Below are positions 1 to 39,180 of a stretch of DNA of 39,180 nucleotides, one piece after another. Position 1 is the first letter of the stretch. Each line of letters begins with the position of its first letter. The notes under the pieces are model-generated. The model did not search any database. It had not been told where the DNA came from and saw nothing but the letters and a program-made list of their open reading frames with translations. The stretch is taken from the IMG/VR virus record IMGVR_UViG_3300045988_088556. One strand, written 5' to 3'. This DNA comes from a virus. The position numbers and the translations under genes are program-made.

Positions 1-45
1 GATGCAGCGTAGTCTCGTGGGCTCGGAGATGTGTATAAGAGACAG
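1..45. other. Library adapter: 11-nt tag, Nextera read-2 adapter GTCTCGTGGGCTCGG and Tn5 mosaic end AGATGTGTATAAGAGACAG. Not biological.
   Basis: Exact match to the well-known Nextera transposase adapter. Its perfect reverse complement is at 39136-39180. Confidence 0.92.
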
Positions 46-217
46 GTTTTAAGGGATAGGGTGGGGGAAACTACCCATTTGTGATATTGGTAAAATTGGC
101 GCGAATCGGGCTAAAACCTTGTATTTATGAGGCTTCTTACATGAAATGAGCCTTGGAAGAGGGGGTACACCCCTCCAAACGGGGTTCTAATGGTGTCGGA
201 GGGGTATACGTTTCGTG

Positions 218-907
218 TTAGAAGAACTTTGAAATGCTTCCAATAACCTCAAATACGTTCATGATGCGTTCTACTGAGTATTCTTGTTCGTCATAGTCTG
301 TCGTATTGATAGGGACGAAACGCAGCTTCTTTGGATCTGACGACCGTCGGAGTATCTTGATGGTGCGTAATGTATCAAGTACGACAGCGTAGATTTCCCC
401 ATATTGAATGTCCTCCAGGGTGCATTTATGGAGGGCAATAATGTCACCATGGTTAATTTTGGGTTCCATAGAGTGTCCTGTGACATTACACCAGAAGTCT
501 GCCTTCTCAAATCCTTGTATTACGATGTTGTTGGTCGGAATAGTTACTTGAGAATTGACAATCTCATTGAACCCACCTAAGAAGTCCACATCATAATAAG
601 GCTTGCCTATGGCTGGGTTATATGAAACTTTAGGCAATTTTTCTTCCGAATCTGATTTTTCTTGTTTTTTTTCTTGCATAGTTGAGAGCATCTCTCCTCT
701 GCCGGTAATTAACCATTCGACACTAACATCCGAGGCATAAGCGAGAAATCTTGCAATATTATCTTCGCTTATACCATTATTTTGCTGTAATATACCGCGG
801 GTAACACCCGATTCTTTATAAAATTCATAGGGGGAAACCCCTTTTTGAGCCAGATAAAGCAAGATATTCTGCTTTATAGGCGATTTTTCTTGTCTTTTTT
901 CTTGCAT
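218..907 (-). CDS. CI/LexA-like phage repressor (N-terminal HTH plus C-terminal S24 peptidase domain)
   Basis: 229-aa ORF. HTH-like segment GVSPYEFYKESGVTRGILQQ, S24 nucleophile motif GHSMEP, downstream Lys in TIKILRR. Divergent from the early operon and low in GC, like phage immunity regions. Confidence 0.8.
   Translation of the reverse strand: MQEKRQEKSPIKQNILLYLAQKGVSPYEFYKESGVTRGILQQNNGISEDNIARFLAYASDVSVEWLITGRGEMLSTMQEKKQEKSDSEEKLPKVSYNPAIGKPYYDVDFLGGFNEIVNSQVTIPTNNIVIQGFEKADFWCNVTGHSMEPKINHGDIIALHKCTLEDIQYGEIYAVVLDTLRTIKILRRSSDPKKLRFVPINTTDYDEQEYSVERIMNVFEVIGSISKFF
654..688. repeat. Copy 1 of a ~34-nt direct repeat, internal to the repressor gene. Contains in-frame Met77.
   Basis: gatttttcttgttttttttcttgcatagttgagag versus copy 2 at 882-915: 2 substitutions and a 1-nt indel. 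Confidence 0.85.
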
Positions 908-915
908 AGTCGAGA
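882..915. repeat. Copy 2 of the ~34-nt direct repeat. Spans the repressor start codon and its 5' flank.
   Basis: gatttttcttgtcttttttcttgcatagtcgaga. The CAT at 905-907 is the annotated repressor ATG. Confidence 0.85.
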
Positions 916-924
916 AATCTTGTT

Positions 925-932
925 TATCTTTG
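925..932 (+). promoter_or_regulatory. Candidate early promoter -7 box (TAnnTTTG, Bacteroidetes type)
   Basis: tatctttg matches TAnnTTTG perfectly. It lies in the divergent repressor/early intergenic region, ~80 nt upstream of the first early ORF. Confidence 0.35.
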
Positions 933-1009
933 CAGCGTGTTCAAGATTGAACGAGCGGCCAAAGATACGAAAAAAGGTCGAGAATAACGAATTTTTGCAA
1001 TTAAAGAAT

Positions 1010-1219
1010 ATGAACGATACAGAAATAAAGGAATGGCAGACACAGAGCGTGAAGCACAAGGTGGCAATGGTTCTGATAATGGATGGTGTTAGTTTCAGCT
1101 ACACAGAAGAGGACGGCATTGTATTTTCAGCACCTGAATGTTATGTGGCGAGATTGGTAAGACGGCTGATGTCCTGCTACGGATGTAGCGTTAGACCGAA
1201 GATAAACGAGGTAAAATGA
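1010..1219 (+). CDS. Small early protein (Ner/Cro position), function unknown
   Basis: The track ORF 845..1219 was trimmed to the internal ATG at 1010. The upstream part overlaps the repressor start on the other strand and reads as low-complexity sequence. Confidence 0.45.
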   Translation: MNDTEIKEWQTQSVKHKVAMVLIMDGVSFSYTEEDGIVFSAPECYVARLVRRLMSCYGCSVRPKINEVK

Positions 1220-1299
1220 TTGCAGGATAACACGGAGGCTCTGGGGACTGCACTGGATGGTCAGCAGGGCCGGCCTCGGATGACAGCGGGAAAGACCGT

Positions 1300-1390
1300 A
1301 GGGGTGGCACGGTTGCAGTGGCCGGAAAGTTGGAATAAGCGAAAGCGAAGAGCGTAGGACAGCCACGGGGTTCGACTCCCCACACTCCAC
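1300..1390 (+). ncRNA. Candidate tRNA-like / structured RNA element (not a canonical tRNA)
   Basis: T-arm-like GGGG-TTCGACT-CCCC at 1367-1381. 6-bp acceptor-like pairing of 1301-1306 (ggggtg) with 1383-1388 (cactcc). D-loop-like ttgcagtgg closed by cgg/ccg. Sits in a 200-nt gap with no credible ORF. Confidence 0.25.
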
Positions 1391-1420
1391 AATGTATAAC
1401 AAATTAAAATAAGTGAGAAC

Positions 1421-1798
1421 ATGAAAAGGTATATTCACATTCAGAAGGCAGACCGCGAGTTCATATTGAACTTGTTCAAGGTTACAGGTCGCACTGTTGA
1501 CAATGCGTTGCGATTTGACGCAGAGCGTGGCAACACAGACCTCGCACGCAAAATTCGCAAGGTGGCAATGGAACATGGCGGTATCGTCATGGTGGTAAGT
1601 CCCGAAGCCGAGACACTATTTGATGCAGATGGCTATATGCGTCAGTATCTTCCCAACGGTGTGTTGTTGGAATTTGAGAAGGAGGCAGGCAACGGAGGTT
1701 GCAATGTGTACCTCAAAGGCGATATGGTTCGTAGGTATGACAACGTGCAGGTGCGTGACATCCCTGCCATTCAGAACTGGGCTGCAACATTGAGATAA
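1421..1798 (+). CDS. Early protein, possible DNA-binding function (HTH-like N-terminus)
   Basis: 125-aa ORF directly upstream of the transposase. Segment ILNLFKVTGRTVDNALRF looks HTH-like. Confidence 0.55.
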   Translation: MKRYIHIQKADREFILNLFKVTGRTVDNALRFDAERGNTDLARKIRKVAMEHGGIVMVVSPEAETLFDADGYMRQYLPNGVLLEFEKEAGNGGCNVYLKGDMVRRYDNVQVRDIPAIQNWAATLR

Positions 1799-1810
1799 GG
1801 AGGAGTAAGT

Positions 1811-3811
1811 ATGGAGTACCACGATAACAGACTTTGCATCTCGATGCGGGAACTTGTGGATGGCGGTGTGATGACCGTATCAAACTACAAGCAGCTCTCC
1901 GCACGTGGTCGCATTGATGTAGTGCGTCGTGGTGGAGGCTCTTCCAAGAACTACGCGCTTATTGCCGTATGCAGTCTGCCCGATGCTTATCAGGACAAAC
2001 TCAAGGAGCTTTATCCAGATCCGTCGCTTGAGGTGCTGCTTGCCTGGCTTGATGCCAACTACGAGGTGGACCAGGCAGCTGTCGCTTATTTCAACGACTG
2101 GCGCAACCAGTGCGGACACGACCACGCTACTGACGCTCATGTGAAGGAGTATGTGACCAACGCCAGCGTGCTGAATGCTTGTATCAAGCTCTACAACAAC
2201 GCCAAGGCGATACAGAAGACGATGGGCCAGAAGTATGACTGGAGCATGATGTCGCAAGCTGTGGAGGGCTACCGTATGAAGACCGGGCACACATTGCCGG
2301 CAAGTATGTTGCGTTTCCGCAAGAAGGTGAACGAGTACCAGCGTGACGGATACCAGTGTCTCATCAGCCGAAAGTTCGGCAACCAGGCAAGCCGTAAGGT
2401 AGATTACCGAACAATGCGCTTGATATGGTCAATAGCGGTGCTACCCAACAAGCCGTTCAATACCAATGTTTGGGAATTGTACAACTCGTTTGTGTGCGGT
2501 GAGCTGGACGTGTATGACCCAGAGACCGGTGAGCTTTTCGACGCAAGCGAGTGGACCGACAAGAACGGTGACCCGAAGTCGCTGAGCGAAAGCACTATCA
2601 CGAACTACCTGAATCGCCCGGATGCTCGTCTGTTTATAGCAAAACACCAAGATTCCTATACCACATTCATGCACGAGCAGATGCCACACGTTCACCGTCA
2701 TGCGCCCGAGTTCTCGTTCTCAAAGATTTCATTCGACGACCGCGACCTCCCACGCAAACTGAAGGATACCAAGGCAAGGCCGAAGGCATACTACGCCTAC
2801 GATGTGACAAGCCAATGCGTGGTGGGCTACGCCTACAACCGCAACAAGAACGTGGACTTGGTTGCCGACTGCTTCCGTTCGATGTTCCGACTGATAGAAA
2901 GCAAGGGCTGGGGTTGCCCGGCGCAGGTAGAGGTGGAGAACCACTTGATGAGTCAGTGGAAAGAGAGTTTCCTGAAGGCAGGAGTATTGTTCCCATTTGT
3001 GCGCTTCTGCGCCCCGATGAACTCCCAAGAGAAATACGCTGAGCCGATGAACGGTGCCAAGAAACGCCGTGTGGAGCATAGAAACCACCTCGGCATCGGA
3101 CGCTTCTATGCCAAAGACAGACACTACCGCACGGAAGCCAAGAAGGTGTTTGACGAGAAGAATGACACCTACGAGGACAAACAGTACTACACATGGGAAG
3201 AACTGATTGCAGACGACATCCGCGACATCAAGGAGTTCAACAATACCCTCCACCCGAACCAAAAGAAATACCCCGGCATGACACGCTGGCAAGTGCTTGA
3301 AGCCAATATGAACCCAACGCTTCAGCCAATGGACAAATCGGTGTGGGCACGCTTCATCGGTGAGCGCACTGAGACCTCCATACGCAGAAATAGCTACTGC
3401 AGGGTGGCGTATAAGGACTGGTGGTTGAGCAAAACCGAGGTGATAGAAAGACTTGCACCGAACAACTACAAGGTTGATGCCTACTATCTGACCGATGAGG
3501 ACGGCAACGCGACCGACGTTTATATCTTCCAGAACGACCGACTTATCGACAAGCTCGAGGACGTGGGCACGTTCAACACTGCCGATGCAGAGCAGACTGA
3601 CAAGGACAAGGAGATATTCGTGAACCAGCAGAAGAAGATAGCTGCATTCAACGCATACGTGAAGAAGAACGCCATTGCAACTGTTGGCATATCCAAGCCG
3701 GAACACTCAGAAGAGGCTGCACCACCGCCACCGCTTGAACTTCCACCGATGGAAAGCGAGCAGGAAATGGAAGTGACCTACCACATTTCTGACCCGTTGG
3801 CAGATTTATAG
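1811..3811 (+). CDS. Mu A-like DDE transposase
   Basis: 666-aa ORF followed directly by a MuB-like ATPase. Size and position are typical of transposable phages. Acidic catalytic-core candidates (ISFDDRD, YAYDVTS, VEVENH). Confidence 0.72.
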   Translation: MEYHDNRLCISMRELVDGGVMTVSNYKQLSARGRIDVVRRGGGSSKNYALIAVCSLPDAYQDKLKELYPDPSLEVLLAWLDANYEVDQAAVAYFNDWRNQCGHDHATDAHVKEYVTNASVLNACIKLYNNAKAIQKTMGQKYDWSMMSQAVEGYRMKTGHTLPASMLRFRKKVNEYQRDGYQCLISRKFGNQASRKVDYRTMRLIWSIAVLPNKPFNTNVWELYNSFVCGELDVYDPETGELFDASEWTDKNGDPKSLSESTITNYLNRPDARLFIAKHQDSYTTFMHEQMPHVHRHAPEFSFSKISFDDRDLPRKLKDTKARPKAYYAYDVTSQCVVGYAYNRNKNVDLVADCFRSMFRLIESKGWGCPAQVEVENHLMSQWKESFLKAGVLFPFVRFCAPMNSQEKYAEPMNGAKKRRVEHRNHLGIGRFYAKDRHYRTEAKKVFDEKNDTYEDKQYYTWEELIADDIRDIKEFNNTLHPNQKKYPGMTRWQVLEANMNPTLQPMDKSVWARFIGERTETSIRRNSYCRVAYKDWWLSKTEVIERLAPNNYKVDAYYLTDEDGNATDVYIFQNDRLIDKLEDVGTFNTADAEQTDKDKEIFVNQQKKIAAFNAYVKKNAIATVGISKPEHSEEAAPPPPLELPPMESEQEMEVTYHISDPLADL

Positions 3812-3846
3812 AATGATATTAGAATACAATTAAAATAACGTGAGAC

Positions 3847-4725
3847 ATGATAACGAATGAGAACAAGAAGCGGATATTGGAGGCCATAGCCACCAACCGC
3901 ACGAACTATCCGAGCGATGCCAAGCACGCTGCTTCATTGGGCATCAGCACCTCGGTATATAGCGCCATCAAGAATGGTCAGACCGACAAGGCACTAAGCG
4001 AAGCCAACTGGATAACCATCGCTCGAAGACTGGGTGTGAACCTCAGAGGAGGTATTGAATGGAAGCCAGCACGCACCGCCACCTTCGAATATATCACCAA
4101 GCAGCTGGAGTTCAGCCAACAGAGCGGACTGAGTGCGATACTTTGTGATATACCCAACATCGGCAAGACATTCACGGCACGCTATTATGTGCAGTGCCAC
4201 CGCAATGCCATCTATGTGGATTGCTCACAAGTGAAGACCAAACTGAAGCTGGTGCGTAAGATAGCCACTGAGTTTGGTGTTGGCAGCAATGGAAGATACA
4301 GCGACGTGTACGAGGATTTGGTTTATTATTTGCGCTCAATCGACACCCCACTCATCATTTTGGACGAGGCTGGCGACTTGCAGTATGAGGCATTTCTGGA
4401 ACTCAAAGCCTTGTGGAACGCTACAGAAAGATGCTGCGCCTGGTATATGATGGGTGCTGACGGGCTGAAAGCCAAAATCAACCGCTCCATTGAGTGCAAG
4501 AAAGTGGGCTATACCGAGATGCTCAGCCGATACGGTGACCGCTATTCGAAGGTAACGCCCGATGACTGCAAGGAGCGTGAGAAGTTCCTGAAAGACCAGG
4601 CGAGCGTGGTGGCAAAGGTGAACGCCCCAGAAGGTGCGGATATTGCTACCTTGGTGCGCAAGTCGGGTGGTGGACTGAGACGAGTTTATACGGAAATTGA
4701 GAAACTAAAAAGAGTGCAGGCATGA
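3847..4725 (+). CDS. Mu B-like transposition ATPase (AAA+)
   Basis: N-terminal HTH-like region, P-loop-like IPNIGKT, Walker B LIILDEAGD. Directly downstream of the transposase. Confidence 0.72.
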   Translation: MITNENKKRILEAIATNRTNYPSDAKHAASLGISTSVYSAIKNGQTDKALSEANWITIARRLGVNLRGGIEWKPARTATFEYITKQLEFSQQSGLSAILCDIPNIGKTFTARYYVQCHRNAIYVDCSQVKTKLKLVRKIATEFGVGSNGRYSDVYEDLVYYLRSIDTPLIILDEAGDLQYEAFLELKALWNATERCCAWYMMGADGLKAKINRSIECKKVGYTEMLSRYGDRYSKVTPDDCKEREKFLKDQASVVAKVNAPEGADIATLVRKSGGGLRRVYTEIEKLKRVQA

Positions 4726-4955
4726 TGACAAAGATGGAAATGCAATATATGGACGCGGTTATACAAATAAACCGCCGACAACGAAATAACGAGGTGGACT
4801 GGGAACAACGACGCTATGAATTGGCCAAGGCTGCATTGTTTGTAGCTCCAGTCCTTCACCATGATCGTGAAGAAATGACAGCCGAACTCATTGCCAAGTA
4901 TGCTGTCAAGATAGCGGACGCTGTTGTATCAGAACTTATCGAAACAGAGAAGTGA
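4722..4955 (+). CDS. Hypothetical early protein
   Basis: 77-aa helical ORF. ATGA overlap with the preceding gene suggests translational coupling. Confidence 0.5.
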   Translation: MMTKMEMQYMDAVIQINRRQRNNEVDWEQRRYELAKAALFVAPVLHHDREEMTAELIAKYAVKIADAVVSELIETEK

Positions 4956-4956
4956 T

Positions 4957-5598
4957 ATGGCAAAGCGAGCATACAGCCCCAAGGATGTGGCGAATATCAA
5001 GTGCAAGGCGCTACCATTTGAAGGACAATGGAAAGACGTGTTCGGTCAGCCTGAAGAGGGCGACACATGGTTCATCAGCGGACCAAGTGCCAGCGGCAAG
5101 AGTTCGTTTGTGATGCAGTTTGCGAAGATGCTCTGCGGTATAGGCAGCGTGTTGTATGTGTCCTTGGAAGAGGGCGTTGGTCTGTCGATGCAACGACGGC
5201 TTGCCCAATTCAAGATGACTGACGTTCAAGGCTCGTTCCGCCTCATTACCGATGGCGACATCAAGGCATTGGAAGAACGTCTGGCGAAGCCCAAGAGTGC
5301 CAAGTTTATCATTGTGGACAGTTACCAGTACGCCTACGAAGCAGGGTGGGAATATTCACTGACCAGGGCACTGATAGACCGCTTCAAGCGCAAGACTTTC
5401 ATTTTCGTCAGCCAAGAGGATAAAGGCAAACCAATCGGCAAACCTGCCATCAGACTGAAATACGCAGCCGGCGTGAAGGTGAGGACGCAAGGCTTCCGTG
5501 CTTACTGTCAAGGACGATATTCTGGTAACGTAAGTGAATACTACACCATCTGGGCGGAGAAAGCCGTGGAGGTTTATAATGACAAGTCTAACAACTAA
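4957..5598 (+). CDS. P-loop ATPase (RecA/KaiC/DnaB-like fold candidate)
   Basis: Track ORF trimmed to the ATG at 4957, just after the upstream stop. Walker A GPSASGKSS and Walker B-like FIIVDSYQ. Confidence 0.6.
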   Translation: MAKRAYSPKDVANIKCKALPFEGQWKDVFGQPEEGDTWFISGPSASGKSSFVMQFAKMLCGIGSVLYVSLEEGVGLSMQRRLAQFKMTDVQGSFRLITDGDIKALEERLAKPKSAKFIIVDSYQYAYEAGWEYSLTRALIDRFKRKTFIFVSQEDKGKPIGKPAIRLKYAAGVKVRTQGFRAYCQGRYSGNVSEYYTIWAEKAVEVYNDKSNN

Positions 5599-5609
5599 AC
5601 ATAACTGAG

Positions 5610-6062
5610 ATGAAGAAGAAAGTTTATATCAGCGGAGCGATAGCCCACTACGACCTTAAAGAGCGTATGGCAACCTTTGACCATGCGGCACGCTATCTCT
5701 CCATAAAAGGTTACGAGCCGGTGAACCCATTTGAAAATGGCGTTTCGCAGGATGCTCACTGGATGGAGCACATGAGAGTGGACATTGCCCTGCTTTTGAA
5801 GTGTGATTGCATCTATATGCTGCAAGGCTGGGAATTGAGCAAGGGAGCAAAACTGGAACTGGATGTTGCCAGTTCGTGTGGCATTAAAGTGATGTTTGAA
5901 GGTCATGAGAACAATGTTCGTGAATACACCTGCTGCCTTTGCGGTAAGCTCCAAATCGGCTATGGAAACAATCCTCATCCATTGAAAGATGAGGGGGAGT
6001 GTTGTCCTGAATGTAATTTGAAGGTGTTAAGTGAAAGAATAAGGTTGTCAAAATTGAAATAG
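5610..6062 (+). CDS. DUF4406 / nucleoside 2-deoxyribosyltransferase-like protein with a C-terminal CxxC...CxxC zinc ribbon
   Basis: Pattern KVYISG...NP...D.IYML.GWE.S.GA..E is typical of DUF4406. C-terminal CCLCG...(18 aa)...CCPEC. Confidence 0.6.
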   Translation: MKKKVYISGAIAHYDLKERMATFDHAARYLSIKGYEPVNPFENGVSQDAHWMEHMRVDIALLLKCDCIYMLQGWELSKGAKLELDVASSCGIKVMFEGHENNVREYTCCLCGKLQIGYGNNPHPLKDEGECCPECNLKVLSERIRLSKLK

Positions 6063-6064
6063 AT

Positions 6065-6562
6065 ATGGCACAGGAAGTAACCAATTTCGCACGCTTCTAT
6101 GGCATACTCAAAAAGAGCTACAAGTTTGCCACCAAGGAGCTGGGCGATGAGTTCAAGGAAGGAGTGGTGAGCCAATTCACCGATGGACGTACCACTTCGC
6201 TTAGGGATATGACCCGTAAGGAGTACGACATGATGTGCGACAAACTCGAAGGTGTGACAGCCAAATTGATACACACAGCCAAGGACGTGCAGCGCAAGCA
6301 TCGAAGCCAGTGTTTGAGATTGATGCAGAAGCTCGGCATCGACACAACAGACTGGACACGCATCAACGCATTTTGCCAGGATCAGCGTATTGCCGGCAAG
6401 GTGTTCTCCCAACTAAGCAATGAAGAATTGGAGCAGCTGTCGGTAAAGCTCCGCTCCATCCAGCGCAAGGGAGGTCTGAAACCTAAGAAAGAACCGACAC
6501 CTCCAGCACAGCCACAAGTGGAATACATGATGGTACCAATTGGAAATGGAGGTGAGGCATGA
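6065..6562 (+). CDS. Mu gp16 / GemA-like (DUF1018-like) protein
   Basis: 165-aa ORF in the Mu-type semi-essential early region. Two helical SLRDMTRKEYD / LSNEELEQL-type repeats resemble the GemA family. Judged by eye only. Confidence 0.45.
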   Translation: MAQEVTNFARFYGILKKSYKFATKELGDEFKEGVVSQFTDGRTTSLRDMTRKEYDMMCDKLEGVTAKLIHTAKDVQRKHRSQCLRLMQKLGIDTTDWTRINAFCQDQRIAGKVFSQLSNEELEQLSVKLRSIQRKGGLKPKKEPTPPAQPQVEYMMVPIGNGGEA

Positions 6563-6717
6563 ATGAGAAAGTGAAGCGGGTGATGGAATTTATTCACGGC
6601 ATCGCATACAGAGAACTCCAAGGTGACCAGTACATCGAATTTCTTGAGTGTATTGAATACGAGATAGACAAGGAACTGGAAGAAGGAGACTGGTCAGAAC
6701 CTGAAGACGACGAGTGA
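6559..6717 (+). CDS. Small acidic protein (52 aa), not in the ORF track
   Basis: The ATG at 6559 overlaps the upstream stop (ATGA). The frame stays open to the TGA at 6715-6717 and fills an otherwise empty gap. Confidence 0.4.
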   Translation: MNEKVKRVMEFIHGIAYRELQGDQYIEFLECIEYEIDKELEEGDWSEPEDDE

Positions 6718-6756
6718 TAAACAATCAAAATAATAATCAACAAAAAGTTTACGACA

Positions 6757-7425
6757 ATGAAAGAAGACAACAAGCAGACCGTTGAAATGACGGCGGAGGA
6801 GATGGCCGAGTACCGGGCATTCCAAAAGGCGAAAGCCAAGAAAGAGGCAGAGGCGAAAGCCAAGGCCGAGCGTGAAGAGTACAAACAGCTCGTTGACGAG
6901 GAAATAGAGCATTCCATCCCCGTGCTTCTCGGCATCAGCGAGCAAATCAAGGACAGCAAGCAAAAGGTGATGGACAACTTCAAGACCATACTGGAGATGA
7001 AGTCTGACCTGTTCAAGACCAAGGTCAAGGACGACCAGCGCAGCCACACGTTCACCAACTCCGAGGGCAACAAGCGCATTACGCTCGGTGTGTATGTGAC
7101 CGACGGCTACCGTGACACCGTAGAGGACGGCATCGCCATCGTGAAGGAGTACATCGCCGGCCTTGCCAATGACGACAAGACACAGGCGTTGGTGAACATG
7201 GTGTTTCGCTTGCTGGCACGCGATGCCAAGGGCACGCTGAAGGCAAGCCGCATCGTGCAACTCCGCAAGGTGGCGCAGGACACCGGCGATGAGCGTTTCC
7301 TTGAAGGCGTGCGCATCATCGAGGAAAGCTACCAGCCGGAGGTGAGTAAGCAGTTCATCAGGGCTGAGATAAAGAACGAGAACGGAATGTGGAAGTCAAT
7401 ACCGCTCGGAATGACAGAATCCTAA
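6757..7425 (+). CDS. DUF3164-like Mu-type early protein
   Basis: 222 aa. Lys/Glu-rich N-terminus and conserved C-terminal region, as in DUF3164 proteins of Mu-like prophages. Recognised from memory, not verified. Confidence 0.55.
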   Translation: MKEDNKQTVEMTAEEMAEYRAFQKAKAKKEAEAKAKAEREEYKQLVDEEIEHSIPVLLGISEQIKDSKQKVMDNFKTILEMKSDLFKTKVKDDQRSHTFTNSEGNKRITLGVYVTDGYRDTVEDGIAIVKEYIAGLANDDKTQALVNMVFRLLARDAKGTLKASRIVQLRKVAQDTGDERFLEGVRIIEESYQPEVSKQFIRAEIKNENGMWKSIPLGMTES

Positions 7426-7437
7426 AAGCGAAGAGAC

Positions 7438-7626
7438 ATGATACTGGAAGTAGAGAAGAAACCGAAAGTGGCCTTGTGCCGTAAGTGTTACGGCACAGGT
7501 CGTCTCCACGACAAGGAGACTGGCAAAGAAAGCACATGTGACCAATGCGAGGGAACGGGCAGAGTAACCGTCAGCGCAAAGATGAGCTATGACATCCGTC
7601 CCTATAAACCAAGAGACAGACACTAA
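7438..7626 (+). CDS. Small DnaJ-type zinc-finger protein
   Basis: Two CxxCxGxG motifs (CRKCYGTG, CDQCEGTG). Confidence 0.55.
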   Translation: MILEVEKKPKVALCRKCYGTGRLHDKETGKESTCDQCEGTGRVTVSAKMSYDIRPYKPRDRH

Positions 7627-7634
7627 AACATTTT

Positions 7635-7913
7635 ATGAGCAAGAGGCGAGGAGCAAGCTATCAGAAACGTGTCACAGACATAAATAGGATATACGACCAA
7701 CATGCCAAAAGCGGAATCAGCAACCGCGAGATATGGCGAAGGTACGTGTATCCTGTTTATGGTATATGTGAGCGTACCTTCTACAACCTCCTCAATGCCT
7801 CTTGTGACCCTAAGAACGAAGTGCCACAAGAGGCACAGACGTTTCTAAAATTCGACTTTGACGATGAACCAGGACGTACAGAAAATAATCCGCAATATCC
7901 TAAACGACATTAG
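7635..7913 (+). CDS. Small HTH-like protein (possible middle/late regulator)
   Basis: 92-aa ORF. Segment GICERTFYNLLN looks like an HTH recognition helix. Confidence 0.45.
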   Translation: MSKRRGASYQKRVTDINRIYDQHAKSGISNREIWRRYVYPVYGICERTFYNLLNASCDPKNEVPQEAQTFLKFDFDDEPGRTENNPQYPKRH

Positions 7914-8421
7914 GGTGGAGATGGGCGACGAGTTCGACAGGAACTTCGAGCGGCAGGCTTTCTTCAGCGAGGCGTGGCAGCGCAGGAAAAGCCCCACACG
8001 GCCGGGCGGTTCTATACTGATAGACACAGGCACCCTCCGCCAGAGCATATCCAGCCGAACCACCGAGAACAGCATCACGTTCTTCACCACGCTGCCGTAT
8101 GCGGCCATACACAACGACGGAGGCGAGATAAGGGTGACGAAGAAGATGAAACGCTTCTTCTGGGCAAAGTATTACGAGACTTCAGGCGCATTCGGCCGCA
8201 AAAAGAACGGCGAGTGGCGCAACGACAAACGCACCGTCCAGTTGAGCACTGAGGCCGAATTCTGGAAGTACATGGCGCTGATGAAAGAGGGCAAAAGCAT
8301 CAAGATACCGCGCAGGCGTTTCCTGGGCGTGTCACCCGAAGTGGAAAAGGCCGTCCGAGACATCGTGGAGGAGAATATCACCGAATACTTTAATGTGGAA
8401 TTTGAAATCAAGCGAAAATGA
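7858..8421 (+). CDS. Phage virion morphogenesis protein (Mu G / HK97 gp10-like)
   Basis: Motifs FDRNFERQAFF, ILIDTGTLRQSI and YAAIHNDGG are typical of this family. Confidence 0.62.
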   Translation: MTMNQDVQKIIRNILNDIRVEMGDEFDRNFERQAFFSEAWQRRKSPTRPGGSILIDTGTLRQSISSRTTENSITFFTTLPYAAIHNDGGEIRVTKKMKRFFWAKYYETSGAFGRKKNGEWRNDKRTVQLSTEAEFWKYMALMKEGKSIKIPRRRFLGVSPEVEKAVRDIVEENITEYFNVEFEIKRK

Positions 8422-8849
8422 GAAAAGAACTTTATAACCTCCTTTGCGGGGAACTCGGAGCGATAGCGGAAATAAAGCACATCGACCTGTGGAACCGCAA
8501 CGTGGAGTTCATCGAGCAGGAAGAAGGGTGGGAGAGACCTGCCGTGTTCGTGGAGTTCGGCCCGATACAGTGGAAACCGATAGTGAACGGCGTGGAGTAC
8601 CGTGCCGAGCCACAGATAACCCTCCACATCGTCACCGACTGGGCAGGCGCTTCCAGCGAGGGCAGTCCGTTCAGGGAAGATGCGCTGGAGGTGTTCGACC
8701 TGCCCGACAAAATCCACAGGAGGCTTGCCAACCTGGAGGGCGAGACCTTTGGAGAGCTTGACCTTGCGCAGAGCATCACCAACCATGACCACGAGGACAT
8801 CGTGGAGACCATAGAGGTATATCAGTATGTCGCCATAAAACGGCTCTGA
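8418..8849 (+). CDS. Head-tail joining / tail-completion-like protein
   Basis: 143-aa ORF with an ATGA overlap to the morphogenesis gene. Function is assigned by position only. Confidence 0.45.
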   Translation: MRKELYNLLCGELGAIAEIKHIDLWNRNVEFIEQEEGWERPAVFVEFGPIQWKPIVNGVEYRAEPQITLHIVTDWAGASSEGSPFREDALEVFDLPDKIHRRLANLEGETFGELDLAQSITNHDHEDIVETIEVYQYVAIKRL

Positions 8850-8870
8850 TTTGCCCCATGTCAAACAGAA

Positions 8871-8907
8871 AGAGCGTTCCCGGCTGATTGCTTGGAACGC
8901 TCTTTTT
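8871..8907. terminator. Bidirectional intrinsic terminator between convergent operons
   Basis: A 10-bp perfect stem, agagcgttcc (8871-8880) with ggaacgctct (8894-8903), with a 13-nt loop. Followed by TTTT on the plus strand and a T-rich tract on the minus strand. Confidence 0.65.
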
Positions 8908-8935
8908 ATGTTGTCAGAATCGAATTATAACGCCG

Positions 8936-9775
8936 TTAGGCGGCATCGGTGAACAACATCATGTCTGTGTAGTGCGAGCTGTAGTTCACTGTTGCGTTGA
9001 ACTCCACCTTGTGGCAGTTCTTGAATGGGTTGCCCACGGTCGGGTTCTTGCCCATCCATTCACAAAGCTCAATAATGGATGACTTGTTGGAAGTGAAATA
9101 TATAAAGTGATGTCTGGCAAGAATGGTCAGCACATCGAGGTAGTCGGAAAGTTTCCAGTACATATTATATGTGCCAACATCGGTGGATAGATAGGGCGGA
9201 TCAACAAGGTACACAACATTCGGCATGTCTTTGTATCTGGCGAACACCTCTTTGTAGTCGCATGATACTACTGTGATACCTTCAAGATAGTCCTCACAAG
9301 TAGGATAGTCTGACTTGCGGAGATTGTTGTATAGAGCCTCCTTCTTCATTTCGGGGATGCTCAATTTGTATTTCATGGAGAACATCAGTCCGGAAGAAAT
9401 GGTGATGAAGTCAATGTACCCGACCTCTCGTTCCTCTTGCTCCAAACGAGCGAATATGCGGTCGCGCAGTTCACCACGGATGCAGCTGTGCTTGGGTATG
9501 CCTTCCGTCTCCACCATTTTGCGCAGGTCAGCCAAAAGGTGGTTGGTCTGCGGGATGTGCTGTAGGCGGTTGCGGTAGCCGTCGAAGTCGTTGTATATGA
9601 CTGTGGCATTTGGCTTCTGGCACTTGGTGATGTGCGACAGCAGACCCGAACCGCCGAACAAATCCACGAATACTGTGTCCTCTGGATATTGTTTTAGAAC
9701 CTTGATAAACTCACGCGCGAACATGCGCTTCTGCCCCACGAAAGGGAGCGGTGCCGATAGATACTGTTTTCTCAT
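8936..9775 (-). CDS. dam: Dam-family N6-adenine DNA methyltransferase (D12 class), orphan
   Basis: Motif I FVDLFGGSG and motif IV DPPY (LVDPPYLS) in alpha-class order. No restriction-enzyme gene is adjacent. Confidence 0.85.
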   Translation of the reverse strand: MRKQYLSAPLPFVGQKRMFAREFIKVLKQYPEDTVFVDLFGGSGLLSHITKCQKPNATVIYNDFDGYRNRLQHIPQTNHLLADLRKMVETEGIPKHSCIRGELRDRIFARLEQEEREVGYIDFITISSGLMFSMKYKLSIPEMKKEALYNNLRKSDYPTCEDYLEGITVVSCDYKEVFARYKDMPNVVYLVDPPYLSTDVGTYNMYWKLSDYLDVLTILARHHFIYFTSNKSSIIELCEWMGKNPTVGNPFKNCHKVEFNATVNYSSHYTDMMLFTDAA

Positions 9776-9778
9776 GCC

Positions 9779-10417
9779 TTACACGTTCAGTTCAAATTTC
9801 ACGTTCTCGTTTCCGTTGAGCAACTGGCGTGTGTGGCTGATGTTGTTCTCGTAGATATGCACATTCGCAAGGTTCAGCGTGATGGACTTCAAAGGCAAGT
9901 CAATCTGCCGGGCCATAAGGTAGAGGTGGTAGATGTCGGCAGGCAAGCCGAGGTTCGCGTCCGAGCTGCGCTGGTATGCCGACACCACCAGTTCGCCGTT
10001 CTCTATCTGGAACTGAACGAGCGACAGGCACGGAGCCTGATTTGTCTCCGCATCGGTGGAACCGAGGAATAGCACATAGTTCTTGCTGTTGCGCTTCTCG
10101 CGGTTGATTTTGGCAATGAGCGGTGGCAGTTTCTCAAAATAGGTGGGGTAGGAGTTCACAAGGATGGCACCGCAGTAGTCCCACCAGTTGATGCCCACCT
10201 CGCGGTACTTCTCCACGTTGCGCTCGCCCTGCATGAATAGCTGTAGCTCGTTCCTTAACTTCTTGCGTGCGATGCCGTGCCCCTCGAAAATGTCGAGTAG
10301 GTCGGCAGGGGAAAGCACCAACCGCTCGTTGAGCAGATAGCGTATGCTCCCCTTCTTGTTTTGTTGGCACTTGCCCTCGGCAAGCACCTTCTGCAAAATT
10401 TGATGGTATTTGTTCAT
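9779..10417 (-). CDS. Thymidylate-synthase-family pyrimidine C5 (hydroxy)methylase, probably dCMP-specific
   Basis: Colinear with ThyA motifs: ELQLFMQG (ELLWFLQG), catalytic APC (Cys130, 10028-10030), YQRSSD..LGLP.DI. The residue equivalent to E. coli Asn177 is Asp161 (9935-9937). The C-terminus is short (212 aa in total). Confidence 0.72.
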   Translation of the reverse strand: MNKYHQILQKVLAEGKCQQNKKGSIRYLLNERLVLSPADLLDIFEGHGIARKKLRNELQLFMQGERNVEKYREVGINWWDYCGAILVNSYPTYFEKLPPLIAKINREKRNSKNYVLFLGSTDAETNQAPCLSLVQFQIENGELVVSAYQRSSDANLGLPADIYHLYLMARQIDLPLKSITLNLANVHIYENNISHTRQLLNGNENVKFELNV

Positions 10418-10488
10418 AACCGTTTTGAATTTGAAAACGGTGCAAAGGTAACAACGCGTGTCCCTTCGACAATGACCATACGCAAATG

Positions 10489-10731
10489 TTACACTGCAAG
10501 TAGATTGCAGTCAGTTTTGAAACGCCGTATAAGGCTGTACACCTTGCGCTCGCTTATGGCATATTCTGTGGCGAGCCTTGCCACGATGTACGACACTTTT
10601 TCGCCCTGTGCCGACATCGAGCGGTATTCGTTGAAAAGGTCGATATATTGCACATCGTCAAGCCTTATACCAGCCTTTTGGAAGTAAATCAGTAGTTCCC
10701 TGTTCAAATTAAGTATCTCTATTACTTTCAT
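10489..10731 (-). CDS. Mor/C-like small HTH transcription activator candidate
   Basis: 80 aa with C-terminal HTH IVARLATEYAISERKVYSLIRR. Its own TAttTTTG -7 box lies at 10790-10797 on the minus strand. Confidence 0.5.
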   Translation of the reverse strand: MKVIEILNLNRELLIYFQKAGIRLDDVQYIDLFNEYRSMSAQGEKVSYIVARLATEYAISERKVYSLIRRFKTDCNLLAV

Positions 10732-10757
10732 TTTCAGAAATTTTTAGTACTTTTGCA

Positions 10758-10925
10758 TCGTCTCACTTATTCAGCGCAATCGCGCACAACAAAAATAAAC
10801 CTCTTACTGGCGAACGAGGGTATATGCCCCCGGTCGTGCCGGTAAGAGGTATCGTTGTGTTAATGAGTAAGTGAGACGACTAATTAACAGGCCGGGGGCT
10901 TTTTTATTTCCCTCCCCCGAAGGGA
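10758..10925. promoter_or_regulatory. Structured intergenic region with nested inverted repeats (terminator plus promoter plus long-range stems)
   Basis: - Stem A: 10758-10772 with 10865-10879 (14/15).
- Stem B: 10800-10811 with 10838-10849 (11/12), followed by tttattttt on the minus strand.
- Stem C: 10826-10833 with 10892-10899 (8/8).
- Hairpin D: 10909-10925. Confidence 0.5.
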
Positions 10926-10931
10926 TTGTTC

Positions 10932-11417
10932 TTAGTCTCGGTATAACTCCAAATTGAAATTATCCTTGCTCTTCCATCCATCAGCCAGTGTGTCCTGGAT
11001 ATGCTGCATGGCTTTGGTATAGAAGTCCGTCAGTTCGTCGATGTCGGTGAATGTGTGATAGCATGGCTCATCGTCTGTTCCGAACTTGAACGTGACTGGC
11101 AATGTCTTGCCGTCAGACTGCACAGCCAAGTCGTATGCCACCTTGTAGTTGAACTGGTTCTCGTTTGAGAGCCACACGCTCATGCCGTTCCACACGAAGC
11201 CAGAAAGTATGGTCTCGTTCGTGCGGTCGTTGAACCACTCCGACACCATGGTCTTGATGGTGTCCTCAGATGGTTTTCCGTTGAACTCCGCCTCCATGTA
11301 GTCGGCAGAGCCATCCTCGTTGTTATGCACGTCCCAGCGGACGCGCCATTTTCCTTTGACGGGGTTGGTGCATTCAAGCAGCTTTACCCCTTGTGCTCCG
11401 TTTACTCTGTTCATCAT
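10932..11417 (-). CDS. DUF4376-like protein, translationally coupled to the RT
   Basis: 161 aa. Its ATG overlaps the RT stop (ATGA). Segment ILSGFVWNGMSVWLSNENQFNYKVAYD resembles the DUF4376 core. Recognised from memory. Confidence 0.55.
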   Translation of the reverse strand: MMNRVNGAQGVKLLECTNPVKGKWRVRWDVHNNEDGSADYMEAEFNGKPSEDTIKTMVSEWFNDRTNETILSGFVWNGMSVWLSNENQFNYKVAYDLAVQSDGKTLPVTFKFGTDDEPCYHTFTDIDELTDFYTKAMQHIQDTLADGWKSKDNFNLELYRD

Positions 11418-12766
11418 GTGAAAATGTACTTTGTTCTACCTTTGCCGAAGGTTTCCGCCTTGATGGTGGTCTCGAATGGGAAGCCGTCTGGCATTTCACT
11501 CACTTGCTGGAGAATGTTTTTCATCTCCTCGCTGTTGGTGAAGAACTTCTTCGGCTCGCCGTTCTGCTCGATGGACACGACACAGCGGTCTTCGCCCTGG
11601 CTGGTTTTGACTCCGACCTCGAAGTCTTTTACCACTATGGGCAGGTTCACCAACTCGCGGATGCTTACCACCGCACCCGCAAATCGCTTCTTGCCGTCTT
11701 CCGGCTTGTAAGCGACATTCAAATCCTTAAATGATTTCATTTTTTTGCCTGTTAATTTATAAAACAAATTTCGGCAGCAAGCGTGCTTGGCCATTCCGTA
11801 GAATGACGCAATCAGTTCTCGCCGTCTCTTTCTTGACTTGACTTTGTGTAGTTTCCTTGCATACTTCTTCTTGACACGCTTGCGCAGTAGAGAGTATGAT
11901 CCGTTGAATGTCACATACCCCAAGAAGTCGATTCCTTGCGCTGATGGGAATACCCTTTCGTTCTTCTTGATTTCAAGGTCTATTTTTTCGACTTGCTCAT
12001 GTACAATGCCGTGTGCCAGCCAATTTTCTTGCTTGTTGCCACAGAGCACTCTGCCGTCATCACAATAACGGTAGAAATGGCGGATGCCGTATTTGTCCTT
12101 CAGATAATGGTCAAGGTACTCGGACAACAAGAGATTGCCAGAAGCCTGTGAGCTTCGCAACCCGAAGCTGATGCCCTCCGGAAGGAGATGAAGAAAATGA
12201 TCCAGGAGCGACAGCAGGGTCTTGTCTTTGAATACTCTGCGGTAGCACCACATGACAAACTCAGGCTTAGTATTGTCATAGAAATGCTTGATGTCGAACT
12301 CGTAGCAGTAGCGTGTGCCTTCGGGGTCACGTTCCATGTCCAATTGCATGCACTTGCGGAGATCATGTGTGCCACGCTTCTTAATACTTGCTCCAGTCGT
12401 CCTGATAAAACGCTTATGCAGATGTTGGTCCACCACGTTCATCACGGCATACACTGCGATGCGGTCGTACATGGAAATAATCTGCAGGTGTCTTACTTTG
12501 CCATTCTCACAGATGATGCGTTCATGATAGTTGCCGAGTCGAAAGGAACCATCGGAAAGTTTGGCAGTCAATTCTGCAATCACCTCCTCGCGGTGTGCGA
12601 GCAGATAGCGTCCTTGACGGCATCTCTTTCGTTTTGTCCCACGCAGTACACGGTCAAACGCCTCCGACATATTGCCGTAGGACGTTATCTCTTGCATGAT
12701 ATAGCCTTCTCTGTGCATGGTCTTTTTTTGTGATGGAAGATAAGGGCCTTCCTTTCCCCGGGCCAA
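11414..12766 (-). CDS. DGR-type reverse transcriptase with an extra ~100-aa C-terminal domain
   Basis: RT motifs include catalytic YCDD (12056-12067) and the DGR-typical [LIV]GxxxSQ motif (GLRSSQ, aa 202-207). It lies 148 nt downstream of an AAY-rich template repeat. The start is ambiguous: Met17 at 12718 or Met24 at 12697 are also possible. Confidence 0.88.
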   Translation of the reverse strand: MARGKEGPYLPSQKKTMHREGYIMQEITSYGNMSEAFDRVLRGTKRKRCRQGRYLLAHREEVIAELTAKLSDGSFRLGNYHERIICENGKVRHLQIISMYDRIAVYAVMNVVDQHLHKRFIRTTGASIKKRGTHDLRKCMQLDMERDPEGTRYCYEFDIKHFYDNTKPEFVMWCYRRVFKDKTLLSLLDHFLHLLPEGISFGLRSSQASGNLLLSEYLDHYLKDKYGIRHFYRYCDDGRVLCGNKQENWLAHGIVHEQVEKIDLEIKKNERVFPSAQGIDFLGYVTFNGSYSLLRKRVKKKYARKLHKVKSRKRRRELIASFYGMAKHACCRNLFYKLTGKKMKSFKDLNVAYKPEDGKKRFAGAVVSIRELVNLPIVVKDFEVGVKTSQGEDRCVVSIEQNGEPKKFFTNSEEMKNILQQVSEMPDGFPFETTIKAETFGKGRTKYIFT

Positions 12767-12914
12767 ACTTCTTCGAATCGTTACCGACCTACCAAACTCT
12801 ATTGCCCGACACTTGATGTTTCAGCTTTCCACCTTGAATATAGGTGCTTTTGCTGTGGCTCGTTTCCCTCGGCTCCACATTAGGGACACGTCCCCATCGT
12901 TGTACGCCGATTAG

Positions 12915-13033
12915 TTAGATTTCCAGGCGCGAGCCGACATTCGCATTCGCATTCGAGGCATCGTTATTCGCATTCGCATTCGAGACACCGCCATTCGCGT
13001 TCGCATTGTTGTACCCGCGATAGACCACACGGC
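12915..13033 (-). repeat. DGR template repeat (TR); the 3' boundary is approximate
   Basis: On the minus strand the first 28 nt match the fibre-gene end at 39108-39135 at 26/28 positions, and both mismatches fall at TR adenines. In the VR frame it reads RVVYRGYNNANANGGVSNANANNDASNANANVGSRLEI-stop with 11 AAY codons. No ORF covers it. Confidence 0.82.
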
Positions 13034-13056
13034 CTTTGGGAAACTCTACCAGTTTG

Positions 13057-13064
13057 CAAAGTTA
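13057..13064 (-). promoter_or_regulatory. Candidate promoter -7 box for the TR-RT transcript
   Basis: The minus strand reads taactttg, a perfect TAnnTTTG, ~24 nt upstream of the TR start. Confidence 0.35.
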
Positions 13065-13094
13065 CTCATTCTCTGTGCAAAAGATGAATGAATA

Positions 13095-13328
13095 TTACAC
13101 AATGAGCCAAAATAACATTGCAATGAAGCCTCCGAGCACTGTGCAAGCCCAGTCAATCCAGTCCCAAGGACAGCCGTGAAGTTTGTCTTTGAGTTCGAGA
13201 CATGAGGCTGCGATGATGGCAGAATAGATGGCAGCCCATGGCGACAATGCGCACAGACCGACCAGCAAACCGCCGATTAGATGCTTGTAGCGGTTGCTTT
13301 TCTTTAGAAATGAGAAAATTTTGCTCAT
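13095..13328 (-). CDS. Small integral membrane protein (2-3 TM segments); role unknown (immunity, holin or exclusion)
   Basis: 77 aa with hydrophobic segments LIGGLLVGLCALSPWAAIYSAIIAA and ACTVLGGFIAMLFWLIV. Confidence 0.55.
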   Translation of the reverse strand: MSKIFSFLKKSNRYKHLIGGLLVGLCALSPWAAIYSAIIAASCLELKDKLHGCPWDWIDWACTVLGGFIAMLFWLIV

Positions 13329-13408
13329 AACTTGTTGTGTTTTGAAAATTTGTTATTACCTTTGCAATGCGAGGGATGGGGTAACCTTTAGAGACCCGCT
13401 CTCGTTCC

Positions 13409-13435
13409 AGCCAAGTTTTCTAACTTGGCTTTTTT
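13409..13435. terminator. Hairpin overlapping the MuF stop codon, with a T-tract on the plus strand
   Basis: agccaagtt-ttct-aacttggct (9-bp stem) followed by ttttt on the plus strand. On the minus strand it is preceded by AAAAAA, and the KKPS-stop codons lie within the stem. Confidence 0.5.
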
Positions 13436-14832
13436 ATTTGTACTATCTCTTCTCCTTGTATGCAGTAAATCAAATCAAACTTCTTATACTGGGATGTTCC
13501 CTTGAGACCATTGAATTTTGCAAGACCAGCTTGGAAGTTCTCCGCTGAGAAATTGCCGTTAGGGAAGAATAAAACTGCGATTTTTGATTCTGGTTTAGAT
13601 GCACAATGTTTGAGAGCATTTCTAATATTATTAGATGTGCCACTTTCTGCACCGGCGACCTCGAATTTAAGATCATCCCAAAGTCCCTCGCAACTCTTCC
13701 CTTTATACACATTCTGTGGCTCGTCCTCTAAAATAACAGAATGTCCATGTTTATATCCAACATCTTGTATTGTGGTTTCATACCAGCCTTTGTCTTTGTC
13801 TAAGTTGTGCCCAATATGGGTGGCTTTTAAGCCCCCGTTCTTTTCATCAAAGTCAACATCTTTATATTTATCATCTTTGATGAGTTTGCCATATAAGGAA
13901 CGATTCTTTTCGATGTGCTCATTTTGAACATCTTTGATGCACCGAAGTAGCTTGCACGCAGCACACAACTCATTTTCGGGAATGAACTTCGCCAACTTGA
14001 TTTTCCCTTTTGCGATGTCGCAGTCCCTGCACCGACGAATGGTGTAGGGGTTATAGTCGGGCACGGTCTTATCCTCCTTGCCGGGGTTAAAATGGAAGAT
14101 GCCTTTAGTGTCGCGTTGCAGAGCCTCTTCACCCAGTGCCATCGCCTCGTCGTGCGGTGTGGCAGGATATTTGGACTTGCGCACCTGCACTACGGTGCAA
14201 CGACAGTTCCAACCGTTGGGCGGATAGTACTCCTCCCAGAACGGGTCTGAAGGCGGAAGCGTCACGCCATTAAGCGCAGCGTGTTCCGGGCGCACCTTGC
14301 CATCGCCAGCCGTGCGGTACTGGAGGTTGTAGCGGTCGCCGTCCTCAGAGAACCGTTCCCACTTGGCAGCCATCTCCGCAGACGACTGTACGAAGTTGTA
14401 CTCCGCACGGAGGTAGTTGGAGTTGTAGGTCTTGTCTATCTTTCTAACATCATTCAAAAAGGCTTCGAATGTCTTTCTATTGCCGTTAGAATCCAGCAAG
14501 GACGGGAACGCCTCGTTCAACTCATGGAATGTTTTCATGCCGGAGAAAATGTAGTCCGACCGCTGGAGCCGCTTGCGCATGGCATCGGACATCTCCACCT
14601 TTTTGAAAGTGGAGTCCAGCACACCGGCATGGGCATCGATGAACTTCTGGATTTTCGGCTCTGCCAGCACCTCGATGCGGAACTGCGAACCCTCCAACGA
14701 GTAGAGCGTGTTCATCATTCCGTCGAACAGTTCAGAGAGCTGCTTGCGTATCTCTTCTTCGCGCTCCTTAGACAGCGACAAAGTTTGTGGATCATCGCCT
14801 AACAGTCGGGCATAGCGTTGGTGCAGCCCCAC
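13420..14832 (-). CDS. Mu F / SPP1 gp7-family head morphogenesis protein with a ~205-aa C-terminal extension (candidate effector or toxin domain)
   Basis: MuF core motifs: YRTAGDGKVRPEHAALNG and GWNCRCTVV. The extension (aa ~265-470) has a Cys cluster (CRDCD...CAACKLLRC) and a His-rich domain. GC drops from ~57% to ~40% across it. Confidence 0.78.
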   Translation of the reverse strand: MGLHQRYARLLGDDPQTLSLSKEREEEIRKQLSELFDGMMNTLYSLEGSQFRIEVLAEPKIQKFIDAHAGVLDSTFKKVEMSDAMRKRLQRSDYIFSGMKTFHELNEAFPSLLDSNGNRKTFEAFLNDVRKIDKTYNSNYLRAEYNFVQSSAEMAAKWERFSEDGDRYNLQYRTAGDGKVRPEHAALNGVTLPPSDPFWEEYYPPNGWNCRCTVVQVRKSKYPATPHDEAMALGEEALQRDTKGIFHFNPGKEDKTVPDYNPYTIRRCRDCDIAKGKIKLAKFIPENELCAACKLLRCIKDVQNEHIEKNRSLYGKLIKDDKYKDVDFDEKNGGLKATHIGHNLDKDKGWYETTIQDVGYKHGHSVILEDEPQNVYKGKSCEGLWDDLKFEVAGAESGTSNNIRNALKHCASKPESKIAVLFFPNGNFSAENFQAGLAKFNGLKGTSQYKKFDLIYCIQGEEIVQIKKPS

Positions 14833-14846
14833 ATAATCGGTGGGGC

Positions 14847-16196
14847 TCAGTCGAAAAAACTGCCGTGTACGTTTTGCTGATGTTTCTTCTTGTTCTTTTC
14901 GTCCGGCTCGTTGTTGCCCTCGTCGTCATCATCATCGTCCCCTCCAGTCGGGAGCATAGGCTGTGCATTGCGTCGCTCCCCGACAGGCATGCTGTATTTC
15001 TCTGCAAAGTAGGATGGGTCCACTTCGTAGCGGTCGGCAACCATGGTTTCGTATGCCACCTGCTGCTCCGGTGTGTAATCGACGGCATCATCCCATTCGA
15101 AGCGCAGTCCCTTGATTGGGAAGCCGTGCTTTACCATGCGTGGGATAAGCTGGTTGTTCACGATGTCGCGCAGCATGGTGCAGTCGCTTTCAACCAGGTT
15201 CTCGAACACCTCAAGGTGTGTTTCTGATTGTGAGAGGCTGCTGCCGTCCTCGATGGTCATCGTCTGCCCGATGATGAGCTTTGACAGTTCCGAGTTGGCG
15301 CGATCGATGCGTTTGTCATAGACATTGAAGGCATCGCCCTTGCCACTTTCGACAAATTCAATCTCCGTGTCCTGCCCTGCCACCATGTACTGGCTTGCTC
15401 CGGCACCCTTGAGCATCTGTTCAAGTCGTCCCATCTCCTTGGGGTCGCGTGATGTGGTGCGTGCGATACGCATCGGCATACCGAAAATCTCGCCGAAGGA
15501 ATCCCAAAATGCCAACATGTTTTTCTTCGGAATGGTCTGCGTGGCAGCCTTTAGATACAGGCCGAGATCGTCAGGCCGTCCAGCTTCTATGAGCCAGTCA
15601 GAGAATGGGGCTGAGTGGTAGTCGATGCCCGTAGTCCAGTCCTGCCCGAGCTGTTGAATCACACGACCGTATTCCGGAATGACATGCTTCCGTGGAATGA
15701 GTTTCACATCCGTATAGCAAGGACATCCGTCACCATCGGTGGTGAGGTCGCCAAGTTCGATGAGCGAGTGTCCCCAAAGATTGGCGGCAAGCGCATATTC
15801 GAGCATTTGCTTGAACCAAGCCTGGTCGAAATAGTGGTGTGCCTCCTCGTTCTCATTACCCTTTGCATCGACCAGTTTGAAGGACTTCGCCATGACGAAT
15901 CCTACACGCTGGCGAACACAGCCCGATAGGTGAAGGTCAATATCCACATCGCGGTATATGTCGTAGAGACGTTGGCGGTTCGGGCTGTCCACATTTATAG
16001 CCATCTGCCAGGCGTTGCGCCAGTCGGCAATGTCCCTGCGTGTAAGCGCATCGGTGGTGCGTTGCAGTTCGATGACCATCTTCTTTATGCGCTTGCGGTC
16101 AGACGACTTCGCAAGGTTAAAGTCCCCATTTGGCGTGTGCAGTATATTTTGACTGCCACCTCCGAACATACCGCTGAAAAAGTTCTTTATATCCAT
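14847..16196 (-). CDS. Portal protein (Mu gp29 / DUF935-like)
   Basis: 449 aa, located between terL and MuF. Acidic C-terminal tail (DDDDDDE). Confidence 0.75.
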   Translation of the reverse strand: MDIKNFFSGMFGGGSQNILHTPNGDFNLAKSSDRKRIKKMVIELQRTTDALTRRDIADWRNAWQMAINVDSPNRQRLYDIYRDVDIDLHLSGCVRQRVGFVMAKSFKLVDAKGNENEEAHHYFDQAWFKQMLEYALAANLWGHSLIELGDLTTDGDGCPCYTDVKLIPRKHVIPEYGRVIQQLGQDWTTGIDYHSAPFSDWLIEAGRPDDLGLYLKAATQTIPKKNMLAFWDSFGEIFGMPMRIARTTSRDPKEMGRLEQMLKGAGASQYMVAGQDTEIEFVESGKGDAFNVYDKRIDRANSELSKLIIGQTMTIEDGSSLSQSETHLEVFENLVESDCTMLRDIVNNQLIPRMVKHGFPIKGLRFEWDDAVDYTPEQQVAYETMVADRYEVDPSYFAEKYSMPVGERRNAQPMLPTGGDDDDDDEGNNEPDEKNKKKHQQNVHGSFFD

Positions 16197-16200
16197 AGCG

Positions 16201-16620
16201 TTACCAGTTATGTCGTAATTGTTTCTGTGAACCGAATATGAGCAGGTCGCCAGTAGGTGTGCCGTCCTCGTCGGTGGCGAGCGGCAGGTCGGGGATGATT
16301 TTCCCGGCTTGCACGCCTTCCAGCCACTTTATGGCACGCTCGTAGCGCTCCTTGCGTATTTCGCTGCCCATCTTTTGGGGCATAGCGGCAATCATGTGAT
16401 AGAGCGCAATGTCAGCGGCATACATTACCACCAGACGGTTGCGGTTTCCGCCTTCAGCCGAGAACACCGCTTCCGTGTCGTATTTTGGTCTGAGGTAGCC
16501 GGCAATCTCCTCGCAAGCCTCCAGTTCCGCATTGTCGCGTATCTCCTGCGATGCCTGCGACACGACTTTCAGCGCATTTTCGCCTATGACCACTCTGTAG
16601 TCCTCTTCCGTGATAAACAT
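16201..16620 (-). CDS. DUF1320 (Mu gp36-like) head-associated protein
   Basis: 139 aa. The N-terminus MFITEEDYRVVIGENAL is typical of DUF1320. Lies next to the portal gene. Confidence 0.55.
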   Translation of the reverse strand: MFITEEDYRVVIGENALKVVSQASQEIRDNAELEACEEIAGYLRPKYDTEAVFSAEGGNRNRLVVMYAADIALYHMIAAMPQKMGSEIRKERYERAIKWLEGVQAGKIIPDLPLATDEDGTPTGDLLIFGSQKQLRHNW

Positions 16621-16634
16621 AATCAGCCTCCTTC

Positions 16635-16865
16635 CTAATGCGTCACATAAATGGCACGACGCTCGATGTCGGCAACCTTCACACCCTTACGGAAGCGGTG
16701 CTTGGCAACCAGTTCGCGGATGGTGCGTTTCGGTACGACCTTCAGCGAGCCGTTCATGTAAATCACATAATACTTCATGCCAAGCAGCTTTGAGAGCTTG
16801 TTGGCTTTCTTGATGGCACGCTTGCACTGCCATCCCCAGATAATGTCCTTTATTACTTGTATCAT
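16635..16865 (-). CDS. Small basic protein, function unknown
   Basis: Track ORF trimmed to the ATG at 16865, immediately after the terL stop (16868-16870). Confidence 0.4.
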   Translation of the reverse strand: MIQVIKDIIWGWQCKRAIKKANKLSKLLGMKYYVIYMNGSLKVVPKRTIRELVAKHRFRKGVKVADIERRAIYVTH

Positions 16866-16867
16866 TG

Positions 16868-18427
16868 TTACCAAATGTTTTTGGCGGTCGGTCTTTTGCC
16901 GAACACCGGTTTGAAACTTTCCTGTCTTGTATTGCGCTGGAGTATCCATATAGCGCCTTCATCAGCGTCAGGCGCATCGTCATGCACACGGCTGCCACGC
17001 TCCAACGCCAACGTCTGTTCTATGCCCACCTGCATATCGGGGTCTTCCTTCTTGCGCTCGTTGTACCAGACAAAGCCACGTTCCCAAAGAGGACTGACCG
17101 CCTCGATACGCTGGATTTTGTCTGGCTTCTTTCGCTTGTCGGGCATGATGGGCAGTTGGTAGTCACGCAGCTCACCTTCCACGGCAAACTCGTCCAAAAT
17201 CACATCCTGCATGAAGTTCGCTTCCATGAAGAACTGAATAGCCACCGTGTCGCGTGTACGCTCATAGAGGTCGTATAACCATCGAACCATCTCGCTGACT
17301 GTCGCCTGGCGCACGAAACTGTCTATGAGATGCAGTTCCGAGCCAATCTTTCCCCAAACGCGGGATGCCTTATAGTCGTTGGAGGTTGTCGATTTGAACG
17401 ACGGGTCGGTATAGCACACAATCATGTCGTACTTTTCGAGCTTTGGCAAACGCTTGTATCGAATCCAATCCGCACGGAAGATCGTACCGTCCACGATAGG
17501 GTTGTGCATCATCTCCTTCTCCCAGGCACGATAGCCCACGAAGTCGCGGTAAGCCTGCGCCTCCTCTTTGGTCCATTTCTCCTTCCATACCGGTTCTCCG
17601 TTACGATCGACCGCTACGATTTTAGAAAGGAACACTCCCTTTGTACGTGAGAGATTGTAGAGCACAGAGTTCTTGCTGATGAGGTTGCCCACCATAATGA
17701 AGCGTCCACGGCCCACATCAAGCGCACCGAAGAGAGCCTCCTTCACCCAGTCGGTGAGGTCATGTACGAGTTTGTCGTTCTTGCAAAGCTGATCGTCGTC
17801 AAGGTCATCGATGACGATGTAGTCAGGACGGGATTCACGGTCACGCAGACCACGAGGCGACTGTCCACGACCGCAGGCAAGGAACTTCACACCGCTCTTT
17901 GTCTTGAACTCGCCCTCCTGCCATCCGCCGTCGTTCTTCTGCTGTCCGAAGTCGGCAATGAGACGCTGGTTGTATTCCAGTTCCGCTTGAATATCTCCAA
18001 GCAGTCGGTCGGCATTGTCCTCCGACTTTCCGACAACCACCATAAAGTTGATAAGCCGCTTCGGTTGGAACATCAACCAGAGCGGCGTGAATACATCAAG
18101 GTGGGTCGATTTGGCGTGACCGCGTGGCCACATGAATACAGCCTTCAAGTCGGGCGTGTTTCGGACCTTGCGTGCAGCTTCGTTGTGGAACGGAGCGTTG
18201 TGAATGGTGCGTATGACCTCACCGGTCGTCTTGTCACGCAATTGCAGGAAGTGTGGAAAGTAATACTCGCAGAACGCTGCGTAGTTGTTGAGCAAGCGTT
18301 TGATACGCATGTCCCTTTCTACTGGCGTTTCGCTTTTCAGGAGTGACGTGTCCGTAATGGCTTGCACTTGCCGGCATCGCTCTTTCCACTCCTCGTATGC
18401 CTTTTTCTTTTCCGCTGCTGTTGCCAT
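16868..18427 (-). CDS. terL: Terminase large subunit
   Basis: 519 aa. Walker A-like WPRGHAKST and Walker B-like YIVIDDLDD, with a C-terminal nuclease-like region. Upstream of the portal gene. Confidence 0.85.
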   Translation of the reverse strand: MATAAEKKKAYEEWKERCRQVQAITDTSLLKSETPVERDMRIKRLLNNYAAFCEYYFPHFLQLRDKTTGEVIRTIHNAPFHNEAARKVRNTPDLKAVFMWPRGHAKSTHLDVFTPLWLMFQPKRLINFMVVVGKSEDNADRLLGDIQAELEYNQRLIADFGQQKNDGGWQEGEFKTKSGVKFLACGRGQSPRGLRDRESRPDYIVIDDLDDDQLCKNDKLVHDLTDWVKEALFGALDVGRGRFIMVGNLISKNSVLYNLSRTKGVFLSKIVAVDRNGEPVWKEKWTKEEAQAYRDFVGYRAWEKEMMHNPIVDGTIFRADWIRYKRLPKLEKYDMIVCYTDPSFKSTTSNDYKASRVWGKIGSELHLIDSFVRQATVSEMVRWLYDLYERTRDTVAIQFFMEANFMQDVILDEFAVEGELRDYQLPIMPDKRKKPDKIQRIEAVSPLWERGFVWYNERKKEDPDMQVGIEQTLALERGSRVHDDAPDADEGAIWILQRNTRQESFKPVFGKRPTAKNIW

Positions 18428-18439
18428 AGGCTGCCTCCA

Positions 18440-18904
18440 CTATTTTATGCCCATCTGTTCTGTGATGTACATGTCCTGGTACTTGTTGATTACACGCATC
18501 AGTTCGGGAGTCACCTCTGGGTCTGTCTGCGAGCGGTACTCCAGCCACTTGGAAAACGCCATGAACACCTCGATGGCATCCACCACATTAGCCTTCTTGT
18601 CGAGTTTCTCAATGACCGACGAGAGTTTAGCCAGCTTGTCGCCAAGTCCTGCAATGAGTGCAGGGTCGTCAGAACCATTCACTTGTGTAATGAGTGTGTC
18701 GATGGTGAGCAACAGTTTGTTCACCAGTTCGGGGCGTGTGATGTTCTTGGCTGCACGAGCCTCTTTCCACCCCTCGGCTGAGCACCATTTGGATATGGTG
18801 ACGCGCGACACGTCCACCTTCTCCGCAATCTCCTGTTGCTCCATGCCCGAAAGATAGAGCGTGCGTGCCAGCGATTTCTTTTTTTCAATATCTGCCTTTG
18901 TCAT
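18440..18904 (-). CDS. terS: Terminase small subunit (HTH) candidate
   Basis: Track ORF trimmed to Met88 (ATG at 18904). HTH MEQQEIAEKVDVSRVTISKWC. Directly upstream of terL. Confidence 0.6.
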   Translation of the reverse strand: MTKADIEKKKSLARTLYLSGMEQQEIAEKVDVSRVTISKWCSAEGWKEARAAKNITRPELVNKLLLTIDTLITQVNGSDDPALIAGLGDKLAKLSSVIEKLDKKANVVDAIEVFMAFSKWLEYRSQTDPEVTPELMRVINKYQDMYITEQMGIK

Positions 18905-18985
18905 GTTGATAAGGTTTTTGTTCACATCAGGGCATACCACGCCCCGATTCCTTCTGCAAAAGTGCCACGATTTCGGTGGCTCTCC

Positions 18986-19037
18986 AAAAAAGTGTGCAAT
19001 GGTTTCATAGAAGTGTGCAACCATTGCACACTTTTTT
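18986..19037. repeat. Perfect 19-bp inverted repeat (A6-GTGTGCAATGGTT / AACCATTGCACAC-T6) between the divergent late operons
   Basis: 18986-19004 is the exact reverse complement of 19019-19037, with a 14-nt spacer. The spacer holds a third GTGTGCAA copy (19013-19020), which can form an alternative 8-bp hairpin with 19024-19031. Confidence 0.8.
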
Positions 19038-19107
19038 GGCGGACAGACAATTACCTCGTAATATTGCACTGCGAATTGGGCAATGCAGCCCAGAAAACGA
19101 CAATGAT

Positions 19108-20046
19108 ATGAGTAAAGGAAAACGCGTAAGAATAACCAACGACAGCCTGAACAGCTACGGCACAAGAGTGCTGACAGCTGGCATGAACGTGGAGCAGTAT
19201 CAGCGCAACCCCGTCCTGCTGTATATGCACGAGCGTGGTAATGTGATAGGTTATGTGAAAGACCTGAAGGTGGAGGATGGTGAGGTGACCGGCGAACTTA
19301 TGTTTGACGAAGCATCCGAACTCTCCGTTCGCTGCAAGAAACAGTACGAGTTCGGCAGTCTGAAGATGGTGAGCGCAGGGCTTGACATCTTGGAAACAAG
19401 CGAAGACCCCGAGTTGCTGGTGCAGGGGCAGACCAGCCCCACCGTCACCAAGAGCAAACTGTTTGAGGTCAGCCTTGTGGACATCGGAGCCAATGACGAT
19501 GCCATCGTGCTGCAGAAAGACGGCAAGAGAATAACCCTCGGCAAGGACAGCGAGTGCCCCTTGCCAATGTTGAACAACAATAATCAAAAACAAATGGAAC
19601 AGAAACAGATTGCCCTGAAGTTGGGCTTGCCGGAAACGGCAACTGAGGCGGACATCAACGCCAAGCTCGGTGAGTTGAAGGCTGCCAAGGAAGAGAACGA
19701 GAAACTCCAGCAGGAGAAGGCGACCCTCACGCTTGCCGGCATCACCGCCATCGTGGAGAAGGCGGTAGGGGAGAAGCGCATCGCCCCCGACAAGAAGGAC
19801 GAGTTCATCAACCTCGGCAAGGAAGTCGGCAAGGAGAAACTGGAGCGCATTGTCGCAGCCATGGCTCCGCAGATGAAGCTCAGTGCCGTTATCGGACATC
19901 AGGGCGGAGCGGCAACACAGCAGCCGGCTGCCTACAAGAAACTGGGCGATGTGCCGTCAAGCGAACTCTTGACCCTCCGCAAGGAGCAGCCCGAAGAGTA
20001 CAAGCGACTCTACAAGGAAGAGTACGGCATGGAGTGTGAACTTTAG
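19108..20046 (+). CDS. Prohead protease (HK97/U35-S78-like) with a C-terminal coiled-coil scaffold-like region
   Basis: Track ORF trimmed to the ATG at 19108. Protease-like N-terminal half (NPVLLYMHE, FEVSLVDIGAN). Lys/Glu-rich helical C-terminal half. Upstream of the capsid gene. Confidence 0.68.
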   Translation: MSKGKRVRITNDSLNSYGTRVLTAGMNVEQYQRNPVLLYMHERGNVIGYVKDLKVEDGEVTGELMFDEASELSVRCKKQYEFGSLKMVSAGLDILETSEDPELLVQGQTSPTVTKSKLFEVSLVDIGANDDAIVLQKDGKRITLGKDSECPLPMLNNNNQKQMEQKQIALKLGLPETATEADINAKLGELKAAKEENEKLQQEKATLTLAGITAIVEKAVGEKRIAPDKKDEFINLGKEVGKEKLERIVAAMAPQMKLSAVIGHQGGAATQQPAAYKKLGDVPSSELLTLRKEQPEEYKRLYKEEYGMECEL

Positions 20047-20073
20047 TACAAACCAATAAAACAAGAAAAAGCA

Positions 20074-21141
20074 ATGAAAGCAAAAGTATTTTTGACTATG
20101 ATTACGGCAGTGCTGTTCAATGCGATGACAGGAGCCGTATTCGGTATGGCATTGGGCATGTCGCCCGTGGCAGGTGCCGTCGGTGCCAATGCCGTCGCGC
20201 TTGCCGTGAGCGGTGCAATGCCTGTGGGAGTGGCACGCGAGGGCGTGCTGAAAGAGATTTGGACCGGCGAGCTGCTGAAGGCACTCCGCGAGTTCCTCGA
20301 CGGCACTTGGCTTGATGGCATCCCCGACAGTTCAAGCATCGTCGATAACGATGTTATCCACTTGGTGGAGGTTGGTGTGGACCCTGACGTGCTTGTCAAC
20401 AACACCACCTATCCAATTCCCTTGCAGGCACTTGATGACAAGGACATCGCCATTCAGCTTGACAAGTTCCAGACAAAGGTAACACCAATCACCGACGATG
20501 AGTTGTACGCTATCAGCTACGACAAGATTGCCCGAGTGAAAGAGAGCCATTCAAACGCCATCAACGATGCCAAGTTCGCCAAGGCAGCGCACGCACTCTG
20601 CGCACAGAAGAACACCGCCAAGACCCCTGTACTGACCACTACAGGCGAGCGTGACGCGACTACAGGACGTATCAAGATGACCGCCAAGGACGTGCTTGCG
20701 ATGAAGGCTGCCCTCGACAAGTTGGGTGTTCCGACCACGAACCGTCGCCTTGTATTGTGTACCGACCACGTGAACGACCTCTTGGAGACCGACCAGCGTT
20801 TCAAGGAGCAGTACAACATCGACCGCAACACCGGCAAGGTGGGCAAGCTCTACGGCTTCGACATCTACGAGTATGCCAACACCCCGTACTTCTCAGCCAA
20901 AGGCGAGAAAAAGGCAGTCGGCGACAAGGGAGAAACTGCTGGCGACTTCCACTGCTCATTCGCATTCTACACACAGCGTGTGTTCAAGGCTACCGGCTCC
21001 ACCAAGATGTACTGGAGCGCAGCCGAGAACGACCCTGAGTACCAGCGCAACAAGGTGAACTTCCGCCATTACTTCATCTGCATGTTCAAGAAGGCTGATG
21101 CAGGTGTCGTAATGACCAGCGGATATAAAGCTGAAGCGTAA
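20074..21141 (+). CDS. Major capsid protein
   Basis: 355 aa, downstream of the protease/scaffold gene. The start is uncertain: the first ~50 aa are very hydrophobic and Ala/Gly-rich, and an alternative ATG lies at 20218. Confidence 0.65.
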   Translation: MKAKVFLTMITAVLFNAMTGAVFGMALGMSPVAGAVGANAVALAVSGAMPVGVAREGVLKEIWTGELLKALREFLDGTWLDGIPDSSSIVDNDVIHLVEVGVDPDVLVNNTTYPIPLQALDDKDIAIQLDKFQTKVTPITDDELYAISYDKIARVKESHSNAINDAKFAKAAHALCAQKNTAKTPVLTTTGERDATTGRIKMTAKDVLAMKAALDKLGVPTTNRRLVLCTDHVNDLLETDQRFKEQYNIDRNTGKVGKLYGFDIYEYANTPYFSAKGEKKAVGDKGETAGDFHCSFAFYTQRVFKATGSTKMYWSAAENDPEYQRNKVNFRHYFICMFKKADAGVVMTSGYKAEA

Positions 21142-21614
21142 TGGCGAGAATGAAGTATTTAGTCCTACACTGCACAGCCACCCCTGAAGGCCGTGAGGTA
21201 ACCTCTAAGGAGATACGCCACTGGCACACTGACCCAGTAAGCAAGGGTGGGCGTGGCTGGAAGCAGGTAGGTTATACCGACCTGATACACTTGGACGGCA
21301 AGGTGGAACGCCTTGTCGATAACAACGAAGATGCGGAGGTCGATCCGTGGGAAGTGACCAATGGTGCCAGGGGTTATAACAGTGTGAGCCGCCATGTGGT
21401 GTATGCCGGTGGCTGCACCAAGGATATGAAGCACCCCAAGGACACGCGCACCCCTGCGCAGCTGAAGGCGATGACCGACTATGTACGGAACTTCCATCAG
21501 CGTTTTCCGCAGATCAAGATTGTAGGTCATTGCGATCTTCCGGGCGTGAATAAAGCCTGCCCAGCCTTCGATGTAGCCAAGTGGCTCAAGTCAATAGGCA
21601 TTTACCAACAGTAA
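21141..21614 (+). CDS. N-acetylmuramoyl-L-alanine amidase (Amidase_2 / T7-lysozyme-like endolysin)
   Basis: Motifs LVLHCTATPEG, GYNSVSRHVVYAGG and VGHCDLPG..KACPAFDV. Confidence 0.85.
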   Translation: MARMKYLVLHCTATPEGREVTSKEIRHWHTDPVSKGGRGWKQVGYTDLIHLDGKVERLVDNNEDAEVDPWEVTNGARGYNSVSRHVVYAGGCTKDMKHPKDTRTPAQLKAMTDYVRNFHQRFPQIKIVGHCDLPGVNKACPAFDVAKWLKSIGIYQQ

Positions 21615-21617
21615 AAT

Positions 21618-22103
21618 ATGAATGGCATGAATATCAGCGAAGTCTTGAACGTCCTCCTCGGCGGAGGTCTGGTGGCTACCATTGTGGCGATATGCACGCT
21701 GCGGGCTACCATAAGGAAAGCGAAAGCGGAATCGATGAAGGCAGAAGCCGATGCCGAGACGGTGCGTATGGACAACGCCGAGCATGCCACCCGTATCTTG
21801 GTAGAGAACATAGTGAAACCATTGAAGGAAGAACTCAATGAAACAAGAAGATACCTCGAAGCGTCAAAGCGCGAGATGGCGCGTCTGCGCAAGGCTATCG
21901 ACACAGCTAACAGTTGCAAGCATCATGATGACTGCCCTGTTCTTGTCGGGCTGCGCGACAAGCCGAAAGGCGAGCGTGGCCACGGAGGAAAGCGTGAGAC
22001 AAGTATCCGCGGACACCCTCCGGAGCGAGGTGCGTCAGACGTGGACGGAGACAGTACCGCAGGAGGAGGCCAAACTGGAGATACCCCTGGCGGAACTGAC
22101 TAA
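21618..22103 (+). CDS. N-terminal TM plus coiled-coil protein (holin or i-spanin-like lysis protein candidate)
   Basis: TM segment VLNVLLGGGLVATIVAICTL followed by a helical charged region. The C-terminal ~60 aa are low-complexity and overlap the next ORF out of frame, so the true end is uncertain. Confidence 0.42.
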   Translation: MNGMNISEVLNVLLGGGLVATIVAICTLRATIRKAKAESMKAEADAETVRMDNAEHATRILVENIVKPLKEELNETRRYLEASKREMARLRKAIDTANSCKHHDDCPVLVGLRDKPKGERGHGGKRETSIRGHPPERGASDVDGDSTAGGGQTGDTPGGTD

Positions 22104-22419
22104 CCTGCCCGAAAAGGCAGAGTACCGCGCCAAGAACGGCAGAGCCAGCGCGACCGTGCAGAACAAAGGCGGCACCATCGTGGTGTATGCCACCTGCGAC
22201 AGCCTGCAGCGCCAGTGCGAATACTACGAGCGGCAGATGGCAAGCTACAAGAACGCACTGGAACAGCAGAAGAATGAAGCCAAAACGGAGAAAGAACGCA
22301 GTTCCAATCCGTGGAAGACGCTTCTCATCGCCTTTATCGTCGGAGTGGCGACCGGCATAGTATTAACCATCACAACAAAAAGAATATGGCAGAAAGTAAG
22401 AAATTCATGTACGGCATAG
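21838..22419 (+). CDS. Lipoprotein with a C-terminal TM segment (o-spanin / unimolecular-spanin-like candidate)
   Basis: Basic n-region, hydrophobic core and lipobox LFLSGC (Cys at 21952-21954). C-terminal TM LLIAFIVGVATGIVLTITT. Overlaps the upstream ORF by 266 nt in another frame. Confidence 0.5.
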   Translation: MKQEDTSKRQSARWRVCARLSTQLTVASIMMTALFLSGCATSRKASVATEESVRQVSADTLRSEVRQTWTETVPQEEAKLEIPLAELTNLPEKAEYRAKNGRASATVQNKGGTIVVYATCDSLQRQCEYYERQMASYKNALEQQKNEAKTEKERSSNPWKTLLIAFIVGVATGIVLTITTKRIWQKVRNSCTA

Positions 22420-22880
22420 GTGTCGTAAAGTTTGGAGACAAGACAGTCGGCTATATAGAGAAAGGCAGTTGGGACTGGGGCGGAGCCAAGCCCGAGAAAG
22501 TGGATGTGGAAGCCGAGCAGGTGCCCGGAGCCCCCGTGCTGACCCTCGTCACGAAGAACGGTACGATAGCTCCCACGTTCAACCTCATACAGCTGGACTA
22601 CGAGAACCTCCAGCTCGCCCTTGGCGGTACGCTTGTCGGCACGCAAGGAGCCTATACCGGTTGGAAAGCCCCGACCGACCTTGTGGAACTCCGAGACAAG
22701 TGTGAGATTCAGCTGAAGAGCGGGCAGACAGTGACGATACCGAGTGCCACCCTTATGGCCAACCTCGGAGGCAAGCTCACCCTGACCGAGGTCTCCAAGA
22801 TAGAGTGCCAGTTGACGGTGAACGCGCCTGATGACGGCAGTGCTCCCTATGATGTGGCCGATACCAAACCAGGGGAGTAG
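22386..22880 (+). CDS. Major tail (tube) protein candidate
   Basis: Track ORF trimmed to the ATG at 22386. 164 aa, immediately upstream of the chaperone pair and the tape measure. Confidence 0.58.
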   Translation: MAESKKFMYGIGVVKFGDKTVGYIEKGSWDWGGAKPEKVDVEAEQVPGAPVLTLVTKNGTIAPTFNLIQLDYENLQLALGGTLVGTQGAYTGWKAPTDLVELRDKCEIQLKSGQTVTIPSATLMANLGGKLTLTEVSKIECQLTVNAPDDGSAPYDVADTKPGE

Positions 22881-22883
22881 CGC

Positions 22884-23363
22884 ATGAACCGAGCAATCGA
22901 AAAAGAAGCGGCGGAGGCACTCCTTGACAGGGGTGTCTCCGTGCCGTTTAAGGACATACGTCTGCCGTTCCGCAAGAAACCGCTGAAGGTGCGCATCACC
23001 ATGAAGCGCCCCACATTGGCAGGACAGATAGAAATCGGGCGGCAGTATCTGGAGATGGACACAACGGCAGAGGAGGTGCGGACACTGCCCAAGCTGGAGC
23101 AGATGCGTTTCATGGCCAGACACGGCAAGCGCCTGTCGCGCATCATCGCCTACACCGTGTGCAGGGGGTATATATCCCGCCATCTGTTTGTGGGGCTGAC
23201 CGCATGGCTCGTGCGCAACTTCGTGGCGTACCGGTATCAGGTAGCCGCCATCGAGCAGTTCGAGCGGCTGATGGGCACAGACCCTTTTATGAGTATTATC
23301 AGATCCGCGGAACGGACGAACCCGATGAAGCTGAGACTGAGCCAAGGAAAGAAGGGGAGTTAA
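22884..23363 (+). CDS. Tail assembly chaperone (G-like)
   Basis: 159-aa ORF between the tube and tape measure genes. Overlapped at its 3' end by a -1-frame ORF. Confidence 0.6.
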   Translation: MNRAIEKEAAEALLDRGVSVPFKDIRLPFRKKPLKVRITMKRPTLAGQIEIGRQYLEMDTTAEEVRTLPKLEQMRFMARHGKRLSRIIAYTVCRGYISRHLFVGLTAWLVRNFVAYRYQVAAIEQFERLMGTDPFMSIIRSAERTNPMKLRLSQGKKGS

Positions 23364-23596
23364 GGACCGAGTATGAAGGTTCCCATAGCCCTTTCGGATT
23401 CGTGTGGCAGATAGCCAGCGCCACAGGCTGGAGCGTGGACTACATACTCCACGGCGTGAACTACCAGACCCTCATCATGATGCTGTGCGATGCCCCACGT
23501 TACATCAAGAAGAAAGCAGGCAGACCCGACAGCGGCAAGACCGCCGAGGAGGAAGCCGAAGACATAGCAGGATTTTTCCAAAGTAAACTGAATTGA
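22884..23596 (+). CDS. Putative G-T-like frameshift fusion chaperone (shift at 23282-23288, ~237 aa)
   Basis: Matches the conserved G/GT architecture of long-tailed phages. The downstream ORF (track 23159..23596) has no convincing start of its own after the overlap. Confidence 0.45.
23282..23288 (+). promoter_or_regulatory. Candidate -1 programmed ribosomal frameshift heptamer C_CCU_UUU
   Basis: X_XXY_YYZ in the zero frame of 22884..23363 (gaC CCT TTT). The -1 frame stays open from here to 23596. Confidence 0.5.
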
Positions 23597-23600
23597 AAGC

Positions 23601-26600
23601 ATGAGCAAGCCCGTAGAGATAGAGTTCCTGATGAAGGACAAACTGAGTGACGGAATCGACAATGCCAACGCGCATATCGACACCCTCATCTATAATGCCA
23701 AGAAAGCGGCCGAGCTGGTGAACGCCAAGATAGCTGAGCAGCACAAGGTCATTGACGGCGTGGCCGCAGACCTCAGCCGTATGGAGAGGCAGCTTGCAGG
23801 CATGAAACCAGGTACCGCCCAGAAGGAACTCGCCGCCGATGTCATGGCTTGCCGTAAGGTGCTGGACGAGGAGCGGAACACCCTCGTTTATCTGGAGAAA
23901 CAACACCGCCAGGCGGAAAAGGCTGTGTCCGACTTAGAGAAGGAGCATGGCAAGCTCTCCGAGTCCAGCACCACGGCGGCTGTGGCGCAGAAGACCCTTG
24001 CCGAGCGTATCGCCGAGAGCAAGGACTTGGTGAAGTACACCACGTCCTGTATCAAGGAGCTGGAGAAAGCCTACAAGAACGCAGCCCCCGGTAACGCCCA
24101 GTCCGCAGCCCTTGCCGAACTCAACGCCGCCAAGAAAGCGTTGGAGGAAGAGAAGCTGATACTCGCCAGCCTCACACGCGAGCAGGAGGAAAACCGGGAG
24201 AGCAACAAGCGTCTGGCCATGCAGTTGCGCGAGTTGCAGAACGCGATGGCCAAGATGCGCCTGGAAGGGAAGCAGGACACGGAAGAGTACCGCGAGATGG
24301 CGAAGAAGGCAGCCCTGCTGTCCGATACCATCGCCGACCTCCATACCCAGACCAAGATACTCTCCAACGATGATGCCAACCTGCAGGGCTTCATGTCCGG
24401 CATCAGCGGTCTGTCAGGCATGTTCACCGCCGCCACCGGTGCCGTGTCCCTGTTCGCCTCCGAAAACGAGAACCTTGCCAAGATACAGGCGAGGGTGCAG
24501 TCCGTCATGGCCGTCACGATGGGTCTGCAGCAGGTGTTCAACACCCTGAACAAAGACTCCGCATTCCGACTGGTGACGGTGGTGAAGATGAAGAACCTGC
24601 TGACGGCGGCCAACACAAGGCTGGCGGCAGCCCTCGGCATCTCCACCGCAGCGGCATCTGCGCTCATGGCGACCCTCACGTTGGGTCTGTCCGCCGTCAT
24701 CACCGGCCTGATAGTCCTGTTCAACAAATACAGCGGTGCGCAGGAGGAGGCACGGCAGAAGGCGCAGGAGCTCATCGAGGTGGAGAGCGAGGGCAGGGCG
24801 CAGATGATAAAGACCCGTTTCGAGATAGACAACACCATTCGCGAGCTGAAGGAGTTCACCGGCAGCAAGGAGGAGGAAAAGAAGAAGACCGAGGAACTGA
24901 ACCGCAAGTACGGCGAGGCTTTCGGCTACTATGACACCGTTGCCGAGTGGTACGATGTCCTCACGCAGAAAGCGGCCGACTATATCCAGATGCTCTTCCT
25001 GCAGGCCAAGGCACAGGCACTGGTCAACAAGGCCGTGGAAGCCGACGACAAGGTGAACAAGCTGAAGGCGACCGATGCAGATGATGTCGATGGCTCCATG
25101 GGGTGGTTCAAGAAGTCTCTCCTCTATTTTGTGCAAGGAGAGTCCAACGGCCAGATAGACGCGTCGGCCATCATCAAGGAAGAGAATGAGAAGAACAAGG
25201 AGCAGGCCATCGCCGATGCCGAGAAACTCCGTGACGACCTGCTCAAACAGGCGGAGGACCTGACCAAGGAAATGGGCGAGATAGGCAAGAACAGCAATAT
25301 CGGCGGCCATACCAAGCCCGAACACAAGCCGAAGCCGACCGGTGGAAACGGCGACAAGGACCGACAGAAAGAACTGGAGCGCGAGAAGGCAGCCGAGCAA
25401 AAACGAGCCGAGGAACTTGCGCGGCTCCGTCAGGAGAACGAGCAGAAAAGCATCGACCAGATGGCGGAGGGCAGCGCCAAGCGAATCCGGGAGATAAAGT
25501 TCAACTACCAGAAAGAGGAAGCCGAGATAAAGGCGCAGGAGGCCAAGTGGCGCGATGCGCAGGGCGGGAATCTCACGGAGGAGCAGGGCAATGCCCTTGC
25601 GGAACGGCTTCGTCTGGCACAGGAGGAACAGCGCAAGGGTCTGGAGGAAATCGACAAGGAATCCCTGAAGAACGAGCTCCAGGCCATGGTGGACTACCTG
25701 CGCGAGTATGGTACGCTCCAGGAGCAGAAATACGCCATCGCCAAGGAATACGCCGAGAAGATACGCGAGGTGAACGAGGGCGACGGCACGGCTGAGGAAA
25801 AGCGGTGGCAAGTCCGCAAGCTCGAAAAGGAGCGTGACGCTGCCGTCAGTCAGACCAATGCCCAGAACCTCGCCTTGAACATAGACTGGAGCACCACTTT
25901 CGAGGGTGTCGGCAACGTGCTCAAAGACGTTGCGAAAGAGACACTCGCCAAGATAGAGGAGTACATTCAGACCTCCGAGTTCAAGAAACTCTCGGCGGAA
26001 AACAAGAAGGTATATACCGACCTGCAGGCGAAACTGAAGGACGAGACCGGCGGCAACAGTACCAGTGCCTTCAACTTCAAGATATGGGGCACAATCGCCG
26101 AGAACGTGAAGACCTATCAGGACAGCGTGCGCACGCTCCGTGAGAAAACCGATGCCCATACACAGGCCGTGGCCGATTTGGAACAGGCGCAACAAGACCT
26201 TGCCGATGCCACCGACGATGCCTCAAAGGAAATCGCACAGAAAGCGGTGGATATAGCGCAGGGCAAGGTCGATGCGACGGCAGCGTCTCAGAATGAGGCG
26301 CAGGAGGCCAGCGACAAGGCACGGAAAACCCTCACCGACAACACCAACGCGGCGGCACAGGGCATCAAGAACTTCACCGGCTACCTGAACGAGATGTCGG
26401 ACGGTTCGCTGTACGGCTTTGCCAACGGCATCACCAAGCTCATCACCTCGCTCTCCAAAGGCTCCGACGGCATCGGCAAGTCGTTGGGCGAGTTGGGCGG
26501 CAAGATTGGCGGCATCGTCGGTGCCATACTCCAGATACTCGACGCGTTGGGCGATGACCCGAAAGGCTTTATCAACGACCTGCTTGACAAGGTGGCCGAC

Positions 26601-27785
26601 ACGATAAACAAGGTGGTGGAGGAACTTCCCGAAATCATCATCGATGTCATCAAGGACGTGGGCAACATCGTGCAGGGGCTGCTCAGCGGCATTGCCGGGT
26701 GGTTCGGCATAGACGACCTCTTCGGTCTGAACGGCAACGAGAAAGAGGTGAAGAAGACCATAGAGAATCTGACCGAGCGCACGGAACTCCTGCAGAACGC
26801 CATTGAGAACCTGACCGATGTGATGGAGAAAAGCTACGGTCAGAAAGCCACCGATGCCTACGAGCAGGCCAAGCGCAACCAGGAGGAGACCAACGCCAAC
26901 TACCTGGGCATCGCGCAGGCACAGGCAGGCTACTGGAAGCACCACCACAGCTGGAACTACTACTGGAACGGCTTTTCAGATGACCAGACGGCATGGATAA
27001 GGCAGAACGTGAAGGAGAACTTCGACGGCAGCATCTGGAGCCTTACACCGGAGGAGATGAAGAAACTCCTCTCCAATGTGGATATAGCCGAGTACATCAA
27101 GAACACCGGCAAGGGCGGTTATGGAAATGATGTGCTGGACAAGCTGCAGGACTACGCGGACCAGGCAGGAAAGATAGAGGAACTGACCGACAGCTGGCGC
27201 GAGACCATCACCCAGATAAGTTTCGACAGCATGAAGGACAGCTTCATCTCCAACCTGATGGACATGAAGAAAACCTCCAAGGACTTTGCCGAGGACTTCG
27301 CCACGGACATGCAGAAAGCCCTGCTGAGCTATTCCATGGAAGACCTCATCAACGGTGAGCTGAAGCAGTTGTACGATGACTGGGCACAGCTTATCTCCGA
27401 CAAGAACGGCGAGCTGACGGAAAAGGACATCGAGGACTTCAACCGCCGCTATGACGAGATAGTGGCGGAAGGGCTGAAACGCAGGGACGAGTGGGCGAAG
27501 GTCACCGGCTACGAGGACACGGGCGGTACCAGCCAGAGCGCGAAGTCCGGAGGCTTTACCGCCATGACGCAGGACCAGGGCACGAAACTGGAGGGCATGT
27601 TCACCAGCGGACTGCAGCACTGGTCAAGCATGGACGAGCGTCTGGAGACCGTGGCCGACCGCATGAACCTTGCCGAGAGCCACCTTGCCCGGATTGCCGA
27701 GAACACCGGCACGAGCGCGGGGCATCTTGGCGAGATAAAGGAGGACATCAGAAAAATAGTAAGGGACGGACTAAAAGTAAAATGA
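23601..27785 (+). CDS. Tape measure protein
   Basis: 1394 aa, largely coiled-coil, with a hydrophobic segment (TLGLSAVITGLIVLF). Canonical position after the chaperones. Confidence 0.85.
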   Translation: MSKPVEIEFLMKDKLSDGIDNANAHIDTLIYNAKKAAELVNAKIAEQHKVIDGVAADLSRMERQLAGMKPGTAQKELAADVMACRKVLDEERNTLVYLEKQHRQAEKAVSDLEKEHGKLSESSTTAAVAQKTLAERIAESKDLVKYTTSCIKELEKAYKNAAPGNAQSAALAELNAAKKALEEEKLILASLTREQEENRESNKRLAMQLRELQNAMAKMRLEGKQDTEEYREMAKKAALLSDTIADLHTQTKILSNDDANLQGFMSGISGLSGMFTAATGAVSLFASENENLAKIQARVQSVMAVTMGLQQVFNTLNKDSAFRLVTVVKMKNLLTAANTRLAAALGISTAAASALMATLTLGLSAVITGLIVLFNKYSGAQEEARQKAQELIEVESEGRAQMIKTRFEIDNTIRELKEFTGSKEEEKKKTEELNRKYGEAFGYYDTVAEWYDVLTQKAADYIQMLFLQAKAQALVNKAVEADDKVNKLKATDADDVDGSMGWFKKSLLYFVQGESNGQIDASAIIKEENEKNKEQAIADAEKLRDDLLKQAEDLTKEMGEIGKNSNIGGHTKPEHKPKPTGGNGDKDRQKELEREKAAEQKRAEELARLRQENEQKSIDQMAEGSAKRIREIKFNYQKEEAEIKAQEAKWRDAQGGNLTEEQGNALAERLRLAQEEQRKGLEEIDKESLKNELQAMVDYLREYGTLQEQKYAIAKEYAEKIREVNEGDGTAEEKRWQVRKLEKERDAAVSQTNAQNLALNIDWSTTFEGVGNVLKDVAKETLAKIEEYIQTSEFKKLSAENKKVYTDLQAKLKDETGGNSTSAFNFKIWGTIAENVKTYQDSVRTLREKTDAHTQAVADLEQAQQDLADATDDASKEIAQKAVDIAQGKVDATAASQNEAQEASDKARKTLTDNTNAAAQGIKNFTGYLNEMSDGSLYGFANGITKLITSLSKGSDGIGKSLGELGGKIGGIVGAILQILDALGDDPKGFINDLLDKVADTINKVVEELPEIIIDVIKDVGNIVQGLLSGIAGWFGIDDLFGLNGNEKEVKKTIENLTERTELLQNAIENLTDVMEKSYGQKATDAYEQAKRNQEETNANYLGIAQAQAGYWKHHHSWNYYWNGFSDDQTAWIRQNVKENFDGSIWSLTPEEMKKLLSNVDIAEYIKNTGKGGYGNDVLDKLQDYADQAGKIEELTDSWRETITQISFDSMKDSFISNLMDMKKTSKDFAEDFATDMQKALLSYSMEDLINGELKQLYDDWAQLISDKNGELTEKDIEDFNRRYDEIVAEGLKRRDEWAKVTGYEDTGGTSQSAKSGGFTAMTQDQGTKLEGMFTSGLQHWSSMDERLETVADRMNLAESHLARIAENTGTSAGHLGEIKEDIRKIVRDGLKVK

Positions 27786-27786
27786 C

Positions 27787-28251
27787 ATGGACAAGATACT
27801 TGGAGGGCTGGTGCTGGTGAACGGCACCGACATCTGGAAAGAATACAGCGTGTTCCTCGTCGAGGACAAACGTGGCGGCATGGATAACCTCACCGCCATA
27901 CTCACACCGAGCAAGACGAAGAAGGACACCGCCGTGAACATACGCGAGGAGCAGGGCGAGAAATACTCCGCCACGCTTACACCGAGAAACGAGCCGAGGG
28001 ACATCACGCTCAACTTCGCCCTGTATGACAAGACACAGGCGGGTTGGCTGCGGAAATACTTCTCGTTCATCAATTTTCTGAAACAGGGCAAGGGCGGCTG
28101 GCTGGACATCGTATTCACGCAGCTTGACCTTACCCTGCATGTGAAATACAGCGAGAGCCCCAAGTTCACACCGCTCACCTACCTGTGGAAGGAGGGTGTG
28201 AACGCCGGCAAGTTCAAGGTGAAGTTCCGCGAGCCTGTCCCCATCATCTAA
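27787..28251 (+). CDS. Distal tail protein (Dit)-position protein
   Basis: 154 aa, directly after the tape measure. Its stop overlaps the next start (TAATG). Confidence 0.5.
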   Translation: MDKILGGLVLVNGTDIWKEYSVFLVEDKRGGMDNLTAILTPSKTKKDTAVNIREEQGEKYSATLTPRNEPRDITLNFALYDKTQAGWLRKYFSFINFLKQGKGGWLDIVFTQLDLTLHVKYSESPKFTPLTYLWKEGVNAGKFKVKFREPVPII

Positions 28252-31200
28252 TGACATTCAAACAGCATTCCTATATGGTTCTGACGATATACGACAAATA
28301 CGGCACCGCCCGGACGGACATCTCGCCCGGTGACGGCAGCACCCAGCAGAAGGAGGTTCAGGGCGACAACGTGCTGACGCTCTCCTTCACCCATTACGAG
28401 CACATACCCCTCGATGTGAACGACTATGTGGACTTTGAGGGCGAGCGCTACTGGCTCACCGAGAAATACGCCCCTGCCCAGAAGAGCGATGGCGAGTGGT
28501 CGTATGACGTGAAATTTTACGGCATCGAGAGCCTGATAAAGCGTTTCCTCGTGCTGGAGACCACAGACAACAATGCCGAGCCCGTGTTCACCCTCACCGC
28601 CACTCCGAGAGAGCATGCGGCGATGGTGGTGAAGTGCATCAACAACGGCATGGGGCACACCACCGACTGGAAGGTGGGGCAGGTGGACGGCACCGACCTC
28701 ATTGTCATCGACTACGAGGGCAAGTACTGCGACGAGGCGCTGAAGGAGATAGCCGAGAAAGTGGGCGGCAGTGCCGAGTGGTGGGTGGAAGGGCAGACCG
28801 TGAACATCTGCAGATGCGAGCACGGCGAGGAAATAATATTGGGGTACGGCAACGGACTGACGGGCCTGGAGCGTGACACTGACAACACCAACAAGTTCTA
28901 CACGCGCCTGTTCCCGATAGGCAGCACCCGCAACATCGATGCGGAGAAATACGGCCACAGCCGTCTGATGCTGCCCGGCGCCCGCCAGTATGTGGAACTG
29001 CACACCGACGAGTACGGCATCTATGACCACTACGAGAAAGACGCGTTCAGCGGCATCTATCCAAGACGCACCGGTGAGGTGAGCAGTGTGCGCAGCGAGA
29101 ATGTCAAGGACGATGACGGCAACGCGTTCACTATCTACTACTTCAGGGACGACACGCTGAACTTCGATCCCAACGACTATGAACTGGCAGGCGAGACCAA
29201 GCGCGTCTCGTTCCAGGACGGTGATCTTGCCGGGCTCGGTACCGATGACGACCACTATTTCGAGGTGAACTTCGATAGCAAGACACGCGAGTTCGAGATA
29301 ATCACCATCTGGCCGTATGACGACGACACCCAGTTGCCCGGAGGAAAGCTCGTGCCCAAAGTGGGCGACCACTATATCCTGTGGAACGTGCGCATGCCCG
29401 ACGAGTACTACCCGATAGCGGAGGAGGAGTTCCTGAATGCGGTGGAGAAGTACAATGCCGAGCACTGGAAGGACATCAGCGTCTATAAGGCTCCGACCGA
29501 CCATGTGTGGGTGGAGGAGAACAATGCCGTGCTCCATGTCGGCAGGCGTGTCCGGCTTGTGAGCGACAAGTATTTCCCGGAGAACGGCTACCGGCAGAGC
29601 CGTATCACCAAGATAACGCGCAAGGCGAACCTGCCAAGCCAGATGGACCTTGAAATCAGCGACGCCCTGCAGACAGGCGCGCTTGACAAGGTGAACGACA
29701 GCATCGGAGAGCTGAAGAACTATACTAAGTCCAGGACAGAGGGCGTGGCCCTGCCCGACATCATACGCTCGTGGGACGACACGCAGCCGACCGACAACAA
29801 CATTTTCTCCGCAAGACGGAGCCAGCAGGAGTTCATCAGCAAGAAACGCAACGACCGTGCGAAGAAGAAAATCACTTTCGAGGAAGGCATCGGTATCGGA
29901 CTGGAAGAGAATGGGCGCATCGATGGCAAGGGCAATGCCGAATTGCTCACCCTTGTGGTGCGCGAACTGTTGCGCAGCGCCAACTATGGCGGCAGTGGCA
30001 TGACAGGCAACGGCTGGCAAATCGGCCTTGACGAGGACCTGCTGTCGCACCTGATAGTTGACAAGATAACCGTGAGGCGCGTGATGAATGTCTTTGAACT
30101 GCTGATAAACAAGGTGCGCAGCGTGGGCGGACAGATTTGCGTCAGCGCGGCCAACGGCAAGATAAAGACGGTGCGGGAGCAGGGCGACTACTGGCACATC
30201 ACCTTCGAGCAGGAGAACACCTTCGTGGCGCACGACCTGATGCGCTGCCAGGTGTTCACCGGCACGTCGCAGAAAGCCTACTGGGTGGAAGTGGCCGGCA
30301 TCGCGAATGGTGGCATACTTGTGGAGAAATCCGAGTTTGAGACCGCACAGCCCGAAGAGGGCGACGAGTGTGTGCTTATGGGCAACACCGAGACGGCGAA
30401 CCGCCAGAACCTCGTCCTCATCTCCGCCTCGGAGGACGGCCACCCGAGAGTGGACGTGCTGGACGGAGTGAACGCCAAGAACTTTGACCACGCCCTGCGT
30501 GCAAGGCTCGGCAACCTTAACGACATCAAGGACGGCCGCTTTCCAATGGATAACCAGCCGAAGGGCAACGGCCTGTATGCCGACAACGTGTACCTGCGCG
30601 GCACATTCCTGCTCTCCACCGGCGAGGACATCAAGACCAAGCTGGAGATAACGGAGGGGAAGGTGCAGAGTGCCATCGACAGCGTGCGGAACGACTTCCT
30701 GAGCGAGAAAGGCTATCTGAACAACCCCACGTTCACATCGGGACTGGAGAAATGGAACTCCGAGAACGAGACCGTGTTCTTCCTTGTCGGCAACAAGTGG
30801 ATATGGGCCAACGGCAACGTGCTCTCCAAGAAAGGCGACGGCGCAAGCGTGGTCACCGACATGGGGCGTACGGTGGTACGCATACGCAACAAGTACATAC
30901 TGCAGAAACACGGCAACCTGCGCTATGTGCCCACGTTCCCGACCAATGACGAGGGGCAGAAAGAGGCTCTGCCTGTGTATCTGACATTCTTCTACCGCTG
31001 TGCCAAGGCCGGCACGCTGAAGGTTCGCTTCGAGAATGTGGATAAGACAGGCTTTGCCAACTTCAACAGCATGGAGATAAGAGAGGAAATCGCGGAGACC
31101 GAAGGCTATGTGCAATATACCGGAAACGGCCTGTGGAACGGTACGGGCGACTTCCGTCTGGAGTTTGACGGAGACATCTACATGTACATGCTGGTGCTCA

Positions 31201-32219
31201 GCACCGACAAGTACGAGGCGCTGACGCACCGCTACCGCACATTGTTCGAGCAGAGCGAGCGGCTTGTGAAAATCTCCGCTGCCGTGTTCGACAAGGACGA
31301 GAATATGCTGGAGGAGACAGGGCTTATCACCACCTCCAAGGTGTCGGGCCTGTACGCCATCGACGGGGACGGCAATTTGAAATCCTTTGTCGGTGCGGGA
31401 CAGGACGGCGTGAAGATAAAGGCCGCCAACATACAGTTGGAGGGACTTGTGACCGCCAATGAGAATTTCAAAATATTGGAAGATGGCAGCATCGAAGCAA
31501 AGAATGGCAAGTTTATTGGCGAAATAGAATCTTACAAGGGCACTATAGGTGGCTTTACCATTGGTAATGGACGCATAGGCGCAGAAGCCACGCAGAGCGG
31601 AGATGGCGGTTCCCTTGCTATATACAGCAACTTCTTCCGTGTGGGTGGGAACAGCGGTTATGTGATGTTCGGAAATGATGTGATACCTGGAACTGCAGGC
31701 GGTGCATTTACCGCCACCGGGCGTATTGTGAACGAGCATCCGAACACATACGGGAACTATGGATTTGACCAGGCGAATTATGGTCTGTTCATTCATGTTT
31801 CAGGCGGAACAAAGAACTACGGTATCTGGTCCAATGCAGCATTGATGGCCCCCTCCTTTGTGAATACCAAGGCCAAGATACTGACATTTGACCCGAACAG
31901 CAGTACATATACGATAGATTTCTCTCAAGCGAACATCATACTGATGTATTTCAAAAAAGACAAATCCTCCGGGGTGGAGGTTACGCTTCCAAGCGAGTCC
32001 TCAGTCGCTGAGAAGTTCGGACTGAGTGAATTGCCCGAGGATTTTGCCACAATTGTGACATTCCGTGTACGAGCCGGGTCGTTACCTATAACGTTGGACG
32101 GCATCTACGACCACAATGAGAACCTCACGAATTACAAGATGGCAGAAGGGGACAGTGTGACAGTGCTCATCAGCAAGGTGGACGGCTTCCGCTACCAGAT
32201 ATTGAATCATTCAAGCTAA
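28251..32219 (+). CDS. Tail-associated hub / Tal-like large tail protein
   Basis: Track ORF trimmed to the ATG at 28251. 1322 aa, in the position after Dit. The last ~240 codons are lower in GC. Confidence 0.62.
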   Translation: MTFKQHSYMVLTIYDKYGTARTDISPGDGSTQQKEVQGDNVLTLSFTHYEHIPLDVNDYVDFEGERYWLTEKYAPAQKSDGEWSYDVKFYGIESLIKRFLVLETTDNNAEPVFTLTATPREHAAMVVKCINNGMGHTTDWKVGQVDGTDLIVIDYEGKYCDEALKEIAEKVGGSAEWWVEGQTVNICRCEHGEEIILGYGNGLTGLERDTDNTNKFYTRLFPIGSTRNIDAEKYGHSRLMLPGARQYVELHTDEYGIYDHYEKDAFSGIYPRRTGEVSSVRSENVKDDDGNAFTIYYFRDDTLNFDPNDYELAGETKRVSFQDGDLAGLGTDDDHYFEVNFDSKTREFEIITIWPYDDDTQLPGGKLVPKVGDHYILWNVRMPDEYYPIAEEEFLNAVEKYNAEHWKDISVYKAPTDHVWVEENNAVLHVGRRVRLVSDKYFPENGYRQSRITKITRKANLPSQMDLEISDALQTGALDKVNDSIGELKNYTKSRTEGVALPDIIRSWDDTQPTDNNIFSARRSQQEFISKKRNDRAKKKITFEEGIGIGLEENGRIDGKGNAELLTLVVRELLRSANYGGSGMTGNGWQIGLDEDLLSHLIVDKITVRRVMNVFELLINKVRSVGGQICVSAANGKIKTVREQGDYWHITFEQENTFVAHDLMRCQVFTGTSQKAYWVEVAGIANGGILVEKSEFETAQPEEGDECVLMGNTETANRQNLVLISASEDGHPRVDVLDGVNAKNFDHALRARLGNLNDIKDGRFPMDNQPKGNGLYADNVYLRGTFLLSTGEDIKTKLEITEGKVQSAIDSVRNDFLSEKGYLNNPTFTSGLEKWNSENETVFFLVGNKWIWANGNVLSKKGDGASVVTDMGRTVVRIRNKYILQKHGNLRYVPTFPTNDEGQKEALPVYLTFFYRCAKAGTLKVRFENVDKTGFANFNSMEIREEIAETEGYVQYTGNGLWNGTGDFRLEFDGDIYMYMLVLSTDKYEALTHRYRTLFEQSERLVKISAAVFDKDENMLEETGLITTSKVSGLYAIDGDGNLKSFVGAGQDGVKIKAANIQLEGLVTANENFKILEDGSIEAKNGKFIGEIESYKGTIGGFTIGNGRIGAEATQSGDGGSLAIYSNFFRVGGNSGYVMFGNDVIPGTAGGAFTATGRIVNEHPNTYGNYGFDQANYGLFIHVSGGTKNYGIWSNAALMAPSFVNTKAKILTFDPNSSTYTIDFSQANIILMYFKKDKSSGVEVTLPSESSVAEKFGLSELPEDFATIVTFRVRAGSLPITLDGIYDHNENLTNYKMAEGDSVTVLISKVDGFRYQILNHSS

Positions 32220-32232
32220 AAACAGATATACG

Positions 32233-32514
32233 ATGAGAAGGATAGACTTTCAGCATTTCAATGTTTACCTGTCGGTCAGCCACAAGGAGGCGCGGCCGAT
32301 GGACGTTCGCGAGACCTTCGCGGACATGATATACAACAACGTGAACGGCATCAAGGCGCACGCCCTCGCCCTGAAGATATACGAGAGTGAGGGAGAGGCG
32401 GACTACACCGATGACGAGGTGAAACTTGTGCGCGTCGTCGCCGAGCGTCTTTGCGTTCCCGGCTTCATAGACGGACTGAACGAGCAGTTGGATAATAACC
32501 CTAACAACGAATGA
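32233..32514 (+). CDS. Small acidic protein upstream of the fibre gene
   Basis: 93-aa ORF (alternative start at Met23). Function unknown. Acidic, so not Avd-like. Confidence 0.42.
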   Translation: MRRIDFQHFNVYLSVSHKEARPMDVRETFADMIYNNVNGIKAHALALKIYESEGEADYTDDEVKLVRVVAERLCVPGFIDGLNEQLDNNPNNE

Positions 32515-32515
32515 T

Positions 32516-35500
32516 ATGACAGACGAGGAGAAGAAGACCGTCGTTCAGGAAGTCCTGAACCAGATAAAGACAGACAGTCAGAGCGTGGACGAACTGGAAA
32601 CCGCCACCTCACTTGACTGCGTGAACTCACTCCCGGCCATGCAGGGTGAGAAGGTTGTCCGTGTGCCTGTGTCCCTGCTTGCGAAACCTGCGGAAGACGC
32701 GGCCAAGAGAGCAAACGCAGCCGCCGCCACAGCGGACGCATCATCGAAAGCGGCCGGAACTGCGGCACAGCAGGCCAAAGACGCGGCAGATGTGGCTTCC
32801 GGCGCGGCACTCACGGCCAACAATTCGGCCATGCTTGCCGATGCGGCCACGGCAAAGCTGAATGATGCCATCGCAGCCGCCAACACCCACCCGGTGGTGC
32901 TGGCGAACAGCCTTGTCGGTGATGCAGACCGCATATTCAGTGACTGGTCAGAGGCGATGGAGACCATTGCCGGCAACGAGAGCGTCGGTGGTGAGAAAGT
33001 ATTTACCACCGGCTGCGTGATGATATTCAGGAGTGCGGACGGTTGGGAGTCCTGGCAGTTCACCGGTGATCCCCTCGATGACCTCCATGATGCGGAGAAA
33101 TGGCAGGAATATGCCACAGGCGGCAGTGGCGGAAACACCTACAATGTGACAGAGGAAATCCCGCTTGAGAGCGGTTACTACACATTGGCGACCGCCATTG
33201 TTGCCGTAGAGGAGAAGAAACGCGCCAAGGGACGCTGCATCACCTACGAGACGGCACAGGGCAAGTGGGAGACCAAGCAGTTCATCGGCACGAGCCTTGA
33301 CAGTTGGGAACAGGCGGCAAGTTGGGAGGACTTCGGCGGTGCGGGTAACGTGAAGAGCATATCGGTAAACGGAAAGAAACAGACGCTTGACAGCGCGGGC
33401 AACGTGAACCTCACCATAAATGAGACGGAGGTGGACGAGAGTCTGAACGCCAACTCGACGAACCCGGTGCAGAACGCGGCCGTGGCCGCCAAACTTGCAG
33501 AGGTCGAAGCCAACACCATATTCGGCGGCAGTGCCGAACTGAGCGATGACGAGAGCACCGTGCGTGTGACGCTGACCAACAAGAGCGGCGCGGAGGTTGT
33601 CGGCTTGGATATTCCTGCCGGCAAGGGCGGCGGTGGCGGAGAAACCTCCACCACCAGAATCGTGTTGACGGCAGAAACAGACAAGTCCGTCATCAAGGAA
33701 GGCGACAAGGCCACACTCACATGGTTCTACGACCACCAGTACAGCAGCGGTGACGAGAAGGGGACATCGACGGGGCAGAAAGCCACGGTGGAGATACAGA
33801 TGAAACGCGGCGCGACGCTGATGTATTCCGATACGCAGCAGGACGTGAGCAAGGGCACCTATACGCTGGACCTGACGAAATACCTCCTTTTGGGCACGAC
33901 TGACATCTATGTGAAGGCCACCACCACCGACCCGACCACAGGCAAGACGCAGACCAAGCAGAGCTATGTAAGTGTGAAGGCGGTGACGCTTGCACTGACG
34001 AGCGGTTTCAATATTGCCGAGTGCATTGCAAAGGGTGGTTATGGCGTGAGCGAGAATGTGGGCATACCCTATGCCGTAAGCGGAAGCGGTACAAAGACCG
34101 TCACCCTCTATGTGGACGGCATACAGAAAGATTCCGTTTCTGTCACGAGGAGCGGTACGACCAACGGTATCTTTACGCTCTCCATGTCCGGGCTTGCTGT
34201 CGGCAGGCATACCGTGCAGATGGTGGCTGAGATGAAGGCAAGCGAGGAACTGACACTGAAGAGCGATAGCATCTATTTCGATATATTGAAGACCGGCAGC
34301 AGCGCTCCATATATAGGAACCAAGATAACCTTCAAGGACGGACGCGTCTTTACGGCAGACCATCTCACCCCGACTATCGACACAGGCCAGTATGAGCAGG
34401 TGTTGTTCGACTTCGTGGCGTATGACCCGACAGCGACCCCTGCAAGCATGAGCGTGTGGAGGGACGGCATAAGGACACAGACGGTGAGCGTGCCGAGAAC
34501 GGTGCAGACCTACACGAACCGTTTCCTGGAGAAAGGCGCAGTTGCGATGGTGCTGAAGTGCGGCACGACCGAATACAAGTTCAATGTGAACGTGACGGAG
34601 AGCGGCATCGACCTTGGCGAGGCGACATCGGGACTGGTGCTGAAGCTGACGGCAGCGGGCAGGAGCAATGCGGAGAGCAGTCCTGCGGAATGGCGTTATA
34701 ACGACGTTCAAACGGCGTTTGAAGGCTTTGACTGGCAGAGCAACGGCTGGACGGGTGACGCGCTGAAATTGACGAACGGCGCGAACATCGAGATAGGCTG
34801 CAAACCATTCGGCAACGATGCTACGACCACTGGTGCGACTTACGAGATGGAACTGACCTGCACCAATGTGACCGACCGCAAGGGCACGGTGGTGGACTGT
34901 ATGGCCGACAATGTCGGTTTCAGACTGACCACGCAGGAGGCGCTGATGTGCACGGGCGCAGGCTCGGAAGTGGGCACGAAGTTCGCGAGCGGCATGACAC
35001 TGAAGATAGCCTTCGTGGTCCAGGAGAAGAAGGGCAACCGGCTGATGGAACTGTATGTGAACGGCATATTGAGCGGTGCAAAGCAGTACGCCCCGACAGA
35101 CAGCCTTCTGCAGGACGAGCCGGCCAACATCAGGATAACGAGTGAGAGCGCGGACGTGGAGGTAAGGAACCTGCGCATATACAACCGTGCATTGGGCGAT
35201 GACGAGGAACTTGCCAACTACATGGTGGACCGCCCGACGAGCGATGAGATGGTGTTTCTGTTCGAGAAGAACCAGGTGATGGACGACGAGGGCACTGATG
35301 TCGATATAGACAAGCTGAGGGCGATGGGCAAGAGCGTGATGCGCATCGTGGGCGACGTTAACTTAGTGAACCAGACGAACAACAAGAAGTTCGAGGTGCC
35401 GGTCGATATATACTTCTATTCGGCCTACGGCAAGGAGTATGACTTCATCATCTACCAGTGCGGTCTGCGCATACAGGGAACATCATCGACGACCTACCCG

Positions 35501-38500
35501 AGAAAGAACTACCGCATATACTTCTCAAGAGAGAGCAAGTACGGCACGAAGTTGTATGTGAACGGAGTGGAGGTTCCTGACTTCAAGTATTCGTTCAAGC
35601 CGGGGGCACGTCCCATTGACATTTTCTGTCTGAAAGCCGACTTCTCGGACTCGTCCTCAACGCACAACCCCGGCGGTGTGCGCATCGTGAACGATATTTG
35701 GAAGAAATGCGGCTGGCTGACTCCGCCACAGGCGGCATACAAAGGCAACTACGACGTGAGAATCGGCGTGGACGGTTTCCCTATGGACCTGTTCTATGAC
35801 AACGACGGGACAGGTGAGAACGTGTACTTAGGCAAGTACAACTTCCTGAACGAGAAGAGCGGCAGCGGCATCATCTACGGCTTTGAGGGTATCGAGGGTT
35901 TCAATGACGAAGCAACACTCAATGGTGAACGCAACAAGTGCATCTGTCTGGAGTTTCTGAACAACTCTGAGGCACTGTGTCTGTTCGGTACGAGCAACAT
36001 GGACTCGTTTGACGACGCACTGGAGTTCCGTTTCAAGGCCGATGACACATGGGCGACGGCGCACGAGGACGACAAGGCAGCTGTGAAACGCCTTTGGGAA
36101 TGGATTTATTCGTGCAAGGGCAACCCGACAAAGTTCTTGAACGAATATGAGGGCTATTTCGGCAACGACTCGCCCTTTGCATGGTATCTGATAACCGACT
36201 ACCTGATGGCTGTCGATAACCGCGCGAAGAACATGATGCTCGTGACATGGGACGGCAAGATATGGTACTTCATTCCCTACGACATGGATACCATCTTCGG
36301 CGAGCGGAATGACTCGGTGCTGAAGTACGACTACACGATAACGTGGGAGACGATGGACGAGAGCATCGGCTCGTATGCCTTTGCAGGGCATGACTCGGTA
36401 TTGTGGGAGCTGGTGAGAAGCTGCCCCGACAAGTTGCGCGAGGTGGCCGACAAGCTGCGCTCTACCATGTCGTTGGAATATGTGCTGAAAGTGTTCAACG
36501 AGAAGCAGATGGGCAACTGGTGCGAGCGCATCTACAACAAGGACGGTATCTATAAGTATATCAAACCGCTCACGGATGGCGTGACGAGTGCTGACGGAAC
36601 GACCAATTACTACGACTACCTGTACGCGTTGCAGGGCAGCCGGTACGCCCACCGCACCTTCACCATTCAGAACCGCTTCGCCCTGCTTGACAGTCAGTAT
36701 GTGTGCGGCACATACAGAAAGGACAGCTTTGCGGCCTACTTCGGCTACAAATTTGGCTCGGATAACCGCAAAATAAGAATCACGGCAAGCGAGCGTTACT
36801 ACTTCGGATACGGCTACACAAGCGGAACGCCTCACCAAAGTGCGGTGCTGGCCGAGGACACGGGTAGCACGGTAAACCTGACATTGGATACAGATCTCAT
36901 TGTGAACGACCCGCAGTACATCTACGGCGCAAGCCGCATCATGGGGCTTGACCTGACGGACGTGAGTCACGCTATACTGCAGACGCTGAATCTGAACAAC
37001 TGCACGGCACTGAGGACGCTGGACGTGAGCTGTGCCCAGGCACAGACAACGCTGAACGCCCTGTTGGTAAACGGTTGTCGGAACTTGCGGACATTGAGCA
37101 TGACCGGTCTGAAGTCCACAGCCTTTACAGGCATAGACCTGAGTAACAACACGAAGTTGGAGACACTGAAAGCTGGCCGGACGGCACTGACAGGCGTGAA
37201 CTTCGCACAGGGCGCACCGCTGACGAGCGTGACGCTGCCTGCGACATCGCAGACGCTGGAGTTGCGCTATTTGGGCAAACTGAGGACAAGTGGCCTGACA
37301 TTAGAGGGCACGGGCAATATCACACGCTTTGTGGTGGATAATTGTCCCGGCATAGACTGGCAGACATTGTATGCAAGATGCACCAATGTAAAGTATCTGC
37401 GCGTGACTGGTATCGACATGGAGGGCGACGGCAGCCTGCTGACCTCGCTGATGGCGATTGGCGGCGTGGACGAGAACGGTGGCAACGTGGATACCTGCCG
37501 ACTGGTGGGCACATATCGACTGACGCAATACAAGGCCGATGAAGAGTACGATGCACTGCAGCGGCACTTCCCCGAACTGAACATTGTACAGCCCGAATAC
37601 ACCATGCTGGAGAGCGACGAGAGTGTGGCAGACGATGCGAATATCTCCAATCTTGACAACGGAACGGGCTACAAGTACGGCAACGACTACAAGCCGAGCG
37701 GGCACATAGAGGCAATCTTCAAGAACCGCCACCGTGTGCTGGCGAAGGTGACAAAGAAGGCTACGACAAGAAATGTGAACATCGCCAATGTGGATACCGT
37801 GGTGAACAACCTTGACGGTGAGATGACATATTGCCCACTTGCAGACACGGACAGCAACAAGTATTATGATGGCACGGTTGCAAAGCTGGACGGCACGGAG
37901 GGCGACTGGATGATGTATGAGCCATTCTTCTGGAGCAAGGGCATCAACGACTTCCTGAACGGCAAGAACTACAGCTGCTACAGTTCAAGGGACAAGGACC
38001 ACATGCCGACGGTGCCGAACGTGGACGTGCTTACGCTTGCGGACATCAAGGCACGTCAAGGCGGTTATACCAGCGGAAAGAAGATAATGAGCGGCAAGGA
38101 CACCATCAAGAACTCCTACAGCACAGACAGCACCTATTCCGTATGTATGGTCGATGTCAGCGGTTACAAGAAAGTACGCTGGCCGAGTGTGCCAGGAACC
38201 AATCTCGTAGGCTCAATATTTGCTGATGCAAGCGGTAATGTGGTGAAAGACATCGTGGTTCCGACTCTGGGCAGCCGTTTCGAGGCCGGTATGTATCTTA
38301 TATCAGATGTTCCGGAAGGTGCGACGGCATTGTATTTCTCCATTTTGAACACGGCAGAGTTCGATAAGGTAGTCCTCTCCAACAGTGAGAAGATAGAGGA
38401 CATGGAGCCGGAGTGGTTCGCCAATGACGAGCACTTGTGCGCTGTTGTGGGCAGCTCGGTAGTCGGCAGCAAGTTGCGCTCTGCCATAACAGGCAACAGC

Positions 38501-39135
38501 ACCACCGGCAGTATGTCATGGACGGACTTCCACTATTACAGCGTGCAGCGAGGCATGCAGCAGATAGACGCGCTGATGCACTTCCGTATTGCCAACTTGA
38601 GCTATGCCAAGTATGGGCGCAGGAATATGCAGGAACAGTGCGGCGCCGGCCAGCATTCCTATATGAGAACAACCGGCGGTACAGCGTCAAGAGGTATGCA
38701 GGACACCATTGGCTTTGAGGAGGCAAGCGGAATCAACCCGAATGTGACAAACAATACCTCCGATGCAGGCGTGCACCTGTATGCCTGGTATATAGAGAAA
38801 GACGAGTACGGAGCCACAAAGGTGACACAGGTGAACAATATCTGCTGTATAGGCTATGAGGACATCTACGGCAACAAGTATGATATGATGGACGGCGTTG
38901 ATGTACCGAATACAAGCGGCAATGTCGGCAAGTGGCGCATTTGGCTACCTGACGGCAGTACCATTATGATAAAAGGCATGAGCAACAGCGGCTACTGGAT
39001 AACCACCGTGGCGCATGGCAAACTGATGGCAATAGTGCCTGTTGGAGCCATGAATGGCTCGTCCACCACCTACTACTCTGATATATACTATTTCAGTTCA
39101 GGCACGTGCCGTGTGGTCTATCGCGGGTGCTACAA
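32516..39135 (+). CDS. Giant receptor-binding tail fibre protein and DGR target. 3'-partial (more than 2206 aa) with LamG-like, CotH-like, LRR-like and C-terminal lectin-like regions.
   Basis: The frame is open from the ATG at 32516 to the adapter junction; I translated it by eye and spot-checked it at 34682, 36962 and 38702. It is absent from the ORF track because it has no stop in the window.
- LamG-like: LYVNG...VEVRNLRIYNRAL
- CotH-like: PRKNYRIYF, FCLKADFSDSS, VYLGKYNF
- LRR-like: LNLNNCTALRTLDVS...
- The 3' end matches the TR. Confidence 0.85.
39108..39135 (+). repeat. DGR variable repeat (VR), only the first 28 nt visible, truncated by the fragment end
   Basis: gccgtgtggtctatcgcgggtGcTacaa aligned to TR gccgtgtggtctatcgcgggtAcAacaa. 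The mismatches at 39129 and 39131 both correspond to TR adenines (13012 and 13010). Confidence 0.75.
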
Positions 39136-39180
39136 CTGTCTCTTATACACATCTCCGAGCCCACGAGACTACGCTGCATC
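39136..39180. other. Library adapter (reverse complement of 1-45). Not biological.
   Basis: CTGTCTCTTATACACATCT plus CCGAGCCCACGAGAC plus the tag. This is the Nextera mosaic-end read-through sequence. Confidence 0.92.

What the first reader, a model, noticed from the sequence alone, without database searches (positions are those of the whole stretch)
10932..11734. Atypical DGR accessory set: no Avd, an RT with an extra C-terminal domain, and a translationally coupled DUF4376-like gene
- No small basic four-helix-bundle (Avd-like) ORF is visible anywhere near the TR, RT or target.
- The RT is 450 aa. Its polymerase core ends at about aa 340, and ~105 further residues follow (11417-11734). That region reads KRFAGAVVSIRELVNLPIVVKDFEVGVK...RCVVSIEQNGEPKKFFT and looks like a beta-rich, possibly OB-like module.
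- The RT stop overlaps the ATG of a 161-aa DUF4376-like gene (ATGA at 11414-11417), which implies co-expression.
- Either module could replace Avd function. That idea is speculation.
Basis: inference. Interest (0 to 1): 0.65.

Follow-up and report, generated by a model that had tools for sequence, protein, structure and literature searches.

The report
Avd-less phage DGR with OB-like RT domain
This is the reverse-transcriptase end of a hankyphage-type diversity-generating retroelement that has no Avd helper protein; instead its enzyme carries a small, self-contained, probably nucleic-acid-binding domain, and the gene coupled to it looks more like a tail-fibre chaperone than an Avd substitute.

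Summary
The RT ORF (11414-12766, minus strand; the likely start is ATG 12718, giving 434 aa) matches Bordetella bRT only up to aa 336. About 108 further residues follow. Its TGA overlaps the ATG of a 161-aa gene. No Avd was found in a nearly complete phage genome.

The arrangement is not new. The window is a hankyphage-like transposable phage. The 161-aa protein fits "CH1" of Wu et al. 2018 (160-169 aa, pI 4.7, found only in Avd-less DGRs). Hankyphage records label it "Avd", which is wrong: it is acidic (pI 4.6), alpha/beta, and has a DUF4376 fold.

What I add:
- **The RT extension is an autonomous domain.** Its predicted topology is OB-like. In other DGRs it is a separate gene directly after a 296-363-aa RT. 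This fusion/fission pattern ties it to the RT.
- **A structured RNA sits between TR and RT.** It is the Rfam RT-3 RNA.
- **CH1 survives without an RT.** It is intact in three relatives that lack TR and RT, and in two of them it lies directly after the tail-fibre gene. Characterised DUF4376 proteins are fibre chaperones.

Best reading: the OB-like domain is the built-in accessory of the RT, and CH1 is more likely a fibre chaperone. Both functions are inferred, not shown.

The parts
10932..11417 (-). 161-aa acidic protein, equivalent to 'CH1' of Wu et al. 2018. It has an N-terminal four-stranded beta domain and a C-terminal DUF4376-fold domain. Its start overlaps the RT stop codon (ATGA).
   Evidence: - ORF and overlap.
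- pI 4.63.
- phrog_19239 at 6e-69.
- Pfam DUF4376 at 3.7e-4, below cut-off.
- AF2 model pLDDT 90.
- BFVD matches to DUF4376 proteins at probability 1.0.
- No PDB match.
11417..11740 (-). C-terminal ~108-aa module of the RT (aa 343-450 of the 450-aa ORF). It is basic and has an OB-like beta-barrel topology. It begins at a Met that is conserved at the junction.
   Evidence: - Lies beyond the bRT-homologous thumb.
- phrog_19665 (a 105-aa family) at 2e-21.
- AF2 pLDDT 83, pTM 0.71, order b1-b2-b3-helix-b4-b5.
- Foldseek against PDB is not significant, but the top of the list is mostly OB-fold ssDNA-binding proteins.
- A free-standing gene after the RT in other DGRs.
- Met at the junction in 65 of 65 fused RTs.
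11414..12718 (-). DGR reverse transcriptase, 434 aa from ATG 12718 (the ORF extends to TTG 12766). It consists of the polymerase core and thumb plus the fused module listed above.
   Evidence: - RVT_1.
- phrog_1423 at 1.6e-100.
- Aligns to bRT 8ub7_A at 2e-15, including GLRSSQ opposite IGSLTSQ and YCDD opposite YMDD.
12759..12912 (-). RT-3 RNA (Rfam RF03068), a structured RNA between TR and RT. It is presumably the spacer part of the DGR RNA.
   Evidence: - cmscan 146.2 bits (gathering score 40.5), E 1e-35, full-length match.
- The same motif occupies the same position in hankyphage and in phages BT-TP2, BS-TP4 and BKO1-TP3.
12923..13033 (-). Template repeat (TR), 111 nt with 25 adenines. It encodes ...RVVYRGYNNANANGGVSNANANNDASNANANVGSRL.
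   Evidence: - Matches the truncated VR at the contig end.
- Matches the full VR of a relative (L020).
39108..39135 (+). First 28 nt of the variable repeat (VR). The contig is cut here by a Nextera adapter.
   Evidence: Over these 28 nt it differs from TR at two positions, and both are TR adenines.
32516..39135 (+). DGR target gene: a giant tail-fibre-like protein of at least 2206 aa, truncated at the contig end. It ends ...CRVVYRGCY.
   Evidence: - Open frame.
- Homologous C-terminus in the hankyphage tail-fibre protein.

Best explanation
The region is the 3' half of an Avd-less, hankyphage-type DGR operon. Its order is TR, RT-3 structured RNA, RT, then CH1.

**The RT extension.** The RT has acquired, by gene fusion, a small autonomous OB-like basic domain. 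In other DGR lineages the same domain is a separate gene directly after the RT. I propose that it is the element's built-in accessory factor. It would bind the DGR RNA (the RT-3 spacer and TR) and/or the nascent cDNA. That would cover at least part of the RNA-positioning role that pentameric Avd plays for bRT.

**The coupled 161-aa gene.** CH1 is co-transcribed and translationally coupled with the RT. It is a DUF4376-fold protein belonging to the phage backbone. It is more likely a chaperone or assembly factor for the DGR-diversified giant tail fibre than an Avd substitute.

**Shown:** the anatomy, the absence of Avd, the autonomy of the domain, the synteny statistics, and the RNA motif.
**Inferred:** nucleic-acid binding by the module, any Avd-like role, and the chaperone role of CH1.
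For: **Identity of the element**
- The window is hankyphage-like.
- Hankyphage has the same RT/161-aa overlap.

**No Avd**
- No Avd family hit in the window, with a working bAvd positive control.
- Wu et al. found no avd anywhere in the genomes of Avd-less DGRs.

**The module is extra and is a real domain**
- It lies beyond the bRT-homologous thumb.
- It folds as a confident OB-like barrel.
- OB-fold ssDNA-binding proteins dominate the top of the Foldseek list, although no match is significant.

**The module is a separate gene directly after an RT in five independent lineages**
- These are L007, L010, L012, L013 and L103. The RTs are 296-363 aa.
- L007, L010, L013 and L103 have TR/VR pairs whose mismatches fall almost only at adenines.
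- A search of 1.84 billion representative proteins found the module only at the C-terminus of 430-552-aa proteins or as short proteins.

**The DGR RNA class tracks the protein architecture**
- RT-3 RNA goes with the fused RT plus CH1: window, L001, L017, L107-L109.
- RT-17 RNA goes with a split RT plus free module: L007, L013, L103.
- Avd-dependent BPP-1 has the Phage_DGR RNA.

**CH1 as a backbone or fibre gene**
- It has a DUF4376 fold.
- DUF4376 proteins are experimentally required tail-fibre chaperones (PMC7289586, PMC10579305, PMC7882524).
- CH1 is intact with no TR or RT nearby in L061, L071 and L087. In L061 it starts 80 nt, and in L071 42 nt, after the fibre stop codon.
- CH1 is absent from module-type DGRs with small non-fibre targets (L007, L103).
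Against: **Against the module as an Avd-like factor**
- No Foldseek or PDB sequence match for the module is significant (best E 0.085). "OB fold" rests on predicted topology alone.
- Nucleic-acid binding is untested.
- One short, low-coverage contig (L102) has the free module with no RT within the 496 nt upstream.

**Against CH1 as a mere fibre chaperone**
- Every RT-module gene in the close family is followed by CH1: 80 of 80 IMG/VR loci and 73 of 73 GTDB loci where the RT is present.
- The pairing recurs in non-Mu Bacteroides phages with CH1 identity down to 31%.
- In this window CH1 stays next to the RT, 26 kb from the fibre gene.
- Hankyphage RNA-seq shows CH1 tracking RT levels, with high basal expression, rather than fibre levels.
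- CH1 distances correlate somewhat better with the RT core (r 0.52) than with the fibre C-terminus (r 0.37).
Confidence: 0.5

Rival explanations
1. CH1 (the 161-aa DUF4376-like protein) is the functional replacement for Avd. On this view it is an RT-binding cofactor needed for cDNA synthesis or retrohoming, with or without the OB-like domain. This is what the first reader suggested and what the 'Avd' label in hankyphage records implies.
For: - The stop/start overlap with the RT is conserved. In 76 informative GTDB loci the gap is -4 or -1 nt in 45, and otherwise 33 nt or less.
- The RT-module is never seen without CH1 in the close family.
- The same trio occurs in BT-TP2, BS-TP4, BKO1-TP3, L012, L015 and L017.
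- CH1 stays with the RT when the cassette lies 26 kb from the fibre gene (this window).
- Transcript levels of RT and CH1 are near-equal in lysogens.
- CH1 distances co-vary with the RT core at r 0.52.
- Wu et al. listed CH1 as a DGR accessory gene.
Against: - It is acidic (pI 4.6) where Avd is basic (9.5), and alpha/beta where Avd is a four-helix bundle.
- It has no Avd family hit.
- It has a DUF4376 fold, and characterised members of that family are fibre chaperones.
- It is retained intact in three RT-less and TR-less prophages.
- It is absent from RT-17-class DGRs that still have the RT and the module.
- Adjacency in related phages may simply reflect inheritance. Wu et al. raise this same caveat for their minor candidate accessory genes (PAG1-4), not for CH1.
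Confidence: 0.28
2. Neither module substitutes for Avd. The RT works alone, like the ~29% of DGRs with no accessory gene, or it uses an Avd or another factor supplied in trans by the host or another DGR. The extension then serves something else, such as stability or packaging.
For: - Wu et al. list 75 of 372 DGRs with no accessory gene at all.
- Bacteroides genomes carry many DGRs that have Avd-like genes.
- No biochemical data exist for the module.
Against: - The module is kept with the RT through fusion and fission across divergent lineages and two RNA classes.
- It is strongly conserved, with a mean pairwise distance of 0.14 against 0.28 for the RT core.
- Wu et al. found no avd elsewhere in the genomes of Avd-less DGRs.
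- The phage infects several host genera, so dependence on a host-encoded Avd would be fragile.
Confidence: 0.15
3. The extension is only an elongated thumb or a disordered tail of the RT, with no independent fold.
For: Wu et al. report C-terminal extensions in ~20% of DGR RTs and found no recognisable motif in them.
Against: - A confident compact model (pLDDT 83) follows a low-confidence 24-residue linker.
- The module exists as a separate 103-109-aa gene in several DGRs.
- It has its own PHROG family.
Confidence: 0.03

Closest known systems
Hankyphage (Bacteroides phage p00) DGR (Benler et al. 2018, PMC6199706; PLoS Biol 2025, PMC12135933)
   Same: - Same gene set and order: TR, RT-3 RNA, a 434-aa RT carrying the same C-terminal module, an overlapping 161-aa gene, hp44, ThyA and a methyltransferase.
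- ~76% nucleotide identity over the module and CH1.
- Giant tail-fibre target.
- The hankyphage DGR is experimentally active.
   Different: - Here the TR-RT-CH1 block lies after MuF, on the opposite strand to the fibre gene and 26 kb from it. In hankyphage it lies directly downstream of the fibre.
- CH1 is 60-64% identical.
- The likely host is Prevotella.
- Hankyphage records call the 161-aa gene 'Avd'. That label is not supported.
DGR 'Architecture E' with accessory gene CH1 (Wu et al. 2018, NAR 46:11, PMC5758913)
   Same: - CH1 is described as 160-169 aa, pI 4.7 +/- 0.2, with no motif, flanking the RT, and present only in DGRs without avd, HRDC or MSL.
- The window protein is 161 aa with pI 4.63, next to the RT, and no Avd is present.
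   Different: - Wu et al. did not link CH1 to DUF4376.
- They did not recognise the RT extension as a discrete domain.
- I could not compare sequences directly, because the supplement is not held.
Bordetella phage BPP-1 DGR (bRT-Avd-DGR RNA ribonucleoprotein; PDB 8ub7; bioRxiv 10.1101/2023.10.23.563531)
   Same: - Homologous RT core and thumb.
- TR/VR adenine mutagenesis.
- A structured RNA between TR and RT.
- A tail-fibre target with its VR at the C-terminus.
   Different: - BPP-1 has a 128-aa basic four-helix-bundle Avd between target and TR, and the Phage_DGR RNA.
- Here there is no Avd, the RNA is RT-3, and the RT carries an extra OB-like domain.
DUF4376 tail-fibre chaperones (Alteromonas phage V22 gp27 and A5 gp9; the gene downstream of the Campylobacter CJIE1 H-fibre)
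   Same: - Small proteins with a C-terminal DUF4376 domain, encoded downstream of a tail-fibre gene.
- The CH1 model matches DUF4376 proteins in BFVD.
- In RT-less relatives CH1 lies directly after the fibre gene.
   Different: - CH1 scores below the Pfam threshold.
- Its N-terminal domain is conserved rather than variable.
- It is almost always separated from the fibre gene by TR and RT, and is translationally coupled to the RT.
- No experiment has addressed it.
OB-fold single-stranded nucleic-acid-binding proteins (e.g. human SSB1 5d8f, RPA, PriB, PRD1 P12)
   Same: - Predicted five-strand barrel with a helix between strands 3 and 4.
- Basic.
- These proteins head the Foldseek list.
   Different: - No match is significant (E >= 0.085, TM 0.2-0.44).
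- There is no sequence similarity.
- Binding has not been tested.

Membership tests
Diversity-generating retroelement (DGR) | RT of the DGR type: homologous to bRT, with the GxxxSQ motif and a YxDD catalytic site | tested here: met
   phmmer against 8ub7_A gives E 2e-15 over aa 22-336. GLRSSQ aligns to IGSLTSQ and YCDD to YMDD.
Diversity-generating retroelement (DGR) | TR/VR pair that differs essentially only at TR adenines, with the VR at the 3' end of a target gene | tested here: met
   - The window holds only 28 nt of the VR. It has two differences from TR, both at TR adenines.
- The homologous hankyphage locus L001 has 12 of 12 mismatches at adenines.
- A full VR is seen in relative L020.
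Diversity-generating retroelement (DGR) | Avd accessory gene (present in ~74% of DGRs, so not obligatory) | tested here: not met
   No hit to PF22296, PF05635 or NF033474 among the window ORFs. The bAvd positive control works.
Avd (bAvd-like, PF22296 / NF033474), tested on the 161-aa protein | ~110-130 aa, basic (pI ~9.5), four-helix bundle, matches the family HMM | tested here: not met
   - 161 aa with pI 4.63.
- The AF2 model is alpha/beta, with 8 strands and 3 long helices.
- No HMM hit.
- No PDB fold match, although bAvd structures are in the PDB.
Avd (bAvd-like), tested on the RT C-terminal module | Four-helix bundle that matches the family HMM | tested here: not met
   The module is basic (pI 9.0), but its predicted fold is a beta-barrel. 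It has no HMM hit.
CH1 accessory gene of DGR Architecture E (Wu et al. 2018) | 160-169 aa, pI 4.7 +/- 0.2, no recognised motif, flanks the RT, only in DGRs lacking avd, HRDC and MSL | tested here: met
   161 aa with pI 4.63, directly downstream of the RT, and no Avd present. Sequence identity to the published CH1 set could not be checked.
DUF4376 (PF14301) | Scores above the Pfam gathering threshold | tested here: not met
   21.4 bits against a cut-off of 25, E 3.7e-4, covering aa 60-154. Many orthologues at 63-86% identity do carry PF14301.
DUF4376 (PF14301) | Same fold as DUF4376 proteins | tested here: met
   Foldseek against BFVD returns multiple DUF4376 proteins at probability 1.0. One example is Bacillus phage Goe8 A0A516KMP3, with TM 0.54 and rmsd 3.1 over 111 columns.
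DUF4376 tail-fibre chaperone (functional class) | Required for folding or assembly of the cognate tail fibre, and binds its C-terminal region | not testable with these tools
   Only positional evidence is available: CH1 lies directly after the fibre gene in the RT-less loci L061 and L071.
OB-fold nucleic-acid-binding domain | Five-stranded closed beta-barrel with a helix between b3 and b4 | tested here: inconclusive
   The DSSP order in the AF2 model fits: E37-47, E53-61, E64-70, H73-83, E91-100, E104-109. Foldseek hits to SSB and RPA OB folds are not significant (E >= 0.085).
OB-fold nucleic-acid-binding domain | Binds single-stranded DNA or RNA | not testable with these tools
Only the basic pI of 9.0 and the fusion to an RT bear on it.
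RT-3 RNA (Rfam RF03068) | Scores above the gathering threshold with a full-length model match, located next to an RT gene | tested here: met
   146.2 bits against 40.5, model positions 1-148 of 148, at 12759-12912(-) between TR and the RT start.

The most novel reading that the evidence does not exclude
The ~105-aa OB-like module, fused to the RT or encoded just after it, is a previously unrecognised DGR accessory factor. On this reading it functionally replaces pentameric Avd in a whole class of Avd-less phage DGRs. It would work with dedicated structured RNAs (RT-3 and RT-17) in place of the Phage_DGR RNA. The invariant junction Met might additionally allow a free copy of the module to be made from an internal start. 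This would define a second architecture of the DGR reverse-transcription ribonucleoprotein.
Probability: 0.4. Interest if true: 0.7.

Novelty: new member of a known kind. Interest (0 to 1): 0.5.

Why it matters
About a quarter of DGRs have no Avd. How they prime and control mutagenic reverse transcription has been open since at least Wu et al. 2018. Hankyphage-type phages are among the most widespread temperate phages of gut Bacteroidales, and their DGR is active in culture.

This analysis gives concrete, separable candidates to test in that system:
- an OB-like domain that behaves evolutionarily as an RT partner;
- a defined RNA (RT-3);
- a DUF4376 protein whose published "Avd" label is wrong.

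A compact single-polypeptide RT-plus-accessory could also be useful for engineered DGR mutagenesis tools. Those tools currently rely on bRT plus Avd.

Tried and rejected
- **TR/VR search.** The generic repeat finder missed the pair. A strict A-masked scan found only TR itself. A short-word blastn found the truncated VR at the contig end.
- **Close 108-aa "stand-alone" homologues of the module**. I first read these as free genes. They are artefacts: the contigs start 27-46 nt upstream of an in-frame ATG. Only the distant ones are genuine separate genes.
- **PDB searches.** Foldseek and profile sequence searches for both proteins gave no significant or meaningful hits.
- **A possible "mini-CH1".** Acidic ORFs of ~110 aa lie next to the free module in L010, L013 and L106. 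hhalign lines up the region I expected, but with probability 0.3% and E 0.21, so this is not supported.
- **Mirror-tree comparison across 52 loci.** CH1 against RT core gives r 0.52, CH1 against the fibre C-terminus r 0.37, and the module r ~0.2 because it barely varies. The result is confounded by linkage and shared ancestry and is inconclusive.
- **Terminal inverted repeats or circular junction.** I compared the sequence downstream of the fibre gene in L110 with the window start. Only a 20-nt match appeared, which is not informative.
- **Single-sequence fold of the TR-to-RT region.** It is no more stable than shuffled sequence (z -0.24). The covariance-model hit is the real evidence for RNA structure.
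- **Literature search for an OB-fold or a defined C-terminal domain on DGR RTs.** Nothing was found beyond the general remark in Wu et al..
Full report
**1. What is in the sequence**

On the minus strand an ORF runs 12766->11414 and a 161-aa ORF runs 11417->10932. The RT stop TGA overlaps the ATG of the second gene (...ACATGATGAAC...).

Pfam places RVT_1 at aa 88-284. The protein aligns to Bordetella bRT (PDB 8ub7_A, 328 aa) from aa 22 to 336, which is nearly the end of bRT. The alignment includes the GxxxSQ and YxDD motifs. The last ~108 residues (nt 11740-11417) are therefore additional.

The true start is probably ATG 12718, giving 434 aa. The hankyphage RT is annotated that way. The TTG at 12766 also lies inside a strong RNA-motif match.

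**2. Context**

The window is almost a whole phage genome, with Nextera adapter at both ends (1-45 and 39136-39180).

It is a Mu-like transposable phage. I identified:
- an S24-type repressor;
- DUF3164, MuF and a Mu gp36-like protein;
- Phage_tail_S and an amidase;
- ThyA.

It is related to Bacteroides hankyphage p00, with ~76% nucleotide identity over the 161-aa gene and the RT 3' end.

The DGR parts are:
- **TR:** 13033->12923, 111 nt with 25 adenines.
- **VR:** only 28 nt, at the very end of the contig (39108-39135, plus strand). It differs from TR at two adenine positions.
- **Target:** an ORF of at least 2206 aa.

A full VR is seen in relative L020. In L110 the fibre gene ends ~75 nt after the VR and is followed by at least 265 nt of non-coding DNA. 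Very little of the phage is therefore missing.

The TR-RT block lies on the opposite strand to its target and 26 kb from it. This arrangement is also seen in other samples.

**3. No Avd**

- 29 plausible ORFs, plus the RT, its extension and the 161-aa protein, give no hit to bAvd-like or 23S_rRNA_IVP families.
- BPP-1 Avd, fetched as a control, hits PF22296 at 7e-36 and NCBIfam DivGenRetAVD at 6e-31.
- phmmer of bAvd against all ORFs finds nothing.
- Wu et al. 2018 also found no avd elsewhere in the genomes of Avd-less DGRs.

**4. The 161-aa protein is the published "CH1", not Avd**

It has pI 4.63. Wu et al. describe CH1 as 160-169 aa, pI 4.7 +/- 0.2, motif-less, flanking the RT, and present only where avd, HRDC and MSL are absent.

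Benler et al. 2018 noted a small ORF near the RT "with similar pI and MW" to Avd. The 2025 hankyphage records tag the 161-aa homologue "Avd".

That label fails on several counts:
- The AF2 model (pLDDT 90) is an N-terminal four-stranded sheet followed by a helix/hairpin domain.
- It has no PDB match.
- It matches many DUF4376 proteins in BFVD at probability 1.0.

Characterised DUF4376 proteins are tail-fibre chaperones: V22 gp27, A5 gp9, and the gene downstream of the Campylobacter CJIE1 H-fibre.

**5. The RT extension is an autonomous OB-like module**

It has its own PHROG family (phrog_19665, 105 aa).

The AF2 model has pLDDT 83 and pTM 0.71. A floppy 24-residue linker precedes the order b1-b2-b3-helix-b4-b5. 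Foldseek gives no significant PDB hit. However, human SSB1, RPA, Teb1, PriB, PRD1 P12 and tRNA-binding OB domains head the list.

An exhaustive search of 1.84 billion representative proteins found 242 relatives. They are either the C-terminus of 430-552-aa proteins or ~103-109-aa proteins.

The close 108-aa "proteins" are contig-edge artefacts. The distant ones are real genes directly after an RT:

| Locus | Arrangement |
|---|---|
| L007 / L103 | RT of 327-328 aa; module ORF overlaps its end by 17 nt in another frame |
| L010 | RT of 296 aa, 134-nt gap, module |
| L012 | RT 308 aa, module 109 aa, CH1 167 aa, as three genes |
| L013 | RT, a 112-aa ORF, then the module |

L007, L010, L013 and L103 have TR/VR pairs whose mismatches fall almost only at adenines. 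One short contig (L102) shows the module without an adjacent RT.

In 65 of 65 fused RTs, the residue at the position where the free genes start is Met.

**6. RNA partner**

Rfam RT-3 (RF03068) matches 12759-12912(-) at 146 bits, between TR and RT. Across loci:
- RT-3 accompanies the fused RT plus CH1: L001, L017, BT-TP2, BS-TP4, BKO1-TP3.
- RT-17 accompanies the split RT plus free module without CH1: L007, L013, L103.
- BPP-1 has Phage_DGR.

Weinberg et al. 2017 only speculated that the RT motifs serve DGRs.

**7. Is CH1 tied to the RT or to the fibre?**

*For the RT:*
- Of 80 GTDB loci with CH1, 76 are informative. 73 of these have the RT/module directly upstream. The gap is -4 or -1 nt in 45 and 33 nt or less otherwise.
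- 80 of 80 IMG/VR loci with the module have CH1 downstream.
- Three non-Mu Bacteroides phages repeat the order giant target, TR, RT-module, CH1, with CH1 identity down to 31%.
- Hankyphage RNA-seq shows RT and CH1 at near-equal levels, with high basal expression relative to the fibre.

*For the fibre or the phage backbone:*
- Three loci keep an intact CH1 with no TR, RT or RT-3 RNA.
  - In L061 CH1 starts 80 nt after the stop of the ~2000-aa fibre gene, and in L071 42 nt after it.
  - In L087 the order is MuF, CH1, ThyA, which is the window arrangement minus the cassette.
- CH1 is absent from module-type DGRs whose targets are small proteins (L007, L103).
- CH1 is acidic.

*Uninformative:*
- A mirror-tree test was inconclusive.
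- Neither RT nor CH1 was detected in the single capsid proteomics table.

**8. Conclusion**

The element is a new member of a known, catalogued Avd-less DGR type (hankyphage, Architecture E). The most defensible mechanism is as follows.
- The RT carries its own OB-like nucleic-acid-binding accessory domain and works with the RT-3 RNA.
- CH1 is a DUF4376-fold protein. It is more likely to serve the diversified fibre than to replace Avd, although a role with the RT is not excluded.

The functions of both modules are inferred. The anatomy, domain autonomy, synteny and lack of Avd are shown.

Noticed in passing
window 1-45 and 39136-39180: Both contig ends are Nextera transposase adapter (...AGATGTGTATAAGAGACAG / CTGTCTCTTATACACATCT...) with an index-like TACGCTGC. 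The real phage sequence is 46-39135. The assembly stops inside the hypervariable VR.
   Followed up: partly
window 8936-14832 (minus strand) versus 32516-39135 (plus strand): The DGR cassette is 26 kb from its target and on the opposite strand. The block MuF, 77-aa ORF, TR, RT, CH1, hp44, ThyA, methyltransferase is rearranged relative to hankyphage p00, where TR-RT-CH1 directly follows the fibre gene. Other samples share this arrangement (L002, L087).
   Followed up: partly
window 12759-12912 (-): A full-length Rfam RT-3 RNA match (146 bits) lies between TR and the RT start. Across loci, RT-3 goes with the fused RT-module plus CH1, and RT-17 goes with the split RT plus free module.
   Followed up: yes
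window 11738-11740 (-); loci L022-L101: The first residue of the module is Met in 65 of 65 fused RTs, exactly where the free-standing genes start. The preceding residue varies. This could be an internal start producing a free module, or a relic of the fusion.
   Followed up: partly
L002-L006 (relatives of window 11740 region): Metagenome contigs of relatives repeatedly begin 27-46 nt upstream of the module ATG. Protein databases therefore hold many spurious 108-aa "proteins"; P0011 alone is indexed in 811 collection blocks. This suggests a recurrent assembly or recombination breakpoint at the RT-core/module junction.
   Followed up: partly
L099 4629-5996; L056 4703-6001: L099 has an in-frame stop codon between the RT core and the module. 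L056 has an RT broken into several frames but an intact module ORF and CH1.
   Followed up: no
L061 5921-6001, L071 5962-6004, L087 2196-2330: Three hankyphage-like prophages have an intact CH1 but no TR, RT or RT-3 RNA within 6 kb. In two of them CH1 sits directly after the giant fibre gene.
   Followed up: partly
L010 4116-4466, L013 3775-4113, L106 232-561: Acidic ORFs of ~110 aa (pI 4.7-5.2) lie next to the free module in split-RT DGRs where no CH1 was detected (RT-17 RNA confirmed in L013). By eye they resemble the CH1 N-terminal region, but hhalign does not support this (E 0.21).
   Followed up: yes
window 10489-10731 (-): An 80-aa ORF (hp44 in hankyphage) lies directly downstream of CH1. 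It has weak HTH/Mor-family hits (E 0.004-0.016) and may be a late-gene activator. It is conserved in both genome arrangements.
   Followed up: no
window 13095-13328 (-): A 77-aa ORF that looks like a protein with two transmembrane segments lies immediately upstream of TR. It is unrelated to hankyphage hp41, which occupies that position there, and it has no family hit.
   Followed up: no
L012 3349-3876: This locus carries a second DUF4376 protein (175 aa, Pfam 28.9 bits) 1.2 kb downstream of its CH1, just before a protein of more than 1142 aa. CH1 and a separate DUF4376 paralogue can therefore coexist.
   Followed up: no
L022, L023 (CH1 98% identical to window): The nearest genomic relatives are in a Prevotella sp. 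UBA10664 MAG and in a bin labelled Oscillibacter, which is probably mis-binned. The module is 100% identical in dozens of IMG/VR contigs. This phage type is therefore common, and its host is probably Prevotella.
   Followed up: partly

What the first reader, a model, noticed from the sequence alone, without database searches (positions are those of the whole stretch)
12915..13033. DGR template repeat built from alternating AAY and GCG codons, directly upstream of the RT
Read on the minus strand in the frame set by the matching fibre-gene end, this non-coding segment spells RVVYRG-YNNANANGGVSNANANNDASNANANVGSRLEI-stop.
- 11 of the 32 codons after RG are AAC or AAT.
- This is the hallmark codon design of DGR template repeats: adenines sit at codon positions 1 and 2, so adenine-specific mutagenesis diversifies residues without creating stops.
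- The segment lies 148 nt upstream of an RT on the same strand.
- A perfect TAnnTTTG -7 box precedes it at 13057-13064.
- It ends in a GC-rich 16-mer (12923-12938) reminiscent of an IMH*-type element.
Basis: partly seen in the sequence, partly recalled or inferred. Interest (0 to 1): 0.85.

Follow-up and report, generated by a model that had tools for sequence, protein, structure and literature searches.

The report
Template repeat of a Hankyphage-type DGR
This non-coding stretch is the master copy that a phage's built-in reverse-transcriptase system uses to rewrite the tip of its tail-fibre gene; it is a real but already well-known kind of element, here in a relative of the gut "Hankyphage" in which the machinery sits 26 kb from its target.

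Summary
On the minus strand, 13033→12923 (111 nt) is the template repeat (TR) of a diversity-generating retroelement. It has 25 adenines, none at codon position 3. Twenty-two of them sit in 11 AAY codons, and no A-substitution can make a stop.

The cognate variable repeat (VR) lies at 39108-39135 on the + strand, at the end of a tail-fibre gene of more than 2,200 aa. A sequencing adapter cuts it after 28 nt. Both of its mismatches fall on TR adenines.

- **Full VR:** the nearest relative (IMG/VR contig 3300045988_143741) has the same layout and a complete VR, with 11 of 11 differences at A. Over 25 same-contig TR/VR pairs, 238 of 252 mismatches are at A.
- **Other parts:** the RT's best solved-structure match is Bordetella bRT. 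The TR–RT spacer is Rfam RT-3 RNA (146 bits).
- **RNA helix:** a 7-bp helix with strong covariation support brackets the TR, like the Bordetella "cPRT Stop" duplex.

The phage is a Hankyphage-like Mu-type phage, probably of Prevotella. Hankyphage's DGR is published and experimentally active.

Verdict: new member of a known kind, modest interest.

The parts
12923..13033 (-). Template repeat (TR), 111 nt; the extent of TR/VR homology
   Evidence: Matches 39108-39135 in the window (I5). Identical TR in dozens of related contigs. Complete VRs differ from it only at A. Codon design.
12923..12938 (-). A-free GC-rich 16-mer GTCGGCTCGCGCCTGG at the TR 3' end. It is shared with VRs (the IMH/IMH*-type common segment) and contains UCGGCUC (12937-12931), the candidate template strand for priming.
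   Evidence: Essentially invariant in TRs and VRs. Complementary to spacer GAGCCGA, -13.8 kcal/mol. The priming role is inferred by analogy only.
12913..12922 (-). TR-specific flank (AAATCTAACT) where TR departs from VR (IMH*-side difference).
   Evidence: VRs continue CCTTCCGCGG at this point instead.
13057..13064 (-). Bacteroidetes-type -7 promoter box TAACTTTG
   Evidence: Present. Kept at this place in all genuine TR loci, although DNA further upstream is unalignable between lineages. Not above chance by count alone. No transcript data.
13038..13044 (-). 5' flank strand GUUUCCC of a long-range helix that brackets the TR
   Evidence: Pairs with 12868-12862. 99.8% of cells paired, 5 of 7 pairs with compensatory changes, slid controls 32-67% paired.
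12759..12912 (-). Spacer RNA between TR and RT = Rfam RT-3 RNA (RF03068). It includes GAGCCGA (12875-12869) and GGGAAAC (12868-12862).
   Evidence: 146.2 bits, full-length match. Same position in Hankyphage and six distant relatives. Helix covariation.
11414..12718 (-). DGR reverse transcriptase, 434 aa
   Evidence: Pfam RVT_1. Best PDB hit is 8UB7, E 2.5e-15, with FGLRSSQ aligned to bRT IGSLTSQ and YCDD to YMDD. The aligned 8UB7 sequence is 100% identical to BPP-1 brt. PHROG 1423.
10932..11417 (-). 161-aa ORF overlapping the RT stop; a candidate accessory protein, labelled 'Avd' in Hankyphage records
   Evidence: Follows the RT in 73 of 73 loci. PHROG 19239 of unknown function; DUF4376 hit below cut-off. 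AF2 model pLDDT 93, alpha/beta. No PDB fold match, best E 0.28.
13095..13328 (-). 77-aa ORF with two hydrophobic stretches just upstream of the TR promoter; it occupies the position of Hankyphage hp41
   Evidence: ORF listed. PHROG 38535, E 1.4e-32. Travels with the TR in both layouts. Function unknown.
39108..39135 (+). First 28 nt of the variable repeat (VR), cut off by the adapter
   Evidence: 26 of 28 identical to the TR. The two mismatches (39129 A>G, 39131 A>T) are at TR adenines 13012 and 13010.
32516..39135 (+). Target gene: giant tail-fibre protein (over 2,200 aa), 3' end missing
   Evidence: Open frame found. CotH hit. 72-78% nucleotide identity to Hankyphage tail-fibre genes. In the closest relative the gene ends 179 nt after the VR start.
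39136..39180 (.). Nextera/Tn5 adapter, also inverted at 1-45; not phage sequence
   Evidence: 45-nt perfect terminal inverted repeat containing CTGTCTCTTATACACATCT. Recognising it as the adapter rests on my own knowledge.

Best explanation
Window 13033→12923 (minus strand) is the template repeat of a diversity-generating retroelement carried by a Hankyphage-like, Mu-type temperate phage, probably of Prevotella.

**Proposed mechanism**
1. A transcript starts just downstream of the conserved -7 box, at about 13050. It runs through a short 5' flank, the TR, the 154-nt RT-3 spacer and on into the RT gene.
2. The 5' flank (GUUUCCC) pairs with the spacer (GGGAAAC). This encloses the TR in a loop, as the avd:Sp 'cPRT Stop' duplex does in the Bordetella DGR.
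3. The RT copies the TR into cDNA and misincorporates opposite adenines.
4. The cDNA replaces the VR at the 3' end of the tail-fibre gene (39108 onwards, + strand, 26 kb away). Up to 25 adenine positions are re-randomised: 11 Asn codons plus Tyr, Tyr and Asp. That is roughly 5e14 possible peptides with no stop codons.
5. The A-free 16-mer common to TR and VR, followed by different sequence in each, marks the 3' homology boundary and gives directionality (IMH-like).

**Shown:** repeat geometry, codon design, the A-only TR/VR differences in relatives, the RT class, the RT-3 match, the long-range helix, and conservation of the promoter box.

**Inferred:** the transcription start, the priming site (spacer A 12869 on template G 12938), the role of the 161-aa ORF, and activity in this particular phage.
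For: - **Geometry and codon design:**
- **In-window VR:** 2 of 2 mismatches at A.
- **Closest relative:** IMGVR_UViG_3300045988_143741 has a TR side 99.7% identical and adjacent to MuF, a fibre end 94% identical, and TR and VR about 25.8 kb apart on opposite strands, with 11 of 11 mismatches at A.
- **Family-wide signature:** in 25 same-contig pairs, 238 of 252 mismatches are at A. 39% of A sites are substituted, against under 1% for C, G and T.
- **Same TR, different VRs:** five distinct VRs differ from this exact TR only at A.
- **RT:** best PDB hit is 8UB7, whose aligned sequence is BPP-1 brt, with GxxxSQ and YCDD aligned.
- **Spacer RNA:** RT-3 RNA at 146 bits, in the same position in Hankyphage and distant relatives.
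- **Long-range helix:** 99.8% paired, 5 of 7 pairs compensatory. A homologous element is described for Bordetella and predicted in 207 other DGRs (bioRxiv 10.1101/2023.10.23.563531).
- **Promoter:** the -7 box is conserved across lineages.
- **Published relatives:** Hankyphage has 117-bp TR/VR repeats (PMC6199706), and VR diversification was measured in cultures and capsids (PMC12135933).
Against: - Inside the window only 28 nt of VR survive. Two A-site mismatches have a chance probability of about 0.04, so the A-bias rests on related contigs, not on this molecule.
- No canonical Avd was found. The ORF labelled Avd in relatives has no sequence or fold similarity to Avd.
- The lectin fold of the target domain could not be shown: no Pfam or PDB profile hit, and the AF2 model was poor at pLDDT 52.
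- The -7 box is not statistically unusual on its own.
- There are no expression or activity data for this phage.
Confidence: 0.93

Rival explanations
1. It is a decayed or inactive DGR. The TR-like segment would be a relic duplication of the fibre 3' end, and the VR differences seen between contigs would be old, fixed polymorphisms rather than ongoing mutagenic retrohoming.
For: - There are no activity data for this phage.
- One relative has a VR identical to its TR (L070).
- No recognisable Avd was found.
Against: - The RT ORF is intact, with its catalytic motifs.
- The TR is identical across dozens of contigs, while every VR but one is different and differs only at A.
- About one third of VR copies sit at contig ends, as expected if reads disagree within samples.
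- The RT-3 RNA and the long-range helix are under purifying and compensatory selection.
- Sister Hankyphages are experimentally active (PMC12135933).
Confidence: 0.05
2. The placement of the TR/RT cassette 26 kb from the VR is an assembly or chimeric-read artefact. The real genome would have the Hankyphage order: fibre-VR, small ORF, TR, RT.
For: - The window carries adapter sequence at both ends.
- Several related public contigs are visibly chimeric at TR/VR (L036, L044, L075, L081, L115, L151).
Against: - The junctions of the relocated block (about 8850-8940 and 13330-13420) lie in unique sequence, not in the repeat.
- At least 12 independent contigs share the TR-small ORF-MuF junction at 96-99.9% identity.
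- At least 9 contigs hold TR and VR far apart on opposite strands.
- In the closest relative the fibre gene is followed by a short end region and then what looks like a host lipoprotein gene, with no TR or RT.
Confidence: 0.02
3. The RT and its upstream structured RNA belong to another retroelement class (a retron, group II intron or defence RT), and the similarity of 13006-13033 to the fibre end is incidental.
For: - NCBIfam gives only sub-threshold group II intron and Drt2 hits.
- Weinberg et al. left the function of most RT motifs, RT-3 included, open and suggested retrons for many of them (PMC5737381).
Against: - The best structural relative is the DGR enzyme bRT, with the DGR-type GxxxSQ motif.
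- The repeat is full-length (111 nt) in relatives, with A-only differences.
- RT-3 always lies between a TR and the RT in these loci.
- No intron-like RNA was found on both sides of the RT.
Confidence: 0.01

Closest known systems
Hankyphage (Bacteroides phage p00 / jmh72_hp) DGR; Benler et al. 2018 (PMC6199706), Vendrell-Fernandez et al. 2025 (PMC12135933)
   Same: - Same gene set in the same internal order: small ORF, TR, RT-3 spacer, 434-aa RT, 161-aa ORF, hp44, ThyA, Dam-type methyltransferase.
- Same TR/VR design, NANAN motifs and boundary sequences.
- VR at the C-terminus of a tail-fibre protein of about 2,200 aa.
- Mu-type phage backbone (Portal_Mu and Mu_F hits).
   Different: - Only about 67-79% nucleotide identity where the two align; the early and head regions are not alignable at DNA level.
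- The whole cassette, from the small ORF and TR through to the methyltransferase, is inverted and moved from the right end to between the early genes and the head operon. As a result TR and VR are 26 kb apart on opposite strands, and the fibre gene becomes the last gene.
- The host is probably Prevotella rather than Bacteroides or Phocaeicola.
Bordetella phage BPP-1 DGR (brt, avd, TR, Mtd VR)
   Same: - Homologous RT.
- A-specific TR-to-VR information flow into a tail-fibre gene.
- A GC-rich A-free shared 3' segment, followed by differing IMH and IMH* sequence.
- A structured spacer RNA between TR and RT.
- A helix between the segment just upstream of the TR and the spacer (the 'cPRT Stop'), directly 3' of a spacer strand complementary to the TR 3' end.
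   Different: - The spacer RNA belongs to a different Rfam family: RT-3 here, RT-10 in BPP-1.
- The RT is about 110 aa longer.
- No avd gene lies upstream of the TR. The only conserved neighbour is a 161-aa alpha/beta protein downstream of the RT with no Avd similarity.
- No BPP-1-like GC hairpin after the VR was evident (not tested rigorously).
- TR and VR are not adjacent.
Phage-borne DGRs with non-adjacent targets; Wu et al. 2018 (PMC5758913)
   Same: The target lies within the same prophage, less than 50 kb from the RT. That survey reports many such cases in phage-associated DGRs.
   Different: Here a closely related lineage (Hankyphage) retains the adjacent layout, so the two states can be compared directly.

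Membership tests
Diversity-generating retroelement (DGR) | A TR/VR repeat pair whose differences are confined to TR adenines | tested here: met
   Window: 2 of 2 mismatches at A over the 28 nt that survive. Nearest relative with the same TR: 11 of 11. 25 same-contig pairs: 238 of 252 at A.
Diversity-generating retroelement (DGR) | A DGR-clade reverse transcriptase next to the TR (GxxxSQ in motif 4, YxDD) | tested here: met
   Best PDB hit is 8UB7, E 2.5e-15, with FGLRSSQ aligned to IGSLTSQ and YCDD to YMDD. The aligned 8UB7 sequence is BPP-1 brt. No phylogenetic placement was done.
Diversity-generating retroelement (DGR) | TR adenines placed at codon positions 1 and 2 (AAY-rich), so that stops are avoided | tested here: met
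   25 A: 11 at position 1, 14 at position 2, none at position 3. 11 AAY codons. No stop is reachable.
Diversity-generating retroelement (DGR) | VR at the 3' end of a protein-coding target gene | tested here: met
   The VR starts at codon ~2199 of the fibre ORF. In relatives the gene ends about 22 codons after the repeat.
Diversity-generating retroelement (DGR) | IMH at the VR end versus a non-identical IMH* at the TR end | tested here: met
   A shared A-free 16-mer is followed by CCTTCCGCGG in VRs and AAATCTAAC in the TR. The functional requirement was not tested.
Diversity-generating retroelement (DGR) | Accessory variability determinant (Avd, four-helix-bundle pentamer) | tested here: not met
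   No Pfam, NCBIfam, PHROG or PDB sequence hit to Avd for the neighbouring ORFs that were scanned. The confident model of the 161-aa ORF has no PDB fold match. Avd is common in DGRs but, to my knowledge, not universal, so this does not exclude membership. The RT C-terminal extension was not modelled.
Diversity-generating retroelement (DGR) | Variable residues displayed on a C-type-lectin (or Ig) fold | tested here: inconclusive
   No Pfam or PDB profile hit. AF2 model of the complete C-terminus has pLDDT 52, below 50 over the VR. Benler et al. report a C-type lectin domain for the Hankyphage homologue.
Diversity-generating retroelement (DGR) | Ongoing diversification (activity) | not testable with these tools
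   Needs reads or cultures. Indirect evidence only: about one third of related VR copies lie at contig breaks, and sister phages are active.
Rfam RT-3 RNA (RF03068) | Score above the gathering threshold over the full model, located upstream of an RT gene | tested here: met
   146.2 bits against a threshold of 40.5, model positions 1-148 of 148, at 12912→12759, 41 nt before the RT ATG.
Hankyphage-like Mu-type phages | Shared gene content and order with Bacteroides phage p00 | tested here: inconclusive
   The tail and DGR modules align at 67-79%, with Portal_Mu and Mu_F hits. However, the early and head modules are not alignable at DNA level and the DGR block is rearranged. Intergenomic similarity was not computed, so genus-level membership is doubtful.

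The most novel reading that the evidence does not exclude
Hankyphage-type DGRs may run on a ribonucleoprotein that differs from the Bordetella paradigm.

- There is no Avd.
- Instead there is an RT with a C-terminal extension of about 110 aa, plus a strictly linked 161-aa alpha/beta protein of a fold not in the PDB.
- These would assemble on the RT-3 RNA, whose GGGAAAC loop clamps the TR 5' flank.
- The adjacent GAGCCGA strand could switch between the Rfam P1 helix and the TR 3' end to prime cDNA synthesis.

The naturally split lineage seen here shows that the cassette can sit far from its target, on the opposite strand.
Probability: 0.3. Interest if true: 0.6.

Novelty: new member of a known kind. 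Interest (0 to 1): 0.33.

Why it matters
On its own, the finding adds one more phage to a well-studied family of tail-fibre-diversifying retroelements.

Three by-products are of more use to specialists:
1. Rfam's orphan RT-3 motif can be assigned to the TR–RT spacer of Hankyphage-type DGRs. Natural covariation supports a helix that brackets the TR, which gives the Bordetella cryo-EM 'stop duplex' an evolutionary counterpart in a distant DGR lineage.
2. The 'Avd' label in Hankyphage records is not supported by sequence or fold. This raises the question of what replaces Avd in one of the most abundant gut DGR families.
3. The split and adjacent layouts occur in sister lineages, so they form a natural comparison of how a DGR performs on an adjacent versus a distant target.

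The case also shows why DGR finders miss such elements: assemblies tend to break inside the VR.

Tried and rejected
- The exact 40-mer spanning the TR end and spacer start found nothing in GTDB representative genomes. The broader 21-mer found only relatives at 86% identity or less, so no isolate host could be named.
- Pfam, NCBIfam and PDB sequence searches for Avd in the ORFs next to the cassette found nothing.
- Foldseek of the 161-aa model against the PDB gave no hit better than E 0.28.
- The lectin-fold test failed technically. There was no profile hit and the AF2 model was poor, so I ran no fold search on it.
- RT homologues returned by the big protein search were all at least 90% identical. 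That is too shallow to model the RT C-terminal extension, so I left it alone.
- The unbiased covariation scan was swamped by G·U noise. I replaced it with the formal count on a stated structure.
- No convincing GC hairpin was found downstream of the VR.
- The first VR-variability script had an off-by-one error and was rerun.
- A canonical -33 TTTG at the standard spacing was not found. The nearest TTTG ends 13 nt before the -7 box (reading).

Full report
**1. What is in the sequence**

The stated start, 13033, is two bases out of that frame.

Eleven of the 32 codons after RG are AAC or AAT. All 25 adenines of the in-frame repeat lie at codon position 1 or 2, and 22 of them are in AAY codons. 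No adenine substitution can create a stop codon. Across all six frames of the window, only 9 of 78,170 32-codon windows reach 11 AAY codons (mean 0.84), and the maximum sits here. No ORF of 50 aa or more covers the segment on that strand.

**2. The partner copy and why it is truncated**

The only other copy in the window is 39108-39135 on the + strand. It lies in frame at the end of an ORF that opens at 32516 and runs off the window after more than 2,200 codons.

The window's two ends (1-45 and 39136-39180) are the same 45-nt sequence inverted, containing CTGTCTCTTATACACATCT. From my own knowledge this is the Nextera/Tn5 adapter. The phage insert therefore stops 28 nt into the variable repeat. 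Within those 28 nt there are two mismatches, both at TR adenines (13012 A>G, 13010 A>T). With 6 A among 28 bases, this has a chance probability of about 0.04. The window alone is suggestive, not decisive.

**3. Recovering the full VR from relatives**

The 21-mer at the 5' end of the repeat occurs in at least 120 IMG/VR stretches and in 34 stretches of GTDB genomes, mostly Prevotella, Leyella, Xylanibacter and Parabacteroides.

Sorting copies by their flanks shows that the repeat is 111 nt long, from GCCGTGTGG to GTCGGCTCGCGCCTGG (window 13033→12923). After it, VRs continue CCTTCCGCGG and the gene reads on for about 22 codons (…VGSRL|AFRGQIVKAQSVVAYKALDEVA*). TRs instead continue AAATCTAAC.

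Contig IMGVR_UViG_3300045988_143741 (60.6 kb) is the closest relative:
- its TR side is 99.7% identical to the window's and adjacent to the MuF gene;
- its fibre end is 94% identical;
- its TR and VR lie about 25.8 kb apart on opposite strands;
- its complete VR differs from the TR at 11 positions, all adenines.

Over 25 same-contig TR/VR pairs, 238 of 252 mismatches are at TR adenines: 39% of A sites are changed, against under 1% of C, G or T sites. Twelve of the 14 exceptions come from one pair with an indel. Five distinct complete VRs differ from this exact TR at 11-12 A sites and at none of the 86 non-A sites.

**4. The rest of the element**

*RT.* ORF 11414-12718 (434 aa) is a reverse transcriptase (Pfam RVT_1). 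Its best match among solved structures is 8UB7 (E 2.5e-15). In that alignment FGLRSSQ lines up with IGSLTSQ and YCDD with YMDD. The aligned 8UB7 sequence is 100% identical to BPP-1 brt. The Hankyphage RT gene has the same length, so the start is most likely the ATG at 12718 rather than the mechanical TTG at 12766.

*Spacer RNA.* Between TR and RT, 12912→12759 is a full-length match to Rfam RT-3 RNA at 146 bits against a threshold of 40.5. The same motif sits in the same place in Hankyphage and six diverged relatives. Weinberg et al. tied only RT-10 to a DGR (BPP-1) and merely speculated about the other RT motifs.

*Promoter.* TAACTTTG at 13064→13057 is present. TAnnTTTG occurs 13 times in the window against 13.0 expected, so presence alone means nothing. 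However, the box is kept at this position in every genuine TR locus, although the DNA further upstream is unalignable between lineages. That is reasonable evidence for a promoter. The conserved GG at about 13050 is a plausible transcript start, but this is inferred.

**5. RNA architecture**

The TR 5' flank and a loop of RT-3 change together between lineages: GTTTCCC/GGGAAAC, GCCACCC/GGGTGGC, GCCTCCC/GGGAGGC, ATCTCCC/GGGAGAT, ACTTCCC/GGGAAGT and GGCACTC/GAGTGCC.

I counted this on an alignment of 65 flank-TR-spacer units (A2). The 7-bp helix (window 13044-13038 with 12868-12862) has 99.8% of cells paired. Five of its seven pairs show changes on both sides, with 50 double-change cells. None of 500 shuffles reached the observed score, and slid controls paired only 32-67%. 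It is the best-supported helix in the whole RNA, and it replaces a 2-bp local hairpin drawn there in the Rfam model.

In the Bordetella DGR, cryo-EM shows an equivalent duplex between the segment just upstream of the TR and Sp 59-70 (the "cPRT Stop"). [quoted passage not shown] Similar upstream/downstream pairings were predicted in 207 other DGRs.

Here the spacer strand directly 5' of GGGAAAC is GAGCCGA. It is complementary to UCGGCUC inside the A-free 16-mer (-13.8 kcal/mol). The same spacer strand also forms RT-3's P1 helix (-8.6 kcal/mol). By analogy, priming would occur at spacer A 12869 on template G 12938, immediately after the last mutable AAT codon. These bases are invariant, so this step is inference only.

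**6. Accessory protein and target fold**

The 161-aa ORF that overlaps the RT stop is annotated "Avd" in Hankyphage records. The original description rested on its size and pI. It follows the RT in 73 of 73 loci.

It has no Avd signal in Pfam, NCBIfam, PHROGs or PDB sequences. A confident AF2 model (pLDDT 93, an alpha/beta fold) has no PDB fold match. I therefore record the Avd criterion as not met.

The C-type-lectin fold reported for the Hankyphage target could not be confirmed. There were no profile hits, and the model was poor (pLDDT 52).

**7. Genome context**

Portal_Mu and Mu_F hits and 67-79% nucleotide identity to Hankyphage over the tail and DGR modules make this a Hankyphage-like Mu-type phage.

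In Hankyphage the order at the right end is fibre-VR, hp41, TR, RT, "Avd", hp44, ThyA, methyltransferase. Here the block from the TR to the methyltransferase (8941-13040) aligns inverted to Hankyphage 42579-38413. It lies between the early genes and the head operon, on the same strand as the latter.

This is not an artefact:
- the junctions are in unique sequence;
- at least 12 contigs share the TR-MuF junction;
- at least 9 contigs have TR and VR apart on opposite strands;
- in the closest relative the fibre gene is the last gene before a short end region and what looks like a host lipoprotein gene.

Non-adjacent targets within 50 kb are documented for phage DGRs. RT homologues at 90% identity are labelled Prevotella, which suggests the host.

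**8. Verdict**

It belongs to a family that was described in 2018 and shown to be active in 2025, so it is a new member of a known kind.

The modest extra value lies in four things:
- the assignment of RT-3 to these DGRs;
- the covariation-supported TR-bracketing helix;
- the doubtful Avd annotation;
- the naturally split layout.

Interest 0.33.

Noticed in passing
window 1-45 and 39136-39180: Both ends of the window are the same 45-nt Nextera/Tn5 adapter in inverted orientation. The record is an untrimmed contig or read, and the phage insert is 46-39135.
   Followed up: partly
related loci, e.g. L011, L016, L030, L049, L067, L099, L150: Roughly 26 of about 78 VR copies in public contigs are cut off by a contig end inside the VR, against about 4 TR copies. 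Assemblies seem to break at the hypervariable repeat, which would also explain where this window ends.
   Followed up: partly
L036, L075, L081; L044, L115, L151; L070: Some contigs have TR flanks but carry VR-like A-substitutions. Others join a VR 5' context to the TR 3' flank and spacer. One VR is identical to its TR. I could not tell assembly chimeras from real TR/VR recombination or resetting.
   Followed up: no
L107, L121, L050, L152: Some VR copies carry insertions or deletions of whole internal units of the (AAT-GCG)-type repeat relative to the TR.
   Followed up: no
window 10932-11417 (-): The ORF annotated 'Avd' in Hankyphage records has a confident alpha/beta model with no match in the PDB, and only a sub-threshold DUF4376 hit. 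Even so, it follows the RT in 73 of 73 loci.
   Followed up: yes
window 11414-~11740 (-), RT residues ~327-433: The RT extends about 110 aa beyond the part that aligns to Bordetella bRT. That tail matches a separate 105-position PHROG (19665) of unknown function.
   Followed up: no
window 13095-13328 (-): A 77-aa ORF with two hydrophobic stretches (PHROG 38535) sits just upstream of the TR promoter. It travels with the TR in both the adjacent and the split layouts.
   Followed up: partly
window ~35465-36343 (+), fibre residues 984-1276: The giant tail-fibre protein has a CotH kinase-family Pfam hit (E 2.3e-6) and a weak LRR hit. This is unusual content for a receptor-binding protein.
   Followed up: no
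window 654-687 and 882-915: A 34-nt direct repeat (94% identical), 228 nt apart, overlaps the 5' part of the leftmost minus-strand ORF (218-907). It may be a pair of operator or transposase-binding sites.
   Followed up: no
window 8868-8905: A GC-rich hairpin followed by a T-run lies between the convergent early-region ORF (ending 8849) and the methyltransferase gene (ending 8936). It marks one junction of the relocated cassette.
   Followed up: no
L117 ~1080-1150 versus window 46-200: The DNA after the fibre stop in the closest relative contains GGGGTGGGGGAGTACCCC and GTTTCGTTTTAA motifs. These resemble sequences at the window's left end (GTTTTAAGGGATAGGGTGGGGGAAACTACCC). They may be the Mu-type terminal repeats of the prophage.
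   Followed up: no

What the first reader, a model, noticed from the sequence alone, without database searches (positions are those of the whole stretch)
39108..39135. Variable-repeat start at the very end of the giant fibre gene, with mismatches only at template adenines
The last 28 nt before the adapter match the TR (minus strand 13033-13006) at 26 of 28 positions.
- The two differences are TR A to G (39129) and TR A to T (39131). They change TR codons TAC AAC into VR codons TGC TAC.
- All 22 non-adenine positions are conserved.
- Homology starts abruptly: the 10 nt upstream are unrelated.
- If the VR has the same length as the TR, about 30 more codons and a stop lie just beyond the fragment.
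Basis: seen in the sequence. Interest (0 to 1): 0.8.

Follow-up and report, generated by a model that had tools for sequence, protein, structure and literature searches.

The report
Truncated phage tail-fibre DGR variable repeat
The last 28 real bases of this phage contig are the start of the hypervariable tip of its tail-fibre gene, which a reverse-transcriptase cassette 26 kb away on the other strand rewrites at adenine positions; this is real, but it is an ordinary member of a well-known system, the Hankyphage-type diversity-generating retroelement.

Summary
Window 39108-39135 (+) matches the reverse complement of 13006-13033 at 26 of 28 bases. Both differences fall on template adenines, and no such match is expected by chance.

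The template repeat (TR, 12923-13033, minus strand) sits in an intact DGR cassette with its own promoter motif, an Rfam RT-3 RNA and a reverse transcriptase 71% identical to Hankyphage's. The 28 bases lie exactly where Hankyphage-like tail fibres begin their variable repeat (VR).

An untrimmed Nextera adapter cuts the contig at 39136, so this exact sequence could not be extended. The closest relative (98.4% nt) and dozens of others continue TR homology for about 110 nt. Across 11 full VRs compatible with this TR, there were 107 mismatches at TR adenines and 6 elsewhere.

One correction: about 50 codons are missing (29 VR plus 21 invariant), not 30.

The cassette is inverted and 26 kb from its target, unlike canonical Hankyphage. 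This layout is real and common (47 of 80 closest RT relatives). Non-adjacent phage DGR targets have been described before.

Verdict: new member of a known kind, low-to-moderate interest. Activity in this sample remains untested.

The parts
39108..39135 (+). First 28 nt of the variable repeat (VR). It encodes ..C R V V Y R G C Y and is cut off by an adapter.
   Evidence: 26/28 to the TR with both mismatches at TR adenines. Same position as the VR start in Hankyphage and in more than 70 relatives.
32516..39135 (+). Giant tail-fibre gene, the DGR target, truncated at its 3' end. About 50 codons and the stop are missing.
   Evidence: Open frame from 32480, first ATG at 32516. 57% aa identity over residues 163-2187 of the Hankyphage tail-fibre protein. 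Relatives end 58 codons after RVVYRG.
12923..13033 (-). Template repeat (TR), 111 nt. The 110-nt stretch compared holds 25 adenines. It contains 11 AAY codons plus TAT, TAC and GAT in the VR reading frame.
   Evidence: Identical or near-identical TR in dozens of IMG/VR contigs. Homology to full VRs of relatives ends at ..CGCCTGG.
13057..13064 (-). TAACTTTG, a Bacteroidota-type -7 promoter motif (TAnnTTTG), 23 nt upstream of the TR. It is the likely promoter of the TR RNA.
   Evidence: The motif is present 31-37 nt upstream of the TR in 77/87 distinct TR-upstream sequences of relatives. Background is 12/976 80-nt windows. Promoter function is inferred from the published Bacteroides consensus and was not tested.
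12759..12912 (-). Structured non-coding RNA between TR and RT. It belongs to Rfam RF03068 (RT-3 RNA) and corresponds to the DGR spacer RNA.
   Evidence: 146.2 bits against a gathering score of 40.5, E 1.7e-37, full-length match. RNAalifold on 15 relatives gives 42 pairs, 10 with compensatory changes.
11414..12718 (-). DGR reverse transcriptase, 434 aa, intact.
   Evidence: Pfam RVT_1 at 37 bits, above the 29.6 cut-off. PHROG 1423 reverse transcriptase, E 2.4e-99. 71% aa identity over the full length to the Hankyphage RT. GLRSSQ and YCDD motifs are visible in the translation.
10932..11417 (-). 161-aa ORF whose start overlaps the RT stop (ATGA). It is the homologue of the ORF labelled 'Avd' in Hankyphage annotations. 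An Avd identity is not verified.
   Evidence: 64% aa identity to the Hankyphage 'Avd'. Only a sub-threshold DUF4376 hit. No NCBIfam or PDB hit. PHROG 19239, unknown function.
8936..10731 (-). Genes that travel with the cassette in both genome layouts: an 80-aa HTH-like ORF, thymidylate synthase and a D12-class adenine methyltransferase.
   Evidence: Pfam hits. 61-83% aa identity to Hankyphage hp44, ThyA and MTase, in the same order.
39136..39180 (.). Nextera adapter read-through with i7 index TACGCTGC. This is an artefact that ends the contig inside the VR, and its mirror copy lies at 1-45.
   Evidence: 45-nt perfect inverted repeat at the two window ends (pair I1). The sequence was read.

Best explanation
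The window is a Mu-like temperate phage of gut Bacteroidales, probably of Prevotellaceae. It carries a Hankyphage-type diversity-generating retroelement (DGR), and positions 39108-39135 are the 5' end of that element's variable repeat in the tail-fibre gene.

Proposed mechanism:
1. An RNA containing the TR (12923-13033, minus strand) and the adjoining RT-3 structured spacer is transcribed from its own promoter (inferred).
2. The RT encoded just downstream copies it into cDNA and misincorporates opposite template adenines. This is inferred from the established DGR mechanism and was shown experimentally for Hankyphage.
3. The cDNA replaces the VR at the 3' end of the fibre gene (inferred). This recodes up to 14 codons of the receptor-binding tip, roughly 5e14 possible peptides.

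In this lineage the cassette is not next to its target. It lies 26 kb away on the opposite strand, downstream of the Mu-F head gene, so it must act in trans within the genome.

The contig stops 28 nt into the VR because untrimmed adapter reads capped the assembly. The VR is a systematic assembly breakpoint. The most likely cause is that the sample holds several VR variants, but this is inferred and not shown.
For: The repeat itself:
- 26/28 match with both mismatches at TR adenines, and none expected by chance.

The cassette is complete:
- Promoter motif conserved in 77/87 distinct upstream sequences against a background of 12/976.
- RT-3 RNA at 146 bits, with 10 covarying pairs.
- Intact RT.

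Homology to Hankyphage:
- The fibre, TR, RT and downstream genes are homologous to the Hankyphage DGR module, where the VR occupies the same position.
- Hankyphage DGR activity at TR-adenine positions was shown experimentally (PMC12135933; PMC6199706).

Extension by proxy:
- L212 (98.4% nt identity over 37176-39133) carries the same first two substitutions, then a full VR, 21 further codons, a stop and the phage right end followed by host PUL genes.
- Across 11 full VRs compatible with this TR there are 107 mismatches at A against 6 at non-A.
- 24/25 A positions vary against 5/84 non-A positions.

The layout is real:
- An independent GenBank contig has Mu-F, then TR, then RT.
- At least 15 IMG/VR contigs carry TR and VR on opposite strands, most of them about 26 kb apart, some with host flanks on both sides.
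- 47 of the 80 closest RT loci have Mu-F upstream of the TR.
- In this layout the fibre is followed only by about 210 nt and the phage end, with no second cassette.

The VR is an assembly breakpoint:
- 22 of 80 related loci stop inside the roughly 110-nt VR.
Against: - Only 28 nt of the VR are visible, and two substitutions alone are weak evidence for adenine specificity (p about 0.04).
- No reads were available, so within-sample diversification is untested.
- This exact sequence could not be extended in any collection.
- No canonical Avd could be recognised.
- The C-type lectin fold of the target was not recovered.
- In three relatives with this same TR, the VR belongs to a different TR type. 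Carrying this cassette therefore does not guarantee that it templated the resident VR.
Confidence: 0.87

Rival explanations
1. The VR is a fossil. It was written by a DGR in the past, but the cassette no longer diversifies it in this phage. The two A-site differences would then be old, fixed changes, and the contig break would be caused only by low coverage and adapter contamination.
For: - No read-level data are available.
- One relative (L040) has a VR identical to its TR.
- Several relatives carry VRs of a different TR type from their own cassette, so the cassette and VR can be uncoupled.
- No recognisable Avd was found.
Against: - The RT ORF, the RT-3 RNA, the promoter motif and the TR are all intact and highly conserved.
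- VRs paired with this same TR differ from each other almost only at A positions.
- The VR is an assembly breakpoint in 22/80 relatives.
- The homologous Hankyphage DGR is experimentally active (PMC12135933).
Confidence: 0.08
2. The VR is templated by a TR other than the one at 12923-13033. Candidates are a second, canonical cassette just beyond the contig end, as in Hankyphage p00, or the cassette of a co-resident related phage acting in trans.
For: - In canonical Hankyphage the TR lies about 390 nt downstream of the VR.
- Three TR types coexist in these phages, and some contigs pair a VR of one type with a TR of another.
Against: - In every relative with the Mu-F-upstream layout, the fibre stop is followed by about 210 nt and the phage right end (..GCGGATTATA), then host DNA. 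There is no cassette there.
- The visible VR bases match this window's own TR type, not the T-type or the p00-type, at the discriminating positions.
Confidence: 0.04
3. The match is an assembly artefact: TR-derived reads were wrongly joined to the end of the fibre gene, so no VR exists here.
For: - The contig end is of poor quality and capped by an adapter.
- Collapsed or fused VR/TR assemblies do occur among relatives (L017, L031, L046, L052, L053).
Against: - The 28 nt differ from the TR at two positions, so they are not the TR copy.
- They continue the fibre reading frame.
- More than 70 independent relatives, including isolate-derived Hankyphage genomes, have the repeat starting at exactly this codon of the fibre.
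Confidence: 0.01

Closest known systems
Hankyphage DGR (Bacteroides/Phocaeicola phage p00; jmh72_hp PV107408.1)
   Same: - The giant tail fibre is homologous (57% aa), with the VR at the same C-terminal position.
- The TR has the same design and the same 5' end.
- The RT is 71% identical.
- The same downstream genes follow: the 'Avd' ORF, hp44, ThyA and an adenine methyltransferase.
- The same structured spacer RNA is present.
- Both are Mu-like transposable phages of gut Bacteroidales.
   Different: - In Hankyphage the order fibre-VR, hp41, TR, RT is colinear at the right genome end.
- Here the whole cassette is inverted, 26 kb from the VR and downstream of the Mu-F gene, and hp41 is replaced by an unrelated 77-aa membrane ORF.
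- Head and replication proteins are only about 30% identical, so this is a different phage sharing the tail and DGR modules.
Bordetella phage BPP-1 DGR (mtd, avd, TR, brt), the prototype
   Same: - Adenine-specific TR-to-VR information transfer into the 3' end of a tail-fibre gene.
- AAY-rich TR.
- The RT lies next to the TR, with a structured spacer RNA between them.
   Different: - No recognisable Avd.
- The target is not adjacent and is on the opposite strand.
- IMH and the downstream hairpin could not be examined in the window. In a relative the candidate stem is not better than shuffles.
- The target is over 2200 aa, against 381 aa for Mtd (from general knowledge).
Phage-associated DGRs with only a non-adjacent target (Wu et al. 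2018, PMC5758913)
   Same: [quoted passage not shown] It also notes that avd, TR and brt work in trans from a plasmid. This is the same layout class as here.
   Different: Whether those two cases are this lineage was not checked. Here the layout is shown to be the majority arrangement among the closest RT relatives (47/80).
Rfam RF03068 RT-3 RNA (Weinberg et al. 2017, PMC5737381)
   Same: The TR-RT spacer at 12759-12912 is a full-length, high-scoring member. The paper describes the RT motifs as lying near RT genes and possibly belonging to retrons or DGRs.
   Different: Here its context is explicit: it directly follows a DGR template repeat. This fits the spacer part of a DGR RNA.

Membership tests
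Diversity-generating retroelement (DGR) | A reverse transcriptase of the DGR type lies next to the template repeat. | tested here: met
   - RVT_1 is above the Pfam cut-off.
- 71% aa identity over the full length to the Hankyphage DGR RT.
- GLRSSQ (GxxxSQ) and YCDD motifs are read in the translation.
- That these motifs are DGR-typical rests on general knowledge of the family.
Diversity-generating retroelement (DGR) | A TR/VR repeat pair differs only at template adenines. | tested here: met
   - In the window: 2 of 2 mismatches at A over the 28 nt visible, which has low power.
- In 11 full VRs of relatives compatible with this TR: 107 mismatches at A against 6 elsewhere.
Diversity-generating retroelement (DGR) | The VR lies at the 3' end of a protein-coding target gene, with adenines at codon positions 1 and 2. 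| tested here: met
   - The VR is in frame at the end of the fibre ORF.
- Relatives reach the stop 58 codons after the VR start.
- The TR reads as 11 AAY codons plus TAT, TAC and GAT in the VR frame.
Diversity-generating retroelement (DGR) | An IMH element at the 3' end of the VR, a non-identical IMH* at the end of the TR, and often a GC-rich inverted repeat downstream. | tested here: inconclusive
   - This part lies beyond the contig end.
- In relatives, VR and TR share an A-free GC-rich end (GTCGGCTCGCGCCTGG) and then diverge (GCCTTCCGCGG.. versus AAATCTAAC..).
- The candidate stem after the VR folds no better than shuffles (z -0.14).
Diversity-generating retroelement (DGR) | An accessory variability determinant (Avd) or another accessory gene is present. 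| tested here: inconclusive
   The 161-aa ORF overlapping the RT stop is conserved with Hankyphage's so-called Avd (64% aa). It has no Avd signature in Pfam, NCBIfam, PDB or PHROGs. Its structure was not predicted.
Diversity-generating retroelement (DGR) | The VR is displayed on a C-type lectin (or Ig) fold. | tested here: inconclusive
   - No Pfam or PDB sequence hit.
- The AlphaFold models have mean pLDDT 67 and 64, with the VR segment below 50.
- Foldseek finds only CBM-like hits for the preceding beta-sandwich and nothing for the VR domain.
- Benler et al. report a C-type lectin domain in the Hankyphage homologue.
Diversity-generating retroelement (DGR) | Ongoing diversification: within-population polymorphism restricted to TR-adenine positions. 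| not testable with these tools
   - No reads were available.
- Proxies: variation between contigs is adenine-restricted, and 22/80 related loci break inside the VR.
Diversity-generating retroelement (DGR) | A structured non-coding RNA (spacer) lies between the TR and the RT. | tested here: met
   Rfam RT-3 at 146 bits. Consensus fold with 10 compensatory pairs.
Hankyphage proper (Bacteroides phage p00 lineage) | Colinear order of fibre-VR, small ORF, TR, RT at the right genome end. | tested here: not met
   The cassette is on the opposite strand, 26,074 nt from the VR, downstream of Mu-F (pair I4).
Hankyphage proper (Bacteroides phage p00 lineage) | Genome-wide similarity to p00. | tested here: not met
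   - MuA, MuB, portal, TerL and Mu-F are 28-31% aa identical.
- No DNA-level match outside the tail and DGR modules.
- Tail and DGR proteins are 57-83% identical.

The most novel reading that the evidence does not exclude
In this phage lineage the DGR cassette has become a free-standing module that works in trans on the opposite strand. DGR cDNA from one phage may also be able to home into the fibre VR of a different, co-resident phage.

The hint is that three relatives carry this window's TR and RT, but a fibre VR whose non-adenine positions match the TR of another phage type. Two of them have the T-type and one has the p00-type. Carriers of the same foreign VR type have different VR flanks.

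The evidence does not separate this reading from ordinary recombination or from chimeric assemblies of mixed strains.
Probability: 0.1. Interest if true: 0.6.

Novelty: new member of a known kind. Interest (0 to 1): 0.28.

Why it matters
The result confirms that reading the sequence alone correctly spotted a DGR target 26 kb from its template and on the other strand. DGR-finding pipelines that search for repeats only near the RT may miss such targets; I have not checked any pipeline's search window.

For gut-virome work, it shows that a common Hankyphage-like lineage, probably of Prevotellaceae, keeps a hypervariable tail-fibre tip although the cassette has moved away from the target. It also shows that the VR is a systematic assembly breakpoint that truncates such genomes.

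It adds no new mechanism.

Tried and rejected
Extending this exact sequence failed.
- A 33-mer spanning the fibre/VR junction has no match in IMG/VR.
- A 37-mer pattern in JGI/ENA metagenomes found two relatives. L210 is 94-99% identical and becomes chimeric after 76 nt of VR. L211 is 90% identical. Neither is identical to the window.
- The TR-spacer 28-mer has no match in GTDB representative genomes.

Circular permutation was rejected.
- The sequence that follows the fibre in relatives has no match anywhere in the window.
- The inverted copy of the phage right end is absent from the window.
- About 385 nt of phage are therefore simply missing.

Misassembly of the inverted cassette was rejected, because the same layout recurs in independent contigs, some with host flanks.

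MT835789 (VR) and MT839296 (TR) were tried as a matched pair. They show 17 mismatches with only 10 at A, so they are not from the same genome.

The C-type lectin fold of the target was not recovered.
- Pfam, NCBIfam and PDB sequence and profile searches found nothing.
- Two AlphaFold models were of low confidence over the VR domain, and Foldseek gave no meaningful hit for it.

An Avd identity for the 161-aa ORF was not supported.

A hairpin downstream of the VR, tested in a relative, is not better than shuffles.

No second VR-like copy of either TR end exists in the window.

Full report
**1. The observation**

- The window ends ...GGCACGT GCCGTGTGGTCTATCGCGGGTGCTACAA, followed by CTGTCTCTTATACACATCTCCGAGCCCACGAGAC-TACGCTGC-ATC.
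- The 28 nt at 39108-39135 match the reverse complement of 13006-13033 at 26/28 (pair I4).
- The differences are TR A to G at 39129 and TR A to T at 39131. All 22 non-adenine positions agree.
- The 10 nt upstream agree at 3/10, which I counted.
- A search with up to 3 mismatches finds only these two copies, and 0 are expected from 100 shuffles. No other copy of either TR end exists in the window.
- The sequence from 39136 on is a Nextera adapter with an i7 index. Its mirror image occupies 1-45 (pair I1). The real sequence is therefore 46-39135.

**2. What surrounds the two copies**

The plus-strand copy lies in frame at the end of an ORF that is open from 32480 (first ATG at 32516) to the contig end. 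It is over 2200 aa and ends ..SSGTCRVVYRGCY.

The minus-strand copy belongs to a compact cassette, listed in order along the minus strand.
- A 77-aa membrane ORF (13328-13095).
- A TAACTTTG motif at 13064-13057.
- The repeat itself (13033-12923).
- A 204-nt spacer.
- A 434-aa reverse transcriptase (12718-11414).
- A 161-aa ORF whose ATG overlaps the RT stop.

The functional assignments are as follows.
- The RT passes Pfam RVT_1 and shows GLRSSQ and YCDD.
- The spacer is a full-length member of Rfam RT-3 RNA (146 bits against a gathering score of 40.5). This is one of the motifs found near bacterial RT genes (PMC5737381).
- An alignment of 15 diverse relatives gives a consensus fold with 10 compensatory pairs.
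- The TAnnTTTG motif, the Bacteroidota -7 promoter consensus (from general knowledge), lies 31-37 nt upstream of the TR in 77 of 87 distinct relatives. Background is 12 of 976 80-nt windows.
- In the VR frame the TR reads RVVYRGYNNANANGGVSNANANNDASNANANVGSRL. It has 11 AAY codons plus TAT, TAC and GAT, and 25 adenines in the 110-nt stretch compared. This is the classic DGR template design.

**3. The known relative**

- The RT end of the cassette matches Bacteroides phage p00 (Hankyphage) records at 81% nt.
- In the annotated Hankyphage genome jmh72_hp the order is tail fibre (2239 aa) with the VR at its 3' end, hp41, TR, RT, 'Avd', hp44, ThyA and a DNA methyltransferase. All are colinear at the right genome end.
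- Its TR and VR differ at 12 positions, all at TR adenines.
- Protein comparison with the window:
  - Fibre 57%, RT 71%, 'Avd' 64%, hp44 61%, ThyA 83% and MTase 66% aa identity.
  - MuA, MuB, portal, TerL and Mu-F only 28-31%.
- The window is therefore a different Mu-like phage that shares the tail and DGR modules.
- Hankyphage's DGR is published (PMC6199706). It was shown experimentally to mutate the fibre VR at TR-adenine positions (PMC12135933).

**4. Does the homology continue beyond 39135?**

This exact sequence could not be extended. Close relatives answer the question by proxy.
- MT835789.1 (80% nt identity) continues into a full VR.
- Eighty IMG/VR loci encode the fibre C-terminus at 76-99% aa identity. 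Every one that is long enough continues TR homology for about 110 nt. It then reads AFRGKIV.AQSV.AYKA..E.A and reaches a stop, 58 codons after RVVYRG.
- The closest relative is L212 (ENA ERZ1744301), at 98.4% nt identity over 37176-39133.
  - It has the same first two substitutions as the window (GGGTGCTAC..).
  - It then carries a complete VR, the stop and a terminator-like hairpin.
  - About 210 nt later comes the phage end (..CGTTTTGCGGATTATA), followed by host SusC/SusD genes.
- About 50 codons are therefore missing from the window, not about 30. The stop codon seen in the TR copy lies outside the repeat.

**5. Adenine specificity at population scale**

- Fifty full-length VRs were compared with the window's TR.
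- Eleven have at most one non-adenine difference. Together they carry 107 mismatches at adenines and 6 elsewhere.
- 24 of 25 adenine positions vary, against 5 of 84 other positions.
- Seven of these eleven are shown to lie on contigs where the TR is on the opposite strand, usually about 26 kb away.
- 22 of the 80 related loci stop inside the roughly 110-nt VR. The VR is thus a systematic assembly breakpoint, and the window's truncation 28 nt into the VR fits that pattern.
- I infer, but cannot show, that mixed VR alleles in the sample split the coverage, so that an adapter-containing read path won.

**6. The inverted, distant cassette is real**

- In the window the TR and VR are on opposite strands, 26,074 nt apart.
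- The same order of Mu-F, small ORF, TR, RT appears in an independent GenBank contig.
- At least 15 IMG/VR contigs hold both repeats on opposite strands, most of them about 26 kb apart. Some have host DNA on both sides.
- Of the 80 closest RT loci:
  - 47 have Mu-F upstream of the TR.
  - 18 have the canonical Hankyphage layout.
  - 3 have the fibre fused directly to the TR.
  - 12 could not be classified.
- In the distant layout nothing but the phage end follows the fibre. A second hidden cassette is therefore unlikely.
- The tails of relatives do not match the window's start, so the contig is not circularly permuted.
- Non-adjacent targets of phage-associated DGRs have been described, including two cases with a single target about 20 kb away. 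Trans action of avd, TR and brt has also been reported (PMC5758913).

**7. What could not be confirmed**

- The 161-aa ORF has no detectable Avd signature.
- The fibre C-terminus gives no Pfam, NCBIfam or PDB hit.
- Two AlphaFold models are confident only for a CBM-like beta-sandwich upstream. They are poor over the VR domain, and Foldseek finds no lectin match.
- The IMH region and any downstream hairpin lie beyond the contig. In a relative the candidate stem is not better than shuffles.
- Within-sample variation needs reads.

**8. Host**

- The best genome match to the RT (95% aa) is a 37.7-kb contig binned with a Prevotella MAG. More distant relatives are spread over Prevotellaceae, Bacteroidaceae and other Bacteroidales.
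- L212 is flanked by polysaccharide-utilisation genes typical of Bacteroidota.

**9. Verdict**

- The element is a Hankyphage-type DGR whose target VR is cut off by an assembly and adapter artefact.
- The only unusual feature is the inverted cassette 26 kb from its target. This is genuine and common in this lineage, but it falls within what is already known for DGRs.
- Novelty: new member of a known kind.
- Interest: about 0.28.

Noticed in passing
window 1-45 and 39136-39180: Untrimmed Nextera adapter read-through (CTGTCTCTTATACACATCT CCGAGCCCACGAGAC, index TACGCTGC) caps both contig ends as a perfect 45-nt inverted repeat. The real sequence is 46-39135.
   Followed up: yes
window 8936-13328 (minus strand) versus L003 (PV107408.1) 38225-42606: The whole DGR cassette, with the hp44-like, ThyA and adenine-methyltransferase genes, sits inverted between the early region and the Mu-F/portal/terminase block. 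In Hankyphage it sits after the fibre. 47 of the 80 closest RT loci in IMG/VR share this layout.
   Followed up: yes
window 12759-12912 (minus strand): The TR-RT spacer is a full-length Rfam RT-3 RNA (RF03068, 146 bits). It is the only Rfam hit in the window, and no tRNA genes were found. This places the motif directly after a DGR template repeat.
   Followed up: partly
window 13057-13064 (minus strand): A TAACTTTG (TAnnTTTG) Bacteroidota -7 promoter motif lies 23 nt upstream of the TR. It is conserved at that distance in 77/87 distinct relatives in both genome layouts, which suggests the TR RNA has its own promoter.
   Followed up: partly
L005 with L117 (IMGVR_UViG_3300019843_000003); L066 with L166 and L225 (3300029243_000254); L034 with L145 (3300045988_185346): These contigs carry the window-type TR and RT, but their fibre VR matches another TR type at non-adenine positions. 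Two match the T-type (GGTTTATCGTGGG..GTCGTG..GCAGCG..GGCTCACGC), whose own TR and roughly 70%-identical RT occur in L213-L229. One matches the p00-type. Possible causes are recombination, homing in trans between co-resident phages, or chimeric assembly.
   Followed up: partly
L041, L024, L029, L077 (TR copies); L017, L031, L149, L170 and protein P0010: Some canonical-layout relatives have TRs carrying the same A-site substitutions as their VR. This could be VR-to-TR conversion or assembly collapse. Others have the fibre VR fused straight into the TR spacer, replacing the fibre's last 21 codons.
   Followed up: no
L007, L008, L009, L014, L019, L027, L035, L043, L046, L049, L052, L053, L057, L058, L059, L061, L065, L067, L073, L079, L080, L081: 22 of 80 related fibre loci stop inside the roughly 110-nt VR. 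The VR is a recurrent assembly breakpoint in public viromes and metagenomes.
   Followed up: yes
window about 37,900-38,420 (residues 30-200 of P0001): A confidently modelled beta-sandwich (pLDDT about 90) precedes the VR-bearing domain. Its best Foldseek matches are carbohydrate-binding modules (CBM51, CBM35) and phage tailspike domains, all with weak scores.
   Followed up: partly
window 46-8900 and 13420-19165 versus L003: The genome is a mosaic. Replication, transposition and head genes are only 28-39% aa identical to Hankyphage. Lysis, tail and DGR genes are mostly 56-83% identical.
   Followed up: partly
L212, L015, L006, L012, L018, L022 (about 210 nt after the fibre stop): The phage right end in this lineage is ..GGCGAAACGYTTCGTTTTGCGGATTATA. 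It contains repeated ACGTTTCGTTTT-like boxes, and different host DNA follows in each contig. No inverted copy of this end exists in the window, so the true left end may also be missing.
   Followed up: partly
window 654-687 and 882-915: Two 34-nt direct repeats, 94% identical and 228 nt apart (GATTTTTCTTGTYTTTTTTCTTGCATAGTYGAGA), lie in and just beyond the minus-strand ORF 218-907 at the left end. Read on the minus strand, each contains ATGCAAGAAAAAA.
   Followed up: no
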